Source: a virus
Lineage: Duplodnaviria; Caudoviricetes
DNA length: 58,231 bases
Reading direction: 5' to 3' (one strand)
Virus record (IMG/VR): IMGVR_UViG_3300025759_000107
Span: 1 to 58,231 of that record
Shown here: piece by piece, positions 1 through 58,231 of the stretch
Layout of the letters: every line of letters begins with the position of its first letter
Position numbering within the stretch: the stretch's first letter is position 1
Notes under the pieces: generated by a model
What the model was told of the DNA's origin: nothing
The model's database searches: none
The model's input: only the letters and a program-made list of their open reading frames with translations
Position numbers and translations under genes: made by a program

Positions 1-1
1 C

Positions 2-199
2 CTTCTATCTCCATACGTACTACGCTACGACATTATGGAAACTATCGAGGGCGACCTTACACCACCTTCTGAAATTGCTAGAAGCAGAAATCTTAGAGCG
101 GTTTTGTACGAGTCCGGTGAGAATACAGACAACGGTGAGTTCTACCTTGGAATTGCCTTCGTTTCCGAGAGTATGTACCAATCTATCATGCAAGACTGA
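2..199 (+). CDS. Partial CDS (5' end outside window), probable head-tail/tail-completion protein
   Basis: Open frame from base 2 (LLSPYVLRYDIMETIEGD...SMYQSIMQD*) ending at TGA 197-199, directly upstream of the tail tube gene; function inferred from position only. Confidence 0.5.
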   Translation, partial: LLSPYVLRYDIMETIEGDLTPPSEIARSRNLRAVLYESGENTDNGEFYLGIAFVSESMYQSIMQD

Positions 200-285
200 G
201 GAATCAAATCTGACAGTATATAAAGTGTGCAAAACACCTACGCAACCGCTTTACTTAATACCCATGTTCGACAGCATCTCACTCA

Positions 286-723
286 ATGGCATTACATTCA
301 TTCACAGGTGTAACTGGTTCAATCAGAACTTCCGGTACTACAACCGGGGCATTAGTGGGGTATGTGCAGGGAGACTTCACATTGGCCGCCGCTACTGGAA
401 AATATGTTGAACTAGGGTCATCTTATGCAACTGCGAACACAAGAGGACTGAAATCAGCAAGCGGGTCATTATCCGCCGCATGGGGAATAAAATCTTCAGA
501 ATTACATGACATGTTAACCAATGACGAAGAGTTTGAGATTAGATTTGCAGCAGCCGGAACACAGGCAGTGGGAACAACATCTGGAACTAAAGTTTTCACA
601 TTAAGCAACTGCGTATTTACTGACCTAGCAACAGAAGGTCTTGAAGCAGGTGGCGAAGGTCCATTATTACTCAATGCTTCATTTGAAGCGTTAACTTGGT
701 CGTACACTGCGGCTGACAGTTGA
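286..723 (+). CDS. Tail tube (major tail) protein
   Basis: 145 aa, G/T/S/A-rich and beta-strand-like (FTLSNCVFTD...LLNASFEA); canonical position before chaperone and tape measure genes; TTAATA about 30 nt upstream. Confidence 0.75.
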   Translation: MALHSFTGVTGSIRTSGTTTGALVGYVQGDFTLAAATGKYVELGSSYATANTRGLKSASGSLSAAWGIKSSELHDMLTNDEEFEIRFAAAGTQAVGTTSGTKVFTLSNCVFTDLATEGLEAGGEGPLLLNASFEALTWSYTAADS

Positions 724-737
724 GACGGTGATTAAAC

Positions 738-1055
738 ATGACATGGATAGATAATATAATTGAACAGGCTTCAGAACCGATAATAGTGGTTGTAAAACAT
801 TTGAACATAGGAGTGGATGAGATAAAGTGTCTCCCCCTATCTGTAAAAGAATACAACGGCTTGAAACAGAACCCAGAACTAATAGGACTGAATGAAGAAG
901 ACCGAGCAGAAAGACTTGGAATGCTCATGGTTTTTGAAATGATGCTAAAGTGCGACAAAGAACTCACATGGGATAGTTTTCAAAGGATGCCCTTAACAAC
1001 CATAGGACAACTAACAACTGCAATAATGGGAGCAGTTAACGTCCCTTTAGAATAA
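738..1055 (+). CDS. Tail assembly chaperone (lambda gpG-like)
   Basis: 105 aa between tube and tape measure genes, GGTGA SD, ends at slippery heptamer C-CCT-TTA. Confidence 0.75.
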   Translation: MTWIDNIIEQASEPIIVVVKHLNIGVDEIKCLPLSVKEYNGLKQNPELIGLNEEDRAERLGMLMVFEMMLKCDKELTWDSFQRMPLTTIGQLTTAIMGAVNVPLE

Positions 1056-1261
1056 TCGAAGAGTATGCCGAGTCTGATGAAGGTCAATTCCTCTTCGCCC
1101 TCTTAGCACATCTCGGCATGAGTATAATAGAGTGGAAAGAATTAGACCCTAGAGAGGCTCATTTCCTTATAACCGCCTTCTCTGTAAAGAACCGTAAGGA
1201 GTCTGAACATAACCGTAAGGCTAGTCAAAGGGCTAGAGCGAATAGAATGGTGGGAAGATAA
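1043..1261 (+). CDS. -1 frameshift extension of the tail chaperone (gpGT-like)
   Basis: X-XXY-YYZ heptamer CCCTTTA at 1043-1049; -1 frame open for 70 codons (RIIEEYAESDEGQFLFALLAHLGMS...RMVGR*), stop TAA 1259-1261 overlaps the tape measure ATG. Confidence 0.8.
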   Translation, partial: PFRIIEEYAESDEGQFLFALLAHLGMSIIEWKELDPREAHFLITAFSVKNRKESEHNRKASQRARANRMVGR

Positions 1262-3903
1262 TGGCAGAAGTAACAACCATTATGACAAGGGTTACGGCTG
1301 ATACCACATCCTTTCGTAAGAACATGTCTGCTGTAGGTAGGTCTCTACTAGCAGCAGGTGGAAAAGTATCTCGTTTGGGTACGGTGATGAATGCTAATTT
1401 CAAAGCAATCGCTCTTTCAGCCAGTGCCGTCGGTGCATCTCTGACAGCAGGGTTTCTCAAACAATCTTCTGAACTATTCATTGAGTTTAACGATACGCTA
1501 GTCCGTACACAAGCGGTTATGCAATCGACAGGCGAAGAAGCCATGACGCTTGAGAATACAATCAGAGACATAGGTAAGTCAACAAGATTTACTGCGTCTC
1601 AAGCAGCACAGGCAGCCGAGGTTCTGGCTATTGCAGGTGTTTCATTTAATGAGATGGTTGATGATGAAGTTATTGACAAGTTAGTGAAGTTCGCTATCGC
1701 AGGTGGTACTGATATTCAGACTGCTACTACAATTGGTGTAGCGTCGGTTAAGGCGTTCCGTATGGAGATGGGACAATTGAACGAAGCAACTGACGTTCTT
1801 GTTAAGACATTTACAAGTGCAAACGTGGATGTAGTCGGTCTTGGAGAAGCAATGAAGTTCGTTGCTCCTGTTGCAGCAGCGGCAGGTATTGGAATTGAAG
1901 AAACAGCAGCGGCTATCGGTGCGTTAGGTAATGCAGGTCTACGTGGTACAGTGGCAGGTACAGGTCTGCGTATGTCCATCAATAAATTATTGAAACCAAC
2001 TTTCGATGCTAGAAAAGTTATCAATGACTTGAACTTAGAAGTATTCGTTTTATCTGATGCAGGTAAGACTGCAAATGCATCATTGAAAGCCACTATGAAC
2101 CAAATGGATGTAACAGCACGTATTACATCCCGTCTAACTATGGAAGTCAATAACTTACAAGGCGAGTTAGATGATTTGGCTATGGCTGAGAGAAAGAATC
2201 AACTCTCCATCTCAGAGATTAGATTTAGAGCGGCGCAACAACAAAGAGAGTTGAATCAATCTGAAATAGACCAAATCCGAAGGTTAGAAATGGCTAATGA
2301 AGAACTTAGTATAACATCTCAAAAGAGAACAATAGAGTTGATGGAAACATCCGATGCTATGAAGAAAGCCGAAGAAAGACAATCATCATTGAAGAAACGG
2401 TCTGATGAACTAATCAAAACAGTTGAGATGCAAACTATGGGTCTGACTTCATTGACGGACTTACTTCATCAGATGCGTGATGGTAATATTACTGCGGCTC
2501 AAGCACTGGAGATATTCGGTGTTCGTGGTGGTACGGCTGTTCTTTCATTGATGTCTCAAGTAGATGCTTTCGATGAACTTGTAGCAGCAAACAGAACTGC
2601 GGCAGGTACAACAGAACAATTCTCTACCACACTACAACAATCATCTTTTGAAGCATTGCGTGTTTTCAAATCACAGATTGAAGAAGCGTCAATTACTCTC
2701 GGTGTTCATTTCGTCCGGGCTTTATTCGATGTCGAATATCAAGGACAGAAAACTACGGGTGTCCTTAGCGACTTCGGTAAGACGTTGAACGAACCGGGTG
2801 GTGTAGTTGAACAATTGACACCGCAGATAATTGCATTAGCAAATACTCTGAAAACAAATCTACCTGCTGCAATCGACGTTTTAGTCGCTACTGTACCTTT
2901 GTTCGTAGAAGTCTTGTCGGCAATAGCAAGAATACTACCTGCACTAGCATTGTTGGGTCGAATATTAACGGCTATTGTGACTCCATTAGTAAGACTGTTT
3001 GGTATGTTCATGGATGTGGTTGATGCGGTTCTTACATTCGACGGTTCACTAAAGGGGTTAGTGAAAATATTTAGTACACTTATTACTTTCGTATTGGAAG
3101 CAATAGTTATATTCTCTGGGGTTGGATGGGTCTTGAGGTCTCTCGGCGTTTTCTTTGAAGGAACTAATGAAAAAGCGTCTAAGTTTTTCCACACTCTAGC
3201 CGACTTTGCAGGGTTGGCAAAGGGTGGAGCAAAACTATTCATGATGTTGGGTAAAAGGTTGCCCGGTCTAGGACGTTTGTTCAAAGGTGCAAGTAGTGGA
3301 GCAGGTTCTTTCTTGAAGAGTCTTAAAATCTTAAAAGGCCCAATCAACACTATATCGAAGTTGGTTGCTAAATTGAAAAACTTACTCCAACAACTTGGCG
3401 GAGTCTTGAAGAATAATCGTTTTACAAAGTTCTTCGGCAAGGTGAGAAGTGCATTAACTGACAGTCGTTCTTCTGCTCAAATAGCAAATAGTGTTGAAAA
3501 AACCAATCGAAGAAACTTAGCACATGCTATGGGGAATCAAGGCATGGGTGGAACAAAAGGATTGACACCCGACCAAGTGAACGCAGGGCTACGGGCTAGA
3601 GGTATTCCAGTAAAGGATATGCCTCTCTTCGCCGCAGGTGGTATTGTGTCAAAACCAACAATAGGTATGATAGGTGAAGGTGGAGATAGTGAAGCAGTTA
3701 TTCCTTTGACAAATAGTAAACTAAAACAAATTGGAGTAGGTATCGCTGATGCAAGTGGTGGCATGGGTACTAACATCTCTATTGGCGATATTGTGATTAA
3801 CGGTGATGGGTTGAACAAGCATGAGATACAGGCTATGATTGAACGTGAACTACCAAAAATCATCAACCGTTCAATGAGACGGGGAGCACAGGGGGTTATC
3901 TGA
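1261..3903 (+). CDS. Tail tape measure protein
   Basis: 880 aa; TP901-type core (IGKSTRFTASQAAQA, LGEAMKFVAPVA, GLRGTVAGTGLR), coiled-coil insert, hydrophobic segment, C-terminal FAAGGIV...GEGG.EAVIPL. Confidence 0.95.
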   Translation: MAEVTTIMTRVTADTTSFRKNMSAVGRSLLAAGGKVSRLGTVMNANFKAIALSASAVGASLTAGFLKQSSELFIEFNDTLVRTQAVMQSTGEEAMTLENTIRDIGKSTRFTASQAAQAAEVLAIAGVSFNEMVDDEVIDKLVKFAIAGGTDIQTATTIGVASVKAFRMEMGQLNEATDVLVKTFTSANVDVVGLGEAMKFVAPVAAAAGIGIEETAAAIGALGNAGLRGTVAGTGLRMSINKLLKPTFDARKVINDLNLEVFVLSDAGKTANASLKATMNQMDVTARITSRLTMEVNNLQGELDDLAMAERKNQLSISEIRFRAAQQQRELNQSEIDQIRRLEMANEELSITSQKRTIELMETSDAMKKAEERQSSLKKRSDELIKTVEMQTMGLTSLTDLLHQMRDGNITAAQALEIFGVRGGTAVLSLMSQVDAFDELVAANRTAAGTTEQFSTTLQQSSFEALRVFKSQIEEASITLGVHFVRALFDVEYQGQKTTGVLSDFGKTLNEPGGVVEQLTPQIIALANTLKTNLPAAIDVLVATVPLFVEVLSAIARILPALALLGRILTAIVTPLVRLFGMFMDVVDAVLTFDGSLKGLVKIFSTLITFVLEAIVIFSGVGWVLRSLGVFFEGTNEKASKFFHTLADFAGLAKGGAKLFMMLGKRLPGLGRLFKGASSGAGSFLKSLKILKGPINTISKLVAKLKNLLQQLGGVLKNNRFTKFFGKVRSALTDSRSSAQIANSVEKTNRRNLAHAMGNQGMGGTKGLTPDQVNAGLRARGIPVKDMPLFAAGGIVSKPTIGMIGEGGDSEAVIPLTNSKLKQIGVGIADASGGMGTNISIGDIVINGDGLNKHEIQAMIERELPKIINRSMRRGAQGVI

Positions 3904-6900
3904 TGGCACGTTCAACACAGAATATTGACAAGCCTTTCTCTCGTATCAAGAACGGGCTTGCCGAACTTCAACCTATGTGGCCCGCATACGTAAAAGGCGA
4001 CGGTGGGTTAACCGTTGACCCTCAGATATTCCGCTCAAACTTCGGACCTACAACACCGTCTCTAAGCGGCCTCGTAGATGACGTTGCCAATACACCCGGT
4101 ATTCGAGTTGAAGCAATCAATGATAATGGAACAGATGCAGGGACGGAAACCGACCCCGCAGGGATAGAGCCAACTCTTACTATCTCTGGCTCTGGTGGCT
4201 TCAAGCCAATCTGTACGCTTACTCATGCTGATTCTACTAAGACATCAGTCTTTCTCATTGCTCCAACATCTGCACCCACTGATTCATTTGGTTTGTATGA
4301 TAATGACTATACTGCTGAGAAGAGAACAAGCCCAATGCAGGGTGAGGTTGGTGTAGGCACTGAGCATACAAGAAGTAACGGTCCATATCCAGTCTTTATG
4401 ACAATTCAAGAACTCACCGAGTTTATTGATGACTACCGTCATATCGGTCAACTCAATGCAAGTAAGCCTTCATTCTTACCACATGGGGTCGAAGGTAGAG
4501 ACAGTCATGTAAGTGCGACAAGTGCTAACCCTGTACATGGGGCTGACCCTCGTATTGAATGGATGGTAGATACCAACAGTGAGTCTGCATTCGGCCATGC
4601 TGACATACCTGCAACTTCTCCTTACAGAGCAACTGTTTTCCATCCAATGTTGCTTGACGTTAATCAGTTTCATAAAGACATATCCGGTGCTACAATAAAA
4701 GTATCAAGTGGTATAAGAAATGGGTCAACATCAGCACAGTATTTTCCTAATGGAATTACTAGATATGACTCTGACCCAAGTGGTCTTGATTCTTCAACAA
4801 TAAAATACAAAGTATTCGGTAAGTCTGGAGACCACTTGACGGGTCTCCTTCATGCTAACCTTCATGCTAATTTACCGAACAGTAATTATTTTCAATCATT
4901 TGATTCAACAGCAGTGCCTTCACCAAAATATAGAATGAAAATGGCACTGGCTTGCTTTCTCAAAGACGGCACTTACTCATTGAATGATGGTGTAATTGTT
5001 CCTTATGTCTACGACCAAACAAGACATATTGGTGGAACGACAACAAGCACACTCTATTCTATATGGGATGGATTACACGGCTACGGCAGTGAGGATGATG
5101 CTACTTACTATTCAAATGATTACCTTGAGACAAATGATTGCTCGGCTCAGATATTCCCATTCTTTGACTTCACTCAAGGACCACTTGCCCCCTCTGCTCA
5201 AGGCAACAACTGGACCAACGAACAGATGACTGCTAGGCATACAACCACTACAAATGCAAATGGTGTGTTGAACACAATTATTGCTCCACCGCCTCATAGA
5301 ATGGCAATCTTAGGAATGAAGAAAACGGGGTCGTTAATCACCGTGTTTTGCGACCACATGGACACCACTGAAGATACTGCTCTACCTGCGGGGACACCTA
5401 TTTATTTAGAAAATAATAACGCAAATAATTTTGGAACTACTAACAAAGCAACATTCCCAACCGCAGAAAGAAAACTATGGCCCGATAGATGGGGCTTGAG
5501 AGGTAATCAAGATGGTTCAGATACTTATGAGGATTCAGACGACTCCACTGATGTAGGACGCTCCTACAACGGTTGGTGGATAACTAACGCTGATGCTACA
5601 ATAACTACGGGCAATTCAGACGCGGATTGGCAAGCCGCCGATGCTCCGGCAGGTATGTATGATAAGTCGGGTCAAACAATAGCAAATGGTTATGGCGGGA
5701 CAACTCGTTCTTTTGTTGCGTTTACATTCAAGACTGCATTGTTTGAAACAGGAACGGATTTGAATGAAGTTATCTTATTCAATAGAGGTGATGCTTACCT
5801 AAGAAGGGGCATGGTGGGTGGTTCAGAACAGAAATACTTTCACACTCCCGATGCAGATGACAATGCAACAGCAGGGAATATCTTTGGAATTGAGAAGAGA
5901 GATGCTAACGCCGAAGGAAGTCCTTCGCATTCAGAACTTGGAACAGGATTTCAAATTGGTGTTTCACAAATGGACAGCAATGTTCCGGCAAGGAGTTCCG
6001 TAGATGCAACTTACCCCGGTAGACCAACAATCGGTGAGAGAAGTTTACCCTCAGTTGATGGAAAACATAGAGATGGAAAAGTTGTGTTACGTTCAATTGG
6101 TATAGTCACTAAAGATGTCGATGGTAAGATATTATCTGCTCCGAATACATACAATGAAGGTGATGGTGCTTTACGTATTCCGTCTCCATTGGGGTATGAT
6201 TTATCGGATAGATACATTACTGTAAGCGGCAACTATAATGATAGATTGAGAGCCGATAGTGGTTTTCCTAGACTGAATGGTGAGTATGGTCATGACAAGT
6301 GGTTGTTCCGAGGTGTAAGTACACCATTCTGGTCTTATACTGATACTAACACTGGCCGTCGAGCATGGGATTACATTAAGCCAGTGGGAACTGCTCTTAC
6401 TACAAGTGGAACTTGGACGTATGGTAGAAATCGTCCTTGGCCCGGACACGAAAGACTTGGTACTCGATTATCTATGAGTCCTACGTTGCTACGTAGCACT
6501 GACCATTCTGCAACTTGGACAGAGAGTGTGTCGGGAGATGTCGTCTCGGCTAGAAGTTCAACTACTAAGTATGGACTTTCAGAGATGGCCGCATCTCCGG
6601 TTTATCTTGACGCTGAGATTACTGCGTTCTTCCCCGCTAGACCAAATAGAATGATTATGGTTGAGTTTGATGGTAATGAAGAACACCCAGTATTCGGCAG
6701 ACATTCTATGGTTATGGACACCCCTGCTCATAATTATGGTATGGGGTTAGAGCCTATTTGGGACGGGAATATTGACGGTATATCTCAATTGACTGACCCA
6801 ACATCAGTGAGTGGAACTGCATTGACTATCCCAACTAACAGTGATAAGAGATTCTACACTAGGTTAACAGCCGCCCAACATAATGGTGAGAATGCCGGTC

Positions 6901-9530
6901 CTTTCCGTAGTGGTTATTTTGATTCAGACGATGTAGCGGTGACTGCCGGAACAGTGAAAACTGTACCCGGCCTACATAATATGAAGAGATTATTTTGGAA
7001 TCATACACCTAATGCTACTGGTAATAAATCAGCAGATGTGGGGGTGTTTGACGTAAAGAACAGGTATGCACGTGTTAAGGCTGATAATGCCTATCCACCT
7101 TCTTCAATATACAATAGACCCGCAGTATGGATGACTGGTGGGCTACCACACTTGACAACAAGTGGAACATGGACTGGATTCGTTGACCTTGATGGAGATG
7201 ATACATACAACCTACCCGGCACTGGTGGGTTTGGTAGGTTAGGAAATGGTTTTGGAACTTCAAATTACTTCACATTCTCTGAAGGCACTAACACATTACG
7301 GACAGTCTTTAATACAAAGGGAATGACTTTCCTTTGGAATGGGGAAGTTGTTGGAACTGATGTATCATGTAGAACTCCAGTATGGGCCATGTCAATCAAA
7401 TCTTGCGACATAGCAACATTCCCAGTGAGAACTCCAATCGCTCATCCATCTAATTCAACCGACCACTGGGCGAACCACTGGGCCGAAGGCGACCCTGCGG
7501 TAATGCACACTGGAACAAGAGATTACAACAGAGACGATAGAGTTGCTTTTACGGAACATCAAGGTGCAAGATACACTCTTTACCTTGGTGAAATGACATA
7601 TGCTACATCGGGGACTTCACTCTCTAGGAGCGTTAGTACACCTTATGCTTTCGATACTGACTCTACATTGAATGCCGCTATGATTGCCCGTCTAACTGAC
7701 TTAACGGCAACCGAAGCACAGTTTGTTGTATTTACCTCTGACAACTTTGCAGGGACACCATTCACAATTGGCAAACAAGTCATCACTGAGTCCAGTGGAA
7801 CTTTATCTATCAACGTGGGTAGTGCTACATACATATTCACGATAGGGGGTAGTCCACCTACTTGGGTTAATAATGCAACGTATCATGTTTTTGTGTCATT
7901 ACAAGGAGAGCCAATCACACCCGATTCAATTCCGATTACATCATTGAATGGTTTCACACAAACAAGTTATTTCGAGCCAGAATATCCCGCTAGAACTCTT
8001 TTACACGTACCTGCCGACCCTACGGACTTCCTTGACTCGAATGGTGAGATAACCCGGTTGACGAATCCAACTTTGCAGAAGTCGAATCAAGATTTACAAA
8101 TCGACTCTATGACATTACGTCAATTACCAACAGACAGTATGCTACCATTTACAGTTGATTCAATTAAACAACAACCTTCGACAACGGTAGCAAGATATAC
8201 TAAACTGAATATCTATGCTAGGAATATAGACAAGGCGAAAGGGATGGACGTTAGAGTTACTTTACTAGAACCCCCAGTGGTTGCTACAATAGACCAAGAG
8301 GCTTCTACAACAATAGATGGATTCATAGACCGAGAATTAGATTATACTGGTGGAATAGGAACACTGGACTTGACTGGTTTGCCAAGCAGCGTGGTCGCTA
8401 ATGGTTTCGTCGTGAGGTTTAACTTTTATATACCTTCCGTTTCTGATACCTTACTACATCCTATCGACTGGTCTGCTATTCCTTATGTTACTTCATGGGA
8501 CGTTGAATATGATGAGAAGCCGACAGTCGATATAGCAGTTATTTCAAACTCATATGACGGCAGCACTGCGACAAGTGTTGTTGAGGCATCAGACACTACA
8601 TTCGCAACAAAGGTAGGACATGTGATAACATTCAGAGTGAGTGGTGCTACAACAGATGAAAACCGCACCATCTCTGAGTTTAAGGTTGAGTATGGCGACG
8701 GGACAGATAGTGGATGGGTAAAAGTAGAAACCCCTGCGACAAGTATAACTCAAGATATATCGTATGTTTATACAACAACAACTGGAACAAGAAACGTAAA
8801 AGCGTATGTCAAAGATGATGTGGGTAATGAATCAGTTGCTTCAGACCCTACGATAACTTACACTATTGTAAATGCCGAACCTATTGCTATCCTTAGAGCA
8901 ATACCAACAATGGTAAGAGCGGGACAAGCAATTCGCCTCGACGCATCTTCTTCGTATTCGATTAATTCATCGGCTTCACTTTCAACTTACACTTTCAACT
9001 TCGGAGACGGTTCATCTGCTGTTTCTAGTGGTACGTCATATAACGACCATACTTATGCAGAAGCGGGTGAGTTCCTTGCTACACTTGTTGTCGTGGATTC
9101 TAACGGCACATCTTCGGCTGTTGCTAAGGTAGTTGTGAAAGTATTACCTGCAACACTAATCATCCCATTAACATTGAATACAAAGCCTTCATCTTTCAGC
9201 AGACGAAGGGTTGCTACCTTTACACAAACTCCAGTCTTAGATGCTGTTTATCCCGAAGTAACTGACCGAGGGCAGAGAGTTGATGAGTTTGAAATGCAAG
9301 GAATATTCCTTAAAGAAACTGAGAATACTGATATTGAGTTTATGGAAGAGTTGTTACAAAGCGGTGCATTGGTTGAGTTTGAATATGAAGCAGTTAATTT
9401 CTCTGGACAGGCAACTAACAAGACCTTTGTAGGAAGAATGGTTTCATTCAACTATCAACGTCAAGGCGGCAATGTAGGGCAGACACCTTACACTGCGGTA
9501 TTCGTTAGAGAAGCAGGTCTGGGGGCATGA
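3903..9530 (+). CDS. Giant tail/baseplate protein with C-terminal PKD/Ig-like domains
   Basis: 1875 aa, T/S/G-rich; PKD-like motifs (VEYGDGT; YTFNFGDGS...HTYAEAGEFLATLVVVD); follows tape measure with TGATG coupling. Confidence 0.7.
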   Translation: MARSTQNIDKPFSRIKNGLAELQPMWPAYVKGDGGLTVDPQIFRSNFGPTTPSLSGLVDDVANTPGIRVEAINDNGTDAGTETDPAGIEPTLTISGSGGFKPICTLTHADSTKTSVFLIAPTSAPTDSFGLYDNDYTAEKRTSPMQGEVGVGTEHTRSNGPYPVFMTIQELTEFIDDYRHIGQLNASKPSFLPHGVEGRDSHVSATSANPVHGADPRIEWMVDTNSESAFGHADIPATSPYRATVFHPMLLDVNQFHKDISGATIKVSSGIRNGSTSAQYFPNGITRYDSDPSGLDSSTIKYKVFGKSGDHLTGLLHANLHANLPNSNYFQSFDSTAVPSPKYRMKMALACFLKDGTYSLNDGVIVPYVYDQTRHIGGTTTSTLYSIWDGLHGYGSEDDATYYSNDYLETNDCSAQIFPFFDFTQGPLAPSAQGNNWTNEQMTARHTTTTNANGVLNTIIAPPPHRMAILGMKKTGSLITVFCDHMDTTEDTALPAGTPIYLENNNANNFGTTNKATFPTAERKLWPDRWGLRGNQDGSDTYEDSDDSTDVGRSYNGWWITNADATITTGNSDADWQAADAPAGMYDKSGQTIANGYGGTTRSFVAFTFKTALFETGTDLNEVILFNRGDAYLRRGMVGGSEQKYFHTPDADDNATAGNIFGIEKRDANAEGSPSHSELGTGFQIGVSQMDSNVPARSSVDATYPGRPTIGERSLPSVDGKHRDGKVVLRSIGIVTKDVDGKILSAPNTYNEGDGALRIPSPLGYDLSDRYITVSGNYNDRLRADSGFPRLNGEYGHDKWLFRGVSTPFWSYTDTNTGRRAWDYIKPVGTALTTSGTWTYGRNRPWPGHERLGTRLSMSPTLLRSTDHSATWTESVSGDVVSARSSTTKYGLSEMAASPVYLDAEITAFFPARPNRMIMVEFDGNEEHPVFGRHSMVMDTPAHNYGMGLEPIWDGNIDGISQLTDPTSVSGTALTIPTNSDKRFYTRLTAAQHNGENAGPFRSGYFDSDDVAVTAGTVKTVPGLHNMKRLFWNHTPNATGNKSADVGVFDVKNRYARVKADNAYPPSSIYNRPAVWMTGGLPHLTTSGTWTGFVDLDGDDTYNLPGTGGFGRLGNGFGTSNYFTFSEGTNTLRTVFNTKGMTFLWNGEVVGTDVSCRTPVWAMSIKSCDIATFPVRTPIAHPSNSTDHWANHWAEGDPAVMHTGTRDYNRDDRVAFTEHQGARYTLYLGEMTYATSGTSLSRSVSTPYAFDTDSTLNAAMIARLTDLTATEAQFVVFTSDNFAGTPFTIGKQVITESSGTLSINVGSATYIFTIGGSPPTWVNNATYHVFVSLQGEPITPDSIPITSLNGFTQTSYFEPEYPARTLLHVPADPTDFLDSNGEITRLTNPTLQKSNQDLQIDSMTLRQLPTDSMLPFTVDSIKQQPSTTVARYTKLNIYARNIDKAKGMDVRVTLLEPPVVATIDQEASTTIDGFIDRELDYTGGIGTLDLTGLPSSVVANGFVVRFNFYIPSVSDTLLHPIDWSAIPYVTSWDVEYDEKPTVDIAVISNSYDGSTATSVVEASDTTFATKVGHVITFRVSGATTDENRTISEFKVEYGDGTDSGWVKVETPATSITQDISYVYTTTTGTRNVKAYVKDDVGNESVASDPTITYTIVNAEPIAILRAIPTMVRAGQAIRLDASSSYSINSSASLSTYTFNFGDGSSAVSSGTSYNDHTYAEAGEFLATLVVVDSNGTSSAVAKVVVKVLPATLIIPLTLNTKPSSFSRRRVATFTQTPVLDAVYPEVTDRGQRVDEFEMQGIFLKETENTDIEFMEELLQSGALVEFEYEAVNFSGQATNKTFVGRMVSFNYQRQGGNVGQTPYTAVFVREAGLGA

Positions 9531-9533
9531 TGA

Positions 9534-12500
9534 ATGGCTTATTCCCCAGTCGATATGAGACCGCCAGTTGGTGCAGAACCGGGCTTACCGTTGACATCTA
9601 TTGTTGATGCAACAGGTACATTTCGAAACACATTCTCTCCTTCACAACCACCTACAACAAACGACTTACTGCTAAACATTTCTCCCCCATCTTTGAACAG
9701 TGAAATGGGTTGGTTGGAGATGTCTCAAATAGAAGGTGTAACAGTAACAGGTTCTCATCATGATGCCTCAGCAACAAGTGTTTCAGTTTCGGGAACAGTC
9801 ATGACTTTCACCGAAGCAGGTAGGTTCGGGGCGCACAGTAGAAGAACTGAAACAGGTAATCAACCTGCTAACCATACTTTTTCTATCAAGAGAGATACAA
9901 CTTCAATCCCTGCCACAGATAATCAGTTGACTCTGGGTAGAACTACAACTAACGGTGCTCCTTTGAATATCGCTCATTACGCAGCAACAGTTGTTCCATC
10001 GAACGGACTTGGGATTTCATTCGGCTCGTTTCACAACACTGCGTATTCAGTCATTGGTTTCGTAGCAGACCGCTCAGATAAATCGGTAAGTGATATGGCT
10101 ATGTTTGATAGAGCCGAAGAGAGTGGACCAACTTCTTCATACTGGGGGATTAACTTGGGTGCAAGACAAACCGTATTGGCTAGTGGTACATCGTTAACAT
10201 CCCCAACAAGCACTGAATCTGCTACTGAAACTTCTAACATTCTGACTAACTATTCGACTATTCAAGTACCGAGAGTTATTGAAGACAGTGATGCTTTACC
10301 ATATTCTATTGGTGCAGTTGAAAGAGGCAATCATGTTGTCGTCGATTCATGCGGTCTTGTTGGCTACGAAGGTGCGTTAGTTGTTACTGCGTTTCATAGT
10401 GTGCCAGAGGATGAAAACGATGAAACATATTCTGGGTTGAATGTTCAAGTTCATTCGGGTCAAACTCTACTAAGAAATGGTAAGTGGTATAACGATTCTA
10501 CCTTAGCCACTGGTTCACGATATAACTACACAGACGGTACGCCTATATTTCCACTACAAGAAGCACTAGGAACTGCTGCTAGACGCTCTGGGAAGTCTGG
10601 AGATACCAATGACAATCAAACTACATTTATGACAGGAAGAAACATTAGAACCGCTCCTAGTACGGCTTTTGGAACTCAAACAATCAGCAGTCGAACATCT
10701 GTTCAATCTAAGGCTAGTGGTAGAATATATGGAGACATAACAGGAACAGGTGCTTGGTCTAAGACAACTGCAATTTCCTCAACCTTCCTTGCTGATAAAG
10801 TTCCGACCCGTGTTAAAGTTGTTCCTTCGATTCTTCGTTATGAAGATGTAACAATCGAGGGGGTTGCATTTCGAAAACCAATTGTTGACTATCATATTCT
10901 AGTATCAGTTGTCAATACCCCGAAAACGGTTAGAGCAAGTGGGACAGTTGACTATACAAGAGGCGCACCAACATTAGCCCAGTCTCACATTCCAGCAAAC
11001 TATTCTGAAGATAGTGTAACAATATATCATGCTATATTCAGACTCGACCCAACACTTACAGGCGTTAAATTAGGAACTACGGCCCAATCAAAACAAGTAA
11101 CACAATCTGCATGGGGGTTACATCAGATGACACCATTCAGACCCTTAGCAAATCCATCATGGGCGAGAATACCAAAGTTATGTGGAACAATAGAGCCGGG
11201 TGGATTCTATCAACAAGGTGGCATTTCACATCTATGGGACGCAGATGCTTACGGTGGAGAGTTGCTTGTAGGGGCAGATGCTATCGACGCATCGGACTTC
11301 AACTCGGCAGTTTGGGGTAACGGCCAAGTATGGGCTGACGGGGGCAGTGGAGCAGCAGGTAATCCTAGAGGCAGCGAACTACTACTATTCAAGTGGACAG
11401 CCAACAATGACGCTCTATACACCGAAGATGCTACCACAGCAACAGACAATCCATTGTATAATCTATTAGTGGGTAAGTCTGAATCTCTCGATGCTAGAAC
11501 TGGCATTTCTATCTCTGAATATATGTATCAATGGACTATCCATGATTGGGTGTTTCCTCAAGTCGAACTAATGAGATACTTAGGTCAAGAGAGAAAAGAC
11601 CGGGCCAAACACCCGGACCACACATCCTACGCAGAATCGTTGCTTCATCCGACAATACATTGTTCGTCATTGCGAATCATGGAAGATGGAAAGATGATGA
11701 TGGCTGCGATTCACCGAGATATGATAAGTAATACTGGGGAATATCCGAGTCCCGACATTAACCCTTGGCCTTGGAATCCCGATGGTTTTTCCAATCCATG
11801 CCCGCCGGGTTTCTATTACGATGATGCTGCTAAAACATGCAACCCGATACAAGATGAACAGAGCGACCCACTTAGCGGCACTGGTGATGCTGTTTTACAG
11901 CATCCAGAGCCAGTGTTGAACTTCGGCAGTACGAACAACTACACTGGAACAAACTTCGGTGCTGTTCCACCTTGGGGGCAGATGGTTGCTAACTCAAGTG
12001 CAAGAAGTCTGATTCTATTATGGTCGGACACCCCTGCAAAGAATGGCAGGGTGCGTGAAGGTAAGGCAATGTTCGACATCAAATATTCAACAGTTGACGG
12101 GGCTAGTAAAGGAACACAAAACTGGATAGAAGATGATACGTGGTGGAGTGGTTCTCGAATTGCTTATTGGTTTCCCGAATCAGCACAAAGGGCGATACCG
12201 ATTACTTACGGCTCATATCCAGAAGGACGTTGTTCTCATGCGGTCTTACCTAAGTGTCTCCCTCACATACTAAGTGATGGTTCTATTTTACATGGTTATC
12301 CTTACAGACAAATGACTGACCGTGTTTCTTATCTTGGGTATGACGACATAACCACAGAGAAAAGTGGAATAGATGCTTGGGCTGTTGATAGATACCAACA
12401 TTTGAGAAAGACTAGGTTCATTCCTACAACCATTGGTTTTGCTGATTTCGGCTCATCTGCGAGTCCATTCTGCGAGTTTGGGTTCAATGGGTGGGCTTTC

Positions 12501-14975
12501 CCTGCGGCTCTGTATAACACACGTTCCTATGACACTACGTCGTATTCAGAGGGCGACACTGACGCACCATTCTCAGACTTACTATCAACAAATGCTGCTA
12601 GAAAATTAGTCGGCCCTCTCGGTGGGTTCTCACATTTCGGCCCTCTTCATTACGGTCTTTCATCTAAAGCACACCCGTACAGAACTGATAGAACTTGGAA
12701 ACAGGTTCACGCTGGTCTAGGCTACGACATTCCTTTACATCTACTTGCACCCGGTCAAGTTCACGTCCGGGCTAGAGCAGGTGGAAAAGGAACTCTTGAT
12801 TTAGAACTTGAAACTCCATTCTCAAGAACGGACACCCTTCACTTAGAAGGTGCGGCAGGTTTGTTATCTGGTTTTGATGCAGCAGGTGATGGTGGGACTA
12901 TCGGTCAATCTTACTTACGCACTAATCTATGGGCTGATACAGCAAGGAGAACAACTAACAGTGGTAATGTTCTTTACAATGATATTCTATTACCAAATGA
13001 GTTAATGGGTGGCCCATTCGTAAGTGGTAATTCTTTATCTGCATTCTGGCTTAATCACCCAACAGACCACTTCCACGCAGGGGCTATCCCTGTTATGACA
13101 GGCAGTGATTACGACTGGGATAAAGTCTACACTGCCGGTTATCCACATGTAACATTGGCTAGAGCACAGGAACTTAGTAAGAAGGACTGGGTTGCTGTAT
13201 CTGAACAATTGAAATCATCAGTCGAGGTACACGTATCTAATCACGTAAGACCATATTGGGATAGTGGTAGTATAGTCAATGCAACAGGAATAATATCCTC
13301 ACAGGGTAATGTTACTGCGAATAGAAAAGAAATGAATGACAGTGCGAGTGCTACCGGAGCAACTGACGGCTATCTTGGCAAGGGTCAAAGAATATTGAGA
13401 ACACCCGATGGGACATTGCATCAATTTACAATTGCTCCATCGACTAAGGCAAGCCGAGGGAATCAACCTACGTACGTACATTACACCAAACCACCGGGTT
13501 CAGATTTATTCTGGAATCGACACGCCGAACAACTTGGTGCAACAACAACTGGTCTTGATGAAGTCCTACTTATTTCAGAGATAGGTAGTTCTGCGCTTGA
13601 CACTAATGATAAGATATACGGAGCAGCATTCGCCTCAGACAGTCTAGGAACAATACACGCTGTTATCGAAGTAGCAAGGGATGATTCTGCTAGTATAACA
13701 GGCGCACCGATACGCAGACTCTTCTATACATATGCAACTAGAAACATAGTCGCATCTTCACCGGACCACGTGTATAAGTGGGACTGGACGACTGTTACAC
13801 CAATCAACATCTCAGCAACTAACAATCCATACACCACTGGAGATAACATGATGCAACCGACTTTAGTATGCGACTCTAAGGACAGGCTTCACTTGTCTGC
13901 GGTTCATTACCGGGAGAGTGCCTCAGAATATTCAGTCGTCTATTCAATCAAAGAACCGAATGCAAGTTGGGTTGCACTTCCGAGCGGTAGTCCAACAACT
14001 TGGGATGATGGAAGATGGGTTTCAGTTGACAACACGACATCAGGTAGAATAGACTCACCTAAGTTGGCTCTTAGGGGCGACGACATTCCTTTCATCTTCT
14101 TTAGAAAAGATAACAACACTGCGAATGCTAAAGTGTATGCTTGTCAAGGCGACTTAGGCTCTGGCACAGTGCATACTTTCGGAAGTCCACTTTACTTACA
14201 TGAAAATGATGCTGATGTATGCGACTGGTATGATGCAATCATAAACGAAGAAGATAGGATATATGTAGTCTGTAGGTTAAGTAAAGTCGATGACATTGCT
14301 GCTAACGATGTAATGATAACTGCCATGAATGCTAGAGACGTATTGTCATCAACAACAAAGACTGTAAAACATATTTTTCATCCAATCTCCGGCGACCCAT
14401 TCGATATATCCGACATGACAATGACAACTAATGGAAATGGGAATATTCACATCGTCGTTAGATGGCGTAGTAACCTACAATATACAACAGTGCCTACTCC
14501 AGAAGTTGACGGTGCTGCACCGCTTAGTTGGCCCGCAGTAGTTGACTCATCACCTATGACTATTGCAGGTACATCCGGTGTATGGACACAACGCTCACAC
14601 TTCATGGAGATATGGCTTCCTTCTTTCGAGTTTGATGCTGCTACTGCTGATGAGAATGTTATCCGTTCTATGAATGTTCGTTGGCTATCTGTTCCATCAG
14701 TAAAGACTGACGGGACTGAATGGACTATACTAGGTGCGGCTGAAACTCTTGCAGGTAGTGAGGATTTCACTCACGATGCACCACAGTTACGTTACCAAAG
14801 ATTCTGGGGACATAATGCGGCAGACCTAGACTTGGCTTGGACGACTAACCCATTGGCTTGGTACAGAACTCCACATGCAGGGTCGTCTTTGTACTGGCCT
14901 TGGAGTGGGGCTTTGATAACCCGCATAGGCGACCAAGATGCTGTGAGTGGTACTACTAACCGTCATGGGTTTTAG
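9534..14975 (+). CDS. Giant tail/adhesin-like structural protein
   Basis: 1813 aa in the tail operon; C-terminal part has beta-propeller-like blades (DGTLHQF, DSLGTIHAV, DSKDRLHL, NGNGNIHIV). Confidence 0.6.
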   Translation: MAYSPVDMRPPVGAEPGLPLTSIVDATGTFRNTFSPSQPPTTNDLLLNISPPSLNSEMGWLEMSQIEGVTVTGSHHDASATSVSVSGTVMTFTEAGRFGAHSRRTETGNQPANHTFSIKRDTTSIPATDNQLTLGRTTTNGAPLNIAHYAATVVPSNGLGISFGSFHNTAYSVIGFVADRSDKSVSDMAMFDRAEESGPTSSYWGINLGARQTVLASGTSLTSPTSTESATETSNILTNYSTIQVPRVIEDSDALPYSIGAVERGNHVVVDSCGLVGYEGALVVTAFHSVPEDENDETYSGLNVQVHSGQTLLRNGKWYNDSTLATGSRYNYTDGTPIFPLQEALGTAARRSGKSGDTNDNQTTFMTGRNIRTAPSTAFGTQTISSRTSVQSKASGRIYGDITGTGAWSKTTAISSTFLADKVPTRVKVVPSILRYEDVTIEGVAFRKPIVDYHILVSVVNTPKTVRASGTVDYTRGAPTLAQSHIPANYSEDSVTIYHAIFRLDPTLTGVKLGTTAQSKQVTQSAWGLHQMTPFRPLANPSWARIPKLCGTIEPGGFYQQGGISHLWDADAYGGELLVGADAIDASDFNSAVWGNGQVWADGGSGAAGNPRGSELLLFKWTANNDALYTEDATTATDNPLYNLLVGKSESLDARTGISISEYMYQWTIHDWVFPQVELMRYLGQERKDRAKHPDHTSYAESLLHPTIHCSSLRIMEDGKMMMAAIHRDMISNTGEYPSPDINPWPWNPDGFSNPCPPGFYYDDAAKTCNPIQDEQSDPLSGTGDAVLQHPEPVLNFGSTNNYTGTNFGAVPPWGQMVANSSARSLILLWSDTPAKNGRVREGKAMFDIKYSTVDGASKGTQNWIEDDTWWSGSRIAYWFPESAQRAIPITYGSYPEGRCSHAVLPKCLPHILSDGSILHGYPYRQMTDRVSYLGYDDITTEKSGIDAWAVDRYQHLRKTRFIPTTIGFADFGSSASPFCEFGFNGWAFPAALYNTRSYDTTSYSEGDTDAPFSDLLSTNAARKLVGPLGGFSHFGPLHYGLSSKAHPYRTDRTWKQVHAGLGYDIPLHLLAPGQVHVRARAGGKGTLDLELETPFSRTDTLHLEGAAGLLSGFDAAGDGGTIGQSYLRTNLWADTARRTTNSGNVLYNDILLPNELMGGPFVSGNSLSAFWLNHPTDHFHAGAIPVMTGSDYDWDKVYTAGYPHVTLARAQELSKKDWVAVSEQLKSSVEVHVSNHVRPYWDSGSIVNATGIISSQGNVTANRKEMNDSASATGATDGYLGKGQRILRTPDGTLHQFTIAPSTKASRGNQPTYVHYTKPPGSDLFWNRHAEQLGATTTGLDEVLLISEIGSSALDTNDKIYGAAFASDSLGTIHAVIEVARDDSASITGAPIRRLFYTYATRNIVASSPDHVYKWDWTTVTPINISATNNPYTTGDNMMQPTLVCDSKDRLHLSAVHYRESASEYSVVYSIKEPNASWVALPSGSPTTWDDGRWVSVDNTTSGRIDSPKLALRGDDIPFIFFRKDNNTANAKVYACQGDLGSGTVHTFGSPLYLHENDADVCDWYDAIINEEDRIYVVCRLSKVDDIAANDVMITAMNARDVLSSTTKTVKHIFHPISGDPFDISDMTMTTNGNGNIHIVVRWRSNLQYTTVPTPEVDGAAPLSWPAVVDSSPMTIAGTSGVWTQRSHFMEIWLPSFEFDAATADENVIRSMNVRWLSVPSVKTDGTEWTILGAAETLAGSEDFTHDAPQLRYQRFWGHNAADLDLAWTTNPLAWYRTPHAGSSLYWPWSGALITRIGDQDAVSGTTNRHGF

Positions 14976-15002
14976 GCTTGTGAAAGTGTAGAACAGTTAT
15001 CC

Positions 15003-15031
15003 TTATATACCAATGCACACTCCGATAGAAC
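15003..15031 (+). promoter_or_regulatory. Archaeal TATA promoter, CTCCG-n-TAGA class, leaderless
   Basis: TTATATAC...CTCCGATAGAAC-ATG, TATA 29 nt before ATG; same layout at 19479, 28668 and 50084. Confidence 0.7.
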
Positions 15032-15493
15032 ATGGAAGCAAGAGAATACTGGCAGACACGAAGAGAAGGAAAGAAAGAAGAAGGCGAGACGTACGCTGAG
15101 TACATCGTTAGAGAGTTAAATATCTCATTAGAGCATTTTGGCCGCTCTGAAAGAGCCGAAGTTAGAGACGACCATGTTTACTTCTGCGGTATGACTGTCT
15201 TAGAACACTGGGCTGACTGGTGCGACGACCGCCCTGCATCTTGGGTATGTTCCGACCACACTAACCCTAATGAAACTGTTATCTGGAATCACCGCGACCA
15301 CGAAGGTGAAAAATGGTCTGGTAGTTTCAACGTATGGCATCAGTTCGTAGTATCAACACTCTGCCACATCGAAGGCTGTGGTTGGACTGCTGACTATCGA
15401 GACGAGGACGCTTGGGTGTTCGACCCTATCGCTAACCCACCGTATGAAGGCCACACAATAAGCGTGCAAGAATTGGCTTCACTTATGGCTTAG
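15032..15493 (+). CDS. Hypothetical protein (stand-alone gene with own promoter)
   Basis: 153 aa, W/H/C/acidic-rich; converges on the groEL stop. Confidence 0.75.
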   Translation: MEAREYWQTRREGKKEEGETYAEYIVRELNISLEHFGRSERAEVRDDHVYFCGMTVLEHWADWCDDRPASWVCSDHTNPNETVIWNHRDHEGEKWSGSFNVWHQFVVSTLCHIEGCGWTADYRDEDAWVFDPIANPPYEGHTISVQELASLMA

Positions 15494-17064
15494 ACTTCTG
15501 CGACAAGCACTTCGGTTGTTAGGACTAACCCTGCAATCGAAGCGGCTGTCTCCAGTGAGTTTTTGACAACCTTGGCAGGGTCAATAACACCCTGTTCAAT
15601 AAGGTCTCCAAACTCCAAAGTCTTGGCGTTTAGACCGTAGTTAGAGTCATTCATTTCTATGACCTGCTCTAGTGCCTCTGAACCATCAACCCCTGCGTTA
15701 AAACACAACTGATGAAACGGCTCTGCTAGTGCATCATGTACCATCATCATACCTAGCCATTCGTCGCCTTCATGGTCGTCTGAGGCATCTAGTATCTCAT
15801 CTCTAGCACGTAGATACATGATAGAGCCACCTACTACTATCCCCTCTTGTAAAGCGGCTCTAGTAGCGTTCAATGAATCATCTACACGTGCGATTCTTTC
15901 TTTCATCTCTGCCTCGGTCTTACCACCGATGTGTAATACTGCAACACCGCCGGAAATCTTACCTGCTCTTGCTCTCAATGCCTCTGCTTCCCAATCAGTT
16001 TCAGCGTCTTTCGATTGAGCGATAAGTGCTTCTTGTCTTTTCCGAATATCACTCTCTGTACCACGACCACCAACTATTGTTGTTTTCTTCATCGAACATG
16101 AGATTGAAGACGCACCACCTAAAGATTCTATTCCGTTCCTTTGAGTTGACATTCCCTTACTGGAGAAAATCGGAACTGCTCCTACAACCGTAGCAATATC
16201 GGTGAGTATTTCTTCACGTGAATTACCAAATGAAGGTGCTTCTACTGCTGCGACTTCTAAGATACCACGTGAAGCATTAAGGGCGAGCGTAGCCAAAGCC
16301 TCACCTTCCATCTTGGTAGCGATAATCAAAAGTGGTCTTTTCATCTCTACTGCATAATTTAGAACATCAACAATTTCTTGAGCGGTTCGAATAGTTTCAT
16401 CAGTTACTAAAATCAAAGGCTTCTTCATCGTCGTTTGTTGTTTTTCCGAGTCGGTAATAAAATGTGAACTAAGTAGCCCCTTAGTAAACTCAAGTCCGTC
16501 AACAATTTCTAGCGTCGTATCGAGACCATTCGATTCTTCAATCGAGACAATCCCATCTCTTCCTACTGTTTGGAATGCTTGTGAAATCAGAGAACCAATT
16601 GCTTCATCATTATTGGCTGCTATTGTTGCTACATGAATCAAAGACGTGTCGTCAACATCGGAAGCCGCATCTTCGATTGACTTAACTGCTATCTCAACTG
16701 CCTTATCGAATCCTTTCTTAATGTGTATTGGATTGCGACCTGTTTTCATTTCAACTAATCCTTTATTGCATAATGATTGAGTTAGGATAGAGGCGGTAGT
16801 TGTTCCATCCCCTGCATTATCTTGAGCCTTACTCGCTGCTTCTTGAATAAGACGTACACCTAGATTCGCATATGGGTCTTCTTTCATATCAATGTCTTTA
16901 GCAATAGTAACACCATCATTAATTACAACAGGTGAGCCATATTGTCTTTCTAGTATTACAGTTCTAGCAGCAGGTCCTAATGTTGGCTTAACTGAATTGG
17001 CAACTTCATTTATTCCTCTCATTAATGCTTCTCTTGCTTCTTCACCATATATTGACTTCTTCAT
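15490..17064 (-). CDS. groEL: Group I chaperonin GroEL (Cpn60)
   Basis: TLGP, INDGVTIAK, AGDGTTTA, ATIAANND, APSFG, LNATRAA.QEG.V.GG, GVIDPAKVV motifs; 524 aa, no GGM tail. Confidence 0.97.
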   Translation of the reverse strand: MKKSIYGEEAREALMRGINEVANSVKPTLGPAARTVILERQYGSPVVINDGVTIAKDIDMKEDPYANLGVRLIQEAASKAQDNAGDGTTTASILTQSLCNKGLVEMKTGRNPIHIKKGFDKAVEIAVKSIEDAASDVDDTSLIHVATIAANNDEAIGSLISQAFQTVGRDGIVSIEESNGLDTTLEIVDGLEFTKGLLSSHFITDSEKQQTTMKKPLILVTDETIRTAQEIVDVLNYAVEMKRPLLIIATKMEGEALATLALNASRGILEVAAVEAPSFGNSREEILTDIATVVGAVPIFSSKGMSTQRNGIESLGGASSISCSMKKTTIVGGRGTESDIRKRQEALIAQSKDAETDWEAEALRARAGKISGGVAVLHIGGKTEAEMKERIARVDDSLNATRAALQEGIVVGGSIMYLRARDEILDASDDHEGDEWLGMMMVHDALAEPFHQLCFNAGVDGSEALEQVIEMNDSNYGLNAKTLEFGDLIEQGVIDPAKVVKNSLETAASIAGLVLTTEVLVAEV

Positions 17065-17327
17065 TCAATCACCCCTATTATATTCATTATTTTAACCATC
17101 AAGCAAATATTTCCATTCCACTGTAGTGAAGTCCCACAGTCTTTTTCTATCAAAACAACATCTCCTTTTTTGTATTCACTTTCTTTACTAAAAGGAGTAA
17201 TTTCTTCTATTACTCCAAAGCCATACGACGCTGCTTCGTCTTGTATAACTATTCCACTTGTTGTTGTTTGTTCGGGCATCCAACGCTTAACTAGAGCATA
17301 TCCTTTTGTCGGTGTTAAAACTCTCAC
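17061..17327 (-). CDS. groES: Co-chaperonin GroES (Cpn10)
   Basis: From GTG at 17327: VRVLTPTKGYALVKR...EQTTTSGIVI...KKGDVVL...IIGVIE (88 aa); overlaps the groEL start; minus-strand TTAATATT about 30 nt upstream. Confidence 0.85.
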   Translation of the reverse strand: MRVLTPTKGYALVKRWMPEQTTTSGIVIQDEAASYGFGVIEEITPFSKESEYKKGDVVLIEKDCGTSLQWNGNICLMVKIMNIIGVIE

Positions 17328-17394
17328 AGACGGTTCGAGTCCTAAGTGTAATATTAAGCATACGGTAAATAACTTTAGTTTGCCCTGTATAAAC

Positions 17395-19206
17395 ATGGAT
17401 GATGAGGCCGAGCGGTATGTTCGCATCGTTAGAGACCCTATTGACGATGAGTTTGTCATTACTCCGCCGGATAATCTCAAAGATTTCGTTGAGGAATTAG
17501 GGCAAGACCCACGAAGACCGAGGACGGCGATTGCTCGATTCGTTTCTCGAACATGGGCTGAAGTTCAGTGGTTGAATTACAGAGCAAGAGATACGGTAGC
17601 GGAACACGCTATGACCGTCAATGATAAAGAAGATATTAACAGACCCGCTCATTATCCAGCAGACTTCGGTCTCGGTTTAATCCCACATCCAAATACGATG
17701 ACTGCTCTTTCAAATCAATGGACGACGGGTGGACCAACAACTTACTGTTATACTAATCTTGCATCACCAAAACCATTCGACCCTCATCTTCACAACGGCT
17801 ACACCGGGGCAACTGACGGCTTCGGTTATCTCTACGCATCTGCGTCGTTATTCCCAGACCAATACGATTTGACAAGCAGACGTGGCGGTGGACCACGTGG
17901 CGGTTTTGCATTTACAACAGGACCGACCGAAGGCAACTATCCAACATCAGTTTTACCAAACCCAACATTCAATCTAGGAAAATTGGGTTACAGTAACGGC
18001 GGTTGGAATCCAGAAGGTCTACAATGGATGAATAGACCGAGACAATTTCAATTAGGTAATCTAAGAAACAACTGGCCTCACAAGGTTTACTTCGTTAGGT
18101 CAAGGCAAGTTTTGGGACGAACAATATACGGGCAGATAGCAGAAGATGAGGCAACGCCAAAGACACCTGTTGTATTAGTTAATGGAATTAGACCCTTACA
18201 TGGTGTCAAGTCAATTTCTTCAAAAGATGACTTGAACACACCACGACAAATTACAATCAACATATCATCCGTTGCGGGTCGAAGGAGCGGCATAGCAGAA
18301 GTTGGAGAAACGATTCAAGTTTACTTAGCACCACGAATGTGGTCTAATCCACCATTGATATTCACAGGCTATGTAGCAGGGATTGAAGAAACATCTGATA
18401 GTATTCGATTGACTTGTCTTGATGCACTGGGTTTCTTGACGAATGAATATATCACCGAACAACCTGCACATGCAAATGGAAACATTGCTACTATAATTAA
18501 AAGTATAATCGCCAATTCCAGTTACAACCCACCTATCGCCCGCATCATCTCTGACTTTCAATTTACTTTACCAACTGGTTTGAAGTTCAAGGGTAAGACG
18601 AGATTAGCAGCGATTCAAACTCTGCTGAGTTTTGTGAACTCTGGACCGATACAATATCAAATCTACGCAGACGCTTATGGTTACATTCACGTCGCCCAGA
18701 AAAAAGAACTTCACGATTCTAACTTCACCCCTTACACAGCGGGTCGTGTTCCAAAGACTACTGTTCCTCTCGACTTTTATCCAACTATGATTGAGAGAGT
18801 TACAAACGATGATGACTTCTTCAACAAAGTTACTGTTGAAAATGAAGAATTAGACATTAGTGCGACTGTCTCATTGACAAGTGAAAGACCTGTTCATCGG
18901 TACATCAAAGATACTAGCGTTACCACAGTTGCACACGCTGAAACTCTTGGTAGGCAAATACTGATGAGACAAGGAATTGCGTACAGTCAATGGATAGTAG
19001 AAGGTCTTCCAGAACGATTTGATTTGAGAGCGGGAGATATAATGGACTTCGCATCAATTGACGGTAGTCTAGCGGGTAGACAAGAATTATTTTCAATCGC
19101 TTGGGAGTTTTCAACTGACGACTCTAGTATGACATTAACAGTCGGAAAACAACCATCAGACATAGCGGCAACCATGAGGATGGCCGCCGGATTAAGTGTT
19201 CAGTAG
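17395..19206 (+). CDS. Tail hub/baseplate protein (late control D/Tal-like)
   Basis: Likely start MDDEAERY at 17395; C-terminal half has IFTGYVAGIEE...LTCLDALGFL, IYADAYG, NKVTV, LRAGD, typical of hub proteins. Confidence 0.7.
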   Translation: MDDEAERYVRIVRDPIDDEFVITPPDNLKDFVEELGQDPRRPRTAIARFVSRTWAEVQWLNYRARDTVAEHAMTVNDKEDINRPAHYPADFGLGLIPHPNTMTALSNQWTTGGPTTYCYTNLASPKPFDPHLHNGYTGATDGFGYLYASASLFPDQYDLTSRRGGGPRGGFAFTTGPTEGNYPTSVLPNPTFNLGKLGYSNGGWNPEGLQWMNRPRQFQLGNLRNNWPHKVYFVRSRQVLGRTIYGQIAEDEATPKTPVVLVNGIRPLHGVKSISSKDDLNTPRQITINISSVAGRRSGIAEVGETIQVYLAPRMWSNPPLIFTGYVAGIEETSDSIRLTCLDALGFLTNEYITEQPAHANGNIATIIKSIIANSSYNPPIARIISDFQFTLPTGLKFKGKTRLAAIQTLLSFVNSGPIQYQIYADAYGYIHVAQKKELHDSNFTPYTAGRVPKTTVPLDFYPTMIERVTNDDDFFNKVTVENEELDISATVSLTSERPVHRYIKDTSVTTVAHAETLGRQILMRQGIAYSQWIVEGLPERFDLRAGDIMDFASIDGSLAGRQELFSIAWEFSTDDSSMTLTVGKQPSDIAATMRMAAGLSVQ

Positions 19207-19297
19207 GTCTTGGTCTGGTGTATTCATAGAGGTCGCCGCACCAGTCGTTCTCTGTATTGCGGGTAGTATATTTACCTATAAAGGTTTGCATGTATAT

Positions 19298-19452
19298 AGT
19301 GTAATCATCCTATGTGGAACAAAAGGGGTCATCATTAGAAGTGTTTCCCCGTAGGGGGAAACCCTTCTACAAGAATTAATATAATTCCAATACCCCTTAC
19401 AGGCACACACATACAAGGGTAGTGTATGTGTAACATCACTAGGGGAACACTC
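19298..19452. repeat. Non-coding palindromic element A (inverted homolog of element B at 51381-51548)
   Basis: AGTGTAATCATCCTATGTGG (19298-19317) matches the reverse complement of 51529-51548 at 19/20; followed by TAGGGGGAAA, AATTAAT and CCCCTT-GCACACAC...GTGT blocks in the same order as in B. Confidence 0.75.
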
Positions 19453-19507
19453 ATCATTAAATCCCTATAGGCATAATGTTATATACCCACACCCCTTCCC
19501 GTATAAC

Positions 19508-19891
19508 ATGAGCAACCGAATAACAGAACTAATAACACAAATCAGAGAACTACCGGACAGGCCAACTTTAGAACCCGGAGACTGCTACATGCAAAGGTAC
19601 GGAACAACTTCGGTCCGTGTATGGTCTTACAGAGTTCGACCATTGACATCAGTTGGAATCCCACGAAACTTAATCACATCGAGAGTTTCATATCACAGGG
19701 TCAACCAAGGCAGAAGCCGTTTCCCCGACACTATTTACGACTTAGAAGTTGAAGTACCTCATAACACATCAGCAGACGGTCGAGACTGTGTATGTGGTTG
19801 TAATGAATTAACAAATGAGTTGTATGCTGAGTTGGCGAATGAGGGCTTCAATGTCTACTGGGGCGGCAGAACCCACTGGTTAGACAGGTGA
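19508..19891 (+). CDS. Hypothetical protein (stand-alone gene with own promoter)
   Basis: 127 aa; TTATATACC at 19479, 29 nt before ATG. Confidence 0.75.
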   Translation: MSNRITELITQIRELPDRPTLEPGDCYMQRYGTTSVRVWSYRVRPLTSVGIPRNLITSRVSYHRVNQGRSRFPDTIYDLEVEVPHNTSADGRDCVCGCNELTNELYAELANEGFNVYWGGRTHWLDR

Positions 19892-19922
19892 ATTAATAAT
19901 GGTGGGGTTGCACCCCCTATTT

Positions 19923-20020
19923 GCCCCGAAGGTAATACCTCAAAAAAGCCGAGGGGGTGCGTGTCCATCGGGGTGGGTTTAGGTTATTTCCCAATACATT
20001 AGCACGCATCTCTTCGCATC
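19923..20020 (+). ncRNA. Candidate ~100-nt structured RNA with possible pseudoknot
   Basis: TTAATAAT-GGTGGGG promoter (19893-19907) with no ORF behind it; 14-bp stem 19950-63/20003-16 with G-U pairs; 19923-29 complementary to 19968-74. Confidence 0.45.
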
Positions 20021-20036
20021 TCTAATACAACCCTCA

Positions 20037-20050
20037 TTATATTGGTGGGG
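20037..20050 (+). promoter_or_regulatory. TATA + GGTGGGG promoter (replication-gene class)
   Basis: TTATATT-GGTGGGG with ATG 22 nt after the motif start; repeated at 24409, 25599, 29188, 32234, 40823, 53336, 54589. Confidence 0.75.
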
Positions 20051-20065
20051 TATATCTGAACCATC

Positions 20066-21805
20066 ATGGCCGTCGTGAGAATCAACATTCCAAGCAAATC
20101 AAAACTTCCAAATCTTTGGGATGAGATACAACCGGATTTTCCAATGCCTTCACCTAGAAAGTTTCAGAATGAAGCATTATCAGTTATCTATCACGCATTG
20201 AAGAAAGATGAGTTTGACAACATAGTTATTCAAGCCCCTACTGGAATAGGGAAATCAGCCATAGCCATGACCGTTCAAGCACAGTTTCAGTCTGCTTATC
20301 TATTGACTCCGAGCCTCGGCCTCGCAACCCAGTATCTTGCCGACTACGGTCATGTTGTGAAAGAAGTGAGGGGTCGCTCCAATTTTCCTTGTTGGGTGAA
20401 GAGTGGTACTGCTGACGGTGCTCCTTGTTGGACGAAGAGAGGTGGTTCTTGTCCACATTCGAAAGAGACCGACCCCTGCCCCTACTACGAACAAAAGTTC
20501 GCTGCCTCTGACGCACGAATCACCCTATCCAATCCGGCTTATTTGTTTAGGGTAATACAGGGCGACCAAAGATTTGAACAAAGAGACTTCGCTATTATAG
20601 ATGAGGCACACAGGATGGAAGGATTTCTTCTTGACCTTCTCGGCACTAGAATATCAGAGAAAGACTGGCAAAAAGTACATGGTCCAAAATGGAACTTTCC
20701 AATGCACTATCACCCTGCCGACTGGCTTGATGATGTAAAGGACTTCGTGAAGTCTTGCGATATGCACCTCAAGGCTGCCGAGGATGAAGAAGATGATGTA
20801 AAGATAAAGGCGTTCCGTAGTATCTTAGAGAAAGGAACTACGATTCTCACACTTCTGCAACAACCGGATAACGTGGTTGTCAAAATGGATAAGACAAGAT
20901 TCGGTAGGTTTGTTGAGTTCAAGCCAGTTCGGGTTCGTGATTATGCAGTTGACATGCTTGATTCAGTTGCGAGAAAAAGAATCTTCTTGTCTGCTACTAT
21001 ACTTGACGTAGATACGTACCTTCATTCTATGGGACTTGAGGACCAGAAAACTCTCTACATCAACATTACCGAAAGTCCATTCCCCAAAGATTGCTTCAAC
21101 ATTCATTATGCTCCCGTTGGCTCTATGTCATACTCGAAGAGAGATGCAACTATTCCAAAACAAGTCAAAGCAATAATCGGAATAATGGAAAAATATCCGA
21201 ACAAGCGTGGTGTCGTTTTACCTCATACACATTACATAAGGAAGGGCATAGTTGAAGGTTTGAGAGCAGCAGGTTACGGAGACCGAGTTGTAACTCACGA
21301 TTCAGATGCAGGGGGTCGAGATTCAGCCATTGATTATTTCATGACAAGTAAAGAAAACAACTTAGTTTTAATCTCGACTTATGTCAATGAGGGGTTTGAC
21401 TTCAAAGGTAAACTAGCCGAGTGGTTGGTATTGTGTAAAGTACCCTATTTACCTGTTATAGACCCTGTTATATCGACTCGATTGACAGAAGACGAACATG
21501 CATGGCGGAGAAAGTATGAAGGCACTGAGGATTGTCCATACGAGCCACCTAGTAAGTATAGTAATGGGATGTGTGGTTCGTTCAGTTGTCCCGCTCCTTG
21601 TAAGAAATGGTACAACCTTCAAACTGCGTTGACTATCGTTCAAGGTGCAGGTAGAATAGTACGTTCACCAAAAGACAAAGGTCAAATATTCATCTTGGAT
21701 TCTTCGTGGGCTAGATTCCAAAGGATGAATGCAGGTATGCTACCTGCTTGGTTCAGAAACAATATCGGACCTATGCCCGCATGGTTAAGGAGACACGTAG
21801 GATGA
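20066..21805 (+). CDS. XPD/DinG-family SF2 helicase (Fe-S)
   Basis: QAPTGIGKS, RGRSNFPC...CPYY Cys cluster, IIDEAH, FLSAT, EGFDF, QGAGRIVRS. Confidence 0.93.
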   Translation: MAVVRINIPSKSKLPNLWDEIQPDFPMPSPRKFQNEALSVIYHALKKDEFDNIVIQAPTGIGKSAIAMTVQAQFQSAYLLTPSLGLATQYLADYGHVVKEVRGRSNFPCWVKSGTADGAPCWTKRGGSCPHSKETDPCPYYEQKFAASDARITLSNPAYLFRVIQGDQRFEQRDFAIIDEAHRMEGFLLDLLGTRISEKDWQKVHGPKWNFPMHYHPADWLDDVKDFVKSCDMHLKAAEDEEDDVKIKAFRSILEKGTTILTLLQQPDNVVVKMDKTRFGRFVEFKPVRVRDYAVDMLDSVARKRIFLSATILDVDTYLHSMGLEDQKTLYINITESPFPKDCFNIHYAPVGSMSYSKRDATIPKQVKAIIGIMEKYPNKRGVVLPHTHYIRKGIVEGLRAAGYGDRVVTHDSDAGGRDSAIDYFMTSKENNLVLISTYVNEGFDFKGKLAEWLVLCKVPYLPVIDPVISTRLTEDEHAWRRKYEGTEDCPYEPPSKYSNGMCGSFSCPAPCKKWYNLQTALTIVQGAGRIVRSPKDKGQIFILDSSWARFQRMNAGMLPAWFRNNIGPMPAWLRRHVG

Positions 21806-22134
21806 ATAAGAAACAGTTGGTATTCAAAAAACGAAATCCAGATTTCATCAATGAGTTGAAAAGAAAGAGAGAGATAATGTGTTTTGTTATGCATGAAAAC
21901 GGAGAACCGTTATACAAATCTGCCGAGGCTCTTTGGAGTAAAGTCAATCGACAATATCAAAAACATGGTTATGTCAAGAATAAAGCATGGATAGAGTGGA
22001 TAGGTTTTCGAGAGTTATTCTGGGAGAGGCTTGTTGATTCTCATAACGATTGGATAAGTACACGTGAGGACATTCAAAGATATGCTACTATAAGCAAAAG
22101 AGCATCTATCATAATGGGGGATGAAGAGGAATGA
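21802..22134 (+). CDS. Hypothetical protein
   Basis: ATG at 21802 in ATGA overlap with the helicase stop; 110 aa. Confidence 0.65.
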   Translation: MNKKQLVFKKRNPDFINELKRKREIMCFVMHENGEPLYKSAEALWSKVNRQYQKHGYVKNKAWIEWIGFRELFWERLVDSHNDWISTREDIQRYATISKRASIIMGDEEE

Positions 22135-22409
22135 CAAGATACCTAATGAATAGGACAATACCGAACAAAGTCCTTGCTCCTTCAACTGAATCTCAACCCG
22201 CACGTGAGTGTGAAGTGGTGGGGTTGTTCACCCTACCCGAATGTCCTAATTGTAAAAGAAAAGGACCAGTTGATTGCATGGCTCTAGGACCGGGCAATTT
22301 GTGGCCGAATAGCGTAGTTATATGTGGAGACAATGACTGCGGTTTGTATTGGTCGCTAGTATCACAATTTCCACCGGACACAAAATGGCGGTCTGATGTA
22401 ACACCTTAA
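22131..22409 (+). CDS. Small zinc-ribbon protein
   Basis: CPNC...CGDNDC; ATGA-coupled. Confidence 0.65.
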   Translation: MTRYLMNRTIPNKVLAPSTESQPARECEVVGLFTLPECPNCKRKGPVDCMALGPGNLWPNSVVICGDNDCGLYWSLVSQFPPDTKWRSDVTP

Positions 22410-22436
22410 GAGGGTGAGGATAAGGAGAGGGGGAAT

Positions 22437-24392
22437 ATGGTTCACGTAAGACAGTCAAGTGAAAACGCAACAGTGTATCACGTTGAAGAGATTGGTTATG
22501 ATATAGTCTTGACTTTCTTGTCTGCGACAAAAGGCCGCATGGACTTCTCTGTATCTCTGAATGATGAGCCTAAAGGTAAAGTGAATGTCCTATCTCAATA
22601 CAGTATCAAGCGTCTAGCAAAAGACTGTAAAATAAAAGATGAAGATTTCCAAACCAACTTACTCAAGGCGGGTCTTATTCTAAAGGATGGAGAATACGAA
22701 GCGGCAGAGTTTGTATCTGCTGAAAAGAAAGAAGCCGAATCATTGTATGGTGATATAGAAGATAAAGATGTAAACGATTTTCTTGGAGACGCTGCCTTAC
22801 TAGATAAGGTGAATAAAATACTCCACGAATCAAGAGACATGCCGTTTGTCGGTGATGATGCTAATCTCATTCTCACATTCTTAGTTATGTTATCATGTAA
22901 AACAGATGCACCATTGAATCTCGAATTGATAGGTCAATCGGCATCTGGAAAAACATACATGACACTGACTGCTAGAAACGGTTTCCCCAAATCTATGTGC
23001 ATGGTATTAGCGGGTGCATCGAGAGAAGCAATGAAGTATGACTATGATGAAATTGATGAGGACGGCAACTTCATTGTCAACGTGGATGGGAAATGTATTA
23101 TCATCTTAGAGAAAGACGAATCGTTTGCATTCATTCAGAGGATGAAGCCGCTCATGTCCGGCGACGATAAGGAGTTGGTTTGGAAAACTCCGATGAAGAA
23201 TGAAATGACAGGAGAGATTGAGACTAGAGATTTCATTATCAGAGGACAACCTGCTTTCATTACATTAACAACTAGAAACCCAAAAGAACAGGAACAAATC
23301 ACAAGACAACTTTTGATGACACCTCAAACATCTGTAAGTAAAGTTGGAAATGTTGTTCGTAATCAATTGATGGCGAAGGCTCGACCCGAAACTTTCACCG
23401 TGAATCCATTGGTTCATACTTTACAAGCATCTATGCTATCCCTTAGAAAGAACAGAGTACGAAATATATTCGCACCTTTGTTGGCTGAGTTTTTCCCATC
23501 GAGAAATGCTCAACATCAGAGGGACGTGAAAAAAGTCCTATCAGTAATCGACGCAGTTACGTTATTACATAGTCATCAACGTCCAACACAGACTGACAAA
23601 ACAGGAACATACATTCTATCTTCTATCGAGGATAATATTGTTGGCTTGTTATTATGCGACATTGTACTTCGTGCTTCATTGTCGGGTGTACCGGACGATG
23701 CGTGGAATACATTCTTGCAGATGCAAACAATGGCAGATTCAAAACGCCGACTCACAATTGATGCTATTCAACAGTGGTTAAACCTTCACGCATTCTCGGT
23801 TTCAAAATCTCAAATCAAGGAGAAGCATTTGCCTACATTAGAAGATGCGGGTCTCATCGAAGTTGCCAATCGAGGTGGTGGCCGAGGTGGTAGCCGCAAG
23901 ACATACAAGATAGTTAAGTCGAGAGAAGGACTACTAGATACATATGCGCTAACACCATTATTCATAGAGGCGGTTCGAGATAATCTGAAAGATGTAATCG
24001 CAGACTTTTCAGATGTACTTGGAACATCAGAACGAGCGAAATCAATCCGAGCATTAACAAAAAACGAAGGTAAGATACTCCGTAGCATCGGATGTAAAAC
24101 CAAAGAGGAATCTGAGATTTGGCGAAGTCTATTCTTGCCGAATTATTTCAGAACAACAAACAAAGGCAACTTACTATGGAAAATAATAGGAACGTCTGAT
24201 AATCGAGATGTGTTATACTCCGGTCGAGCATGGTTCGATAATACTTGGGAATCAAAGGCTACCGAGAAACTTGAGGCTAAGAGAGAGTTGAGAGAAGAAA
24301 TGAGAGTTACCACAATGAAAACAGCCGACATAGATAATGACTCCCTTTGGGATAGTTTGATGGAATCCCACTTAGAGGACTTAGAGGAATGA
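22437..24392 (+). CDS. P-loop/AAA+ ATPase, putative replicative helicase with C-terminal winged helix
   Basis: Walker A GQSASGKT, Walker B-like IIILEKDE, FITLTT sensor-like strand, wHTH-like LPTLEDAGLIEV...YKI; located in the replication module. Confidence 0.7.
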   Translation: MVHVRQSSENATVYHVEEIGYDIVLTFLSATKGRMDFSVSLNDEPKGKVNVLSQYSIKRLAKDCKIKDEDFQTNLLKAGLILKDGEYEAAEFVSAEKKEAESLYGDIEDKDVNDFLGDAALLDKVNKILHESRDMPFVGDDANLILTFLVMLSCKTDAPLNLELIGQSASGKTYMTLTARNGFPKSMCMVLAGASREAMKYDYDEIDEDGNFIVNVDGKCIIILEKDESFAFIQRMKPLMSGDDKELVWKTPMKNEMTGEIETRDFIIRGQPAFITLTTRNPKEQEQITRQLLMTPQTSVSKVGNVVRNQLMAKARPETFTVNPLVHTLQASMLSLRKNRVRNIFAPLLAEFFPSRNAQHQRDVKKVLSVIDAVTLLHSHQRPTQTDKTGTYILSSIEDNIVGLLLCDIVLRASLSGVPDDAWNTFLQMQTMADSKRRLTIDAIQQWLNLHAFSVSKSQIKEKHLPTLEDAGLIEVANRGGGRGGSRKTYKIVKSREGLLDTYALTPLFIEAVRDNLKDVIADFSDVLGTSERAKSIRALTKNEGKILRSIGCKTKEESEIWRSLFLPNYFRTTNKGNLLWKIIGTSDNRDVLYSGRAWFDNTWESKATEKLEAKRELREEMRVTTMKTADIDNDSLWDSLMESHLEDLEE

Positions 24393-24431
24393 TGACGCTC
24401 TTTATATGGGTGGGGATTTCTGACTTTGAAT

Positions 24432-25586
24432 ATGCCGTCAAAGACCGCTAGTAAAACAAAGAAATTGCCAAAGAACGTACAGAGCCGTTTACAGCCCTAC
24501 ATTGATAGGGGTGTTCAGAACGGTATTTTCGTGGATGATTCTCCAGTCGTCGACCTTTTCTCAAGAAAAGCAAACGACCCGAATCTACGTGAAACAATTC
24601 AAGCATTAGGTGGAATGAAATCACCTGCCGCTCAAGGATTCGTAACTGATTGTGTCCTTACTGATTTGTCTAACATCCTACGTCAAAAATCGTACACTGC
24701 TCATATGGATGTATGGGAAGTTGCTCACCGAACAGTCGGAATCGCAAAAGGAAATCCACGCCCAGTATGTTTCATCTACGGTCAAGCCGTTATTGAAGAT
24801 GGCGACGCAGTAATGGACGCTGCTATGTTCAGTATGTCTCTATGGGATGACGACGCAGCAATCGCAGATGACCTTGTAAGAGGCTCATGGAAGGCTGCTG
24901 TATCATGTAGAAACCTAGATGCTGAAATGCTAGACCTAAGACCATTGACAGGCTTAACAGCGTTCAATGAAGAAGAATACGACCACTCACCTGCTGAGGA
25001 CGTTCTACGTAACTTGTATGACGTTACAGACATAGCAGACTTAGAGGACGACATCTCAAGAACACCAAGAGACTACCGTCTAGTTGAAGCGACTGTATCA
25101 TATGCAGGGGTTCAGACTTCAAGGACTGGAAATCAATTCGGTAAAGTCTTACTAAAGGACGAATCAACTATGACTATGGATGCTATCGAGAGCGGTGAAA
25201 ACCTTATGCTCAACTGTATTACTACACCCGACATTGCATCTCGCTATGGTCGATATTCAAGAATCCTAGCACTCATTACAACCAAAGTAAATGGTGAATA
25301 CGGACTATCCGCAAACCTAGAAATCGCAGTCGGTCTAGTGGTTGTTGAACCACCAAAGCCGGAAGTACCCGAAGCAGTAGCAGGGGATGACGGTGCAGAC
25401 GACGCAGCAGATTATTTTGCTGACGACGATGACGAAGAAACACAAGACTCCACAGTTGAAGAAACCGTTGAAGAGACCGCAACAGACGGCTCTATTGAGG
25501 CGGAATCTGACACGGAAACTGTAGAGGGTGATGCCGAATCTCACGAAGCCCCGTCAACTGATGACGACTGGGATGACTGGGAGTAA
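24432..25586 (+). CDS. ssDNA-binding protein (OB-fold/RPA-like) with acidic tail
   Basis: OB-like segments (SMSLWDD, GKVLLKDEST); long D/E tail ending DDDWDDWE; start moved to ATG 24432 from promoter spacing. Confidence 0.7.
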   Translation: MPSKTASKTKKLPKNVQSRLQPYIDRGVQNGIFVDDSPVVDLFSRKANDPNLRETIQALGGMKSPAAQGFVTDCVLTDLSNILRQKSYTAHMDVWEVAHRTVGIAKGNPRPVCFIYGQAVIEDGDAVMDAAMFSMSLWDDDAAIADDLVRGSWKAAVSCRNLDAEMLDLRPLTGLTAFNEEEYDHSPAEDVLRNLYDVTDIADLEDDISRTPRDYRLVEATVSYAGVQTSRTGNQFGKVLLKDESTMTMDAIESGENLMLNCITTPDIASRYGRYSRILALITTKVNGEYGLSANLEIAVGLVVVEPPKPEVPEAVAGDDGADDAADYFADDDDEETQDSTVEETVEETATDGSIEAESDTETVEGDAESHEAPSTDDDWDDWE

Positions 25587-25620
25587 GCAGTTTAATTAGG
25601 TGGAGAACGGAGAGATTCAT

Positions 25621-26517
25621 ATGGTAAAATCAGCAAAGAAGAAAACAGAAGCCTACGCTAATTTGATTGCATCTTGTGATACAGGAGATTCAATGGTGAA
25701 GATAAGACCACGCCACATGAAACTGCAAGGTTTCAGCGGTGCGGGTAAATCCACTTTCGCTCTGAAACATTTTGCTTATCATAGTGAAGGACGAGACCCT
25801 TCTGAATGCTTGATGACGATTATTGACTGCGACCTTGAAGGCCAAGCCGACTTGGTAGCACGTGAAGATATTCTACCACCGTCTCTCCGTTCTCGCCTAT
25901 ACCGTAAGGTATGTCGTAACCCACAAGAAGTCAATGATATGGTTCTAGCATTCATTGATTTACATAGACAACACGCTGCTGAATATCCAGACGGCGTTCG
26001 TGTAATGGTTATGGAAAATGAAGGAGCATATTACCTATCATGCCGTGATTATTATTCACAAGAAGTACACGGTAAGTCCGAAGGTGAACTATTACTTGCT
26101 AGACAACAACAAGCAGTAGCAGAAGGGAAAAAGACACTACCTGCATTCGCAGAAGGTCAAATGCACTCTTACAAAGTAATCAACAAATTATTTTTCCAAC
26201 CATACGAGAGACTCAAAATTGGTGGAGAGTTGTATAACTATCACTTCTTATCTACGGTACTACTTAGACAATATACCCAAGACTACGGAACTGCAAACGA
26301 GAAACAAGTGGTTTCAGCAGCGGGCAGACCAGACCAAACCGACCCTCTCTTTGATTGGATTATTGAACTATCTCAGCAACAGCGAACCAAAGGCGGAGAG
26401 ACACAAGTAAGACACACAGCGCATGTAAAGAAATCACGTGCTTGTAAGCCATTCAGAATAGACAACCCAACACCAGAAAGATTCTGGGATGCCGCTAGAA
26501 AGCAGGGGATGAACTGA
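25621..26517 (+). CDS. RecA-fold/AAA_24 ATPase (Sak4/RadB-like recombination protein)
   Basis: LQGFSGAGKSTF Walker A, IIDCD; next to SSB and a PD-(D/E)XK nuclease. Confidence 0.7.
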   Translation: MVKSAKKKTEAYANLIASCDTGDSMVKIRPRHMKLQGFSGAGKSTFALKHFAYHSEGRDPSECLMTIIDCDLEGQADLVAREDILPPSLRSRLYRKVCRNPQEVNDMVLAFIDLHRQHAAEYPDGVRVMVMENEGAYYLSCRDYYSQEVHGKSEGELLLARQQQAVAEGKKTLPAFAEGQMHSYKVINKLFFQPYERLKIGGELYNYHFLSTVLLRQYTQDYGTANEKQVVSAAGRPDQTDPLFDWIIELSQQQRTKGGETQVRHTAHVKKSRACKPFRIDNPTPERFWDAARKQGMN

Positions 26518-27090
26518 ATGATGAAACACCCTGCATGGTTAATGTGGTCTGAGGCTATTCCATCAGATGTTATTGATGGATGGGTTGAGAAGTGTGTAAA
26601 ACTTCCTGTTCAAAAAGCGTCTACTTTCAGAACTGGAGACGATGGCGACGATGAGAATGATGGACATAGGAAAACCGATATTCGATGGATTCCAAACGAT
26701 GACGTTTACAAGGAATTACATAACACAGTTTGGGAATATGCTATGGCAGCAAACCAACACTTCGGTGTCTCGGTTTCCACATTACCACCGCTACAATTTA
26801 CAGAGTATTCAGATGTTGGACATCATTATGATTCACACCACGATATTGACTACATGAGACAAGATGGTCGCCATAGGAAATTAAGCGTGGTTATACAATT
26901 GACTGACCCCGATGAATACGAAGGTGGAGAATTAGGATTCTCTCATACTGCTTCACCTGCTCCAATAGACCTAGCAAAGAAAGGGTCAATCATAGTATTC
27001 CCTTCGTATCATGAACACTACGTAACCCCTATTACCAGTGGACACCGAAAGTCTTTGGTTGGATGGATAGAAGGACCTAGATGGCAATAA
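26518..27090 (+). CDS. 2OG-Fe(II) oxygenase (PKHD/prolyl-hydroxylase-like)
   Basis: LQFTEY, HYDSHHD, RKLSVVIQL, YEGGEL, FPSY..H.VTPITSGHRKSLVGW. Confidence 0.92.
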   Translation: MMKHPAWLMWSEAIPSDVIDGWVEKCVKLPVQKASTFRTGDDGDDENDGHRKTDIRWIPNDDVYKELHNTVWEYAMAANQHFGVSVSTLPPLQFTEYSDVGHHYDSHHDIDYMRQDGRHRKLSVVIQLTDPDEYEGGELGFSHTASPAPIDLAKKGSIIVFPSYHEHYVTPITSGHRKSLVGWIEGPRWQ

Positions 27091-27132
27091 TTAAGCGTTT
27101 AATTTATACGACACTTAAGATACGCTTTCATT

Positions 27133-28329
27133 ATGAAAGTACCCTACTTATCGGCCAGTAGACTAAAAATGGCGAAAAACTGCACACAACAATATGAGTA
27201 TCATTATGACCCCAAGTCTGATGATGAAATAACGCTTAAGGCAAAAGCGAACCACAGGGATTCTAGTCAAGCGGCTAGAGTCGGAACAAATGTTCACAAT
27301 GCACTAGAGCATTGGCGTAAGCCAGATGAAGATGGTAAAACTGGCAAACTAACATTCGACCGTCTAATGGAATTGTACGAAAAAGAAAACGCAATTTCAG
27401 AAGTCGATTTTCAATTCTATCAAGATGGTAAATCTATGCTGACCCGTTGGTTCGACCGTAGGGGTCGTCAACCAGTAAGAATCATCGACACAGAAAGAGG
27501 ATTTGGAACACATCGAAATCCTTACAAATTATCAAACGGAACACCAGTATTCGGTTTCATTGACGCTATCTTGGAACACAGGGATGGAACAATTGAACTT
27601 CTTGATTACAAGACTCAAAGGGCTGACATAACTCAAGCCGAGGCTGATAATTCAATACAGGCCGGAATCTATCTTGCAGTTGCTAGAGAGTGGTGGCCGG
27701 AAAAGAAAATCAAGTTTTCATTCGACTTGCTACGCTACGGCGTAGTGTCAACTACATGGTCCGATGAAAAAATCGACACGTTCAAAGATTGGTTGAAGGC
27801 TCAGTACGAATGGATTTCAAGTATCGACAAAGGTAATCCAACTATCGGAGATGGATGTAAATGGTGTGCCTTCTCTGATATATGCCCGAAGGCTCAAGAG
27901 TTGATGCAAAAAGGTGCATGGGATTTACTCGACCCTACTACGGGTGAGGACTTGGATGATATGCTAACAGAGTTAGCCACTATCAAAGCCTCTAAGCAAA
28001 TGTTAGACCGTAGACAACGTGCTATTGACGCTCATCTAAAGAACAATGTATTCGATAGGCAGATGCCTGTTGATGAATGCGTTATAGAGACGCAGAATTG
28101 GTCTGTTGTTTGGGGCGAGACCACACGAACACAATACATTCCCTCATTGGTGCAAGAACTTATTCCACCTGCTGTATTCGGTCAAATGGTTTCTCTATCC
28201 AAAACCGCTGTTGAAAAAGTTCTACCAGTTTTACCCGATGATGTTGCGCTTGAAGTCAAAAAGACTGCGATAGTTAAGCCACAGCGTAGGATGAACATAA
28301 AGAAAAAGGAATCGAAAGCAGATGAATGA
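27133..28329 (+). CDS. PD-(D/E)XK nuclease (RecB/Cas4-like)
   Basis: LSASRL...C, GTNVHNALE, GFIDAI, LLDYKT, Q..IY, CKWCAFSDIC. Confidence 0.9.
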   Translation: MKVPYLSASRLKMAKNCTQQYEYHYDPKSDDEITLKAKANHRDSSQAARVGTNVHNALEHWRKPDEDGKTGKLTFDRLMELYEKENAISEVDFQFYQDGKSMLTRWFDRRGRQPVRIIDTERGFGTHRNPYKLSNGTPVFGFIDAILEHRDGTIELLDYKTQRADITQAEADNSIQAGIYLAVAREWWPEKKIKFSFDLLRYGVVSTTWSDEKIDTFKDWLKAQYEWISSIDKGNPTIGDGCKWCAFSDICPKAQELMQKGAWDLLDPTTGEDLDDMLTELATIKASKQMLDRRQRAIDAHLKNNVFDRQMPVDECVIETQNWSVVWGETTRTQYIPSLVQELIPPAVFGQMVSLSKTAVEKVLPVLPDDVALEVKKTAIVKPQRRMNIKKKESKADE

Positions 28330-28663
28330 TAAAACACAAGACGACAAATACGTGCCTAGTAGTAAATATGGACAGCGACGAAAAGGTCGCTTAGGCAAGT
28401 CTGACGGTCGTAATGTGAAACGTCTTTGGAATGCTATGATGAAAGCGGGTGCAACCCATCCCGATGGCAACGCTTTGACAACAGGTCAAATTGCCGCTCT
28501 CGATAATCAACCATTCGAAATGAATCGTTTATCAAATCATCTCGCAAAGAAACCTCATCTATTCGTGTGCGTAGGTTCTGAAAAGATTTCCAGCGTAGAT
28601 GGCAGGTCCAAATATCCGCAAAAAACATGGTTGGCTTTACCGGATGCGTATGACTATAACTAA
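28322..28663 (+). CDS. Winged-helix DNA-binding protein (DUF3860-like)
   Basis: LTTGQI...NRLSNHLAKKPHLFVCVG...TW pattern shared with ORFs at 54238 and 40475. Confidence 0.6.
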   Translation: MNDKTQDDKYVPSSKYGQRRKGRLGKSDGRNVKRLWNAMMKAGATHPDGNALTTGQIAALDNQPFEMNRLSNHLAKKPHLFVCVGSEKISSVDGRSKYPQKTWLALPDAYDYN

Positions 28664-28696
28664 AAGGTTATATACCCCTACCCTCTCCGTTAGAAC

Positions 28697-28969
28697 ATGA
28701 ACTGCCAAGAACAACAAATGACACAACAAATGTGGGACGCTATGCCTCAAGGTATGACATTAAACTATCACCCTTCTATGGAGTACATGGACTTAGAGCC
28801 TACTGTATCTGAGTTCAACGGTGCTACTTACAGGTGGGACGCTGAAGTCGGTGCTTGGTACTGTACCCAAGTAACCAACATGGAAGCCGTGTTAGAGGCT
28901 TACTCAAACAGGGTTTGGAGAGGAATGGACGTATATGTTGAACCTCAAATAGAGAGGGTGTACGCATGA
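28697..28969 (+). CDS. Hypothetical protein (own CTCCG-TAGA promoter)
   Basis: 90 aa; TTATATACC at 28668, CTCCGTTAGAAC-ATG. Confidence 0.7.
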   Translation: MNCQEQQMTQQMWDAMPQGMTLNYHPSMEYMDLEPTVSEFNGATYRWDAEVGAWYCTQVTNMEAVLEAYSNRVWRGMDVYVEPQIERVYA

Positions 28970-29169
28970 GTGCATTCGACCCTCGACTTCAATTCTTGAA
29001 GGACGGTTTGGCCGCATGGGAAATCCAGAATCATTGGAAAGGACCATGCGGTCATTCTATCTCTGAACTAGACTACGACTGTGAATATTGTAAGGCAGTT
29101 AATGAGTACATAATGTACCTAGACTGGCTACCAGAATACAACTACGGTCAACGTGTAGGCGGGCAATAA
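28966..29169 (+). CDS. Small Cys/His-containing protein
   Basis: 67 aa, CGH...CEYC; ATGA-coupled. Confidence 0.6.
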   Translation: MSAFDPRLQFLKDGLAAWEIQNHWKGPCGHSISELDYDCEYCKAVNEYIMYLDWLPEYNYGQRVGGQ

Positions 29170-29209
29170 CACAAGTTCGTTTATATTGGTGGGGAACTAC
29201 GTTCAAAGC

Positions 29210-30034
29210 ATGGCTAGAGAGAACACTCCTAATAGTGCTGTGTCTCGACAGGTGGACATAACAGCCGCAACTAGCCTTCTTACACGATTTCTCGATGCAG
29301 GGACAGTGGATGACCCACCCACCCCAGTACGTATTTTATTCGACAACGACGGTGCTTCTATTTGGACTACGAATCAAACGAGAACACTTCAAGTATTTGT
29401 TGACCGATGGGGTGTCCTTAGTTCACTGGCAGAGCCTTGTGTACTTTTGGTTAACCCAAAGGAACTTTCGAATCTTCTCAAACTAAAGTTTCAGAGTGAA
29501 AATGTTCGTATCACTACGGACACTCATAGTATGATTCGCATACAAGGAGAAACGACAGGAGCAGAAATCAATTGTGCTGACGAGGATGAATGTTTGACAA
29601 TACCCGACCGTTGGGTTTTACCTATCGTGGATGGTGTGAGAACATTCCCCATGTTTAGAAATGAACCGGCTGATTATATTATTGAAATGTCTATGAGTCA
29701 ACTCAAGAACTGTTTGAAAGATATGAAGGTAGCGAAAGCCCCGTATGTTGAATTATTCTTGAACGAAAAGAATCGAGGCGAGGGTAGATGTATGGCCGGT
29801 CATTGGACTTCTAAGACGACACGTTCATGGTCTGACGTGGAATATGAATCTGTTATTGAGCCTACATCTTGGACTATTAGATTCAGTGAAAACCTCGATA
29901 CTATACTTCGTAAGTTTTCAATTGATACAACTGAAGTACGTATCTCGAAACATAGAGAAGGTGCATTCGTTATTATAGATTCAACTGATGGAGAGTTTAC
30001 ATCAGTTTTAGCAACAGAAGCGGTGAAAGAATGA
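29210..30034 (+). CDS. Sliding clamp (PCNA-like)
   Basis: About 274 aa with a repeated alpha/beta pattern (VRILFDNDGASIW, LVNPKELSNLLK, IRFSENLDTIL); sits before primase and the genome encodes RFC; divergent sequence. Confidence 0.6.
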   Translation: MARENTPNSAVSRQVDITAATSLLTRFLDAGTVDDPPTPVRILFDNDGASIWTTNQTRTLQVFVDRWGVLSSLAEPCVLLVNPKELSNLLKLKFQSENVRITTDTHSMIRIQGETTGAEINCADEDECLTIPDRWVLPIVDGVRTFPMFRNEPADYIIEMSMSQLKNCLKDMKVAKAPYVELFLNEKNRGEGRCMAGHWTSKTTRSWSDVEYESVIEPTSWTIRFSENLDTILRKFSIDTTEVRISKHREGAFVIIDSTDGEFTSVLATEAVKE

Positions 30035-30240
30035 AAGAAGACGTAATGAAAAAAATAGAAGAGATGCTTGGTTTTACTGAGGACGATGTAGAGAGTTTGA
30101 GGCTGTTAGTTACAGTTGACTTACTAAAATCGGCTATGGGAATAACAGAGCAGCAAATAGACCTAGCATATGAACAAAGAATCAAGAAAGAATTGAGAAG
30201 TCTTTCGGACACATTTACAAAAATATTGGACGGGAATTGA
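30031..30240 (+). CDS. Hypothetical protein
   Basis: 69 aa, translationally coupled at both ends. Confidence 0.65.
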   Translation: MKEDVMKKIEEMLGFTEDDVESLRLLVTVDLLKSAMGITEQQIDLAYEQRIKKELRSLSDTFTKILDGN

Positions 30241-31400
30241 TGAGACTTGACTTCCAACAGTTTGAGGAATTATGTGAGCAATTAGGCTTCACACATTACC
30301 CACGTGCAGTTGGAAATCCAAGACAACATTTCATCTTTACACCCGAAGATGCTTATGCTTCTTTTGTTGAATGGAACGGTTCTAATTCGTGCTTTATCAG
30401 TACACAGGGTTATGACGGCTTGGGGTATGATGGCGGCGGTAAACAACTGCCTACGCAGATACAATACCGTCTCACCTTCTTCGACTTCGACCATGACACC
30501 AAGCCGGAGAATGCTTACGCTGATGCTGTTAAGTTATCTCAGTACCTAGAAGAACACGACATTGCTCATTGGGTTCAATATTCTGGCTCAAAGGGTTATC
30601 ATTTATTCATCATGCACAGACCGACTTTGTTCAAGTACAAACATACTGATGGTTCAGCAGATGCACTACGGAAAATCGTTAATACAACTCAGACTCACTT
30701 GAAGGTTTTACTTGGCTTAAATACACTCGATGTCCAAACTACTGGCGACCCTAAGCGGTTGTGTAGATTTCCATTTACTAAACATGTGAATAGACATGGA
30801 GAGATAAGTGGCCGCCATGCAATGCCTGTTACTAGAGAGATGCTTTATGGTGGACATGATGATATTGTGAAACATTCTTACCGTCCGAGAAATGTTGGAA
30901 ACTACATTCTGGGAAGTAAGACATTCAACTTGAAGGAACTCATTACATACATAGACGTGAGAATCAATAAGGAAGATGTGGAACTTCGTCCTGTTAACTC
31001 AAGTCAAATCAATGTCAATGTTGAAACATCACTGGGACAGTTTCTTGCTTCACTAGAAGTTAGATGCCCCGGCGTTATTAATGAGTTGAGAACAATGAAT
31101 CCATATCACAAAGCGAGAGTCCATACGGCAATGTTCGCCAAGTCTCTAGGTATGGATTTGGAGACCTTCGACGCTCTCTGGATTGAACTAGCGAATGAAA
31201 GGGGCTACGTTGATGTTGAGAATCATGATTATCGAAGACATCAACTTCGTTCAATATTTCATAACGATAGATACCACACAAATGCCAATTGTTCAACTTT
31301 GAAAAGAGACCGTTGTTGTATTGGCGACGCATGTCCTAAATATATCAAAGCATTCCCTAAGAAAAAGAAGATTAAACGCAAATGGAGCAAGAAAGTATGA
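30240..31400 (+). CDS. Archaeo-eukaryotic primase, PriS catalytic domain fused to PriL-like Fe-S domain
   Basis: FFDFD, YSGSKGYH, D...RLCRFP; C-terminal CPGV...NCSTL...CCIGDAC. Confidence 0.88.
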   Translation: MRLDFQQFEELCEQLGFTHYPRAVGNPRQHFIFTPEDAYASFVEWNGSNSCFISTQGYDGLGYDGGGKQLPTQIQYRLTFFDFDHDTKPENAYADAVKLSQYLEEHDIAHWVQYSGSKGYHLFIMHRPTLFKYKHTDGSADALRKIVNTTQTHLKVLLGLNTLDVQTTGDPKRLCRFPFTKHVNRHGEISGRHAMPVTREMLYGGHDDIVKHSYRPRNVGNYILGSKTFNLKELITYIDVRINKEDVELRPVNSSQINVNVETSLGQFLASLEVRCPGVINELRTMNPYHKARVHTAMFAKSLGMDLETFDALWIELANERGYVDVENHDYRRHQLRSIFHNDRYHTNANCSTLKRDRCCIGDACPKYIKAFPKKKKIKRKWSKKV

Positions 31401-32230
31401 CCCCCGCAAACAAGACATTCAAGCCTCAAGAAATATTAGACGACCCTGTTGCTTTTGCAGAGGCGGCGAGTAGTGGTGGATTAGGCCGTAAACTTGCCTT
31501 GTTACGCCTTCTAAGCGGTGGTAGCGTTGAAGTTGGGGAAATACCCGACTCGATAGAAGAACGCTGTGAATGGCTCGGTAGGGCTATCATAAACGAATTG
31601 TTAGATAGACAACAAAAGGTAGACCATAGAGAGCATTGGGTTATCGCTGAATATCTCAACAATCTTGGTTTTGAAATTGTTCATCTGAACACCGGGTCTG
31701 GAGACATTTCAACTCGAAGTGTTTCCGTAGAAAGAAAAGAAGATGACTTTCTACCTTCACTTTTCGACGATAGGAGATTAAGACAACTTGGTGCTATGAG
31801 AGAAGAGGCTGAGTTTTCTTATCTTGTAGTAACGAAGTCTTATGAAGAAATCAAAGCAGATGTTATGATGCGAGATGTGAACGAGAGAATCCTTCTCGGA
31901 TATATTGCTTCTCTATGTGCAGTCGGCTACCCCCCTCTATTCATCCCCGACAAGCATGACGCTGCCGAACTCATCAAGAGACTGGTCGATAAGATTGAAG
32001 ATGACGACCCTAGAGTTTACGTTCCGAGACCAAAAGGTGCGAAGCCGAGTGATTATAGAAACGCCATGATTGAATCATTACCTAAGATTGGAACTAAGAC
32101 GCGACGTAGAATAGTTGAGACATTTCCGAACTTCGCCAGTCTAGCAAATGCTACTGTTGAAGAGATAATGGCAATAGATGGAATAGGCAAGAAAACAGCC
32201 GAGAAGATTCATCGTATATTACATGATTAA
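31397..32230 (+). CDS. XPF/ERCC4 structure-specific endonuclease with tandem HhH
   Basis: VDHRE, GD...VERK..D, LPKIGTKT and IDGIGKKTAEKI HhH motifs. Confidence 0.9.
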   Translation: MTPANKTFKPQEILDDPVAFAEAASSGGLGRKLALLRLLSGGSVEVGEIPDSIEERCEWLGRAIINELLDRQQKVDHREHWVIAEYLNNLGFEIVHLNTGSGDISTRSVSVERKEDDFLPSLFDDRRLRQLGAMREEAEFSYLVVTKSYEEIKADVMMRDVNERILLGYIASLCAVGYPPLFIPDKHDAAELIKRLVDKIEDDDPRVYVPRPKGAKPSDYRNAMIESLPKIGTKTRRRIVETFPNFASLANATVEEIMAIDGIGKKTAEKIHRILHD

Positions 32231-32255
32231 ATAGGTGGGGAGTCAAAGATTTATC

Positions 32256-32453
32256 ATGCCTCAATTCCGAGTCTCAGTTGACTTTGGTAAAGAAGGAGTA
32301 GAGCAGTTAGAAGTTAACGCCAATAATGTCGGTGTTGCCTTGAAACAAGCATATGAAATAACTGCTGAAAGAAAGACGAACCCCGTTTCCGTCAATGTGG
32401 TACGTGTTATTGAAGAAGTTTGGGAAACTAGAAGCCCAGTAATGAAAGCATAA
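32256..32453 (+). CDS. Hypothetical protein
   Basis: Start MPQFRV at 32256, 22 nt after the GGTGGGG promoter motif. Confidence 0.65.
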   Translation: MPQFRVSVDFGKEGVEQLEVNANNVGVALKQAYEITAERKTNPVSVNVVRVIEEVWETRSPVMKA

Positions 32454-32492
32454 ACACAGTAATGAACCACGTCGGGGGACTTGAACATAGAC

Positions 32493-32831
32493 ATGATACC
32501 ACACTCTGAAAAATTAACTTGGACGACAAGCGGTGCGTTCGGTATGGAACTTCTCGGTATTGATGAGAATGGAGACCACGTTGCTACCGTTGTATGCAAA
32601 TCAGATGGGACATGGACATTCGTTTTTACAGGCTATGCAGGTCGAGGAACTATTCAAGTCGGCAACGGTTGTGATTACAATCCATTACATATGGTAGAAG
32701 TCCTAAGAACACATTTTATTGAACCCGAAGAAGAAAGTAATTATATTCCATTCAAACCTAAAATGAAGAAAGCAGACATTGACCCAAACTGGGTTAAGTG
32801 GGACGAAGGATGGAGTGAAGAATGGTCTTAA
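32493..32831 (+). CDS. Hypothetical protein
   Basis: ORF track frame; ATG at 32493. Confidence 0.6.
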   Translation: MIPHSEKLTWTTSGAFGMELLGIDENGDHVATVVCKSDGTWTFVFTGYAGRGTIQVGNGCDYNPLHMVEVLRTHFIEPEEESNYIPFKPKMKKADIDPNWVKWDEGWSEEWS

Positions 32832-33114
32832 CATGGTCTCAGACTGGTGCTAATAATCGCACTGAAATGTTGGCTTTTACGAACTCTTCCGTGTCTGGAC
32901 AGCATAGTGGTATTCATCTTACGAAGAGAGACGACGGCATGTGGGTTGTGTTTCACGAAGGAGCAGAATACGTTATGCCAGACAGGACAGGAACAGAAGA
33001 AGCAGCACGTGAGTTTCTAATTTCCATGCTTGGTGGCAAAAAGTTATCTAATAGAAACGAGGATAAACCCTTTATCCGGTTCAATGACCACGAAAGAGGG
33101 GCATCCTTCGATGT

Positions 33115-33130
<16 letters not shown>
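32822..33130 (+). CDS. Hypothetical protein
   Basis: 102 aa with GGAGTGA SD-like site; overlaps neighbours. Confidence 0.6.
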
Positions 33131-36531
<3,401 letters not shown>

Positions 36532-36541
36532 GGTGTGATGA

Positions 36542-39343
36542 ATGGCAGATAATTTCAAAGTTGACGGAGATATAGAAGTCGAAGATGGTATAAAGTTCGG
36601 AGATGGAACTAGACAAACAACCGCTTCTAGTGGAATAGCAGGGCCTACAGGACCGGCAGGGCCTACAGGTCCAACGGGTTCTACTGGAGCGACAGGACCG
36701 GCAGGTGCAACAGGTCCAGCAGGTTCGACAGGACCGACAGGTGCAACAGGACCGACAGGGCCGACAGGTCCTACAGGAGCAACAGGTCCTACAGGAGCAG
36801 CAGGGCCACCCGGTCCTACAGGTCCGACTGGTGGAGATGGACCAACTGGTCCAACAGGTTCTACTGGGCCTACAGGTTCTACTGGACCGACAGGAACAGC
36901 CGCAGGGTTCGGTACACCTACCGCAAGTACAGGACCAATAGGTGTAACAGCGTCCGGTCCTAACACAGCCAAAGTTTTTGCTTTTAGTATTCCTCAAGGA
37001 GACACCGGAGCGACAGGTGCAACAGGGCCACCCGGCCCAACTGGTCCGACAGGGGCTACTGGACCTACTGGAAATACAGGTCCAACTGGAAATACAGGTC
37101 CAACTGGAGCGACTGGTCCAACAGGTGCGACAGGTCCACCCGGCCCAACTGGTGCTGTTGGTCCAGCAGGTAGTGTTGGTCCAGAGGGTCTAGTTTGGAA
37201 AGGTACATGGGCTACTTCGACTGCTTATGCAGTTGACGATGCTGTTTATTATTCCGTTGAGGAATCATCTTACATTTGTATTCAAGCACATACATCGGGT
37301 GCAATAACTCCGACTAACACATCTTATTGGAGCATCTTAGCAGCACAGGGAGATACAGGTCCTACAGGTCCGACAGGGGCTACAGGTCCAGCCGGACCAC
37401 CCGGCCCTACTGGTGGCACTGGTGTAGCCGGACCACCCGGCCCAACCGGAGCGACAGGGCCTACTGGAGCAACAGGTCCGACTGGTAGCACTGGACCAAC
37501 AGGAACGGCAGCAGGGTTTGGAACACCCACAGCAAGCACTGGTCCTATTGGTGTGTCTTCAAGTGGTCCAGACACCGCTAAAGTATTCGCTTTCTCGATA
37601 CCCGCAGGGGATGTAGGCCCAACAGGTGCAGCAGGTCCACCCGGTTCTACTGGTCCTACTGGCCCTGCTGGTGCGGCAGCAGGTTTCGGAACTCCTACTG
37701 CTAGTACAGGTCCTATTGGTGTTACAGCAAGCGGTCCTAATACCGCTAAAGTATTCGCATTTTCTATACCACAGGGAGCAACTGGCGCAACAGGGCCTAC
37801 TGGGGCTACTGGTCCACCCGGTCCTACCGGACCTACTGGTGCTACAGGACCTACTGGTCCTACAGGACCTACTGGTCCTACAGGTGCTACCGGACCTACT
37901 GGTGCTGTTGGTCCTACTGGAGCGACTGGTCCGGCTGCCGGATTTGGAACACCCACAGCCTCTACCGGACCTATCGGAGTAACCGCTAGTGGACCGGACA
38001 CGGCTAAAGTATTTGCATTCAGCATACCTGCGGGTGCTACTGGGCCAACAGGTGCTACTGGAACAGCAGCAGGTTTTGGAACTCCAACCGCTTCTACTGG
38101 CCCTATTGGAGTAACGGCTAGTGGACCGGACACAGCGAAAGTCTTTGCCTTTTCAATACCTCAAGGTGCGGCAGGTCCTACAGGACCAACAGGGCCTACT
38201 GGTCCTATTGGACCAACCGGACCTGCGGGGGCTACAGGACCTACTGGTGCTGCGGCTGGCTTCGGCACTCCGACAGCCTCAACTGGTCCTGTTGGAGTAA
38301 CGGCTAGTGGTCCTGACACAGCCAAAGTATTTGCTTTCTCTATACCTAGTGGTGCAACAGGTCCAATAGGGCCAACAGGTGCTACTGGTCCTACAGGTCC
38401 GGCTGGTCCTACAGGTCCGGCAGGGCCTACTGGACCTACAGGTGCTACTGGGCCAACCGGCCCTGCCGCCGGATTTGGAACACCTACCGCAAGCACAGGT
38501 CCAATAGGCGTAACTGCCTCTGGACCAAATACTGCTAAGGTGTTTGCATTCTCGATACCGGCGGGTGCTACTGGACCTACTGGTCCACCCGGTGCAACAG
38601 GACCTACTGGACCTGCCGGACCTACTGGGCCACCCGGTGGAACAGGGCCAACAGGACCTACCGGACCAACTGGTTCTACAGGTGCTACTGGACCTACCGG
38701 ACCAACTGGACCTGCCGGAGCGACTGGACCTACCGGACCTACCGGACCAACTGGTGCAATTTCATGGGAAAATGTTTGGGCTGATGGTAATTACTCCATA
38801 GGTGATGTTGTTACTCACGAAGGCGGTACTTACATTGCGGTGGCTGGTGTAACTTTTGGCGAAAATCCACCCAATGATTCGAGTAGATGGCAAACATTAG
38901 CAACACCCGCTAAGTTTTTCATTACAGCAGAATGGAATGACCAATATTATTCATCAAGTCTTAGAAACGGTTGGAGATTTTCTTTTGGTAGTGGTATCAA
39001 TAACGTAAACAACACTGATGGTTCAACAAATCCAATGGGTGCAGTAATACCGTTTGATTGCGAACTTAAGGAAATACGTTGGTTCGTAGGTAATGTCGGT
39101 GCGGAAACCGGGTCTACTTCTTTCATTCACAAGATTACAAAGAACGGTTCGGATTTAGCAACAACATATTCTTGGGCTTCAACCGGAAGCGGTGGTACTT
39201 CCTATACAAGAACCGCATCACCGAATCTTGGCTTTGTTGCAGGTGATACATTCAATCTACGATTAACTAGCCCGTCATCATATGTAAGTACAAATCAAGT
39301 GGGAAGAGTAAGAGTAGTGTTTTATTTTGAAATGAAGGAGTGA
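36542..39343 (+). CDS. Collagen-like fibre protein 2
   Basis: GXY repeats broken by seven [29 protein letters not shown] modules, two carbohydrate-binding-like modules, globular C-terminal domain. Confidence 0.85.
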
Positions 39344-39957
39344 TAAAAATGAGCAGAAGTTTTGAAAGTGAAGAATTAGCAGAGAAAAGATTGAAAGCAA
39401 CCCAAAGAGAATGGTTGAGAAGAATACAAAACGCATACGGTGAGAACTATTATGATACTTTAACCGAATCAGAGAAAGCCGAACTTGACACTTTTAGAAC
39501 TGCTATGAAGAACTTATCTTCTATTGCTACTAAATCGACTTTTCATGATGATGGTGTATTCCCATCTATCCCATCTTGGTTCGACTATGGAGAGTTGGAA
39601 GAGGAACAAGGTGTGTCAAGAGCAGCAGCAGGTCCTACAGGGCCTACTGGTCCGACTGGTCCTACTGGCCCTGCCGGAAGTAACGGAGCAACAGGTCCAC
39701 CCGGTCCTCAAGGTGCTACTGGACCTACCGGACCTGCGGGTGCAACTGGCCCTCAAGGTGCTGCTGGAGCGACAGGACCTACTGGTCCACCCGGTAGTGG
39801 TGGCGGCGGTGGTGAGATTTTAGTAACGGGTGATGGTGGAAGAATAAATACGTCTCTTACTGAAATGTCAATTGACTCAAGAAACGGAACAGTATCGTTT
39901 GTTTTTGCAGATGGCACAAGTCTTGTTAATGTTCCAGCAGATTACATTAGTGGTTGA
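39340..39957 (+). CDS. Fibre-assembly-chaperone-like domain fused to short collagen
   Basis: N-terminal [12 protein letters not shown]...FPSIPSWF resembles tail-fibre assembly chaperones; then about 20 GXY triplets. Confidence 0.65.
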
Positions 39958-39963
39958 TACTTT

Positions 39964-40506
39964 ATGTATGAAGGAACAGCATCATATAACGAAGAGTACG
40001 TTTTGATGACCCCACCTAGAACTGGTGGGCGTTATCTTTTCACTATTTTACAGCCGCATGGTTTTCTCGGTGGTGGTGGTGGTGAACCGAAGCGCATGAG
40101 TCATTCTTGGTCTGTTCCAGAACATGCTAAGGACTTCCCTAGAATACTATCAGTGCGAAACCCGTTTTCCCGGCTTGTGTCGTTCTATCAATTAATCAAA
40201 AATCATTGGCAACCTAATCATCAATACAACAAAAATACGTTTGAAGAGTTTGTTGACTTCGTAACTGAACGTGAAAATATACTAGAACCACTTACTCATT
40301 ACATTGATGACGGAACATACATTTTTATTCACTTTGAAACCTTTGAAGACGACTTTCATTCTCTTCCTTTCATCAATAATGAAGAAGTTAATTTGTTGCG
40401 GAGCATCACAGATTGGAAAAGTTACTACAACAATGAAACTAAAGAGAAAGTTAGAGTCTACTATGCTGAGGATTTCACAAAGTTCGGTTATGATGACGAT
40501 TTTTAA
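39964..40506 (+). CDS. Sulfotransferase family protein
   Basis: 5'-PSB-like PPRTGG, 3'-PB SVRNPFSRLVSFY, C-terminal YAEDFTKFGY. Confidence 0.85.
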   Translation: MYEGTASYNEEYVLMTPPRTGGRYLFTILQPHGFLGGGGGEPKRMSHSWSVPEHAKDFPRILSVRNPFSRLVSFYQLIKNHWQPNHQYNKNTFEEFVDFVTERENILEPLTHYIDDGTYIFIHFETFEDDFHSLPFINNEEVNLLRSITDWKSYYNNETKEKVRVYYAEDFTKFGYDDDF

Positions 40507-40714
40507 GACGGAACTCCGTACTTCCGTTTAATCCAACCTTCCGTGTATCAACTTCCGGCATTCTTTGAAGAACTTGACTCATTTCTCGACTGTTTGGGGC
40601 ATACTTTGGATATTTTTTTCCAAAATAATATAACACTTCATGAGAAGTCATCCAACGACCCGTCGGCATACATGATTTTACTTGGTCCATCATCCGTTGG
40701 CGACGTTGAGCCAT
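40475..40714 (-). CDS. Winged-helix protein (DUF3860-like)
   Basis: WMTSHEV...PNSREMSQVLQR pattern like the ORF at 54238; minus-strand CTTACAAA TATA-like box about 29 nt upstream. Confidence 0.55.
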   Translation of the reverse strand: MAQRRQRMMDQVKSCMPTGRWMTSHEVLYYFGKKYPKYAPNSREMSQVLQRMPEVDTRKVGLNGSTEFRLKNRHHNRTL

Positions 40715-40843
40715 GTTTACGACGCTGCGTAATCGTTTGTAAGCATTTCCATAGTTTCAAAACCCGCAGACAATACAGTACATCGGACAGAATGAGGTTT
40801 ATGAGCGATAGTAGTTAATATAGGTGTGAACAGACGAATAAAC

Positions 40844-41329
40844 ATGGAAGAAACCGTTGAAATGCAAATGTTATACTCAAATTGGGAGCAAGCCCAACAG
40901 GATTTTATCGCTAGAAACGCTTTTGAGACTAGATTGAAGGCAATGCAACGTGATGACCCTCTAAAAGCCGATAATTATGTTAAAGCACACATTGACGCAC
41001 TCCACGTCCTTCTCGGAACACTCGACCAATACGAAAAACACCTTTTGAGCGACTTCAAGGAGTACCCGTATGCGTATTCAGCAATGATTCAAGTCATAGG
41101 CAACACAAATCGACAATTTCAGATGCTAATGCGTTTACTTGGACCAATAGATGATGAAGTTATCAAAAATTGCCTTGATACTATCGCTACAGACCGTCCA
41201 CTTGAATTAATTAATGGAATTGACCATTTCAATGATGTTTTTCTTGGTTCGTTGTTTGCGGAGCGTCAACAACGTGCTTCTAAACAAGCAATTGATGATT
41301 GGGATAACGCAAAGGTCGAAGAAGAGTGA
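40844..41329 (+). CDS. Hypothetical protein
   Basis: Start MEETVE at 40844 after TTAATATA-GGTGTG; helical composition. Confidence 0.7.
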   Translation: MEETVEMQMLYSNWEQAQQDFIARNAFETRLKAMQRDDPLKADNYVKAHIDALHVLLGTLDQYEKHLLSDFKEYPYAYSAMIQVIGNTNRQFQMLMRLLGPIDDEVIKNCLDTIATDRPLELINGIDHFNDVFLGSLFAERQQRASKQAIDDWDNAKVEEE

Positions 41330-41333
41330 TAAA

Positions 41334-41630
41334 ATGAATTATAGACGATTATTTAGATACCTAATAGGAATGATGATTGGTGGTTTGGGTTTATTCAATT
41401 CTTACAAGTTAGAAATCAGATATGAGACGAATAGTAACCTAGAATTGTTGTGTCAAAATGGAATTATCGTTTCTACGCTATTTATCATATATTTTTGGTT
41501 AGCATTCTTCATAGAAATCTTAGTAGTGAAAAATAAAAAGAGAATCCGAAAAAAGACAGTCAGTGCATTTACAAAACCACTTAATGCAACTGAGTTTTAT
41601 GAAAAACACACAAAAGATGAAGAAGAGTGA
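41334..41630 (+). CDS. Small membrane protein
   Basis: Two hydrophobic segments and a basic tail; ATG at 41334. Confidence 0.6.
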   Translation: MNYRRLFRYLIGMMIGGLGLFNSYKLEIRYETNSNLELLCQNGIIVSTLFIIYFWLAFFIEILVVKNKKRIRKKTVSAFTKPLNATEFYEKHTKDEEE

Positions 41631-41634
41631 AAAA

Positions 41635-42228
41635 ATGAAAGTTTTAGTCGCTTGTGAGTATTCTGGGCGAGTTAGAGAGGCTTTTCGTGCTAAAGGGCAT
41701 GATGCGTGGTCTTGCGACCTTCTTGAGTCCGATGACGACTCTCCATATCATATACAGGGCGATGTAAGGGATATTCTTGATGATGGATGGGATTTAATGG
41801 TCGCACATCCACCTTGTACGTACTTTACGAACAGTGGGGTCTCTTGGCTACATAAAGACGCTACAAGATGGCTTAAACTCGATGAGGCAGCAGTATTCTT
41901 CAATCTATTACTTGATTGCGATATTCCATTGAAGTGTATCGAGAATCCTATCCCTCACAAGTATGCAGTATCAAGAATCGGTGGACGTAAATATACTCAG
42001 ATAATTCAACCATATCAATTCGGTCATAAAGAAACTAAAGCGACCTGCCTTTGGTTGCAGGGCTTACCGAAGTTAGAGCCGACTACGGATTTGAAAGACG
42101 AAACTATGGCTCTACCTAAGAACGTCCGTCAAAGACTTCACTATTTACCGCCAAGCCCGGACAGATGGAAAATAAGAAGTACGACCTTTCAAGGAATTGC
42201 AGATGCAATGGCTGAACAGTGGGGATGA
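41635..42228 (+). CDS. Short phage-type DNA cytosine methyltransferase-like protein
   Basis: MKVLVACEYSG, WSCD, AHPPCT, IENP, QFGH, RS.TFQGIADAMAEQWG. Confidence 0.8.
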   Translation: MKVLVACEYSGRVREAFRAKGHDAWSCDLLESDDDSPYHIQGDVRDILDDGWDLMVAHPPCTYFTNSGVSWLHKDATRWLKLDEAAVFFNLLLDCDIPLKCIENPIPHKYAVSRIGGRKYTQIIQPYQFGHKETKATCLWLQGLPKLEPTTDLKDETMALPKNVRQRLHYLPPSPDRWKIRSTTFQGIADAMAEQWG

Positions 42229-42231
42229 AAC

Positions 42232-43089
42232 ATGGTTGTCGTATTATCTCTGTTTGATGGTATCTCATGTGGCAGAGTTGCACTAGAACGTGCGGGCATC
42301 AAGGTTACTCGATATTATGCTAGTGAGATAGATTCACACGCTATTAAAATATCCAAAAAGAATTACCCCGACATAATACATTTGGGTGATGTGAAGAATT
42401 GGCGTGAATGGGATTTACCTAAGATTGATTTAATCATTGGTGGTAGCCCATGTCAAGGTTTCTCTTTTGCAGGTAAGGAACTGAACTTTGATGACCCCCG
42501 TAGTAAATTATTCTTTGAGTTTGTGGATATACTAAATTACTATAAACCCAAATATTTCTTATTGGAAAATGTAAGGATGAAACAAGAATATCAAGACATA
42601 ATTAGCAATTATCTCGGAGTTCAACCTATTAAAATAAATAGTGCATTGGTATCAGCCCAAAATAGGAATAGATTATATTGGACTAACATCCCTAATATTT
42701 CTCAACCCTTAGACAAAGGTATAATATTAAAAGATGTTTTGGATGGTGATGAGTCTATTGATTTTATAAATTACTTTGATATAATGAAGCCAGTAAATAG
42801 TAAATCTAATCGAGTAGGAATAATCGGGAAGGGCGGTCAAGGAGATAGAATATATACTACGGATAAAAAGTCCGTGACTCTTATGGCTAAAAGTGGTGGG
42901 ACAGGTGCAAAAACAGGATTATATTTGACGGGTGAAAAGACTGTTAGAATGTTGATGCCTAATGAATGTGAAAGATTACAAAACCTTCCCGATAATTATA
43001 CCGAAGGAGTAAGTAAGGCTCAAAGATATAAAATGCTTGGTAATGGTTGGACAGTTGATGTTATTGCTCACATTTTGAGGGGCATATAG
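42232..43089 (+). CDS. DNA (cytosine-5) methyltransferase
   Basis: SLFDG, GGSPCQGFS, ENV, QNRNR, ECERLQ, LGNGW. Confidence 0.95.
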   Translation: MVVVLSLFDGISCGRVALERAGIKVTRYYASEIDSHAIKISKKNYPDIIHLGDVKNWREWDLPKIDLIIGGSPCQGFSFAGKELNFDDPRSKLFFEFVDILNYYKPKYFLLENVRMKQEYQDIISNYLGVQPIKINSALVSAQNRNRLYWTNIPNISQPLDKGIILKDVLDGDESIDFINYFDIMKPVNSKSNRVGIIGKGGQGDRIYTTDKKSVTLMAKSGGTGAKTGLYLTGEKTVRMLMPNECERLQNLPDNYTEGVSKAQRYKMLGNGWTVDVIAHILRGI

Positions 43090-43129
43090 CGACTATCTTA
43101 TATATGGTAGCACAGTCGGAGAAATCAGC

Positions 43130-43189
43130 ATGACGTGGGAAGAATACTTCAAACGGAAAGCAGCATACAAAAGGAGACAAAGAAAATGA
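43130..43189 (+). CDS. 19-aa basic peptide MTWEEYFKRKAAYKRRQRK
   Basis: Leaderless ATG about 30 nt after TTATATA; stop overlaps the next ATG (43186). Confidence 0.45.
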   Translation: MTWEEYFKRKAAYKRRQRK

Positions 43190-43506
43190 GTAGAACAAGT
43201 GCAGAAGCAGCAGAGCGAGTAAAGAGACTAAAACAAGGAAACGAAGTAATGGCTGAGAAGTGGAAAATGAAACCTTCATCTTTGACAGCAATGTATCATT
43301 GTGTTATTCCAGAAGAGGACTCAATGAACGTCTGTTCCATCTGTTTGTGTCTTGAGGACGAACCTTACAACTATGGTGAAGAAATCGAGCCAACAACATA
43401 CGACGGAGACTGCGACGAATGTCATGGCGAGTCTCTACCATATGCAATAATGGACAGTGGCGAGTTCTTTACCACAGGCAATAATGGACAGTACAGTGGT
43501 GAGTGA
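43186..43506 (+). CDS. Hypothetical Cys-containing protein
   Basis: Start MSRTSAE at 43186 with AGGAG; CSIC...CDEC. Confidence 0.65.
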   Translation: MSRTSAEAAERVKRLKQGNEVMAEKWKMKPSSLTAMYHCVIPEEDSMNVCSICLCLEDEPYNYGEEIEPTTYDGDCDECHGESLPYAIMDSGEFFTTGNNGQYSGE

Positions 43507-43507
43507 A

Positions 43508-43678
43508 ATGAAGTTCAAGAAAATATTTGGAAAAGAGAAGGACGAGAATATATTTGAAGTGAATGTAAAAACTGGTACTGCTAGAATCTTGAAAACAGAA
43601 ATAGCGGCAGTTGTGTATCATGAAAATGGTGCAGACATACATATGAAAAGTGGTACTATTTTTCAAGTCATAAATTAA
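43508..43678 (+). CDS. Hypothetical protein
   Basis: 56 aa from ATG 43508 with GGTGA SD. Confidence 0.55.
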   Translation: MKFKKIFGKEKDENIFEVNVKTGTARILKTEIAAVVYHENGADIHMKSGTIFQVIN

Positions 43679-43694
43679 CATTGGTGGGTAAGTA

Positions 43695-44228
43695 ATGGCT
43701 ATACATGAGGGCTTTGGTTCTGGTAAAGGTCTCGCGGCAGCCAATCCTCAACCCCCGAATGATATAGTCATGACACCGATAAAGATAGCACAGCAAACTA
43801 TCAGTTTCTATGACATACCTGCGGGTTCAACAATATTAGACCCATGTAGGGGCGAAGGAGCATTCTATGATAACTACCCTACTGGTTGTGAAAAGGATTG
43901 GTGTGAGATAGCAGAGGGACGTGATTTCTTAGATTATGAAGGACATGTTGACTGGATTATAACTAACCCACCATACAGTATCTTTGATGACTTCTTGAAC
44001 AAAGCATTAGATGTAAGTGATAACGTAGTATTCCTAGTGCCTTTGAGTAAAATGGTATCAAGTTTTAGACGCATAAGAAGTATCTTTGAATATGGTGGCA
44101 TAGTATCAATTGACTTAATCAGTGCAAGTAAATGTGGATTCCCTTTTGGTTTCCCTGCGTGTGCTTTCTACATGAAGAGAGGCTATGAAGGACAAACTTT
44201 GTTCACTGAATGGCGGGGCGAGAACTGA
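43695..44228 (+). CDS. DNA N6-adenine (or N4-cytosine) methyltransferase
   Basis: TP, ILDPCRGEGAF, DFL, ITNPPYS, FLVP. Confidence 0.88.
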   Translation: MAIHEGFGSGKGLAAANPQPPNDIVMTPIKIAQQTISFYDIPAGSTILDPCRGEGAFYDNYPTGCEKDWCEIAEGRDFLDYEGHVDWIITNPPYSIFDDFLNKALDVSDNVVFLVPLSKMVSSFRRIRSIFEYGGIVSIDLISASKCGFPFGFPACAFYMKRGYEGQTLFTEWRGEN

Positions 44229-44283
44229 ACAAATTGGCTCATAACCCAATGACCTTAAACCATACAAAGAGGTGAGAAATACG

Positions 44284-44451
44284 ATGAAGCGTTATGATAA
44301 TGATTCTGATATTGATGCAGCAATTGAGAAGTCTGGGAACAATTATTGCGAGTGGTGTGAGCGGGATGTTGAACTCAAAGAAGTAAAGACAAGACGATTC
44401 TTTGGCCGCACCATTTACAAGTGTATCGAGTGCCTCGCCATATTGAGATAG
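44284..44451 (+). CDS. Zinc-ribbon microprotein
   Basis: 55 aa, CEWC...CIEC, GAGGTGA SD, abuts the next ATG; missing from the ORF track. Confidence 0.6.
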   Translation: MKRYDNDSDIDAAIEKSGNNYCEWCERDVELKEVKTRRFFGRTIYKCIECLAILR

Positions 44452-45396
44452 ATGGTAGAACAGTATCAGACCCGTTGGGTAAGAGGCAAAGCAGATGGTA
44501 ATGGCGTACGTGAGTGTGCCGATAGATATGAGATAATTAAGTCGATAGCGAAACAATTCAATCGACCATTTACAGTTTTAGACATCGGTGCTAATCTTGG
44601 ATATTTCTCTTTCAGATTAATGGAAGATTTTGATAACTGCCACGCAGTGATGGTTGAAGGTCATCCTACGTACGCACGTCAGTTAACAGAGTTGGCTGGT
44701 ATCAACGGACAAGGAATTGTTCTAACAAAAAGTTTGACGCAAGGAGACTTGGGATTACTTGGTGATGTTGAGCACTTTGATTTAGTTCTAGCAATGTCAG
44801 TTGTTCATCATATCAATGGTGATGTGAACAGAACATGTCGCCTCATTGAGAACTTAGGTGATAACGTCATATTCGAGATGCCTACAGAGAACAATGCGTG
44901 TGGTCAGAGGCTAGTACAGTCTTGGGAGATAGGAGAGCACTGGGAGCGGCTTGGAGAAGGTAAATCACACCTTGATGGTGGCGTACGACCAATCTTCTTG
45001 TCGCAGCAATCTCGGACTCGTCTCGGTCAAAGATATATTGGATGTCCTAAACATTTGAAGCCGCGTCTCAAGATTATCTCGGATTGGGATAGTAAAGAAG
45101 TCATGTTCATGGATGATAAAGAGCCACGTCGAGAATGGCTACCGGGTATTAATTTGCATACGTGGAAATACTTTCAAGGAACGAAACCTGTTCCATTTTT
45201 GATACTAGATGATGTTCGGAAGGAGTTGGGAAGTCATGGTGATGTACGGCCTTGGAATGTTATCGTTTCTTCTAACGCTGCTACGTTAATTGACTACTCC
45301 GACCCTACGCATATACCTACTGAAACCGATGATGTTTCGTTTCAAAAATTGGAAAATTGGTTTGCTGGCGAAGCCCCGCACTGGGTAAATCTTTAA
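44452..45396 (+). CDS. WbdD-like SAM methyltransferase fused to kinase-like domain
   Basis: YQT...REC.DR...RPFTVLDIGANLGYFS, FDLVLAMSVVHH, then HGDVRPWNV...LIDYS kinase catalytic and metal-binding loops. Confidence 0.75.
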   Translation: MVEQYQTRWVRGKADGNGVRECADRYEIIKSIAKQFNRPFTVLDIGANLGYFSFRLMEDFDNCHAVMVEGHPTYARQLTELAGINGQGIVLTKSLTQGDLGLLGDVEHFDLVLAMSVVHHINGDVNRTCRLIENLGDNVIFEMPTENNACGQRLVQSWEIGEHWERLGEGKSHLDGGVRPIFLSQQSRTRLGQRYIGCPKHLKPRLKIISDWDSKEVMFMDDKEPRREWLPGINLHTWKYFQGTKPVPFLILDDVRKELGSHGDVRPWNVIVSSNAATLIDYSDPTHIPTETDDVSFQKLENWFAGEAPHWVNL

Positions 45397-45435
45397 CCGA
45401 AAACGTGAATTACCATAACGAAGTATTTCAGAGAT

Positions 45436-46017
45436 ATGTCAGAAGACAATTTTGATGAAGATGAGTGGGATGGAGAAACACTACCTGCTGATACTAGGGA
45501 GAACGAACATGACCCCCTAGTAAGGTGGACAGCACAATTACTGGTCCGAGGAATGAAGCCAAGTCAGATACGAAGAAAAGTGGCAGATGCCAGTTTGGAG
45601 AGGCGACTCGACCCCGATGAATGGAATCGCCTTATGTCCGATGCCGGAAAATTAGCGGAAAATATGCGAGAGATGGTTGTAATGAAAGCAGAGTTGGATG
45701 ATACGGACTGGCTTAGGTTGGATTCGTACGCAAGAAGAAGACGTTCTATGGAAAGAATGGAACGTCTAATCATCAAAGCAGAAGAACAAGCAGACACAGT
45801 TTCGAAGTTGGGGCAAGTGTCTTTCATGGTAGGTGGTCTAATCAAACAACAAGACGGACTAGACAAAATGTCTGGTGCTCAAGACGCAAAGCCGCAAGTC
45901 ATAGTTAACATTGGCTACGACCCATTGGAGCAGATGCGTGAGGTTCTACAAAAAGAGATTATTGACATAGAAAACAAAGCCGAAGACGATGACGATTTAG
46001 TCGATACTTCCGATTAA
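45436..46017 (+). CDS. Putative terminase small subunit
   Basis: 193 aa; HTH-like N-terminus (LLVRGMKPSQIRR), long helices, QVIVNI strand, acidic ends; last gene before phased repeats and the early region. Confidence 0.45.
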   Translation: MSEDNFDEDEWDGETLPADTRENEHDPLVRWTAQLLVRGMKPSQIRRKVADASLERRLDPDEWNRLMSDAGKLAENMREMVVMKAELDDTDWLRLDSYARRRRSMERMERLIIKAEEQADTVSKLGQVSFMVGGLIKQQDGLDKMSGAQDAKPQVIVNIGYDPLEQMREVLQKEIIDIENKAEDDDDLVDTSD

Positions 46018-46093
46018 AACTGCTCATTTACTCGATACTTAGCCGATACTTCTTACATTTGATGCACGTTTAGCCGATACTTAGTCGATACTT
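45997..46093. repeat. Five 11-bp repeats TTA(G/C)(T/C)CGATAC
   Basis: Copies at 45997, 46028, 46039, 46070, 46081 (spacings 31, 11, 31, 11). Confidence 0.85.
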
Positions 46094-46221
46094 TGCACAA
46101 TTTTTCCACATTTTCAATAAAGCATACGCTCCGCACTTTCGGCCATGTTGATGGGACGACGTTCTAGTATATGAATGTTTGCCTGTAGCATTCTCACTTT
46201 TTAGGCTCGCATTGTATAGAC

Positions 46222-46241
46222 GGGGTTAGTGATATGGGTTA
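46222..46241. repeat. 20-bp repeat GGGGTTAGTGATATGGGTTA, copy 1 (promoter cassette)
   Basis: Identical at 48172-48191 and 48953-48972, each followed by TTATAGTCTTTC. Confidence 0.9.
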
Positions 46242-46330
46242 ATTGCTTATAGTCTTTCGCCTATATACTTCTGACTTATATGATAATCAAACTATAGAAA
46301 ACTTTAATACCTAAGCCTTACCTCGTAGGG

Positions 46331-46414
46331 GGTGGGCGGGCGGCTTCAAGGGCCGCAACCGAACCCACGCGGGCGGTTCTCGCATCCAGCCCCGTTAACG
46401 AGATGAGATGCGGG
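46331..46414 (+). ncRNA. Candidate small GC-rich structured RNA
   Basis: TTTAATA at 46303 with no ORF downstream; nested stems GTGGG/CCCAC, CGG/CCG, GCGGC/GCCGC and CTCGCATC/GATGCGGG. Confidence 0.45.
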
Positions 46415-46492
46415 TTTATAATCTTTCGCTTATATCCTTTCAAGATATATACTACAAAACCTTTATATCAAAATCATTGGCTCAGATAAAAT

Positions 46493-46756
46493 ATGGAGAC
46501 AGGCAGCAATAACGCAACCTTTACAGTTGGGGCGACTTACATGACTCGTTCTATCTGTAATCATGACACAATAGTAACCGCCACAGTAACAAAGAGAACA
46601 AAGCACTTTGTAACTTTTGACACAGCACACGACAAAAACATCAAGAGAAAAATAAGGACTTCCCGGTATGGTGAAGGCGTTCCTTTATTCGCTGGTTTTT
46701 GGCTCAGTGCTGAATCTCAATTACCTTCTTGGGAAAGAGACTCAACCGACTACTGA
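46493..46756 (+). CDS. Early hypothetical protein
   Basis: 87 aa (FTVGATYMTRSICNHD...VTKRTKHFVT); CTTTATAT about 30 nt upstream; terminator downstream. Confidence 0.8.
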   Translation: METGSNNATFTVGATYMTRSICNHDTIVTATVTKRTKHFVTFDTAHDKNIKRKIRTSRYGEGVPLFAGFWLSAESQLPSWERDSTDY

Positions 46757-46766
46757 GGACTTAAAC

Positions 46767-46800
46767 GGCCTCGCTCTATATGGGCGAGGTCGCTTTTTTT
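46767..46800 (+). terminator. Hairpin + T-tract terminator
   Basis: GGCCTCGCTC-TATAT-GGGCGAGGTC-GC-T7. Confidence 0.75.
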
Positions 46801-46955
46801 ATTTCGCCGATGGCATAAAGTCGCCGTCCACCCCGTGTCTCTGACGGGCTGGGGGTATATAATCTTTTGCTTATATGATTCTAACTTTTATCAAGGTATA
46901 ACTATAGTAGTATTGATATAGTGATACCCGTTCCCCTAACTCGGAGAAGACGCAT

Positions 46956-47951
46956 ATGAGCCGAACACGAAAGCCAAAGACGACGACACAAGAACGAATG
47001 AATGAAATTGCTGACCAAGTAATTCAGACCATCAGCGAGGGTAATCTCCCTCAGTGGTCTAAGCCTTGGAACGGGCTTTTCAGTCCAACAAATGGACACA
47101 CTGGGAAAGGTTTCACCGGCCTCAATGTTTGGGCTTCAATTATCGCAATGAGCCGAAACAATTACTCAAGCCCTCTATTCGTAGCAGCAGGTCAAGCAAA
47201 GAAATTAATCGAAGAATACAACAAAGAAAACGGTACGGAATTAGTCGCATTTGTAAAAGGTGGAAAGGCGGACACATACCACTTTAGACCTATTCAATAC
47301 AAAGTAAAATCAAAAGACGAAGAAGAAGAATCAAGCCGCTTCTTAACTGGTTTCACTGGTTATGCTGTTTGGAATATCGAGAATACAAACATTCCGTCCG
47401 AGTGGGCTTTCAAAAGGCTCAACGTAGAAATCAACGACCCTGTAGAAGTTAGCGACCTAATATCTACCGTAGAATCAAACTTGAAGGGAGTTTCTTTCGC
47501 CACTGGCGGAGCAGCATATTATACACCTAGAACTGACGTAATCACTATGCCACCATTGACCGCATGGGAATCAGAGAATGACTACGCGGCTGTTTTACTT
47601 CACGAAGCAGCACACGCAACCGGCCACCCTCACAGACTAGCACGACCGCTTGAAGGAATTACCGCAAGAGGCTCAGACTATGCGACCGAGGAACTAATAG
47701 CGGAACTGGCTTCAATTGCTGCTTGTGGTGCTTTAGGCTATGAGGCTGACCTAACCCGTTCAAGTGCATACCTTAGCGGTTGGGCATCTCGTACACCACA
47801 AAAAGAAGCAAGGGCAGCAATCTTGAAAGCCCTTTCAAGGTCAATGGCGGCGGCTGAATGGGTCATCACTGGAGCACCCGACCGCCATGAAGGACCAACT
47901 TCTTCAAGCGAGTTGGCCGAGGGTGTACTTGACGGAATCACAACCGAATAA
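46956..47951 (+). CDS. ardC: ArdC-like antirestriction/ssDNA-binding protein with zincin domain
   Basis: PQWSKPW, PTN..TGK.FTGLN, VWNIE, AYYTP..D.I.MP, LLHEAAHATG, YATEELIAE, AYLSGW. Confidence 0.9.
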   Translation: MSRTRKPKTTTQERMNEIADQVIQTISEGNLPQWSKPWNGLFSPTNGHTGKGFTGLNVWASIIAMSRNNYSSPLFVAAGQAKKLIEEYNKENGTELVAFVKGGKADTYHFRPIQYKVKSKDEEEESSRFLTGFTGYAVWNIENTNIPSEWAFKRLNVEINDPVEVSDLISTVESNLKGVSFATGGAAYYTPRTDVITMPPLTAWESENDYAAVLLHEAAHATGHPHRLARPLEGITARGSDYATEELIAELASIAACGALGYEADLTRSSAYLSGWASRTPQKEARAAILKALSRSMAAAEWVITGAPDRHEGPTSSSELAEGVLDGITTE

Positions 47952-47974
47952 GTACGACCGTTGAAAATCGTAAA

Positions 47975-48003
47975 CCGCTCAAGGGCTTCGGCTCTTGGGC
48001 GGC
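47975..48003 (+). terminator. Stable hairpin after ardC
   Basis: CCGCTCAAGGGC-TTCG-GCTCTTGGGCGG; a second hairpin and T-tract follow at about 48103-48144. Confidence 0.65.
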
Positions 48004-48171
48004 CATATCTGAACGTATCAAATGCGAGCGTTTAGAGGGGTAATATAGGCCGTGTTTCATATAACTGGTACTCTGAGACCTCTGAACCTGAAAGGCGGCC
48101 TTAGAATGGCTCTATTGGGCCATTTTTGAAATCGCTCTTTTTTTGTCCGAACTGGTCCGCGTGGTCAAGTT

Positions 48172-48191
48172 GGGGTTAGTGATATGGGTTA
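48172..48191. repeat. 20-bp promoter-cassette repeat, copy 2
   Basis: Exact match to 46222-46241. Confidence 0.9.
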
Positions 48192-48295
48192 AGGGTTTAT
48201 AGTCTTTCTCTTACATGATTCTGTCATTATAGGGTAAACGACTTATAGATACCTTTAATACTGGGCATCCTTTCGGAAGGTCTGAGGTAGTTCAA

Positions 48296-48838
48296 ATGGA
48301 AACTGAAAATATCCGAAATGAAAGCACAAGAACGAACGAATTGGTCATAGACCGAGAGAGTGGCTCTGTAACCACATTAGGAGCATTTGCAGGGCTTGAA
48401 ACAGTCCTTCGTGCTTCAAGAGGGGTTCTCGGTGGAGACACCACAGTATCAGCCCGTGAAAATCTGGGTCAAGACTCTGTAACTGACGTTAGTTTTACAA
48501 TAACTGACAACCGAACCGGCGACACAAGAACCATTGAAGGTGACTTAATCGTAGGCTCTGACTACATCAGAAGCCAAACTATGGCGTTTCCGACATCGGT
48601 GGCTATGCTGCTTAGCGCGTCCCTTCTAGGTATGTTCAGAGGGACAGTACGAACCGCTGTATTAGACGCTATTCAGAGCGGCGTTGAAGGTGCATCTACT
48701 GAAGAAGTAGGCAACGCAATTATGAACGCAATAAACTTGAGTCCCGAAGCATTAGCAAACGGTCAAGAGGTACTTGCTGAAATGCGTCGCGTATCGGCTC
48801 GCACCGTAGCCGCTCCGGTTCGCTTCGACGAGAATTGA
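48296..48838 (+). CDS. Early hypothetical protein
   Basis: 180 aa; CCTTTAATA promoter and GAGGT SD. Confidence 0.75.
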   Translation: METENIRNESTRTNELVIDRESGSVTTLGAFAGLETVLRASRGVLGGDTTVSARENLGQDSVTDVSFTITDNRTGDTRTIEGDLIVGSDYIRSQTMAFPTSVAMLLSASLLGMFRGTVRTAVLDAIQSGVEGASTEEVGNAIMNAINLSPEALANGQEVLAEMRRVSARTVAAPVRFDEN

Positions 48839-48884
48839 ATTGAGTAGGCTTCGGCCTCTCTTTTCTTTTCTCTGAACGTCGTAA

Positions 48885-48923
48885 GGTCGCTGAGGGCTTA
48901 GGCTCTCAGTGGCCGCTTTTTTT
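48885..48923 (+). terminator. Hairpin + T-tract terminator
   Basis: GGTCGCTGAGGGC-TTAG-GCTCTCAGTGGCC-GC-T7. Confidence 0.75.
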
Positions 48924-48952
48924 ACTCAATGCCCCGGTCGGGTGGTCCACAT

Positions 48953-48972
48953 GGGGTTAGTGATATGGGTTA
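48953..48972. repeat. 20-bp promoter-cassette repeat, copy 3
   Basis: Exact match to 46222-46241. Confidence 0.9.
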
Positions 48973-49125
48973 GAGGTTTATAGTCTTTCGCTTTTATCAT
49001 ATTGAGACTATATGACCAATACCTTTATCAAAAAAATATGGTTTGATAAGGACACCCATCTCAATAAGTAAGAGAGTAAGTGGGACGGAAACGCCAAAGC
49101 GATAAACAAACAGGAGAGAGAAAAA

Positions 49126-49254
49126 ATGCAGAAATTGATTGAAAGCCTAAAAATAGAAATTGAACAGAGAACGCCACAAATAGTTGTATTAAGTTGTGAC
49201 TGCTTAGACGGTCAACATGACGGCTGTATAACGGTCATAGACGGAAACTATTGA
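49126..49254 (+). CDS. 42-aa microprotein
   Basis: MQKLIESLK...CDC...HDGC...; AGGAG upstream; hairpin downstream. Confidence 0.5.
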   Translation: MQKLIESLKIEIEQRTPQIVVLSCDCLDGQHDGCITVIDGNY

Positions 49255-49373
49255 GAAGGTTGGGGGATTTTCCCCCTTCCATCTCAACTGTATAATTTAC
49301 TCATTATAGAGAGTTTGAAGTATAGAACTATTGATATACTAATGCATGCTCCGGTAGACTGGAGATAACCGAA

Positions 49374-49478
49374 ATGAGCCTAATGAGATTAATTATGAGA
49401 AGCCGAGAATATTCCTGTTTTTGCTGTAATAGCAAGCATGAAACAAAGACCGAACTAATAGAACACATATGCAATTAA
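49374..49478 (+). CDS. 34-aa zinc-finger-like microprotein
   Basis: CFCC...LIEHIC; promoter TTGATATA...CTCCGGTAGA and GGAG upstream. Confidence 0.5.
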   Translation: MSLMRLIMRSREYSCFCCNSKHETKTELIEHICN

Positions 49479-49490
49479 GGAAGTGAAAAA

Positions 49491-49805
49491 ATGACATACA
49501 TTGAAGAAGAAATAAAAACAAAATACGAAGCCCGCAAGAATGAAACCGTACTCAAAGGAGAATTAGACTTTAACGTCAAAATCAAGTTAGACTTTCCAAC
49601 TCATGAGAAGTTAAAATATAGTAGTGACATCGAAGACCTAGCCGAACAATTTACCGACGCTATACAATCCGCTATTCAAAAAGAAGCCTTCTCGTTTCTT
49701 GACAGTTATGCTGTTGACGAATACGTATCACTATCAGACTTCAAACTTGAAGAAAGTTTCACGGACGCATTGAATGAAGCATTAAAGGGGGGTAGTGAAG
49801 AATGA
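49491..49805 (+). CDS. Acidic hypothetical protein
   Basis: 104 aa with SD-like AAGGAAGTG. Confidence 0.7.
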   Translation: MTYIEEEIKTKYEARKNETVLKGELDFNVKIKLDFPTHEKLKYSSDIEDLAEQFTDAIQSAIQKEAFSFLDSYAVDEYVSLSDFKLEESFTDALNEALKGGSEE

Positions 49806-49939
49806 AGCAATTCACATGTTCAATATGTGAGCATTCATTCTTTGCTTACCCGAATAACGCTCAACCTTTGAATGAAGGTGAATGTTGTGACTCATGTAAT
49901 ATTCAAGTCATCATGGCACGTCTTAACGGTGGTGCTTAG
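49802..49939 (+). CDS. 45-aa Cys-rich microprotein
   Basis: CSIC...NNAQP...CCDSCN..V..AR; ATGA-coupled. Confidence 0.6.
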   Translation: MKQFTCSICEHSFFAYPNNAQPLNEGECCDSCNIQVIMARLNGGA

Positions 49940-49940
49940 A

Positions 49941-50042
49941 ATGAAGGTTCAAGTTTTAATCATGTCCGAAGAGTTTGAATTGCTCAAGGAATGCGACTTG
50001 AATGAAGGCTTTCCGTCATGGTGGAAAGAAGGTCTCTGTTGA
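49941..50042 (+). CDS. 33-aa microprotein
   Basis: MKVQVLIMSEEF...WWKEGLC*, GGTGGTG upstream. Confidence 0.4.
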   Translation: MKVQVLIMSEEFELLKECDLNEGFPSWWKEGLC

Positions 50043-50113
50043 GAATTATACAACATATAGTTGTGATTAATATTACCTAGTTGTTATATAGGGGTATCTT
50101 CTCCGCTAGACTG

Positions 50114-50524
50114 ATGACAACCCAAGCACCAACCCTAACCGGAACAAAGCACGCACTAGATAGAGCCTCAATCAGACTGGTTGAAGGCGAGTTAAAACAG
50201 GCTATTGCAGTTAGCCAACGCGAATGGAATAACGCATATAACGCCGGTCATAGAGCCGTTGCTGTCGTAGCACTAGACCTAAGCCAACGCCGAATGACTG
50301 ACAACACTGGTTATGAATCGAATGGAGACATGGTAGTTTTAATCATAGTTCAAGGTCAAGTCAAGACCGCATACTTGAGAAGGTCAACCCAACCAATGAA
50401 TAAAGCATGGGTTCAAAGAATCGGTGCATCTCATCAAGGCGGACTTTCAAAAGTAAAATGGGCGCGAGGAACTGAGGCAGCCAAAGCAAGAAATACAAGA
50501 GCATACAAAAAAGGGAGAAGGTGA
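50114..50524 (+). CDS. Hypothetical protein, possible RelE/DUF4258-like fold
   Basis: TKHALDR...VVLII...VKTAY pattern; TTATATA...CTCCGCTAGA promoter sets the start at 50114. Confidence 0.6.
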   Translation: MTTQAPTLTGTKHALDRASIRLVEGELKQAIAVSQREWNNAYNAGHRAVAVVALDLSQRRMTDNTGYESNGDMVVLIIVQGQVKTAYLRRSTQPMNKAWVQRIGASHQGGLSKVKWARGTEAAKARNTRAYKKGRR

Positions 50525-50841
50525 AAACCTTCTTCCGATTCTTGTATGAATAGAGCCAATCTGAGAGGCTCTTTTCTTTAGCCAATGGTTCGGAGTCTAG
50601 TTATAGAAACAACGGCCTGTATGAGCCTCTAAATATAGAAATATAGGCAACTACTCCCTCTACTACTCCCCCTATACCCTACCCCTATAATTGATGACAG
50701 CCATTTTCAATTCTGAAATGCACCGCATACTGGTTTCGCTCGCTATGAGTCAATTTTTCTTATGAGCACTATATACTTCTTTTCTTACAAGAAAAGTCAA
50801 CTATAGAAACATTGATAAGGGGACACCCTGTCCCATCAAAC

Positions 50842-51291
50842 AGCCGAGTCGGACTCGGTGGCTAGAACATGGTAATACATGTGGACTAGCGGGAATGAAT
50901 GTGGAGAACCACGAATGCGTCAGTGTATTGCGGTAGTCGTGCGTCTCAACAGGGTCTTGGCAAGAACAGTCATGTAAAGCCCGCGAATGTTGAGGGAGAG
51001 TTCTATGGTTGAGGGAGAAATCCCCCTAAGACGCTCATCACATCTCTGAGGCCGAGTATAAGGTAAGGGGGTGTGTTATGAGAGACTGGTCCAGAAGCGT
51101 GAGAGAATGTAGGCATACATTAGGCTCATGTCGCAACCCACATTCACCCCACTAAATCGTGGGGGGTGTTCACTAGAGCGTAGGTAGTTCCATCTTTGAT
51201 AGTCGACTAGAACGACTTAGATAGGAGTCGTAAGAACCTCGCCGCCCATCTAGTAAATGTGAAGTAAGGAAGGTGCGATTGGCAGCGTACC
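50842..51291 (+). ncRNA. Candidate large (~450 nt) multi-stem non-coding RNA
   Basis: No ORF of 60 aa or more in 50586-51643; upstream CTATAGAAACATTGATAAGG promoter; at least 10 stems including long-range 50896-904/51138-46, with G-U pairs favouring the + strand. Confidence 0.7.
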
Positions 51292-51312
51292 CATGCCCCC
51301 CACCCCTACCCT

Positions 51313-51548
51313 ATTTTCTATACTATATACTATTATAATTAATTAAAATTAAAATTAATTAAATTAATTTGAAAGGTTATGGGGGGACACACACACAACA
51401 GGGGTAAGGTGTGTGTGTGCTCAAGGGGGTCTCTCTCCAGTCGAATTAATTTATTTTTTATCTAAGTAGGCTCGTAGTGTATCGTTTTTCCCCTAAATTA
51501 ATTCAAATTAATTCGAGGGGCTTTTTCGCCACATAGGATGATAACACT
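51313..51548. other. Origin-like region: AT-only tract plus palindromic element B
   Basis: About 58 bp of almost pure A/T (51313-51370); CACACACAC...GTGTGTGTG inverted repeat; AATTAATT repeats; inverted homolog of element A. Confidence 0.5.
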
Positions 51549-51692
51549 TTAGGTTTTAGAATACTATATATCAGAGTTATAGGCTTTAATCAAAAAATCA
51601 GTACCAGAATTACTAAATATACCATCGGAATTAATTTTGCCAGTTATAGGCATGAAAAGATATATATTCGATGCCTTCCTCGGAGAAGTCGC

Positions 51693-52622
51693 ATGAACAT
51701 ATTTGTCCTAGACACAGACCACAAGAAGAACGCCAAATACCACGCCAATGTCCACGTAAGTAAAATGACATTGGAGACCGCCCAAATGCTATGCACAGCA
51801 GTGCGAGTATGTATGGAAGACTCTGGCTTCCACACGCACTTCATTGAGAAGACTCTGCCTAAAGCAAAGTCCGGCAAAGCATACCGACGCTCACATCCGA
51901 ACCATCCCTGTACTATATGGGCGAGAGAGAATCGAGCAAACTATCTCTGGCTATGTAGTCTAGGCTATGAGTTATCTAAAGAGTTTACACGCAGGTATGG
52001 TAAAGTACATGCATGTCATACAGTAATAGAACAATGTGCTGCATTATCTCATTACATTCCACAAGACTTAGACAACCCAAGACAAATTACACCATTCGCT
52101 CAAGCAATGCCGGACGAATACAAGGACGAAGACGCAGTAGTAGCATACCGCCGTTATTACAAATCTAAGTTTGACGCTGGAATGAAAATGGAATACCCAG
52201 ACAATAAGACACCATATTGGTTGCATATAGACGAAGTGAAATCTGAATACAGTTTTTCGGAACGTGCTAGTGGTAAATCAAAAGAAGCATGGGCGAGAGC
52301 AAGACAAATACAATTAGAATACTGGTTAGAATGGGCGTGGGAGAATCTTCATCATTATCAAATCAAACACGCTTACCATCGTAGTAATGTTCCAATGTTT
52401 GACATGGGTATGGCTTTCGACGAATGGAAAAAGGTTCGAGGTGAATCTCCGACCAACGAACCTTGGTCGCCATCGAAGACAGAAGCGAAGCACGAACTTA
52501 GAGTCATGCTAGACTACATGAGGGTGAACCACATGAAACATCCAAAAAACATAAAGAAAAACTTGACAAATGTCAAGACTGAACGTAGGGCGGGTAGACG
52601 TTATCCATTCGTTGTGAAATAA
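51693..52622 (+). CDS. Pyrimidine-dimer DNA glycosylase (T4 endonuclease V family) with C-terminal extension
   Basis: MNIFVLD, HVSKM.LETAQML, HPNHPCTIW, NYLWL, EFTRRYGKVH, FAQAMPDEYK, AYRRYY. Confidence 0.85.
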   Translation: MNIFVLDTDHKKNAKYHANVHVSKMTLETAQMLCTAVRVCMEDSGFHTHFIEKTLPKAKSGKAYRRSHPNHPCTIWARENRANYLWLCSLGYELSKEFTRRYGKVHACHTVIEQCAALSHYIPQDLDNPRQITPFAQAMPDEYKDEDAVVAYRRYYKSKFDAGMKMEYPDNKTPYWLHIDEVKSEYSFSERASGKSKEAWARARQIQLEYWLEWAWENLHHYQIKHAYHRSNVPMFDMGMAFDEWKKVRGESPTNEPWSPSKTEAKHELRVMLDYMRVNHMKHPKNIKKNLTNVKTERRAGRRYPFVVK

Positions 52623-52682
52623 TATCATTTACAGCACTCTAAATAGGTGCGGTCAAAAACCCTATCTTGTCTGACATAGGAC

Positions 52683-52829
52683 ATGGACGGAGATAAGATA
52701 TGGGAGATGGACGTAACGGGAAGCCCGAAGGAAGTAGGGATGTTGATTCAATCTCTGATTATAATGAACCCGAATCTTGCGTTCAAGGTTTTCAGAAGGA
52801 AAGACAAAATATGTATCACGGCAGATTAA
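52683..52829 (+). CDS. 48-aa hypothetical protein
   Basis: MDGDKIWEMDV...CITAD*; downstream of TAAATA-GGTGCGG; makes the 52700 start of the next ORF unlikely. Confidence 0.45.
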   Translation: MDGDKIWEMDVTGSPKEVGMLIQSLIIMNPNLAFKVFRRKDKICITAD

Positions 52830-52840
52830 ACAATAAAGAC

Positions 52841-53356
52841 ATGGATAGTGTTCATTCACTCTTTTATCAGATAGTGAATGAACGGGACTGGCGAACGCCT
52901 GTCAATCCTATGGAGTTTGATTGGGTTTATCTCGACGCTGACAATCAAGTTATTCAAGCACGAATTGAAACACCACCTTACGGCGGTCGGTCAACTATTC
53001 ATTTACATCCACGTGCTTTCGAATGGGACAACCCTATTCTATTGAAGGGTCTCATTCACCACGAACTTGTCCACTGGGTAGTCGGTCCAGAGCACGCACA
53101 TGATGAAGTATTCGAGAAGTGTGAGAAGGAATGGAAATACTTTGATATTTACAAAGAAGAAACAATTTTTTTCTCATCATCTCTGAATGAATCCGATGGA
53201 GAATACATTCTGACTTGTAAGAACTGTAATCGAACTATAAGGCGTAAAAAACGGCCTTCTAGCATGTCTGCGTGCAGAAAATGTTGCATTGAACACAATA
53301 ATGGCAATTGGTCGCAAGACTATACATTTCATATAGGTGGGGAATCACCGAGTTAA
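52841..53356 (+). CDS. SprT-like zinc metalloprotease
   Basis: HHELVH...H...F followed by CKNC...CRKC zinc ribbon. Confidence 0.8.
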   Translation: MDSVHSLFYQIVNERDWRTPVNPMEFDWVYLDADNQVIQARIETPPYGGRSTIHLHPRAFEWDNPILLKGLIHHELVHWVVGPEHAHDEVFEKCEKEWKYFDIYKEETIFFSSSLNESDGEYILTCKNCNRTIRRKKRPSSMSACRKCCIEHNNGNWSQDYTFHIGGESPS

Positions 53357-53357
53357 C

Positions 53358-53828
53358 ATGAGCGAAACAGACGCTTCCCTAAAAGAGAAAACACAACAAC
53401 ACATTGCCGAGGCTTTCAGAGCCAACGGTTGCACCACACTTGAAAGAAGTGCGGGAGCAGTCAAATACATGGCAATACGCATGAACGAAGAAAGCCACCA
53501 AAACGTCGCAGCCATTTATGGCGGGCTAGGTACACCTGCAAGCATATGGGTGAAAGACGTGGTGTTCCAAGAAATAAAGGACATAGTAAAAGACGCAGGT
53601 AACTACGTGGACGACGTGAAATATACACACCGAGGCTTCGACTGGCGTATATTCATCGACAACCCTTCCGACCCACTCATTGACATCATTGTTGAAAACT
53701 CGGTCGACTGGGGCAAGCAAGCGTGGGAAAAGTATCTTGTAAGAAAAGAAGCAACTGACTTGAGAAACTCCCGTCGTGCAGAAAGAGAAGCACGTATGGC
53801 TGAAATCAAGAGAGACCCGTTCGCTTAG
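53358..53828 (+). CDS. Hypothetical protein
   Basis: Start MSETDA 22 nt after the GGTGGGG motif. Confidence 0.7.
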   Translation: MSETDASLKEKTQQHIAEAFRANGCTTLERSAGAVKYMAIRMNEESHQNVAAIYGGLGTPASIWVKDVVFQEIKDIVKDAGNYVDDVKYTHRGFDWRIFIDNPSDPLIDIIVENSVDWGKQAWEKYLVRKEATDLRNSRRAEREARMAEIKRDPFA

Positions 53829-53843
53829 GGCGGTGTCGATACT

Positions 53844-54092
53844 ATGACAAACGAAATAGAAGAAATAAACGCAGACGGTGTAACCTATTGGACTTCCAAG
53901 TCTATGGTTGAATGGTTAATGGCGAACACGAATGAAACAGACATAATTGTTTTCAAACCAACGCCATTAATGGGTGAAGAAGAAACAGACGTTGTACTAG
54001 ACTATTCGGTAGGTGCTATCGAAGTAGAAGAGTTTACGCACGTTATCTCCCAACACATTCAAAGTCAACTAAGCGACGCAGAGGGTCAATGA
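53844..54092 (+). CDS. Acidic hypothetical protein
   Basis: 82 aa, GGTG SD. Confidence 0.65.
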   Translation: MTNEIEEINADGVTYWTSKSMVEWLMANTNETDIIVFKPTPLMGEEETDVVLDYSVGAIEVEEFTHVISQHIQSQLSDAEGQ

Positions 54093-54241
54093 GACACCTC
54101 ACTTGTCAAGACTGCCGCAAAATAATAAACACGTACAACACCAATTCGGTCGACGTAAAGTCTGGCCGAATGGACAACCGTTGTGGTAAGTGTTATTTAG
54201 CGTGGAAAAAAGCAGAGCGAAAAAGAAAGGGATTATTATGA
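54089..54241 (+). CDS. 50-aa zinc-finger microprotein
   Basis: CQDC...CGKC, basic tail; ATGA overlaps at both ends. Confidence 0.65.
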   Translation: MRHLTCQDCRKIINTYNTNSVDVKSGRMDNRCGKCYLAWKKAERKRKGLL

Positions 54242-54570
54242 CAGAGAATCAAAAACCAAAACCACGAAATAGAAAACATCGAGTTAACATACAAAGAGTG
54301 TATGACTACTTGGAACAACATGGTCCATCAACTGCAATGAAAATTACAGAAGGTGTCCGAACAAAAGCGGGTACAAGACCGAGGTTGTTTCCAACTACAA
54401 ATCAACTATCTAATCTACTACGTAGAGACGAGCGGTTCATGCACATTAACGACAGGCAACAAACATTGAAGGGTCATTCAACAATAACTTGGGGTCTAGT
54501 TGAATTACATCAAGACTTAATTGACAAACCAGAATATAATACCAATGGTGGGTCAAGAGACTGGAGATAA
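54238..54570 (+). CDS. Winged-helix protein (DUF3860-like)
   Basis: VYDYLEQHGPSTA..I...PTTNQLSNLLRRDERF...TWGL. Confidence 0.7.
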   Translation: MTENQKPKPRNRKHRVNIQRVYDYLEQHGPSTAMKITEGVRTKAGTRPRLFPTTNQLSNLLRRDERFMHINDRQQTLKGHSTITWGLVELHQDLIDKPEYNTNGGSRDWR

Positions 54571-54612
54571 TATTTCACCTTTTATTAAGGTGGGTTTCCC
54601 CTCTAAGTTTCC

Positions 54613-55596
54613 ATGCCTATTTCGGATGAAATAAGACCAAACATTCTGAACGATGTCCTAGGTCAAGACCACATAGTAAAGAGACTCAACCAAATGGTTG
54701 AATCGAATAATTTCAATTGGCCTCATATGATGTTCGCAGGTCCAGCGGGTGTCGGTAAAACTTCGACTGCTATTGCATTAATGCGAACAGCGTTTGGTGA
54801 AAGTTGGAAGGAGAACTGGTTAGAACTGAACGCTAGTGATGAGCGAAGCATCTCCGTTATCAGAACGAAAGTCAAAGAGTTTGCGAGCCGAGGCGTAATC
54901 GGCAGTTACACTGTTGATGGAGAAGAAAAACCAATTCCATTCAATGTGGTCTTTCTTGATGAGGCTGATAATCTCACTCCCGATGCTCAAGCGGCTCTAC
55001 GTAGAATAATGGAAAAGTATTCCAAAACAATATTCATTATCTCATGTAATTACCCTCATAAGATAATACAACCTATTCAAGATAGATGTGCATTCTCAAC
55101 ATCTCGGTTCAAACCAATTGATGATGAAACAATGAGCAACTTCATTTTATCATATGCGAAGAAAACAAAATGTGAGTTTACCGAAGAGGCACTTCAGCGT
55201 ACGATACAATCGAGCAACGGTTCACTAAGGACGTGCGTTAACTTACTCCAGATAATTTGTCTCGTCCCCGGAGAAATCGTAATCGAAGATGTTGAAGATA
55301 TTGTTCAAACAATAAAACCAAAAGAAGCAAAGAAGATTCTTACTTCGATTGCCAAAGCGAAAACACTCGATGCTTATAGAAAGATAGACAAAGACATTGA
55401 CAATCTAATATCACAAGGAATGATGCCCTCAGATATTCTTCATTCAATATACAAACTCACCACGATAGAAGAGAAAATGCCAGACAAACTGCGTCATAAG
55501 ATTCTGACACAAATCGGAACTGCTTTACACCATGTCTCTGTAAGTCAAGACCCCGCACTAGCGTTGAAGTGTTTTGTGCGTAATTTAACGATGTGA
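54613..55596 (+). CDS. rfcS: Replication factor C small subunit (clamp loader)
   Basis: RP..L.DV.GQ, GPAGVGKT, LELNASDER, FLDEAD.LT.DAQ.ALRR, CNY..KII.PIQDRC. Confidence 0.95.
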   Translation: MPISDEIRPNILNDVLGQDHIVKRLNQMVESNNFNWPHMMFAGPAGVGKTSTAIALMRTAFGESWKENWLELNASDERSISVIRTKVKEFASRGVIGSYTVDGEEKPIPFNVVFLDEADNLTPDAQAALRRIMEKYSKTIFIISCNYPHKIIQPIQDRCAFSTSRFKPIDDETMSNFILSYAKKTKCEFTEEALQRTIQSSNGSLRTCVNLLQIICLVPGEIVIEDVEDIVQTIKPKEAKKILTSIAKAKTLDAYRKIDKDIDNLISQGMMPSDILHSIYKLTTIEEKMPDKLRHKILTQIGTALHHVSVSQDPALALKCFVRNLTM

Positions 55597-55600
55597 GTAT

Positions 55601-55798
55601 ATGGCAGTTTGGATGAGAAGTATGATAGGCAACAAGGTAAAAGTAACACTGTTTAATTATCCCGATGATGTAATTAGAATTGGTACTTTAATTGCAGCAG
55701 TTGATGATGACGCATACGGTGGAATCGCCGTTGTAGAATCTGATGGAGACCATATCATTTGTCGTGGAGATAGGACAGTGATAGACTTTGAGCATTGA
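55601..55798 (+). CDS. Small hypothetical protein (possibly Sm-like)
   Basis: 65 aa; MIGNKVKVTL...GTLIA pattern. Confidence 0.55.
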   Translation: MAVWMRSMIGNKVKVTLFNYPDDVIRIGTLIAAVDDDAYGGIAVVESDGDHIICRGDRTVIDFEH

Positions 55799-55913
55799 GC
55801 AATTCTTGGGTACAGTATTGTTGGGTTTTATTATAGTAATGCCCTCTCTTTGGTGGGTGAAACAATACATTTACCAATGGCTTCAAGACTTTATTGAAGA
55901 ATATAATAGATAA
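55788..55913 (+). CDS. 41-aa membrane peptide
   Basis: TTG start; FLGTVLLGFIIVMPSLWWV hydrophobic segment; fills the intergenic gap. Confidence 0.4.
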   Translation: MSIEQFLGTVLLGFIIVMPSLWWVKQYIYQWLQDFIEEYNR

Positions 55914-55946
55914 CATGTTATAAAGATGGGAATACTGGTGTGTATT

Positions 55947-56171
55947 ATGACCGCAGAGTTTGAGGACGACAATCAAAGAATACTTGAGATAATAAAAGAG
56001 AGAATGAAAGTAGGCCAAGAGAGATACGGTCATGGTATGAGAATAGATGATGATACCAAACAGTACGGAACTAAAAAGAACTCATGGACTGAAATGGGAC
56101 TAGAAGAAATCCTCGACCTTGTTATTTATCTATCAGCGCAAATCTTACGTAAACTGGATGAAGAAGAATGA
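55947..56171 (+). CDS. Small all-alpha NTP-pyrophosphohydrolase-like protein
   Basis: ERMKVGQERYG...W.EMGLEEILDLVIY pattern. Confidence 0.55.
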   Translation: MTAEFEDDNQRILEIIKERMKVGQERYGHGMRIDDDTKQYGTKKNSWTEMGLEEILDLVIYLSAQILRKLDEEE

Positions 56172-58231
56172 TTTGGAATGACTTACTCATCGTCTCGGTG
56201 AGAGCAATAGAGAAGCCGACTAAATGGTGGACGGAGATTCGTGCGAAGAATCTCGAAGGTGAAACAATAATCATCAAAATAATTGATTGCCAACCTAAGT
56301 TTTGGACTGAAGTTTCAGACTACGATTCTGAACTTGTTAAAACGCCTTTGGAAATACTTGCTACGGATAAGCGTAGCATAGAAGGAAAACAACTCTGGGA
56401 AGTACAGGTCCAGAAACCATCCGAGATTCGAGAAGTAAGAGACCATTTCTTCCCTCACTATTGTGCAGATGCGAAGTGGGGTTCACTTGTTAGATGGATT
56501 TACGGATGGACAGCAGTTGTTAGAGTTCCACTCGGTTCTATGACAAAGGCAGAGGATGGGTCTTATGTTTGTTCTCATGACAAGATTAAACCATCTGATA
56601 AAGAAGTTGATGACTTTACTATCGACTTACTATACTACGATATTGAAACAGCCGATTCTTTAGATATGGAAAACGCTCCAGAAAGAATAGTTTCTATCGC
56701 TATTTATGATGAGGCTACGGACATACATGAGATAGGAACAACTGTTCCATGTTCAACTCGAATGGTGAAGAAGTTTCTTGCATCTCAAGAAGCCCTTGAA
56801 TCAGTTGTCGAACATACGAATCCAATCCCACCACTTGACCCCGATAAGATAGTTGTCAAATGTTTCGACCAAGAAGATGAAGATGAAAGAGAAGCGGCTT
56901 TACTTTGGTGGTTCAATAATCGAATCAAGCATTATGACCCAGACGCACTTGCCGGACAGAACATAATTGGCTACGACCATCCTTACGTTATCAATAGATG
57001 CCGTGTGATGAATGAGAAAAATAATCGCTCGAAAACTCCTTCGGTAGAACACACTTTTCCAAATATGAAATACATCAAATACATGCCATTCTTTGATACG
57101 AAGATTGCCTACGCTGAACAAGTGCAAGGTGCGGCGGCTACTACTGGAGCGGCTAGTCTATCTTGGATGGCAGGGGAGACTCTAGGGTACGGTAAAGTGC
57201 CTAGAACTAGAATCACTGACCTTATGGTGAAAGACCCAGTTATGTTATGTGTTTACAACGCATGGGATAATGTATGTGCAGCAAGATGTATGTCTGAATT
57301 GAATCTACTTCCTTTCTATATTACCAAGACTGCTTATCACAACTCAACACTTCAACATAGCCATAGTAATATGTTGCTCGTAGAAGATATGATGGGTCAT
57401 CTATTGATGGATGAGAATATAGTCATGCCTAGTGCATCTCTGACCGCCTCTAAGATAGAAGGGGGTATCGAAGCAGGTGGGTTCGTTATGGATGCACCAA
57501 CTGGAGTTTACGAATGTGCGTTTGAAGTCGACAACTCGATGGAATATCCATCGGCTATGATTACTGGCAACTTCTCACCGGACACCAAAGTAAACAAAGA
57601 AGATTATCCCGATGGGTTTCCATTCCCAGTTACAATAACCCCTAGTGGTAGATACTATCGAAGAGATACAGAAGGTATCATGCCGAGGGTTCTCAGAACA
57701 CTGGCTCAAACTAGAGAAGAAACAAGAGGTGCAATGAAGTACGTTGAGTATGGTAGTGAAGAGTATCAATCACTTGACCGTCGCCAGAGAGTTATGAAGG
57801 AAAATATGAACTCATGGTATGGTGTATTAGGAAGTGGTAAAACGGAGAAGACAAAGAGACGACCTTTCAGACTAGCCGACCCAGAAATCGGTTCTGATAT
57901 TACCGAAGTTGCTAGAATGCATAATGATTGGAATAAACATTACATCCAAGAGAGAGTATTAGATTGGGAAGGTATCGAGGTTCACTTCGATGTTCTATAT
58001 CAAGATACAGATTCTTGTAAATGTGCAATCAAAAATCTGGCTGAACTCAGAAAGGTGAGACCCGTTCTACGCAGCGACGTAGAGAAGTTTGCCGAAATAC
58101 TCTGTGAGGAACTAAACGATTCATTCGACGACTTCGTAAAAGAAACTTTGAATGTAGATAAAAATGAGTTTTTCAGAATCAAACCCGATGCGTACTACGC
58201 TCGATACTTCCAATGGGGAGTAAAGAAAAGA
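56168..58231 (+). CDS. polB: Family B DNA polymerase (3' end outside window)
   Basis: ExoI YYDIET, ExoII GQNIIGYDHPY, ExoIII YNAWD; motif A DNSMEYPS, motif B KENMNSWYG, motif C YQDTDS; absent from the track because it has no stop in the window. Confidence 0.95.
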   Translation, partial: MIWNDLLIVSVRAIEKPTKWWTEIRAKNLEGETIIIKIIDCQPKFWTEVSDYDSELVKTPLEILATDKRSIEGKQLWEVQVQKPSEIREVRDHFFPHYCADAKWGSLVRWIYGWTAVVRVPLGSMTKAEDGSYVCSHDKIKPSDKEVDDFTIDLLYYDIETADSLDMENAPERIVSIAIYDEATDIHEIGTTVPCSTRMVKKFLASQEALESVVEHTNPIPPLDPDKIVVKCFDQEDEDEREAALLWWFNNRIKHYDPDALAGQNIIGYDHPYVINRCRVMNEKNNRSKTPSVEHTFPNMKYIKYMPFFDTKIAYAEQVQGAAATTGAASLSWMAGETLGYGKVPRTRITDLMVKDPVMLCVYNAWDNVCAARCMSELNLLPFYITKTAYHNSTLQHSHSNMLLVEDMMGHLLMDENIVMPSASLTASKIEGGIEAGGFVMDAPTGVYECAFEVDNSMEYPSAMITGNFSPDTKVNKEDYPDGFPFPVTITPSGRYYRRDTEGIMPRVLRTLAQTREETRGAMKYVEYGSEEYQSLDRRQRVMKENMNSWYGVLGSGKTEKTKRRPFRLADPEIGSDITEVARMHNDWNKHYIQERVLDWEGIEVHFDVLYQDTDSCKCAIKNLAELRKVRPVLRSDVEKFAEILCEELNDSFDDFVKETLNVDKNEFFRIKPDAYYARYFQWGVKKR

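What the first reader, a model, noticed from the sequence alone, without database searches (positions are those of the whole stretch)
50801..51291. Candidate large ornate non-coding RNA (~450 nt) encoded by an archaeal-type virus
Seen: the only kilobase-scale ORF-free block in a densely coding window, with an early-type promoter (CTATAGAAACATTGATAAGGGGACACCC, similar to 46292 and 49042). Stems tile the region: CCGAGT/ACTCGG (50844-58); GCTAG-ACATG/CATGT-CTAGC (50861-90); long-range TGAATGTGG/CCACATTCA (50896-904/51138-46) enclosing GCGTCT/AGACGC, CTCAACA/TGTTGAG, GGGA-GAAA-TCCC, CTCAT-CACATCTCT/GGGGGTGTG-ATGAG and GCGTGAG-AATGTA/TACATT-CTCATGT; then CCCCAC/GTGGGG, ACTAGA/TCTAGT enclosing AGTCG/CGACT, and GGTGCG/CGTACC. 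I see no RNase P, SRP, tmRNA or group I/II intron hallmarks. Known: large ornate RNAs (GOLLD, ROOL) occur in bacterial phages. Inference: a possibly new RNA class acting as scaffold, decoy, ribozyme, or replication primer, since it is transcribed into the origin-like tract.
Basis: partly seen in the sequence, partly recalled or inferred. Interest (0 to 1): 0.85.

Follow-up and report, generated by a model that had tools for sequence, protein, structure and literature searches.

The report
New large structured RNA, archaeal virus
A marine archaeal-type tailed virus carries a small self-contained gene for a roughly 480-base, elaborately folded non-coding RNA that matches no known RNA family and turns up on its own in environmental RNA libraries.

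Summary
Window 50832-51312 (+) encodes a structured non-coding RNA, not a chance fold. Five distinct variants (78-95% identical) from related viral and metagenome contigs keep 130 predicted pairs; 97.4% of cells pair against 35-46% in slid controls, and 13 pairs show compensatory double changes against 0-2. A second, distant virus lineage shares only the central domain, with further compensatory changes. RNA-library contigs from separate studies, 100% identical, lie wholly inside the RNA. Rfam 15 gives nothing. No ORF is conserved. The virus is magrovirus-like: chaperonin, PolB, clamp loader.

New here: the RNA, its promoter-like box and a T-rich end form a 554-bp cassette (50778-51331) between 10-bp direct repeats. 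The closest complete relative has the same site empty, and the distant lineage carries the core at another locus. That argues for an accessory, trans-acting RNA and against an essential replication primer.

Function is unknown. My best guess is a stable scaffold, decoy or ribozyme-like RNA analogous to phage ROOL/GOLLD. A possible link to the host ncRNA Tan1 could not be tested.

The parts
50768..50777 (+). Left copy of the 10-bp direct repeat ACTATATACT that bounds the cassette
   Evidence: Exact repeat of 51322-51331, spacing 554 (family D13). The relative G001 has a single copy at the same site.
50778..51331 (+). RNA gene cassette (promoter-like box, RNA, T-rich end, right repeat copy), present or absent as a unit
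   Evidence: The alignment of window, L003, L002 and G001 shows G001 aligned on both flanks with one gap over the cassette. G001 sequence read.
50798..50821 (+). Promoter-like element CAACTATAGAAACATTGATAAGG (TATA-type; inferred)
   Evidence: Similar elements sit upstream of + strand ORFs at 46293 and 48244 and are kept in L003 and L002. It lies about 25-30 nt before conservation of the RNA begins. The short 9-mer alone is not enriched.
50832..51312 (+). Structured non-coding RNA, about 480 nt (ends inferred from conservation, not mapped)
   Evidence: Five variants and 130 consensus pairs. RNA-library contigs cover 50850-51275 and 50865-51264 at 100% identity. 54 G.U cells favour the + strand.
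50831..50894 (+). 5' domain: closing TCCC/GGGA, hairpin GCCGAGT/ACTCGGT, two-part hairpin GCTAG-ACATG/CATGT-CTAGC
   Evidence: Helices 1-4, with 3 compensatory pairs in helices 3 and 4. Coordinates.
50898..51144 (+). Central domain: long-range helix AATGTGG/CCACATT closing a multi-helix junction, with near-invariant junction strands (AGAACC, GAGAGTTCTATGGTTGAGG, TGTCGCAACC). This is the only part shared with the distant lineage.
   Evidence: Helices 5-16. CM alignment to L106:1501-1628. Extra compensatory pairs with L106. In L106 the closing helix reads GAAGCAG/CTGCTTC.
51159..51303 (+). 3' domain: G-tract/C-tract closing helix, ACTAGA/TCTAGT, GCGTAGGT/ACCTCGC enclosing a variable-length hairpin, and hairpin GGTGCG/CGTACC. 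Specific to the window's lineage.
   Evidence: Helices 17-20, with 6 pairs showing double changes. CM R3 finds no counterpart in L106 or L078.
51313..51321 (+). T-rich run after the RNA (ATTTTCTAT), a possible archaeal-type termination signal (inferred)
   Evidence: Sequence. Pyrimidine/T-rich in L003 and L002 as well. Not tested.
51322..51331 (+). Right copy of the direct repeat ACTATATACT
   Evidence: D13.

Best explanation
Window 50832-51312 (+) is a gene for a stable, independently transcribed, roughly 480-nt structured non-coding RNA of a family not yet described.

It is carried as a discrete 554-bp accessory cassette by some magrovirus-like tailed viruses (presumed hosts: Marine Group II archaea).

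Shown:
- The RNA folds into three domains: a 5' three-helix domain, a central multi-helix junction closed by a long-range helix, and a 3' domain.
- Helices covary while junction strands stay nearly invariant.
- The sequence is recovered as stand-alone contigs from RNA libraries.
- The cassette is present or absent as a unit, and its core sits at a different locus in a second lineage.

Inferred:
- Transcription starts about 25-30 nt after the TATA-type box at 50802 and ends at the T-rich run at about 51313.
- The RNA acts in trans as an accessory ('moron'-like) factor, as a scaffold or decoy for a host or core viral factor, or as a self-assembling or catalytic RNA in the manner of phage ROOL/GOLLD.
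- It is not a cis regulator or an essential replication primer.
For: Homologs:
- The whole intergenic region is conserved in 2 of 66 loci that share the downstream gene.
- Motif scans add three more variants, giving 5 distinct sequences at 77.7-95.1% identity.

Structure:
- RNAalifold gives 130 pairs on the 5 sequences.
- 97.4% of 644 cells pair, against 35.3-45.7% in six slid controls.
- 13 pairs (24 cells) carry double changes, against 0-2 in the slid controls.
- 0 of 500 shuffles reach the observed value for 4 of 5 measures.
- Variable-length hairpin tips carry insertions of 53 nt and 20 nt that are not multiples of three.

Distant lineage:
- CM R1 hits 2 of 24 PolB-related viral records, which are one virus.
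- The site shares an identical 19-mer, TGTCGCAACC and AGAACC, and a covarying closing helix.
- Adding it raises double-change pairs to 9 of 44 in that sub-domain.

Strand: 54 G.U cells. 97.4% of cells pair on + against 90.1% if read on -.

RNA libraries: complete contigs of 426 nt (50850-51275) and 400 nt (50865-51264), from two runs filed under separate studies, have 0 differences and no loose ends. A third run's contig covers 50862-51015.

No known family:
- Rfam gathering threshold, whole window: 0 hits.
- At E up to 10, only 8 sub-threshold matches to unrelated small-RNA families (best 23.2 bits against a cut-off of 79), in the window region, and 7 such matches in four homolog loci.
- No tRNA or tmRNA.

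Cassette: 10-bp direct repeats and an empty site in G001.

Accessory nature:
- Present in 2 of 7 relatives that are at least 90% complete (G036, G022), absent from G001, G015, G017, G029 and G032.
- No viral protein shares this distribution: 0 of 367 frames.
Against: - The family is small. There are five close variants falling into two sub-clades, plus one distant sequence, so the covariation counts rest on few independent events. The structure was also derived from the same alignment.
- Single-sequence folding z-scores are modest (-2.4).
- Contigs give no strand, no true ends and no expression level. The RNA contigs stop 18-33 nt inside the predicted 5' end and 37-48 nt inside the predicted 3' end, so the G/C closing helix of the 3' domain may lie outside the mature RNA.
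- The promoter is inferred from three similar sites only, and its core 9-mer is not enriched.
- The distant homolog scores only 19.8 bits (E about 0.006 per genome), and only a 41-nt stretch is seen by nhmmer.
- Nothing here shows what the RNA binds or does.
- Trans action is argued only from distribution and context.
Confidence: 0.8

Rival explanations
1. Origin-associated primer or R-loop RNA, like ColE1 RNA II. The structured transcript would run towards the adjacent AT-rich iteron tract (51332-51690), and its C-rich 3' end would help form a persistent hybrid that primes or activates replication.
For: In the window lineage the RNA ends directly before an AT-rich tract with AATTAATT repeats and a (CA)5/(TG)5 hairpin. 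The size and heavy structure resemble RNA II (recalled knowledge, not tested).
Against: - G001, a complete relative with 80% PolB identity, keeps the tract, including the hairpin, but has no RNA gene.
- In the distant lineage the RNA core lies 55 nt before a 2409-aa ORF, with no such tract.
- The virus has its own prim-pol-like gene, PolB and clamp loader.
- The RNA-library contigs lie wholly upstream of the tract (weak evidence).
Confidence: 0.07
2. A mobile RNA element, either a highly divergent self-splicing intron or another ribozyme-based element. The cassette-like presence/absence, the flanking repeats and the different loci in two lineages would then reflect its own mobility.
For: - Precise presence/absence with 10-bp direct repeats.
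- Different locus in the G022 lineage.
- A multi-domain fold with a long-range helix and invariant junction strands.
Against: - It sits in an intergenic region, not in a gene.
- No Rfam group I, group II or small-ribozyme match, even at E up to 10.
- The possible boundaries inside the repeat contain no G, so there is no group I terminal G. There is no GUGYG start and no domain-5-like hairpin (sequence).
- It carries its own promoter-like box.
- No joints appear in the RNA contigs (flanks were not covered, so this is weak).
- No endonuclease, reverse transcriptase or transposase gene is adjacent.
- The repeat is itself TATA-like, so repeat-mediated deletion explains the empty site equally well.
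Confidence: 0.08
3. A long cis-acting leader (5' UTR, riboswitch-like or attenuator) for the downstream gene.
For: In the G022 lineage the core ends 55 nt before the start of a 2409-aa ORF on the same strand.
Against: - The downstream genes differ between lineages: a phrog_624 'DNA binding protein' family gene here, a giant structural-type ORF there.
- In the window, 380 nt of AT-rich tract with its own TATA-like boxes separates the RNA from the gene.
- The relative's homologous gene functions without the RNA.
- The RNA contigs lie wholly upstream of the gene (weak evidence).
Confidence: 0.03
4. Not a functional RNA: a DNA-level element (part of the origin) or a chance fold in a spacer.
For: Modest folding z-scores on both strands. 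The whole intergenic region, not just the RNA, is conserved among close relatives.
Against: - Compensatory changes, including many G.U-compatible ones that fit only the + strand.
- Recovery of exactly this stretch from RNA libraries.
- Invariant junction motifs shared across lineages whose PolB is only 53% identical.
Confidence: 0.02

Closest known systems
ROOL and GOLLD RNAs of bacteriophages and prophages (Rfam; Kretsch et al. 2025, PMC12286853, passages read)
   Same: Virus-encoded, several hundred nucleotides long, elaborately structured, highly abundant and non-essential or sporadic. No dedicated protein partner is known. GOLLD also has a conserved part plus a variable part.
   Different: - No sequence or structure match to either covariance model.
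- The host virus is archaeal-type, not bacterial.
- There are no tRNA genes nearby; the window has none.
- Oligomerisation is untested.
Tan1, the 229-nt abundant ncRNA of Marine Group II archaea (Hou et al. 2016, PMC5069720, passages read)
   Same: An abundant, structured ncRNA of unknown function from the presumed host group, seen in marine metatranscriptomes. Its length is close to the shared central domain (about 224 nt in L106, about 247 nt here).
   Different: Tan1 is attributed to host contigs. A two-anchor motif scan of GTDB genomes found no copy of the viral core.
ColE1 RNA II and other origin-priming transcripts (recalled, no call)
   Same: A structured RNA of a few hundred nucleotides, transcribed towards a replication origin-like tract.
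   Different: The tract persists without the RNA in a close relative. The RNA core occurs away from any such tract in another lineage.
Group I and group II introns, RNase P RNA
   Same: Multi-domain RNAs with long-range helices, covarying stems and invariant junction strands.
   Different: - No model match.
- Not inserted in a gene.
- Lacks the defining boundary and core motifs (see Membership tests).

Membership tests
Any Rfam 15 family (4227 models, including GOLLD, ROOL, OLE, HEARO, raiA, IMES-1 to -4, pRNA, 6S, SRP, tmRNA, small ribozymes) | Covariance-model score at or above the family's gathering threshold | tested here: not met
   0 matches in the whole window. At E up to 10 the 8 matches are all far below threshold and unrelated. 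The same holds for four homolog loci.
Group I intron | Match to the Intron_gpI model | tested here: not met
   No hit at E up to 10 in 50500-51700 or in the homolog loci. E-values there are multiplied by 4227 families, so a very weak likeness could escape.
Group I intron | Interrupts a transcribed gene, and the intron ends in G | tested here: not met
   The cassette lies between genes. The empty-site comparison puts the boundaries inside ACTATATACT, which has no G.
Group I intron | P3/P7 pseudoknot with a guanosine-binding site and a P4-P6 domain | tested here: inconclusive
   The long-range helix encloses four stems rather than a P4-P6 stack. No P7-like pairing was found by eye, and no pseudoknot search tool was available.
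Group II intron | GUGYG 5' end, AY 3' end, 34-nt domain 5 hairpin with AGC triad and 2-nt bulge | tested here: not met
   No such ends at the cassette or RNA boundaries. The nearest hairpin (51094-51134) has a 2x3 internal loop and a GGCA loop. No Rfam group II hit.
RNase P RNA (archaeal) | Match to RNaseP_arch and the conserved P4 regions | tested here: not met
   RF00373 searched on the record gives 0 matches, while 11 of 14 control genomes matched. No RNase P model hit.
GOLLD/ROOL-type phage RNAs (as a functional kind) | Location in a virus genome, large ornate covarying structure, high abundance | tested here: met
   This is likeness of kind only, not family membership.
GOLLD/ROOL-type phage RNAs (as a functional kind) | Frequent neighbourhood of tRNA genes | tested here: not met
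   ARAGORN finds no tRNA in the 58-kb window.
GOLLD/ROOL-type phage RNAs (as a functional kind) | RNA-only homo-oligomeric cage | not testable with these tools
   Needs native gels, SEC-MALS or cryo-EM.
ColE1 RNA II-like primer | Obligate coupling of the RNA gene to the origin it serves | tested here: not met
   G001 has the tract without the RNA. The G022 lineage has the RNA core without the tract.
Tan1 ncRNA of Marine Group II archaea | Sequence and structure homology to the published Tan1 alignment | not testable with these tools
   The sequence is not in the main text, supplements are closed, and no Poseidoniales genome handle could be obtained.
Magroviruses (host virus assignment) | Tailed-virus structural genes plus an archaeal-type replication set and a chaperonin | tested here: met
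   - Tape measure, helicase, exonuclease and clamp loader.
- Cpn60/TCP-1, PolB and a weak prim-pol match.
- The best full-length PolB relatives among deposited records are haloarchaeal tailed viruses at 24-26%.
- The description comes from Philosof 2017 passages.
The host itself was not tested.

The most novel reading that the evidence does not exclude
This is the first large 'ornate' RNA class of archaeal viruses. It is a mobile, self-contained RNA gene whose invariant multi-helix junction core is a catalytic or ligand/protein-binding centre, or the building block of an RNA-only assembly. It may derive from an abundant host ncRNA such as Tan1, and the virus would deploy it early in infection to take over or disarm a host process.
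Probability: 0.3. Interest if true: 0.9.

Novelty: categorically new. Interest (0 to 1): 0.8.

Why it matters
Large, highly structured non-coding RNAs are rare. Each class found so far (ribosome, RNase P, group I/II introns, OLE, GOLLD, ROOL) has revealed new RNA biochemistry or architecture. I found none described for viruses of archaea: searches returned no such report, and the two magrovirus papers I searched by terms (passages only) do not mention one.

Magroviruses infect one of the most abundant archaeal groups of the surface ocean, and neither virus nor host is cultured. An abundant viral RNA that can be made in vitro is therefore one of the few directly testable handles on that infection.

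The compact core (about 225-250 nt), the natural length variants and the clean presence/absence polymorphism make it a practical target for structure determination, self-cleavage and assembly assays, and comparative ecology.

If the core proves related to the host RNA Tan1, it would be an example of a virus capturing and elaborating a host ncRNA.

Tried and rejected
Known family. Rfam at the gathering threshold and at E up to 10 on the window and four homolog loci, ARAGORN and RNaseP_arch on the record gave nothing usable.

Deposited phage records. blastn 'distant' with the window region (one 51-nt AT-rich match) and with the L106 region (none).

Coding. Open frames in the five variants are 84 codons or fewer and fall in different frames and strands. 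This reading was rejected.

More homologs.
- 0 of 66 other loci with the downstream-gene family, by nhmmer and by CM R1.
- 0 real hits in 33 PolB-related records with CM R2. The best was 11.3 bits in G001; its alignment is noise.
- A third weak hit of R1 (G011, 12.8 bits, E 0.14) was not followed up.
- The relaxed two-anchor pattern added only L150, a chance match inside a coding ORF of an AT-rich giant-virus bin.
- L070, from the metagenome scan, is a chance match in a GC-rich coding region.
- The origin-hairpin pattern found only the three known records.
- The two-anchor pattern in GTDB genomes found 0.

Host handle. The chaperonin search in genome contigs returned only a 23% Nanoarchaeia match, so no Poseidoniales genomes could be searched with the model.

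3' domain in the other lineage. CM R3 with filters off found nothing in L106 or L078. The idea of a permuted architecture was dropped.

Protein partner. 0 of 367 G036 frames are present in G022 and absent from all five RNA-less genomes. The upstream 50114 protein is not coupled to the RNA.

Kink-turn reading of CGTAAGAACC. The opposite strand offers one unpaired base, not the two needed. Dropped (by eye, no tool).

RNA libraries.
- X1 and X2 show no cover of 49400-50849 or 51276-52700, which fits a discrete abundant RNA.
- The loose end before 50862 in X3 is a sequencing adapter.
- X4 (oligo-dT) covers only flanking genes of a relative about 90% identical.
- The shares were small (0.06-0.12), and I name no habitat from them.

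Other points.
- Supplements of Hou 2016 (Tan1 sequences, Table S5) could bear on novelty and were not seen.
- The two other ORF-poor early regions (46015-46465, 48836-49478) fold somewhat better than mononucleotide shuffles (z -2.3 to -3.7) but were not analysed further.
Full report
WHAT IS THERE. The stretch 50525-51692 lies between a 136/147-aa ORF (50081/50114-50524) and a 309-aa ORF (51693-52622, PHROG 624 'DNA binding protein'). It holds only ORFs of 37 aa or fewer. The window is one IMG/VR virus record of 58,231 bases, estimated 72% complete. It encodes a tape measure protein, helicase, exonuclease and clamp loader. It also encodes a Cpn60/TCP-1 chaperonin, a family B DNA polymerase, a weak prim-pol match, and giant PKD- and collagen-repeat proteins. 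Among deposited phage records, its PolB is closest over full length to haloarchaeal tailed viruses, at 24-26%. This gene set matches the magroviruses described by Philosof et al. 2017 (PMC5434244; passages read). 'Archaeal-type virus' is therefore reasonable, although the host itself was not tested.

IS IT MORE THAN CHANCE. On its own the sequence folds only modestly better than shuffles: + strand -159.9 kcal/mol, z -2.43; - strand z -2.22. The case rests on relatives.

Searching with the downstream protein gave 66 loci, and 2 of them (L002, L003) carry the whole intergenic region at 78-82% identity. Exact-motif scans of the viral and metagenome collections added L072 and L074 plus duplicates. 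That gives five distinct variants at 77.7-95.1% pairwise identity.

On their alignment RNAalifold predicts 130 pairs. The pair count gives:
- 97.4% of 644 cells paired, against 35.3-45.7% when partners are slid by 1-3 columns.
- 13 pairs (24 cells) with changes on both sides, against 0-2 in the slid controls.
- 0 of 500 shuffles reaching the observed value for four of five measures. For 'further pair types', 121 of 500 did.

Eight of 20 helices contain double changes. Examples are ACATG/CATGT to ACTTG/CAAGT, ACTCG/CGAGT and ACACG/CGTGT; AATGTA/TACATT to AATTAA/TTAATT; GCGTAGGT/ACCTCGC with four different compensated states; and GGTGCG/CGTACC to GACGT/GCGTC.

Hairpin tips differ by insertions of 53 nt (L002, L074) and 20 nt (L072), and one hairpin ranges from about 14 to about 60 nt. 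This is typical of peripheral RNA elements and incompatible with a reading frame. Open frames are 84 codons or fewer and are not conserved in frame or strand.

Caveats: there are five sequences in two sub-clades, and the structure was derived from the same alignment.

STRAND AND EXPRESSION. The consensus contains 54 G.U cells. The same pairs read on the - strand would be paired in 90.1% of cells instead of 97.4%. The promoter-like box is also on the + strand.

Four RNA libraries hold a small share of the words of 49400-52700. Laid on the stretch:
- Run X1 contributes one complete contig of 426 nt (50850-51275).
- Run X2 contributes one of 400 nt (50865-51264). Both have no differences and no loose ends, and the two runs are filed under separate studies.
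- Run X3 contributes a contig over 50862-51015, preceded by adapter sequence.

Contigs cannot give strand, ends or level, so this shows presence in RNA libraries as a stand-alone piece, no more.

A SECOND LINEAGE. A covariance model of 50992-51134 (R1) found nothing in the 66 loci. It did hit 2 of 24 PolB-related viral records at 19.8 bits. Together with L108 and L109 these are one virus, 99.9% identical, whose PolB is 53% identical to the window's.

There (L106:1416-1639) the sequence shares GAGAGTTCTATGGTTGAGG, TGTCGCAACC, AGAACC, AGACT and AAGCG with the window. The long-range closing helix reads GAAGCAG/CTGCTTC instead of GAATGTGG/CCACATTC. The last hairpin reads GCGCAACC/GGTTGTGT instead of GCGTGAG/CTCATGT. 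I read the closing-helix covariation by eye from those outputs.

On the model-made alignment, double-change pairs rise to 9 of 44. By sequence alone only 41 nt align.

A model of the 3' domain (R3) finds no counterpart in that lineage. The shared part is therefore the central domain, and the 5' and 3' domains are lineage-specific. In that virus the core lies at the 3' end of a 745-nt ORF-poor stretch, between a 289-aa and a 2409-aa ORF. The window's homologs of those ORFs are at 18355-19197 and 9576-14930, so this is a different genomic position.

DISTRIBUTION AND THE CASSETTE. An improved model (R2) found no real match in 33 further PolB-related records. Among relatives at least 90% complete, the RNA is in 2 of 7: G036 and G022, but not G001, G015, G017, G029 or G032.

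G001 (PolB 80% identical) has the homologous intergenic region. It carries the same upstream block (CACCGCATACTG...), the same AATTAATT repeats and the same (CA)n/(TG)n hairpin. But ACTATATAC is followed at once by the downstream tract, and the RNA is missing. In the window the missing piece is 50778-51331 (554 bp), bounded by the exact direct repeat ACTATATACT.

The RNA with its promoter-like box and T-rich end is therefore a discrete unit, either inserted here or deleted there between the repeats. I cannot tell which.

No protein-coding frame of G036 follows the RNA's distribution: 0 of 367. The upstream 50114 protein occurs in G001, G012 and G022 independently of the RNA.

PROMOTER AND ENDS (inferred). 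CAACTATAGAAACATTGATAAGG (50798-50821) resembles elements at 46293 and 48244 upstream of + strand ORFs, and its second half recurs at 49043. L002's version is closer still to the 48244 copy. Conservation of the RNA begins at about 50832, 25-30 nt after the box, as expected for a TATA-type archaeal promoter (general knowledge). The 9-mer alone is not enriched.

After CCCCCCACCCCTACCCT (to 51312) comes a T-rich run. One covarying pair (C-G, U-A, U.G) supports pairing of GTGGGGGGYGT (51159-69) with the C-tract (51293-303). The RNA contigs stop short of the C-tract, so this remains open.

WHAT IT IS NOT.
- No Rfam 15 family matches, at the gathering threshold or at E up to 10, in the window or in four homolog loci.
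- No tRNA or tmRNA and no RNaseP_arch match.
- The element is intergenic. Its possible boundaries lack a G, and it has no GUGYG start and no domain-5-like hairpin, so the defining features of group I and II introns that I could check are not met.
- It is not an obligate origin primer, because the tract exists without it and it exists without the tract.
- It is not a leader for a particular gene, because the downstream genes differ.

HOW IT MOST LIKELY WORKS. The following facts are shown:
- It has covarying helices with nearly invariant junction strands, which are more conserved than the polymerase between the two lineages.
- It carries its own promoter-like box.
- It is recovered from RNA libraries as a separate piece.
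- It is sporadic and cassette-like in distribution.
- No co-distributed viral protein was found.

From these I infer an accessory, trans-acting stable RNA made from its own promoter. Its conserved junction core would be the working part: a binding pocket, catalytic centre or assembly interface. The peripheral domains would be lineage-specific decoration. The nearest analogues in kind are the phage RNAs ROOL and GOLLD, which are abundant, non-essential and ornate, and are now known to form RNA-only cages (PMC12286853, passages). Nothing here tests assembly, catalysis or binding.

NOVELTY. Full-text searches found no description of a structured RNA in magroviruses or other archaeal viruses of this kind. 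The two magrovirus papers I searched by terms (passages only) do not mention one.

One lead could not be tested. Hou et al. 2016 (PMC5069720, passages) report Tan1, an abundant 229-nt structured ncRNA assigned to Marine Group II contigs. I put the chance of homology at roughly 10-15%. If true, the finding becomes a viral elaboration of a host RNA, which would still be new.

VERDICT.
- The RNA is real and expressed, belongs to no described family, and sits in a mobile-looking cassette.
- Its function is unknown.

Noticed in passing
window 51332-51690: AT-rich tract with AATTAATT-type direct and inverted repeats and a perfect (CA)5/(TG)5 hairpin (51387-51419). It is conserved in L002, L003 and the RNA-less relative G001, and is a candidate replication origin or regulatory region.
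   Followed up: partly
window 46293, 48244, 49043, 50802: A recurring promoter-proximal element (YTATAGAWACnTTkATA, then TTGATAAGG..ACACCC) in the small-gene region. Pieces of 45-90 nt recur at 3-5 places in the relative G036.
   Followed up: partly
window 46015-46465 and 48836-49478: Two more ORF-poor stretches in the same early-looking region. They fold somewhat better than mononucleotide shuffles (z -2.3 to -3.7, rough test). They could hold further small RNAs or leaders.
   Followed up: no
L106:836-1415 (G022:70827-71406): About 580 nt of ORF-poor, hairpin-rich sequence 5' of the shared RNA core in the distant lineage. It may be a lineage-specific 5' part of a longer RNA of about 780 nt. 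Only identical copies were available, so no covariation test was possible.
   Followed up: partly
L072 and L073 (both from one metagenome contig of 84,586 bases): The two ends of one contig both carry the RNA region, but at only 82% identity, while the neighbouring 6.4 kb is 96.5% identical to G036. This looks like a terminally redundant assembly of two strains, with the RNA and early-gene region as a divergence hot spot.
   Followed up: partly
window 50989-50999 and 51008-51018; 50871-50890 and 50891-50910: Internal duplications inside the RNA: an exact 11-mer GTTGAGGGAGA occurs twice, and a 20-mer repeats at 70% identity. These hint at growth of the RNA by local duplication.
   Followed up: no
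window 50668-50681 and 51300-51313: C-rich motif CCCC(C)TA(T)ACCCTA on both sides of the RNA gene. The downstream copy is part of the proposed 3' closing helix. The meaning of the upstream copy is unknown (D8).
   Followed up: no
window 33115-39343: Two large ORFs with collagen triple-helix repeats and CBM5/12 modules in a block of raised G+C (0.47-0.57 against about 0.42 elsewhere). They are probably fibre or adhesin genes of different origin.
   Followed up: no
window 46956-47951: A 331-aa ORF matching PHROG 7245, annotated 'anti-restriction protein' (E 1e-36). It has a homolog in G001.
   Followed up: no
window 50545-50580: Conserved hairpin GAGCC..GGCTC followed by TTTTCTTT just after the 50114 ORF, a likely transcript end for the upstream gene.
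   Followed up: no
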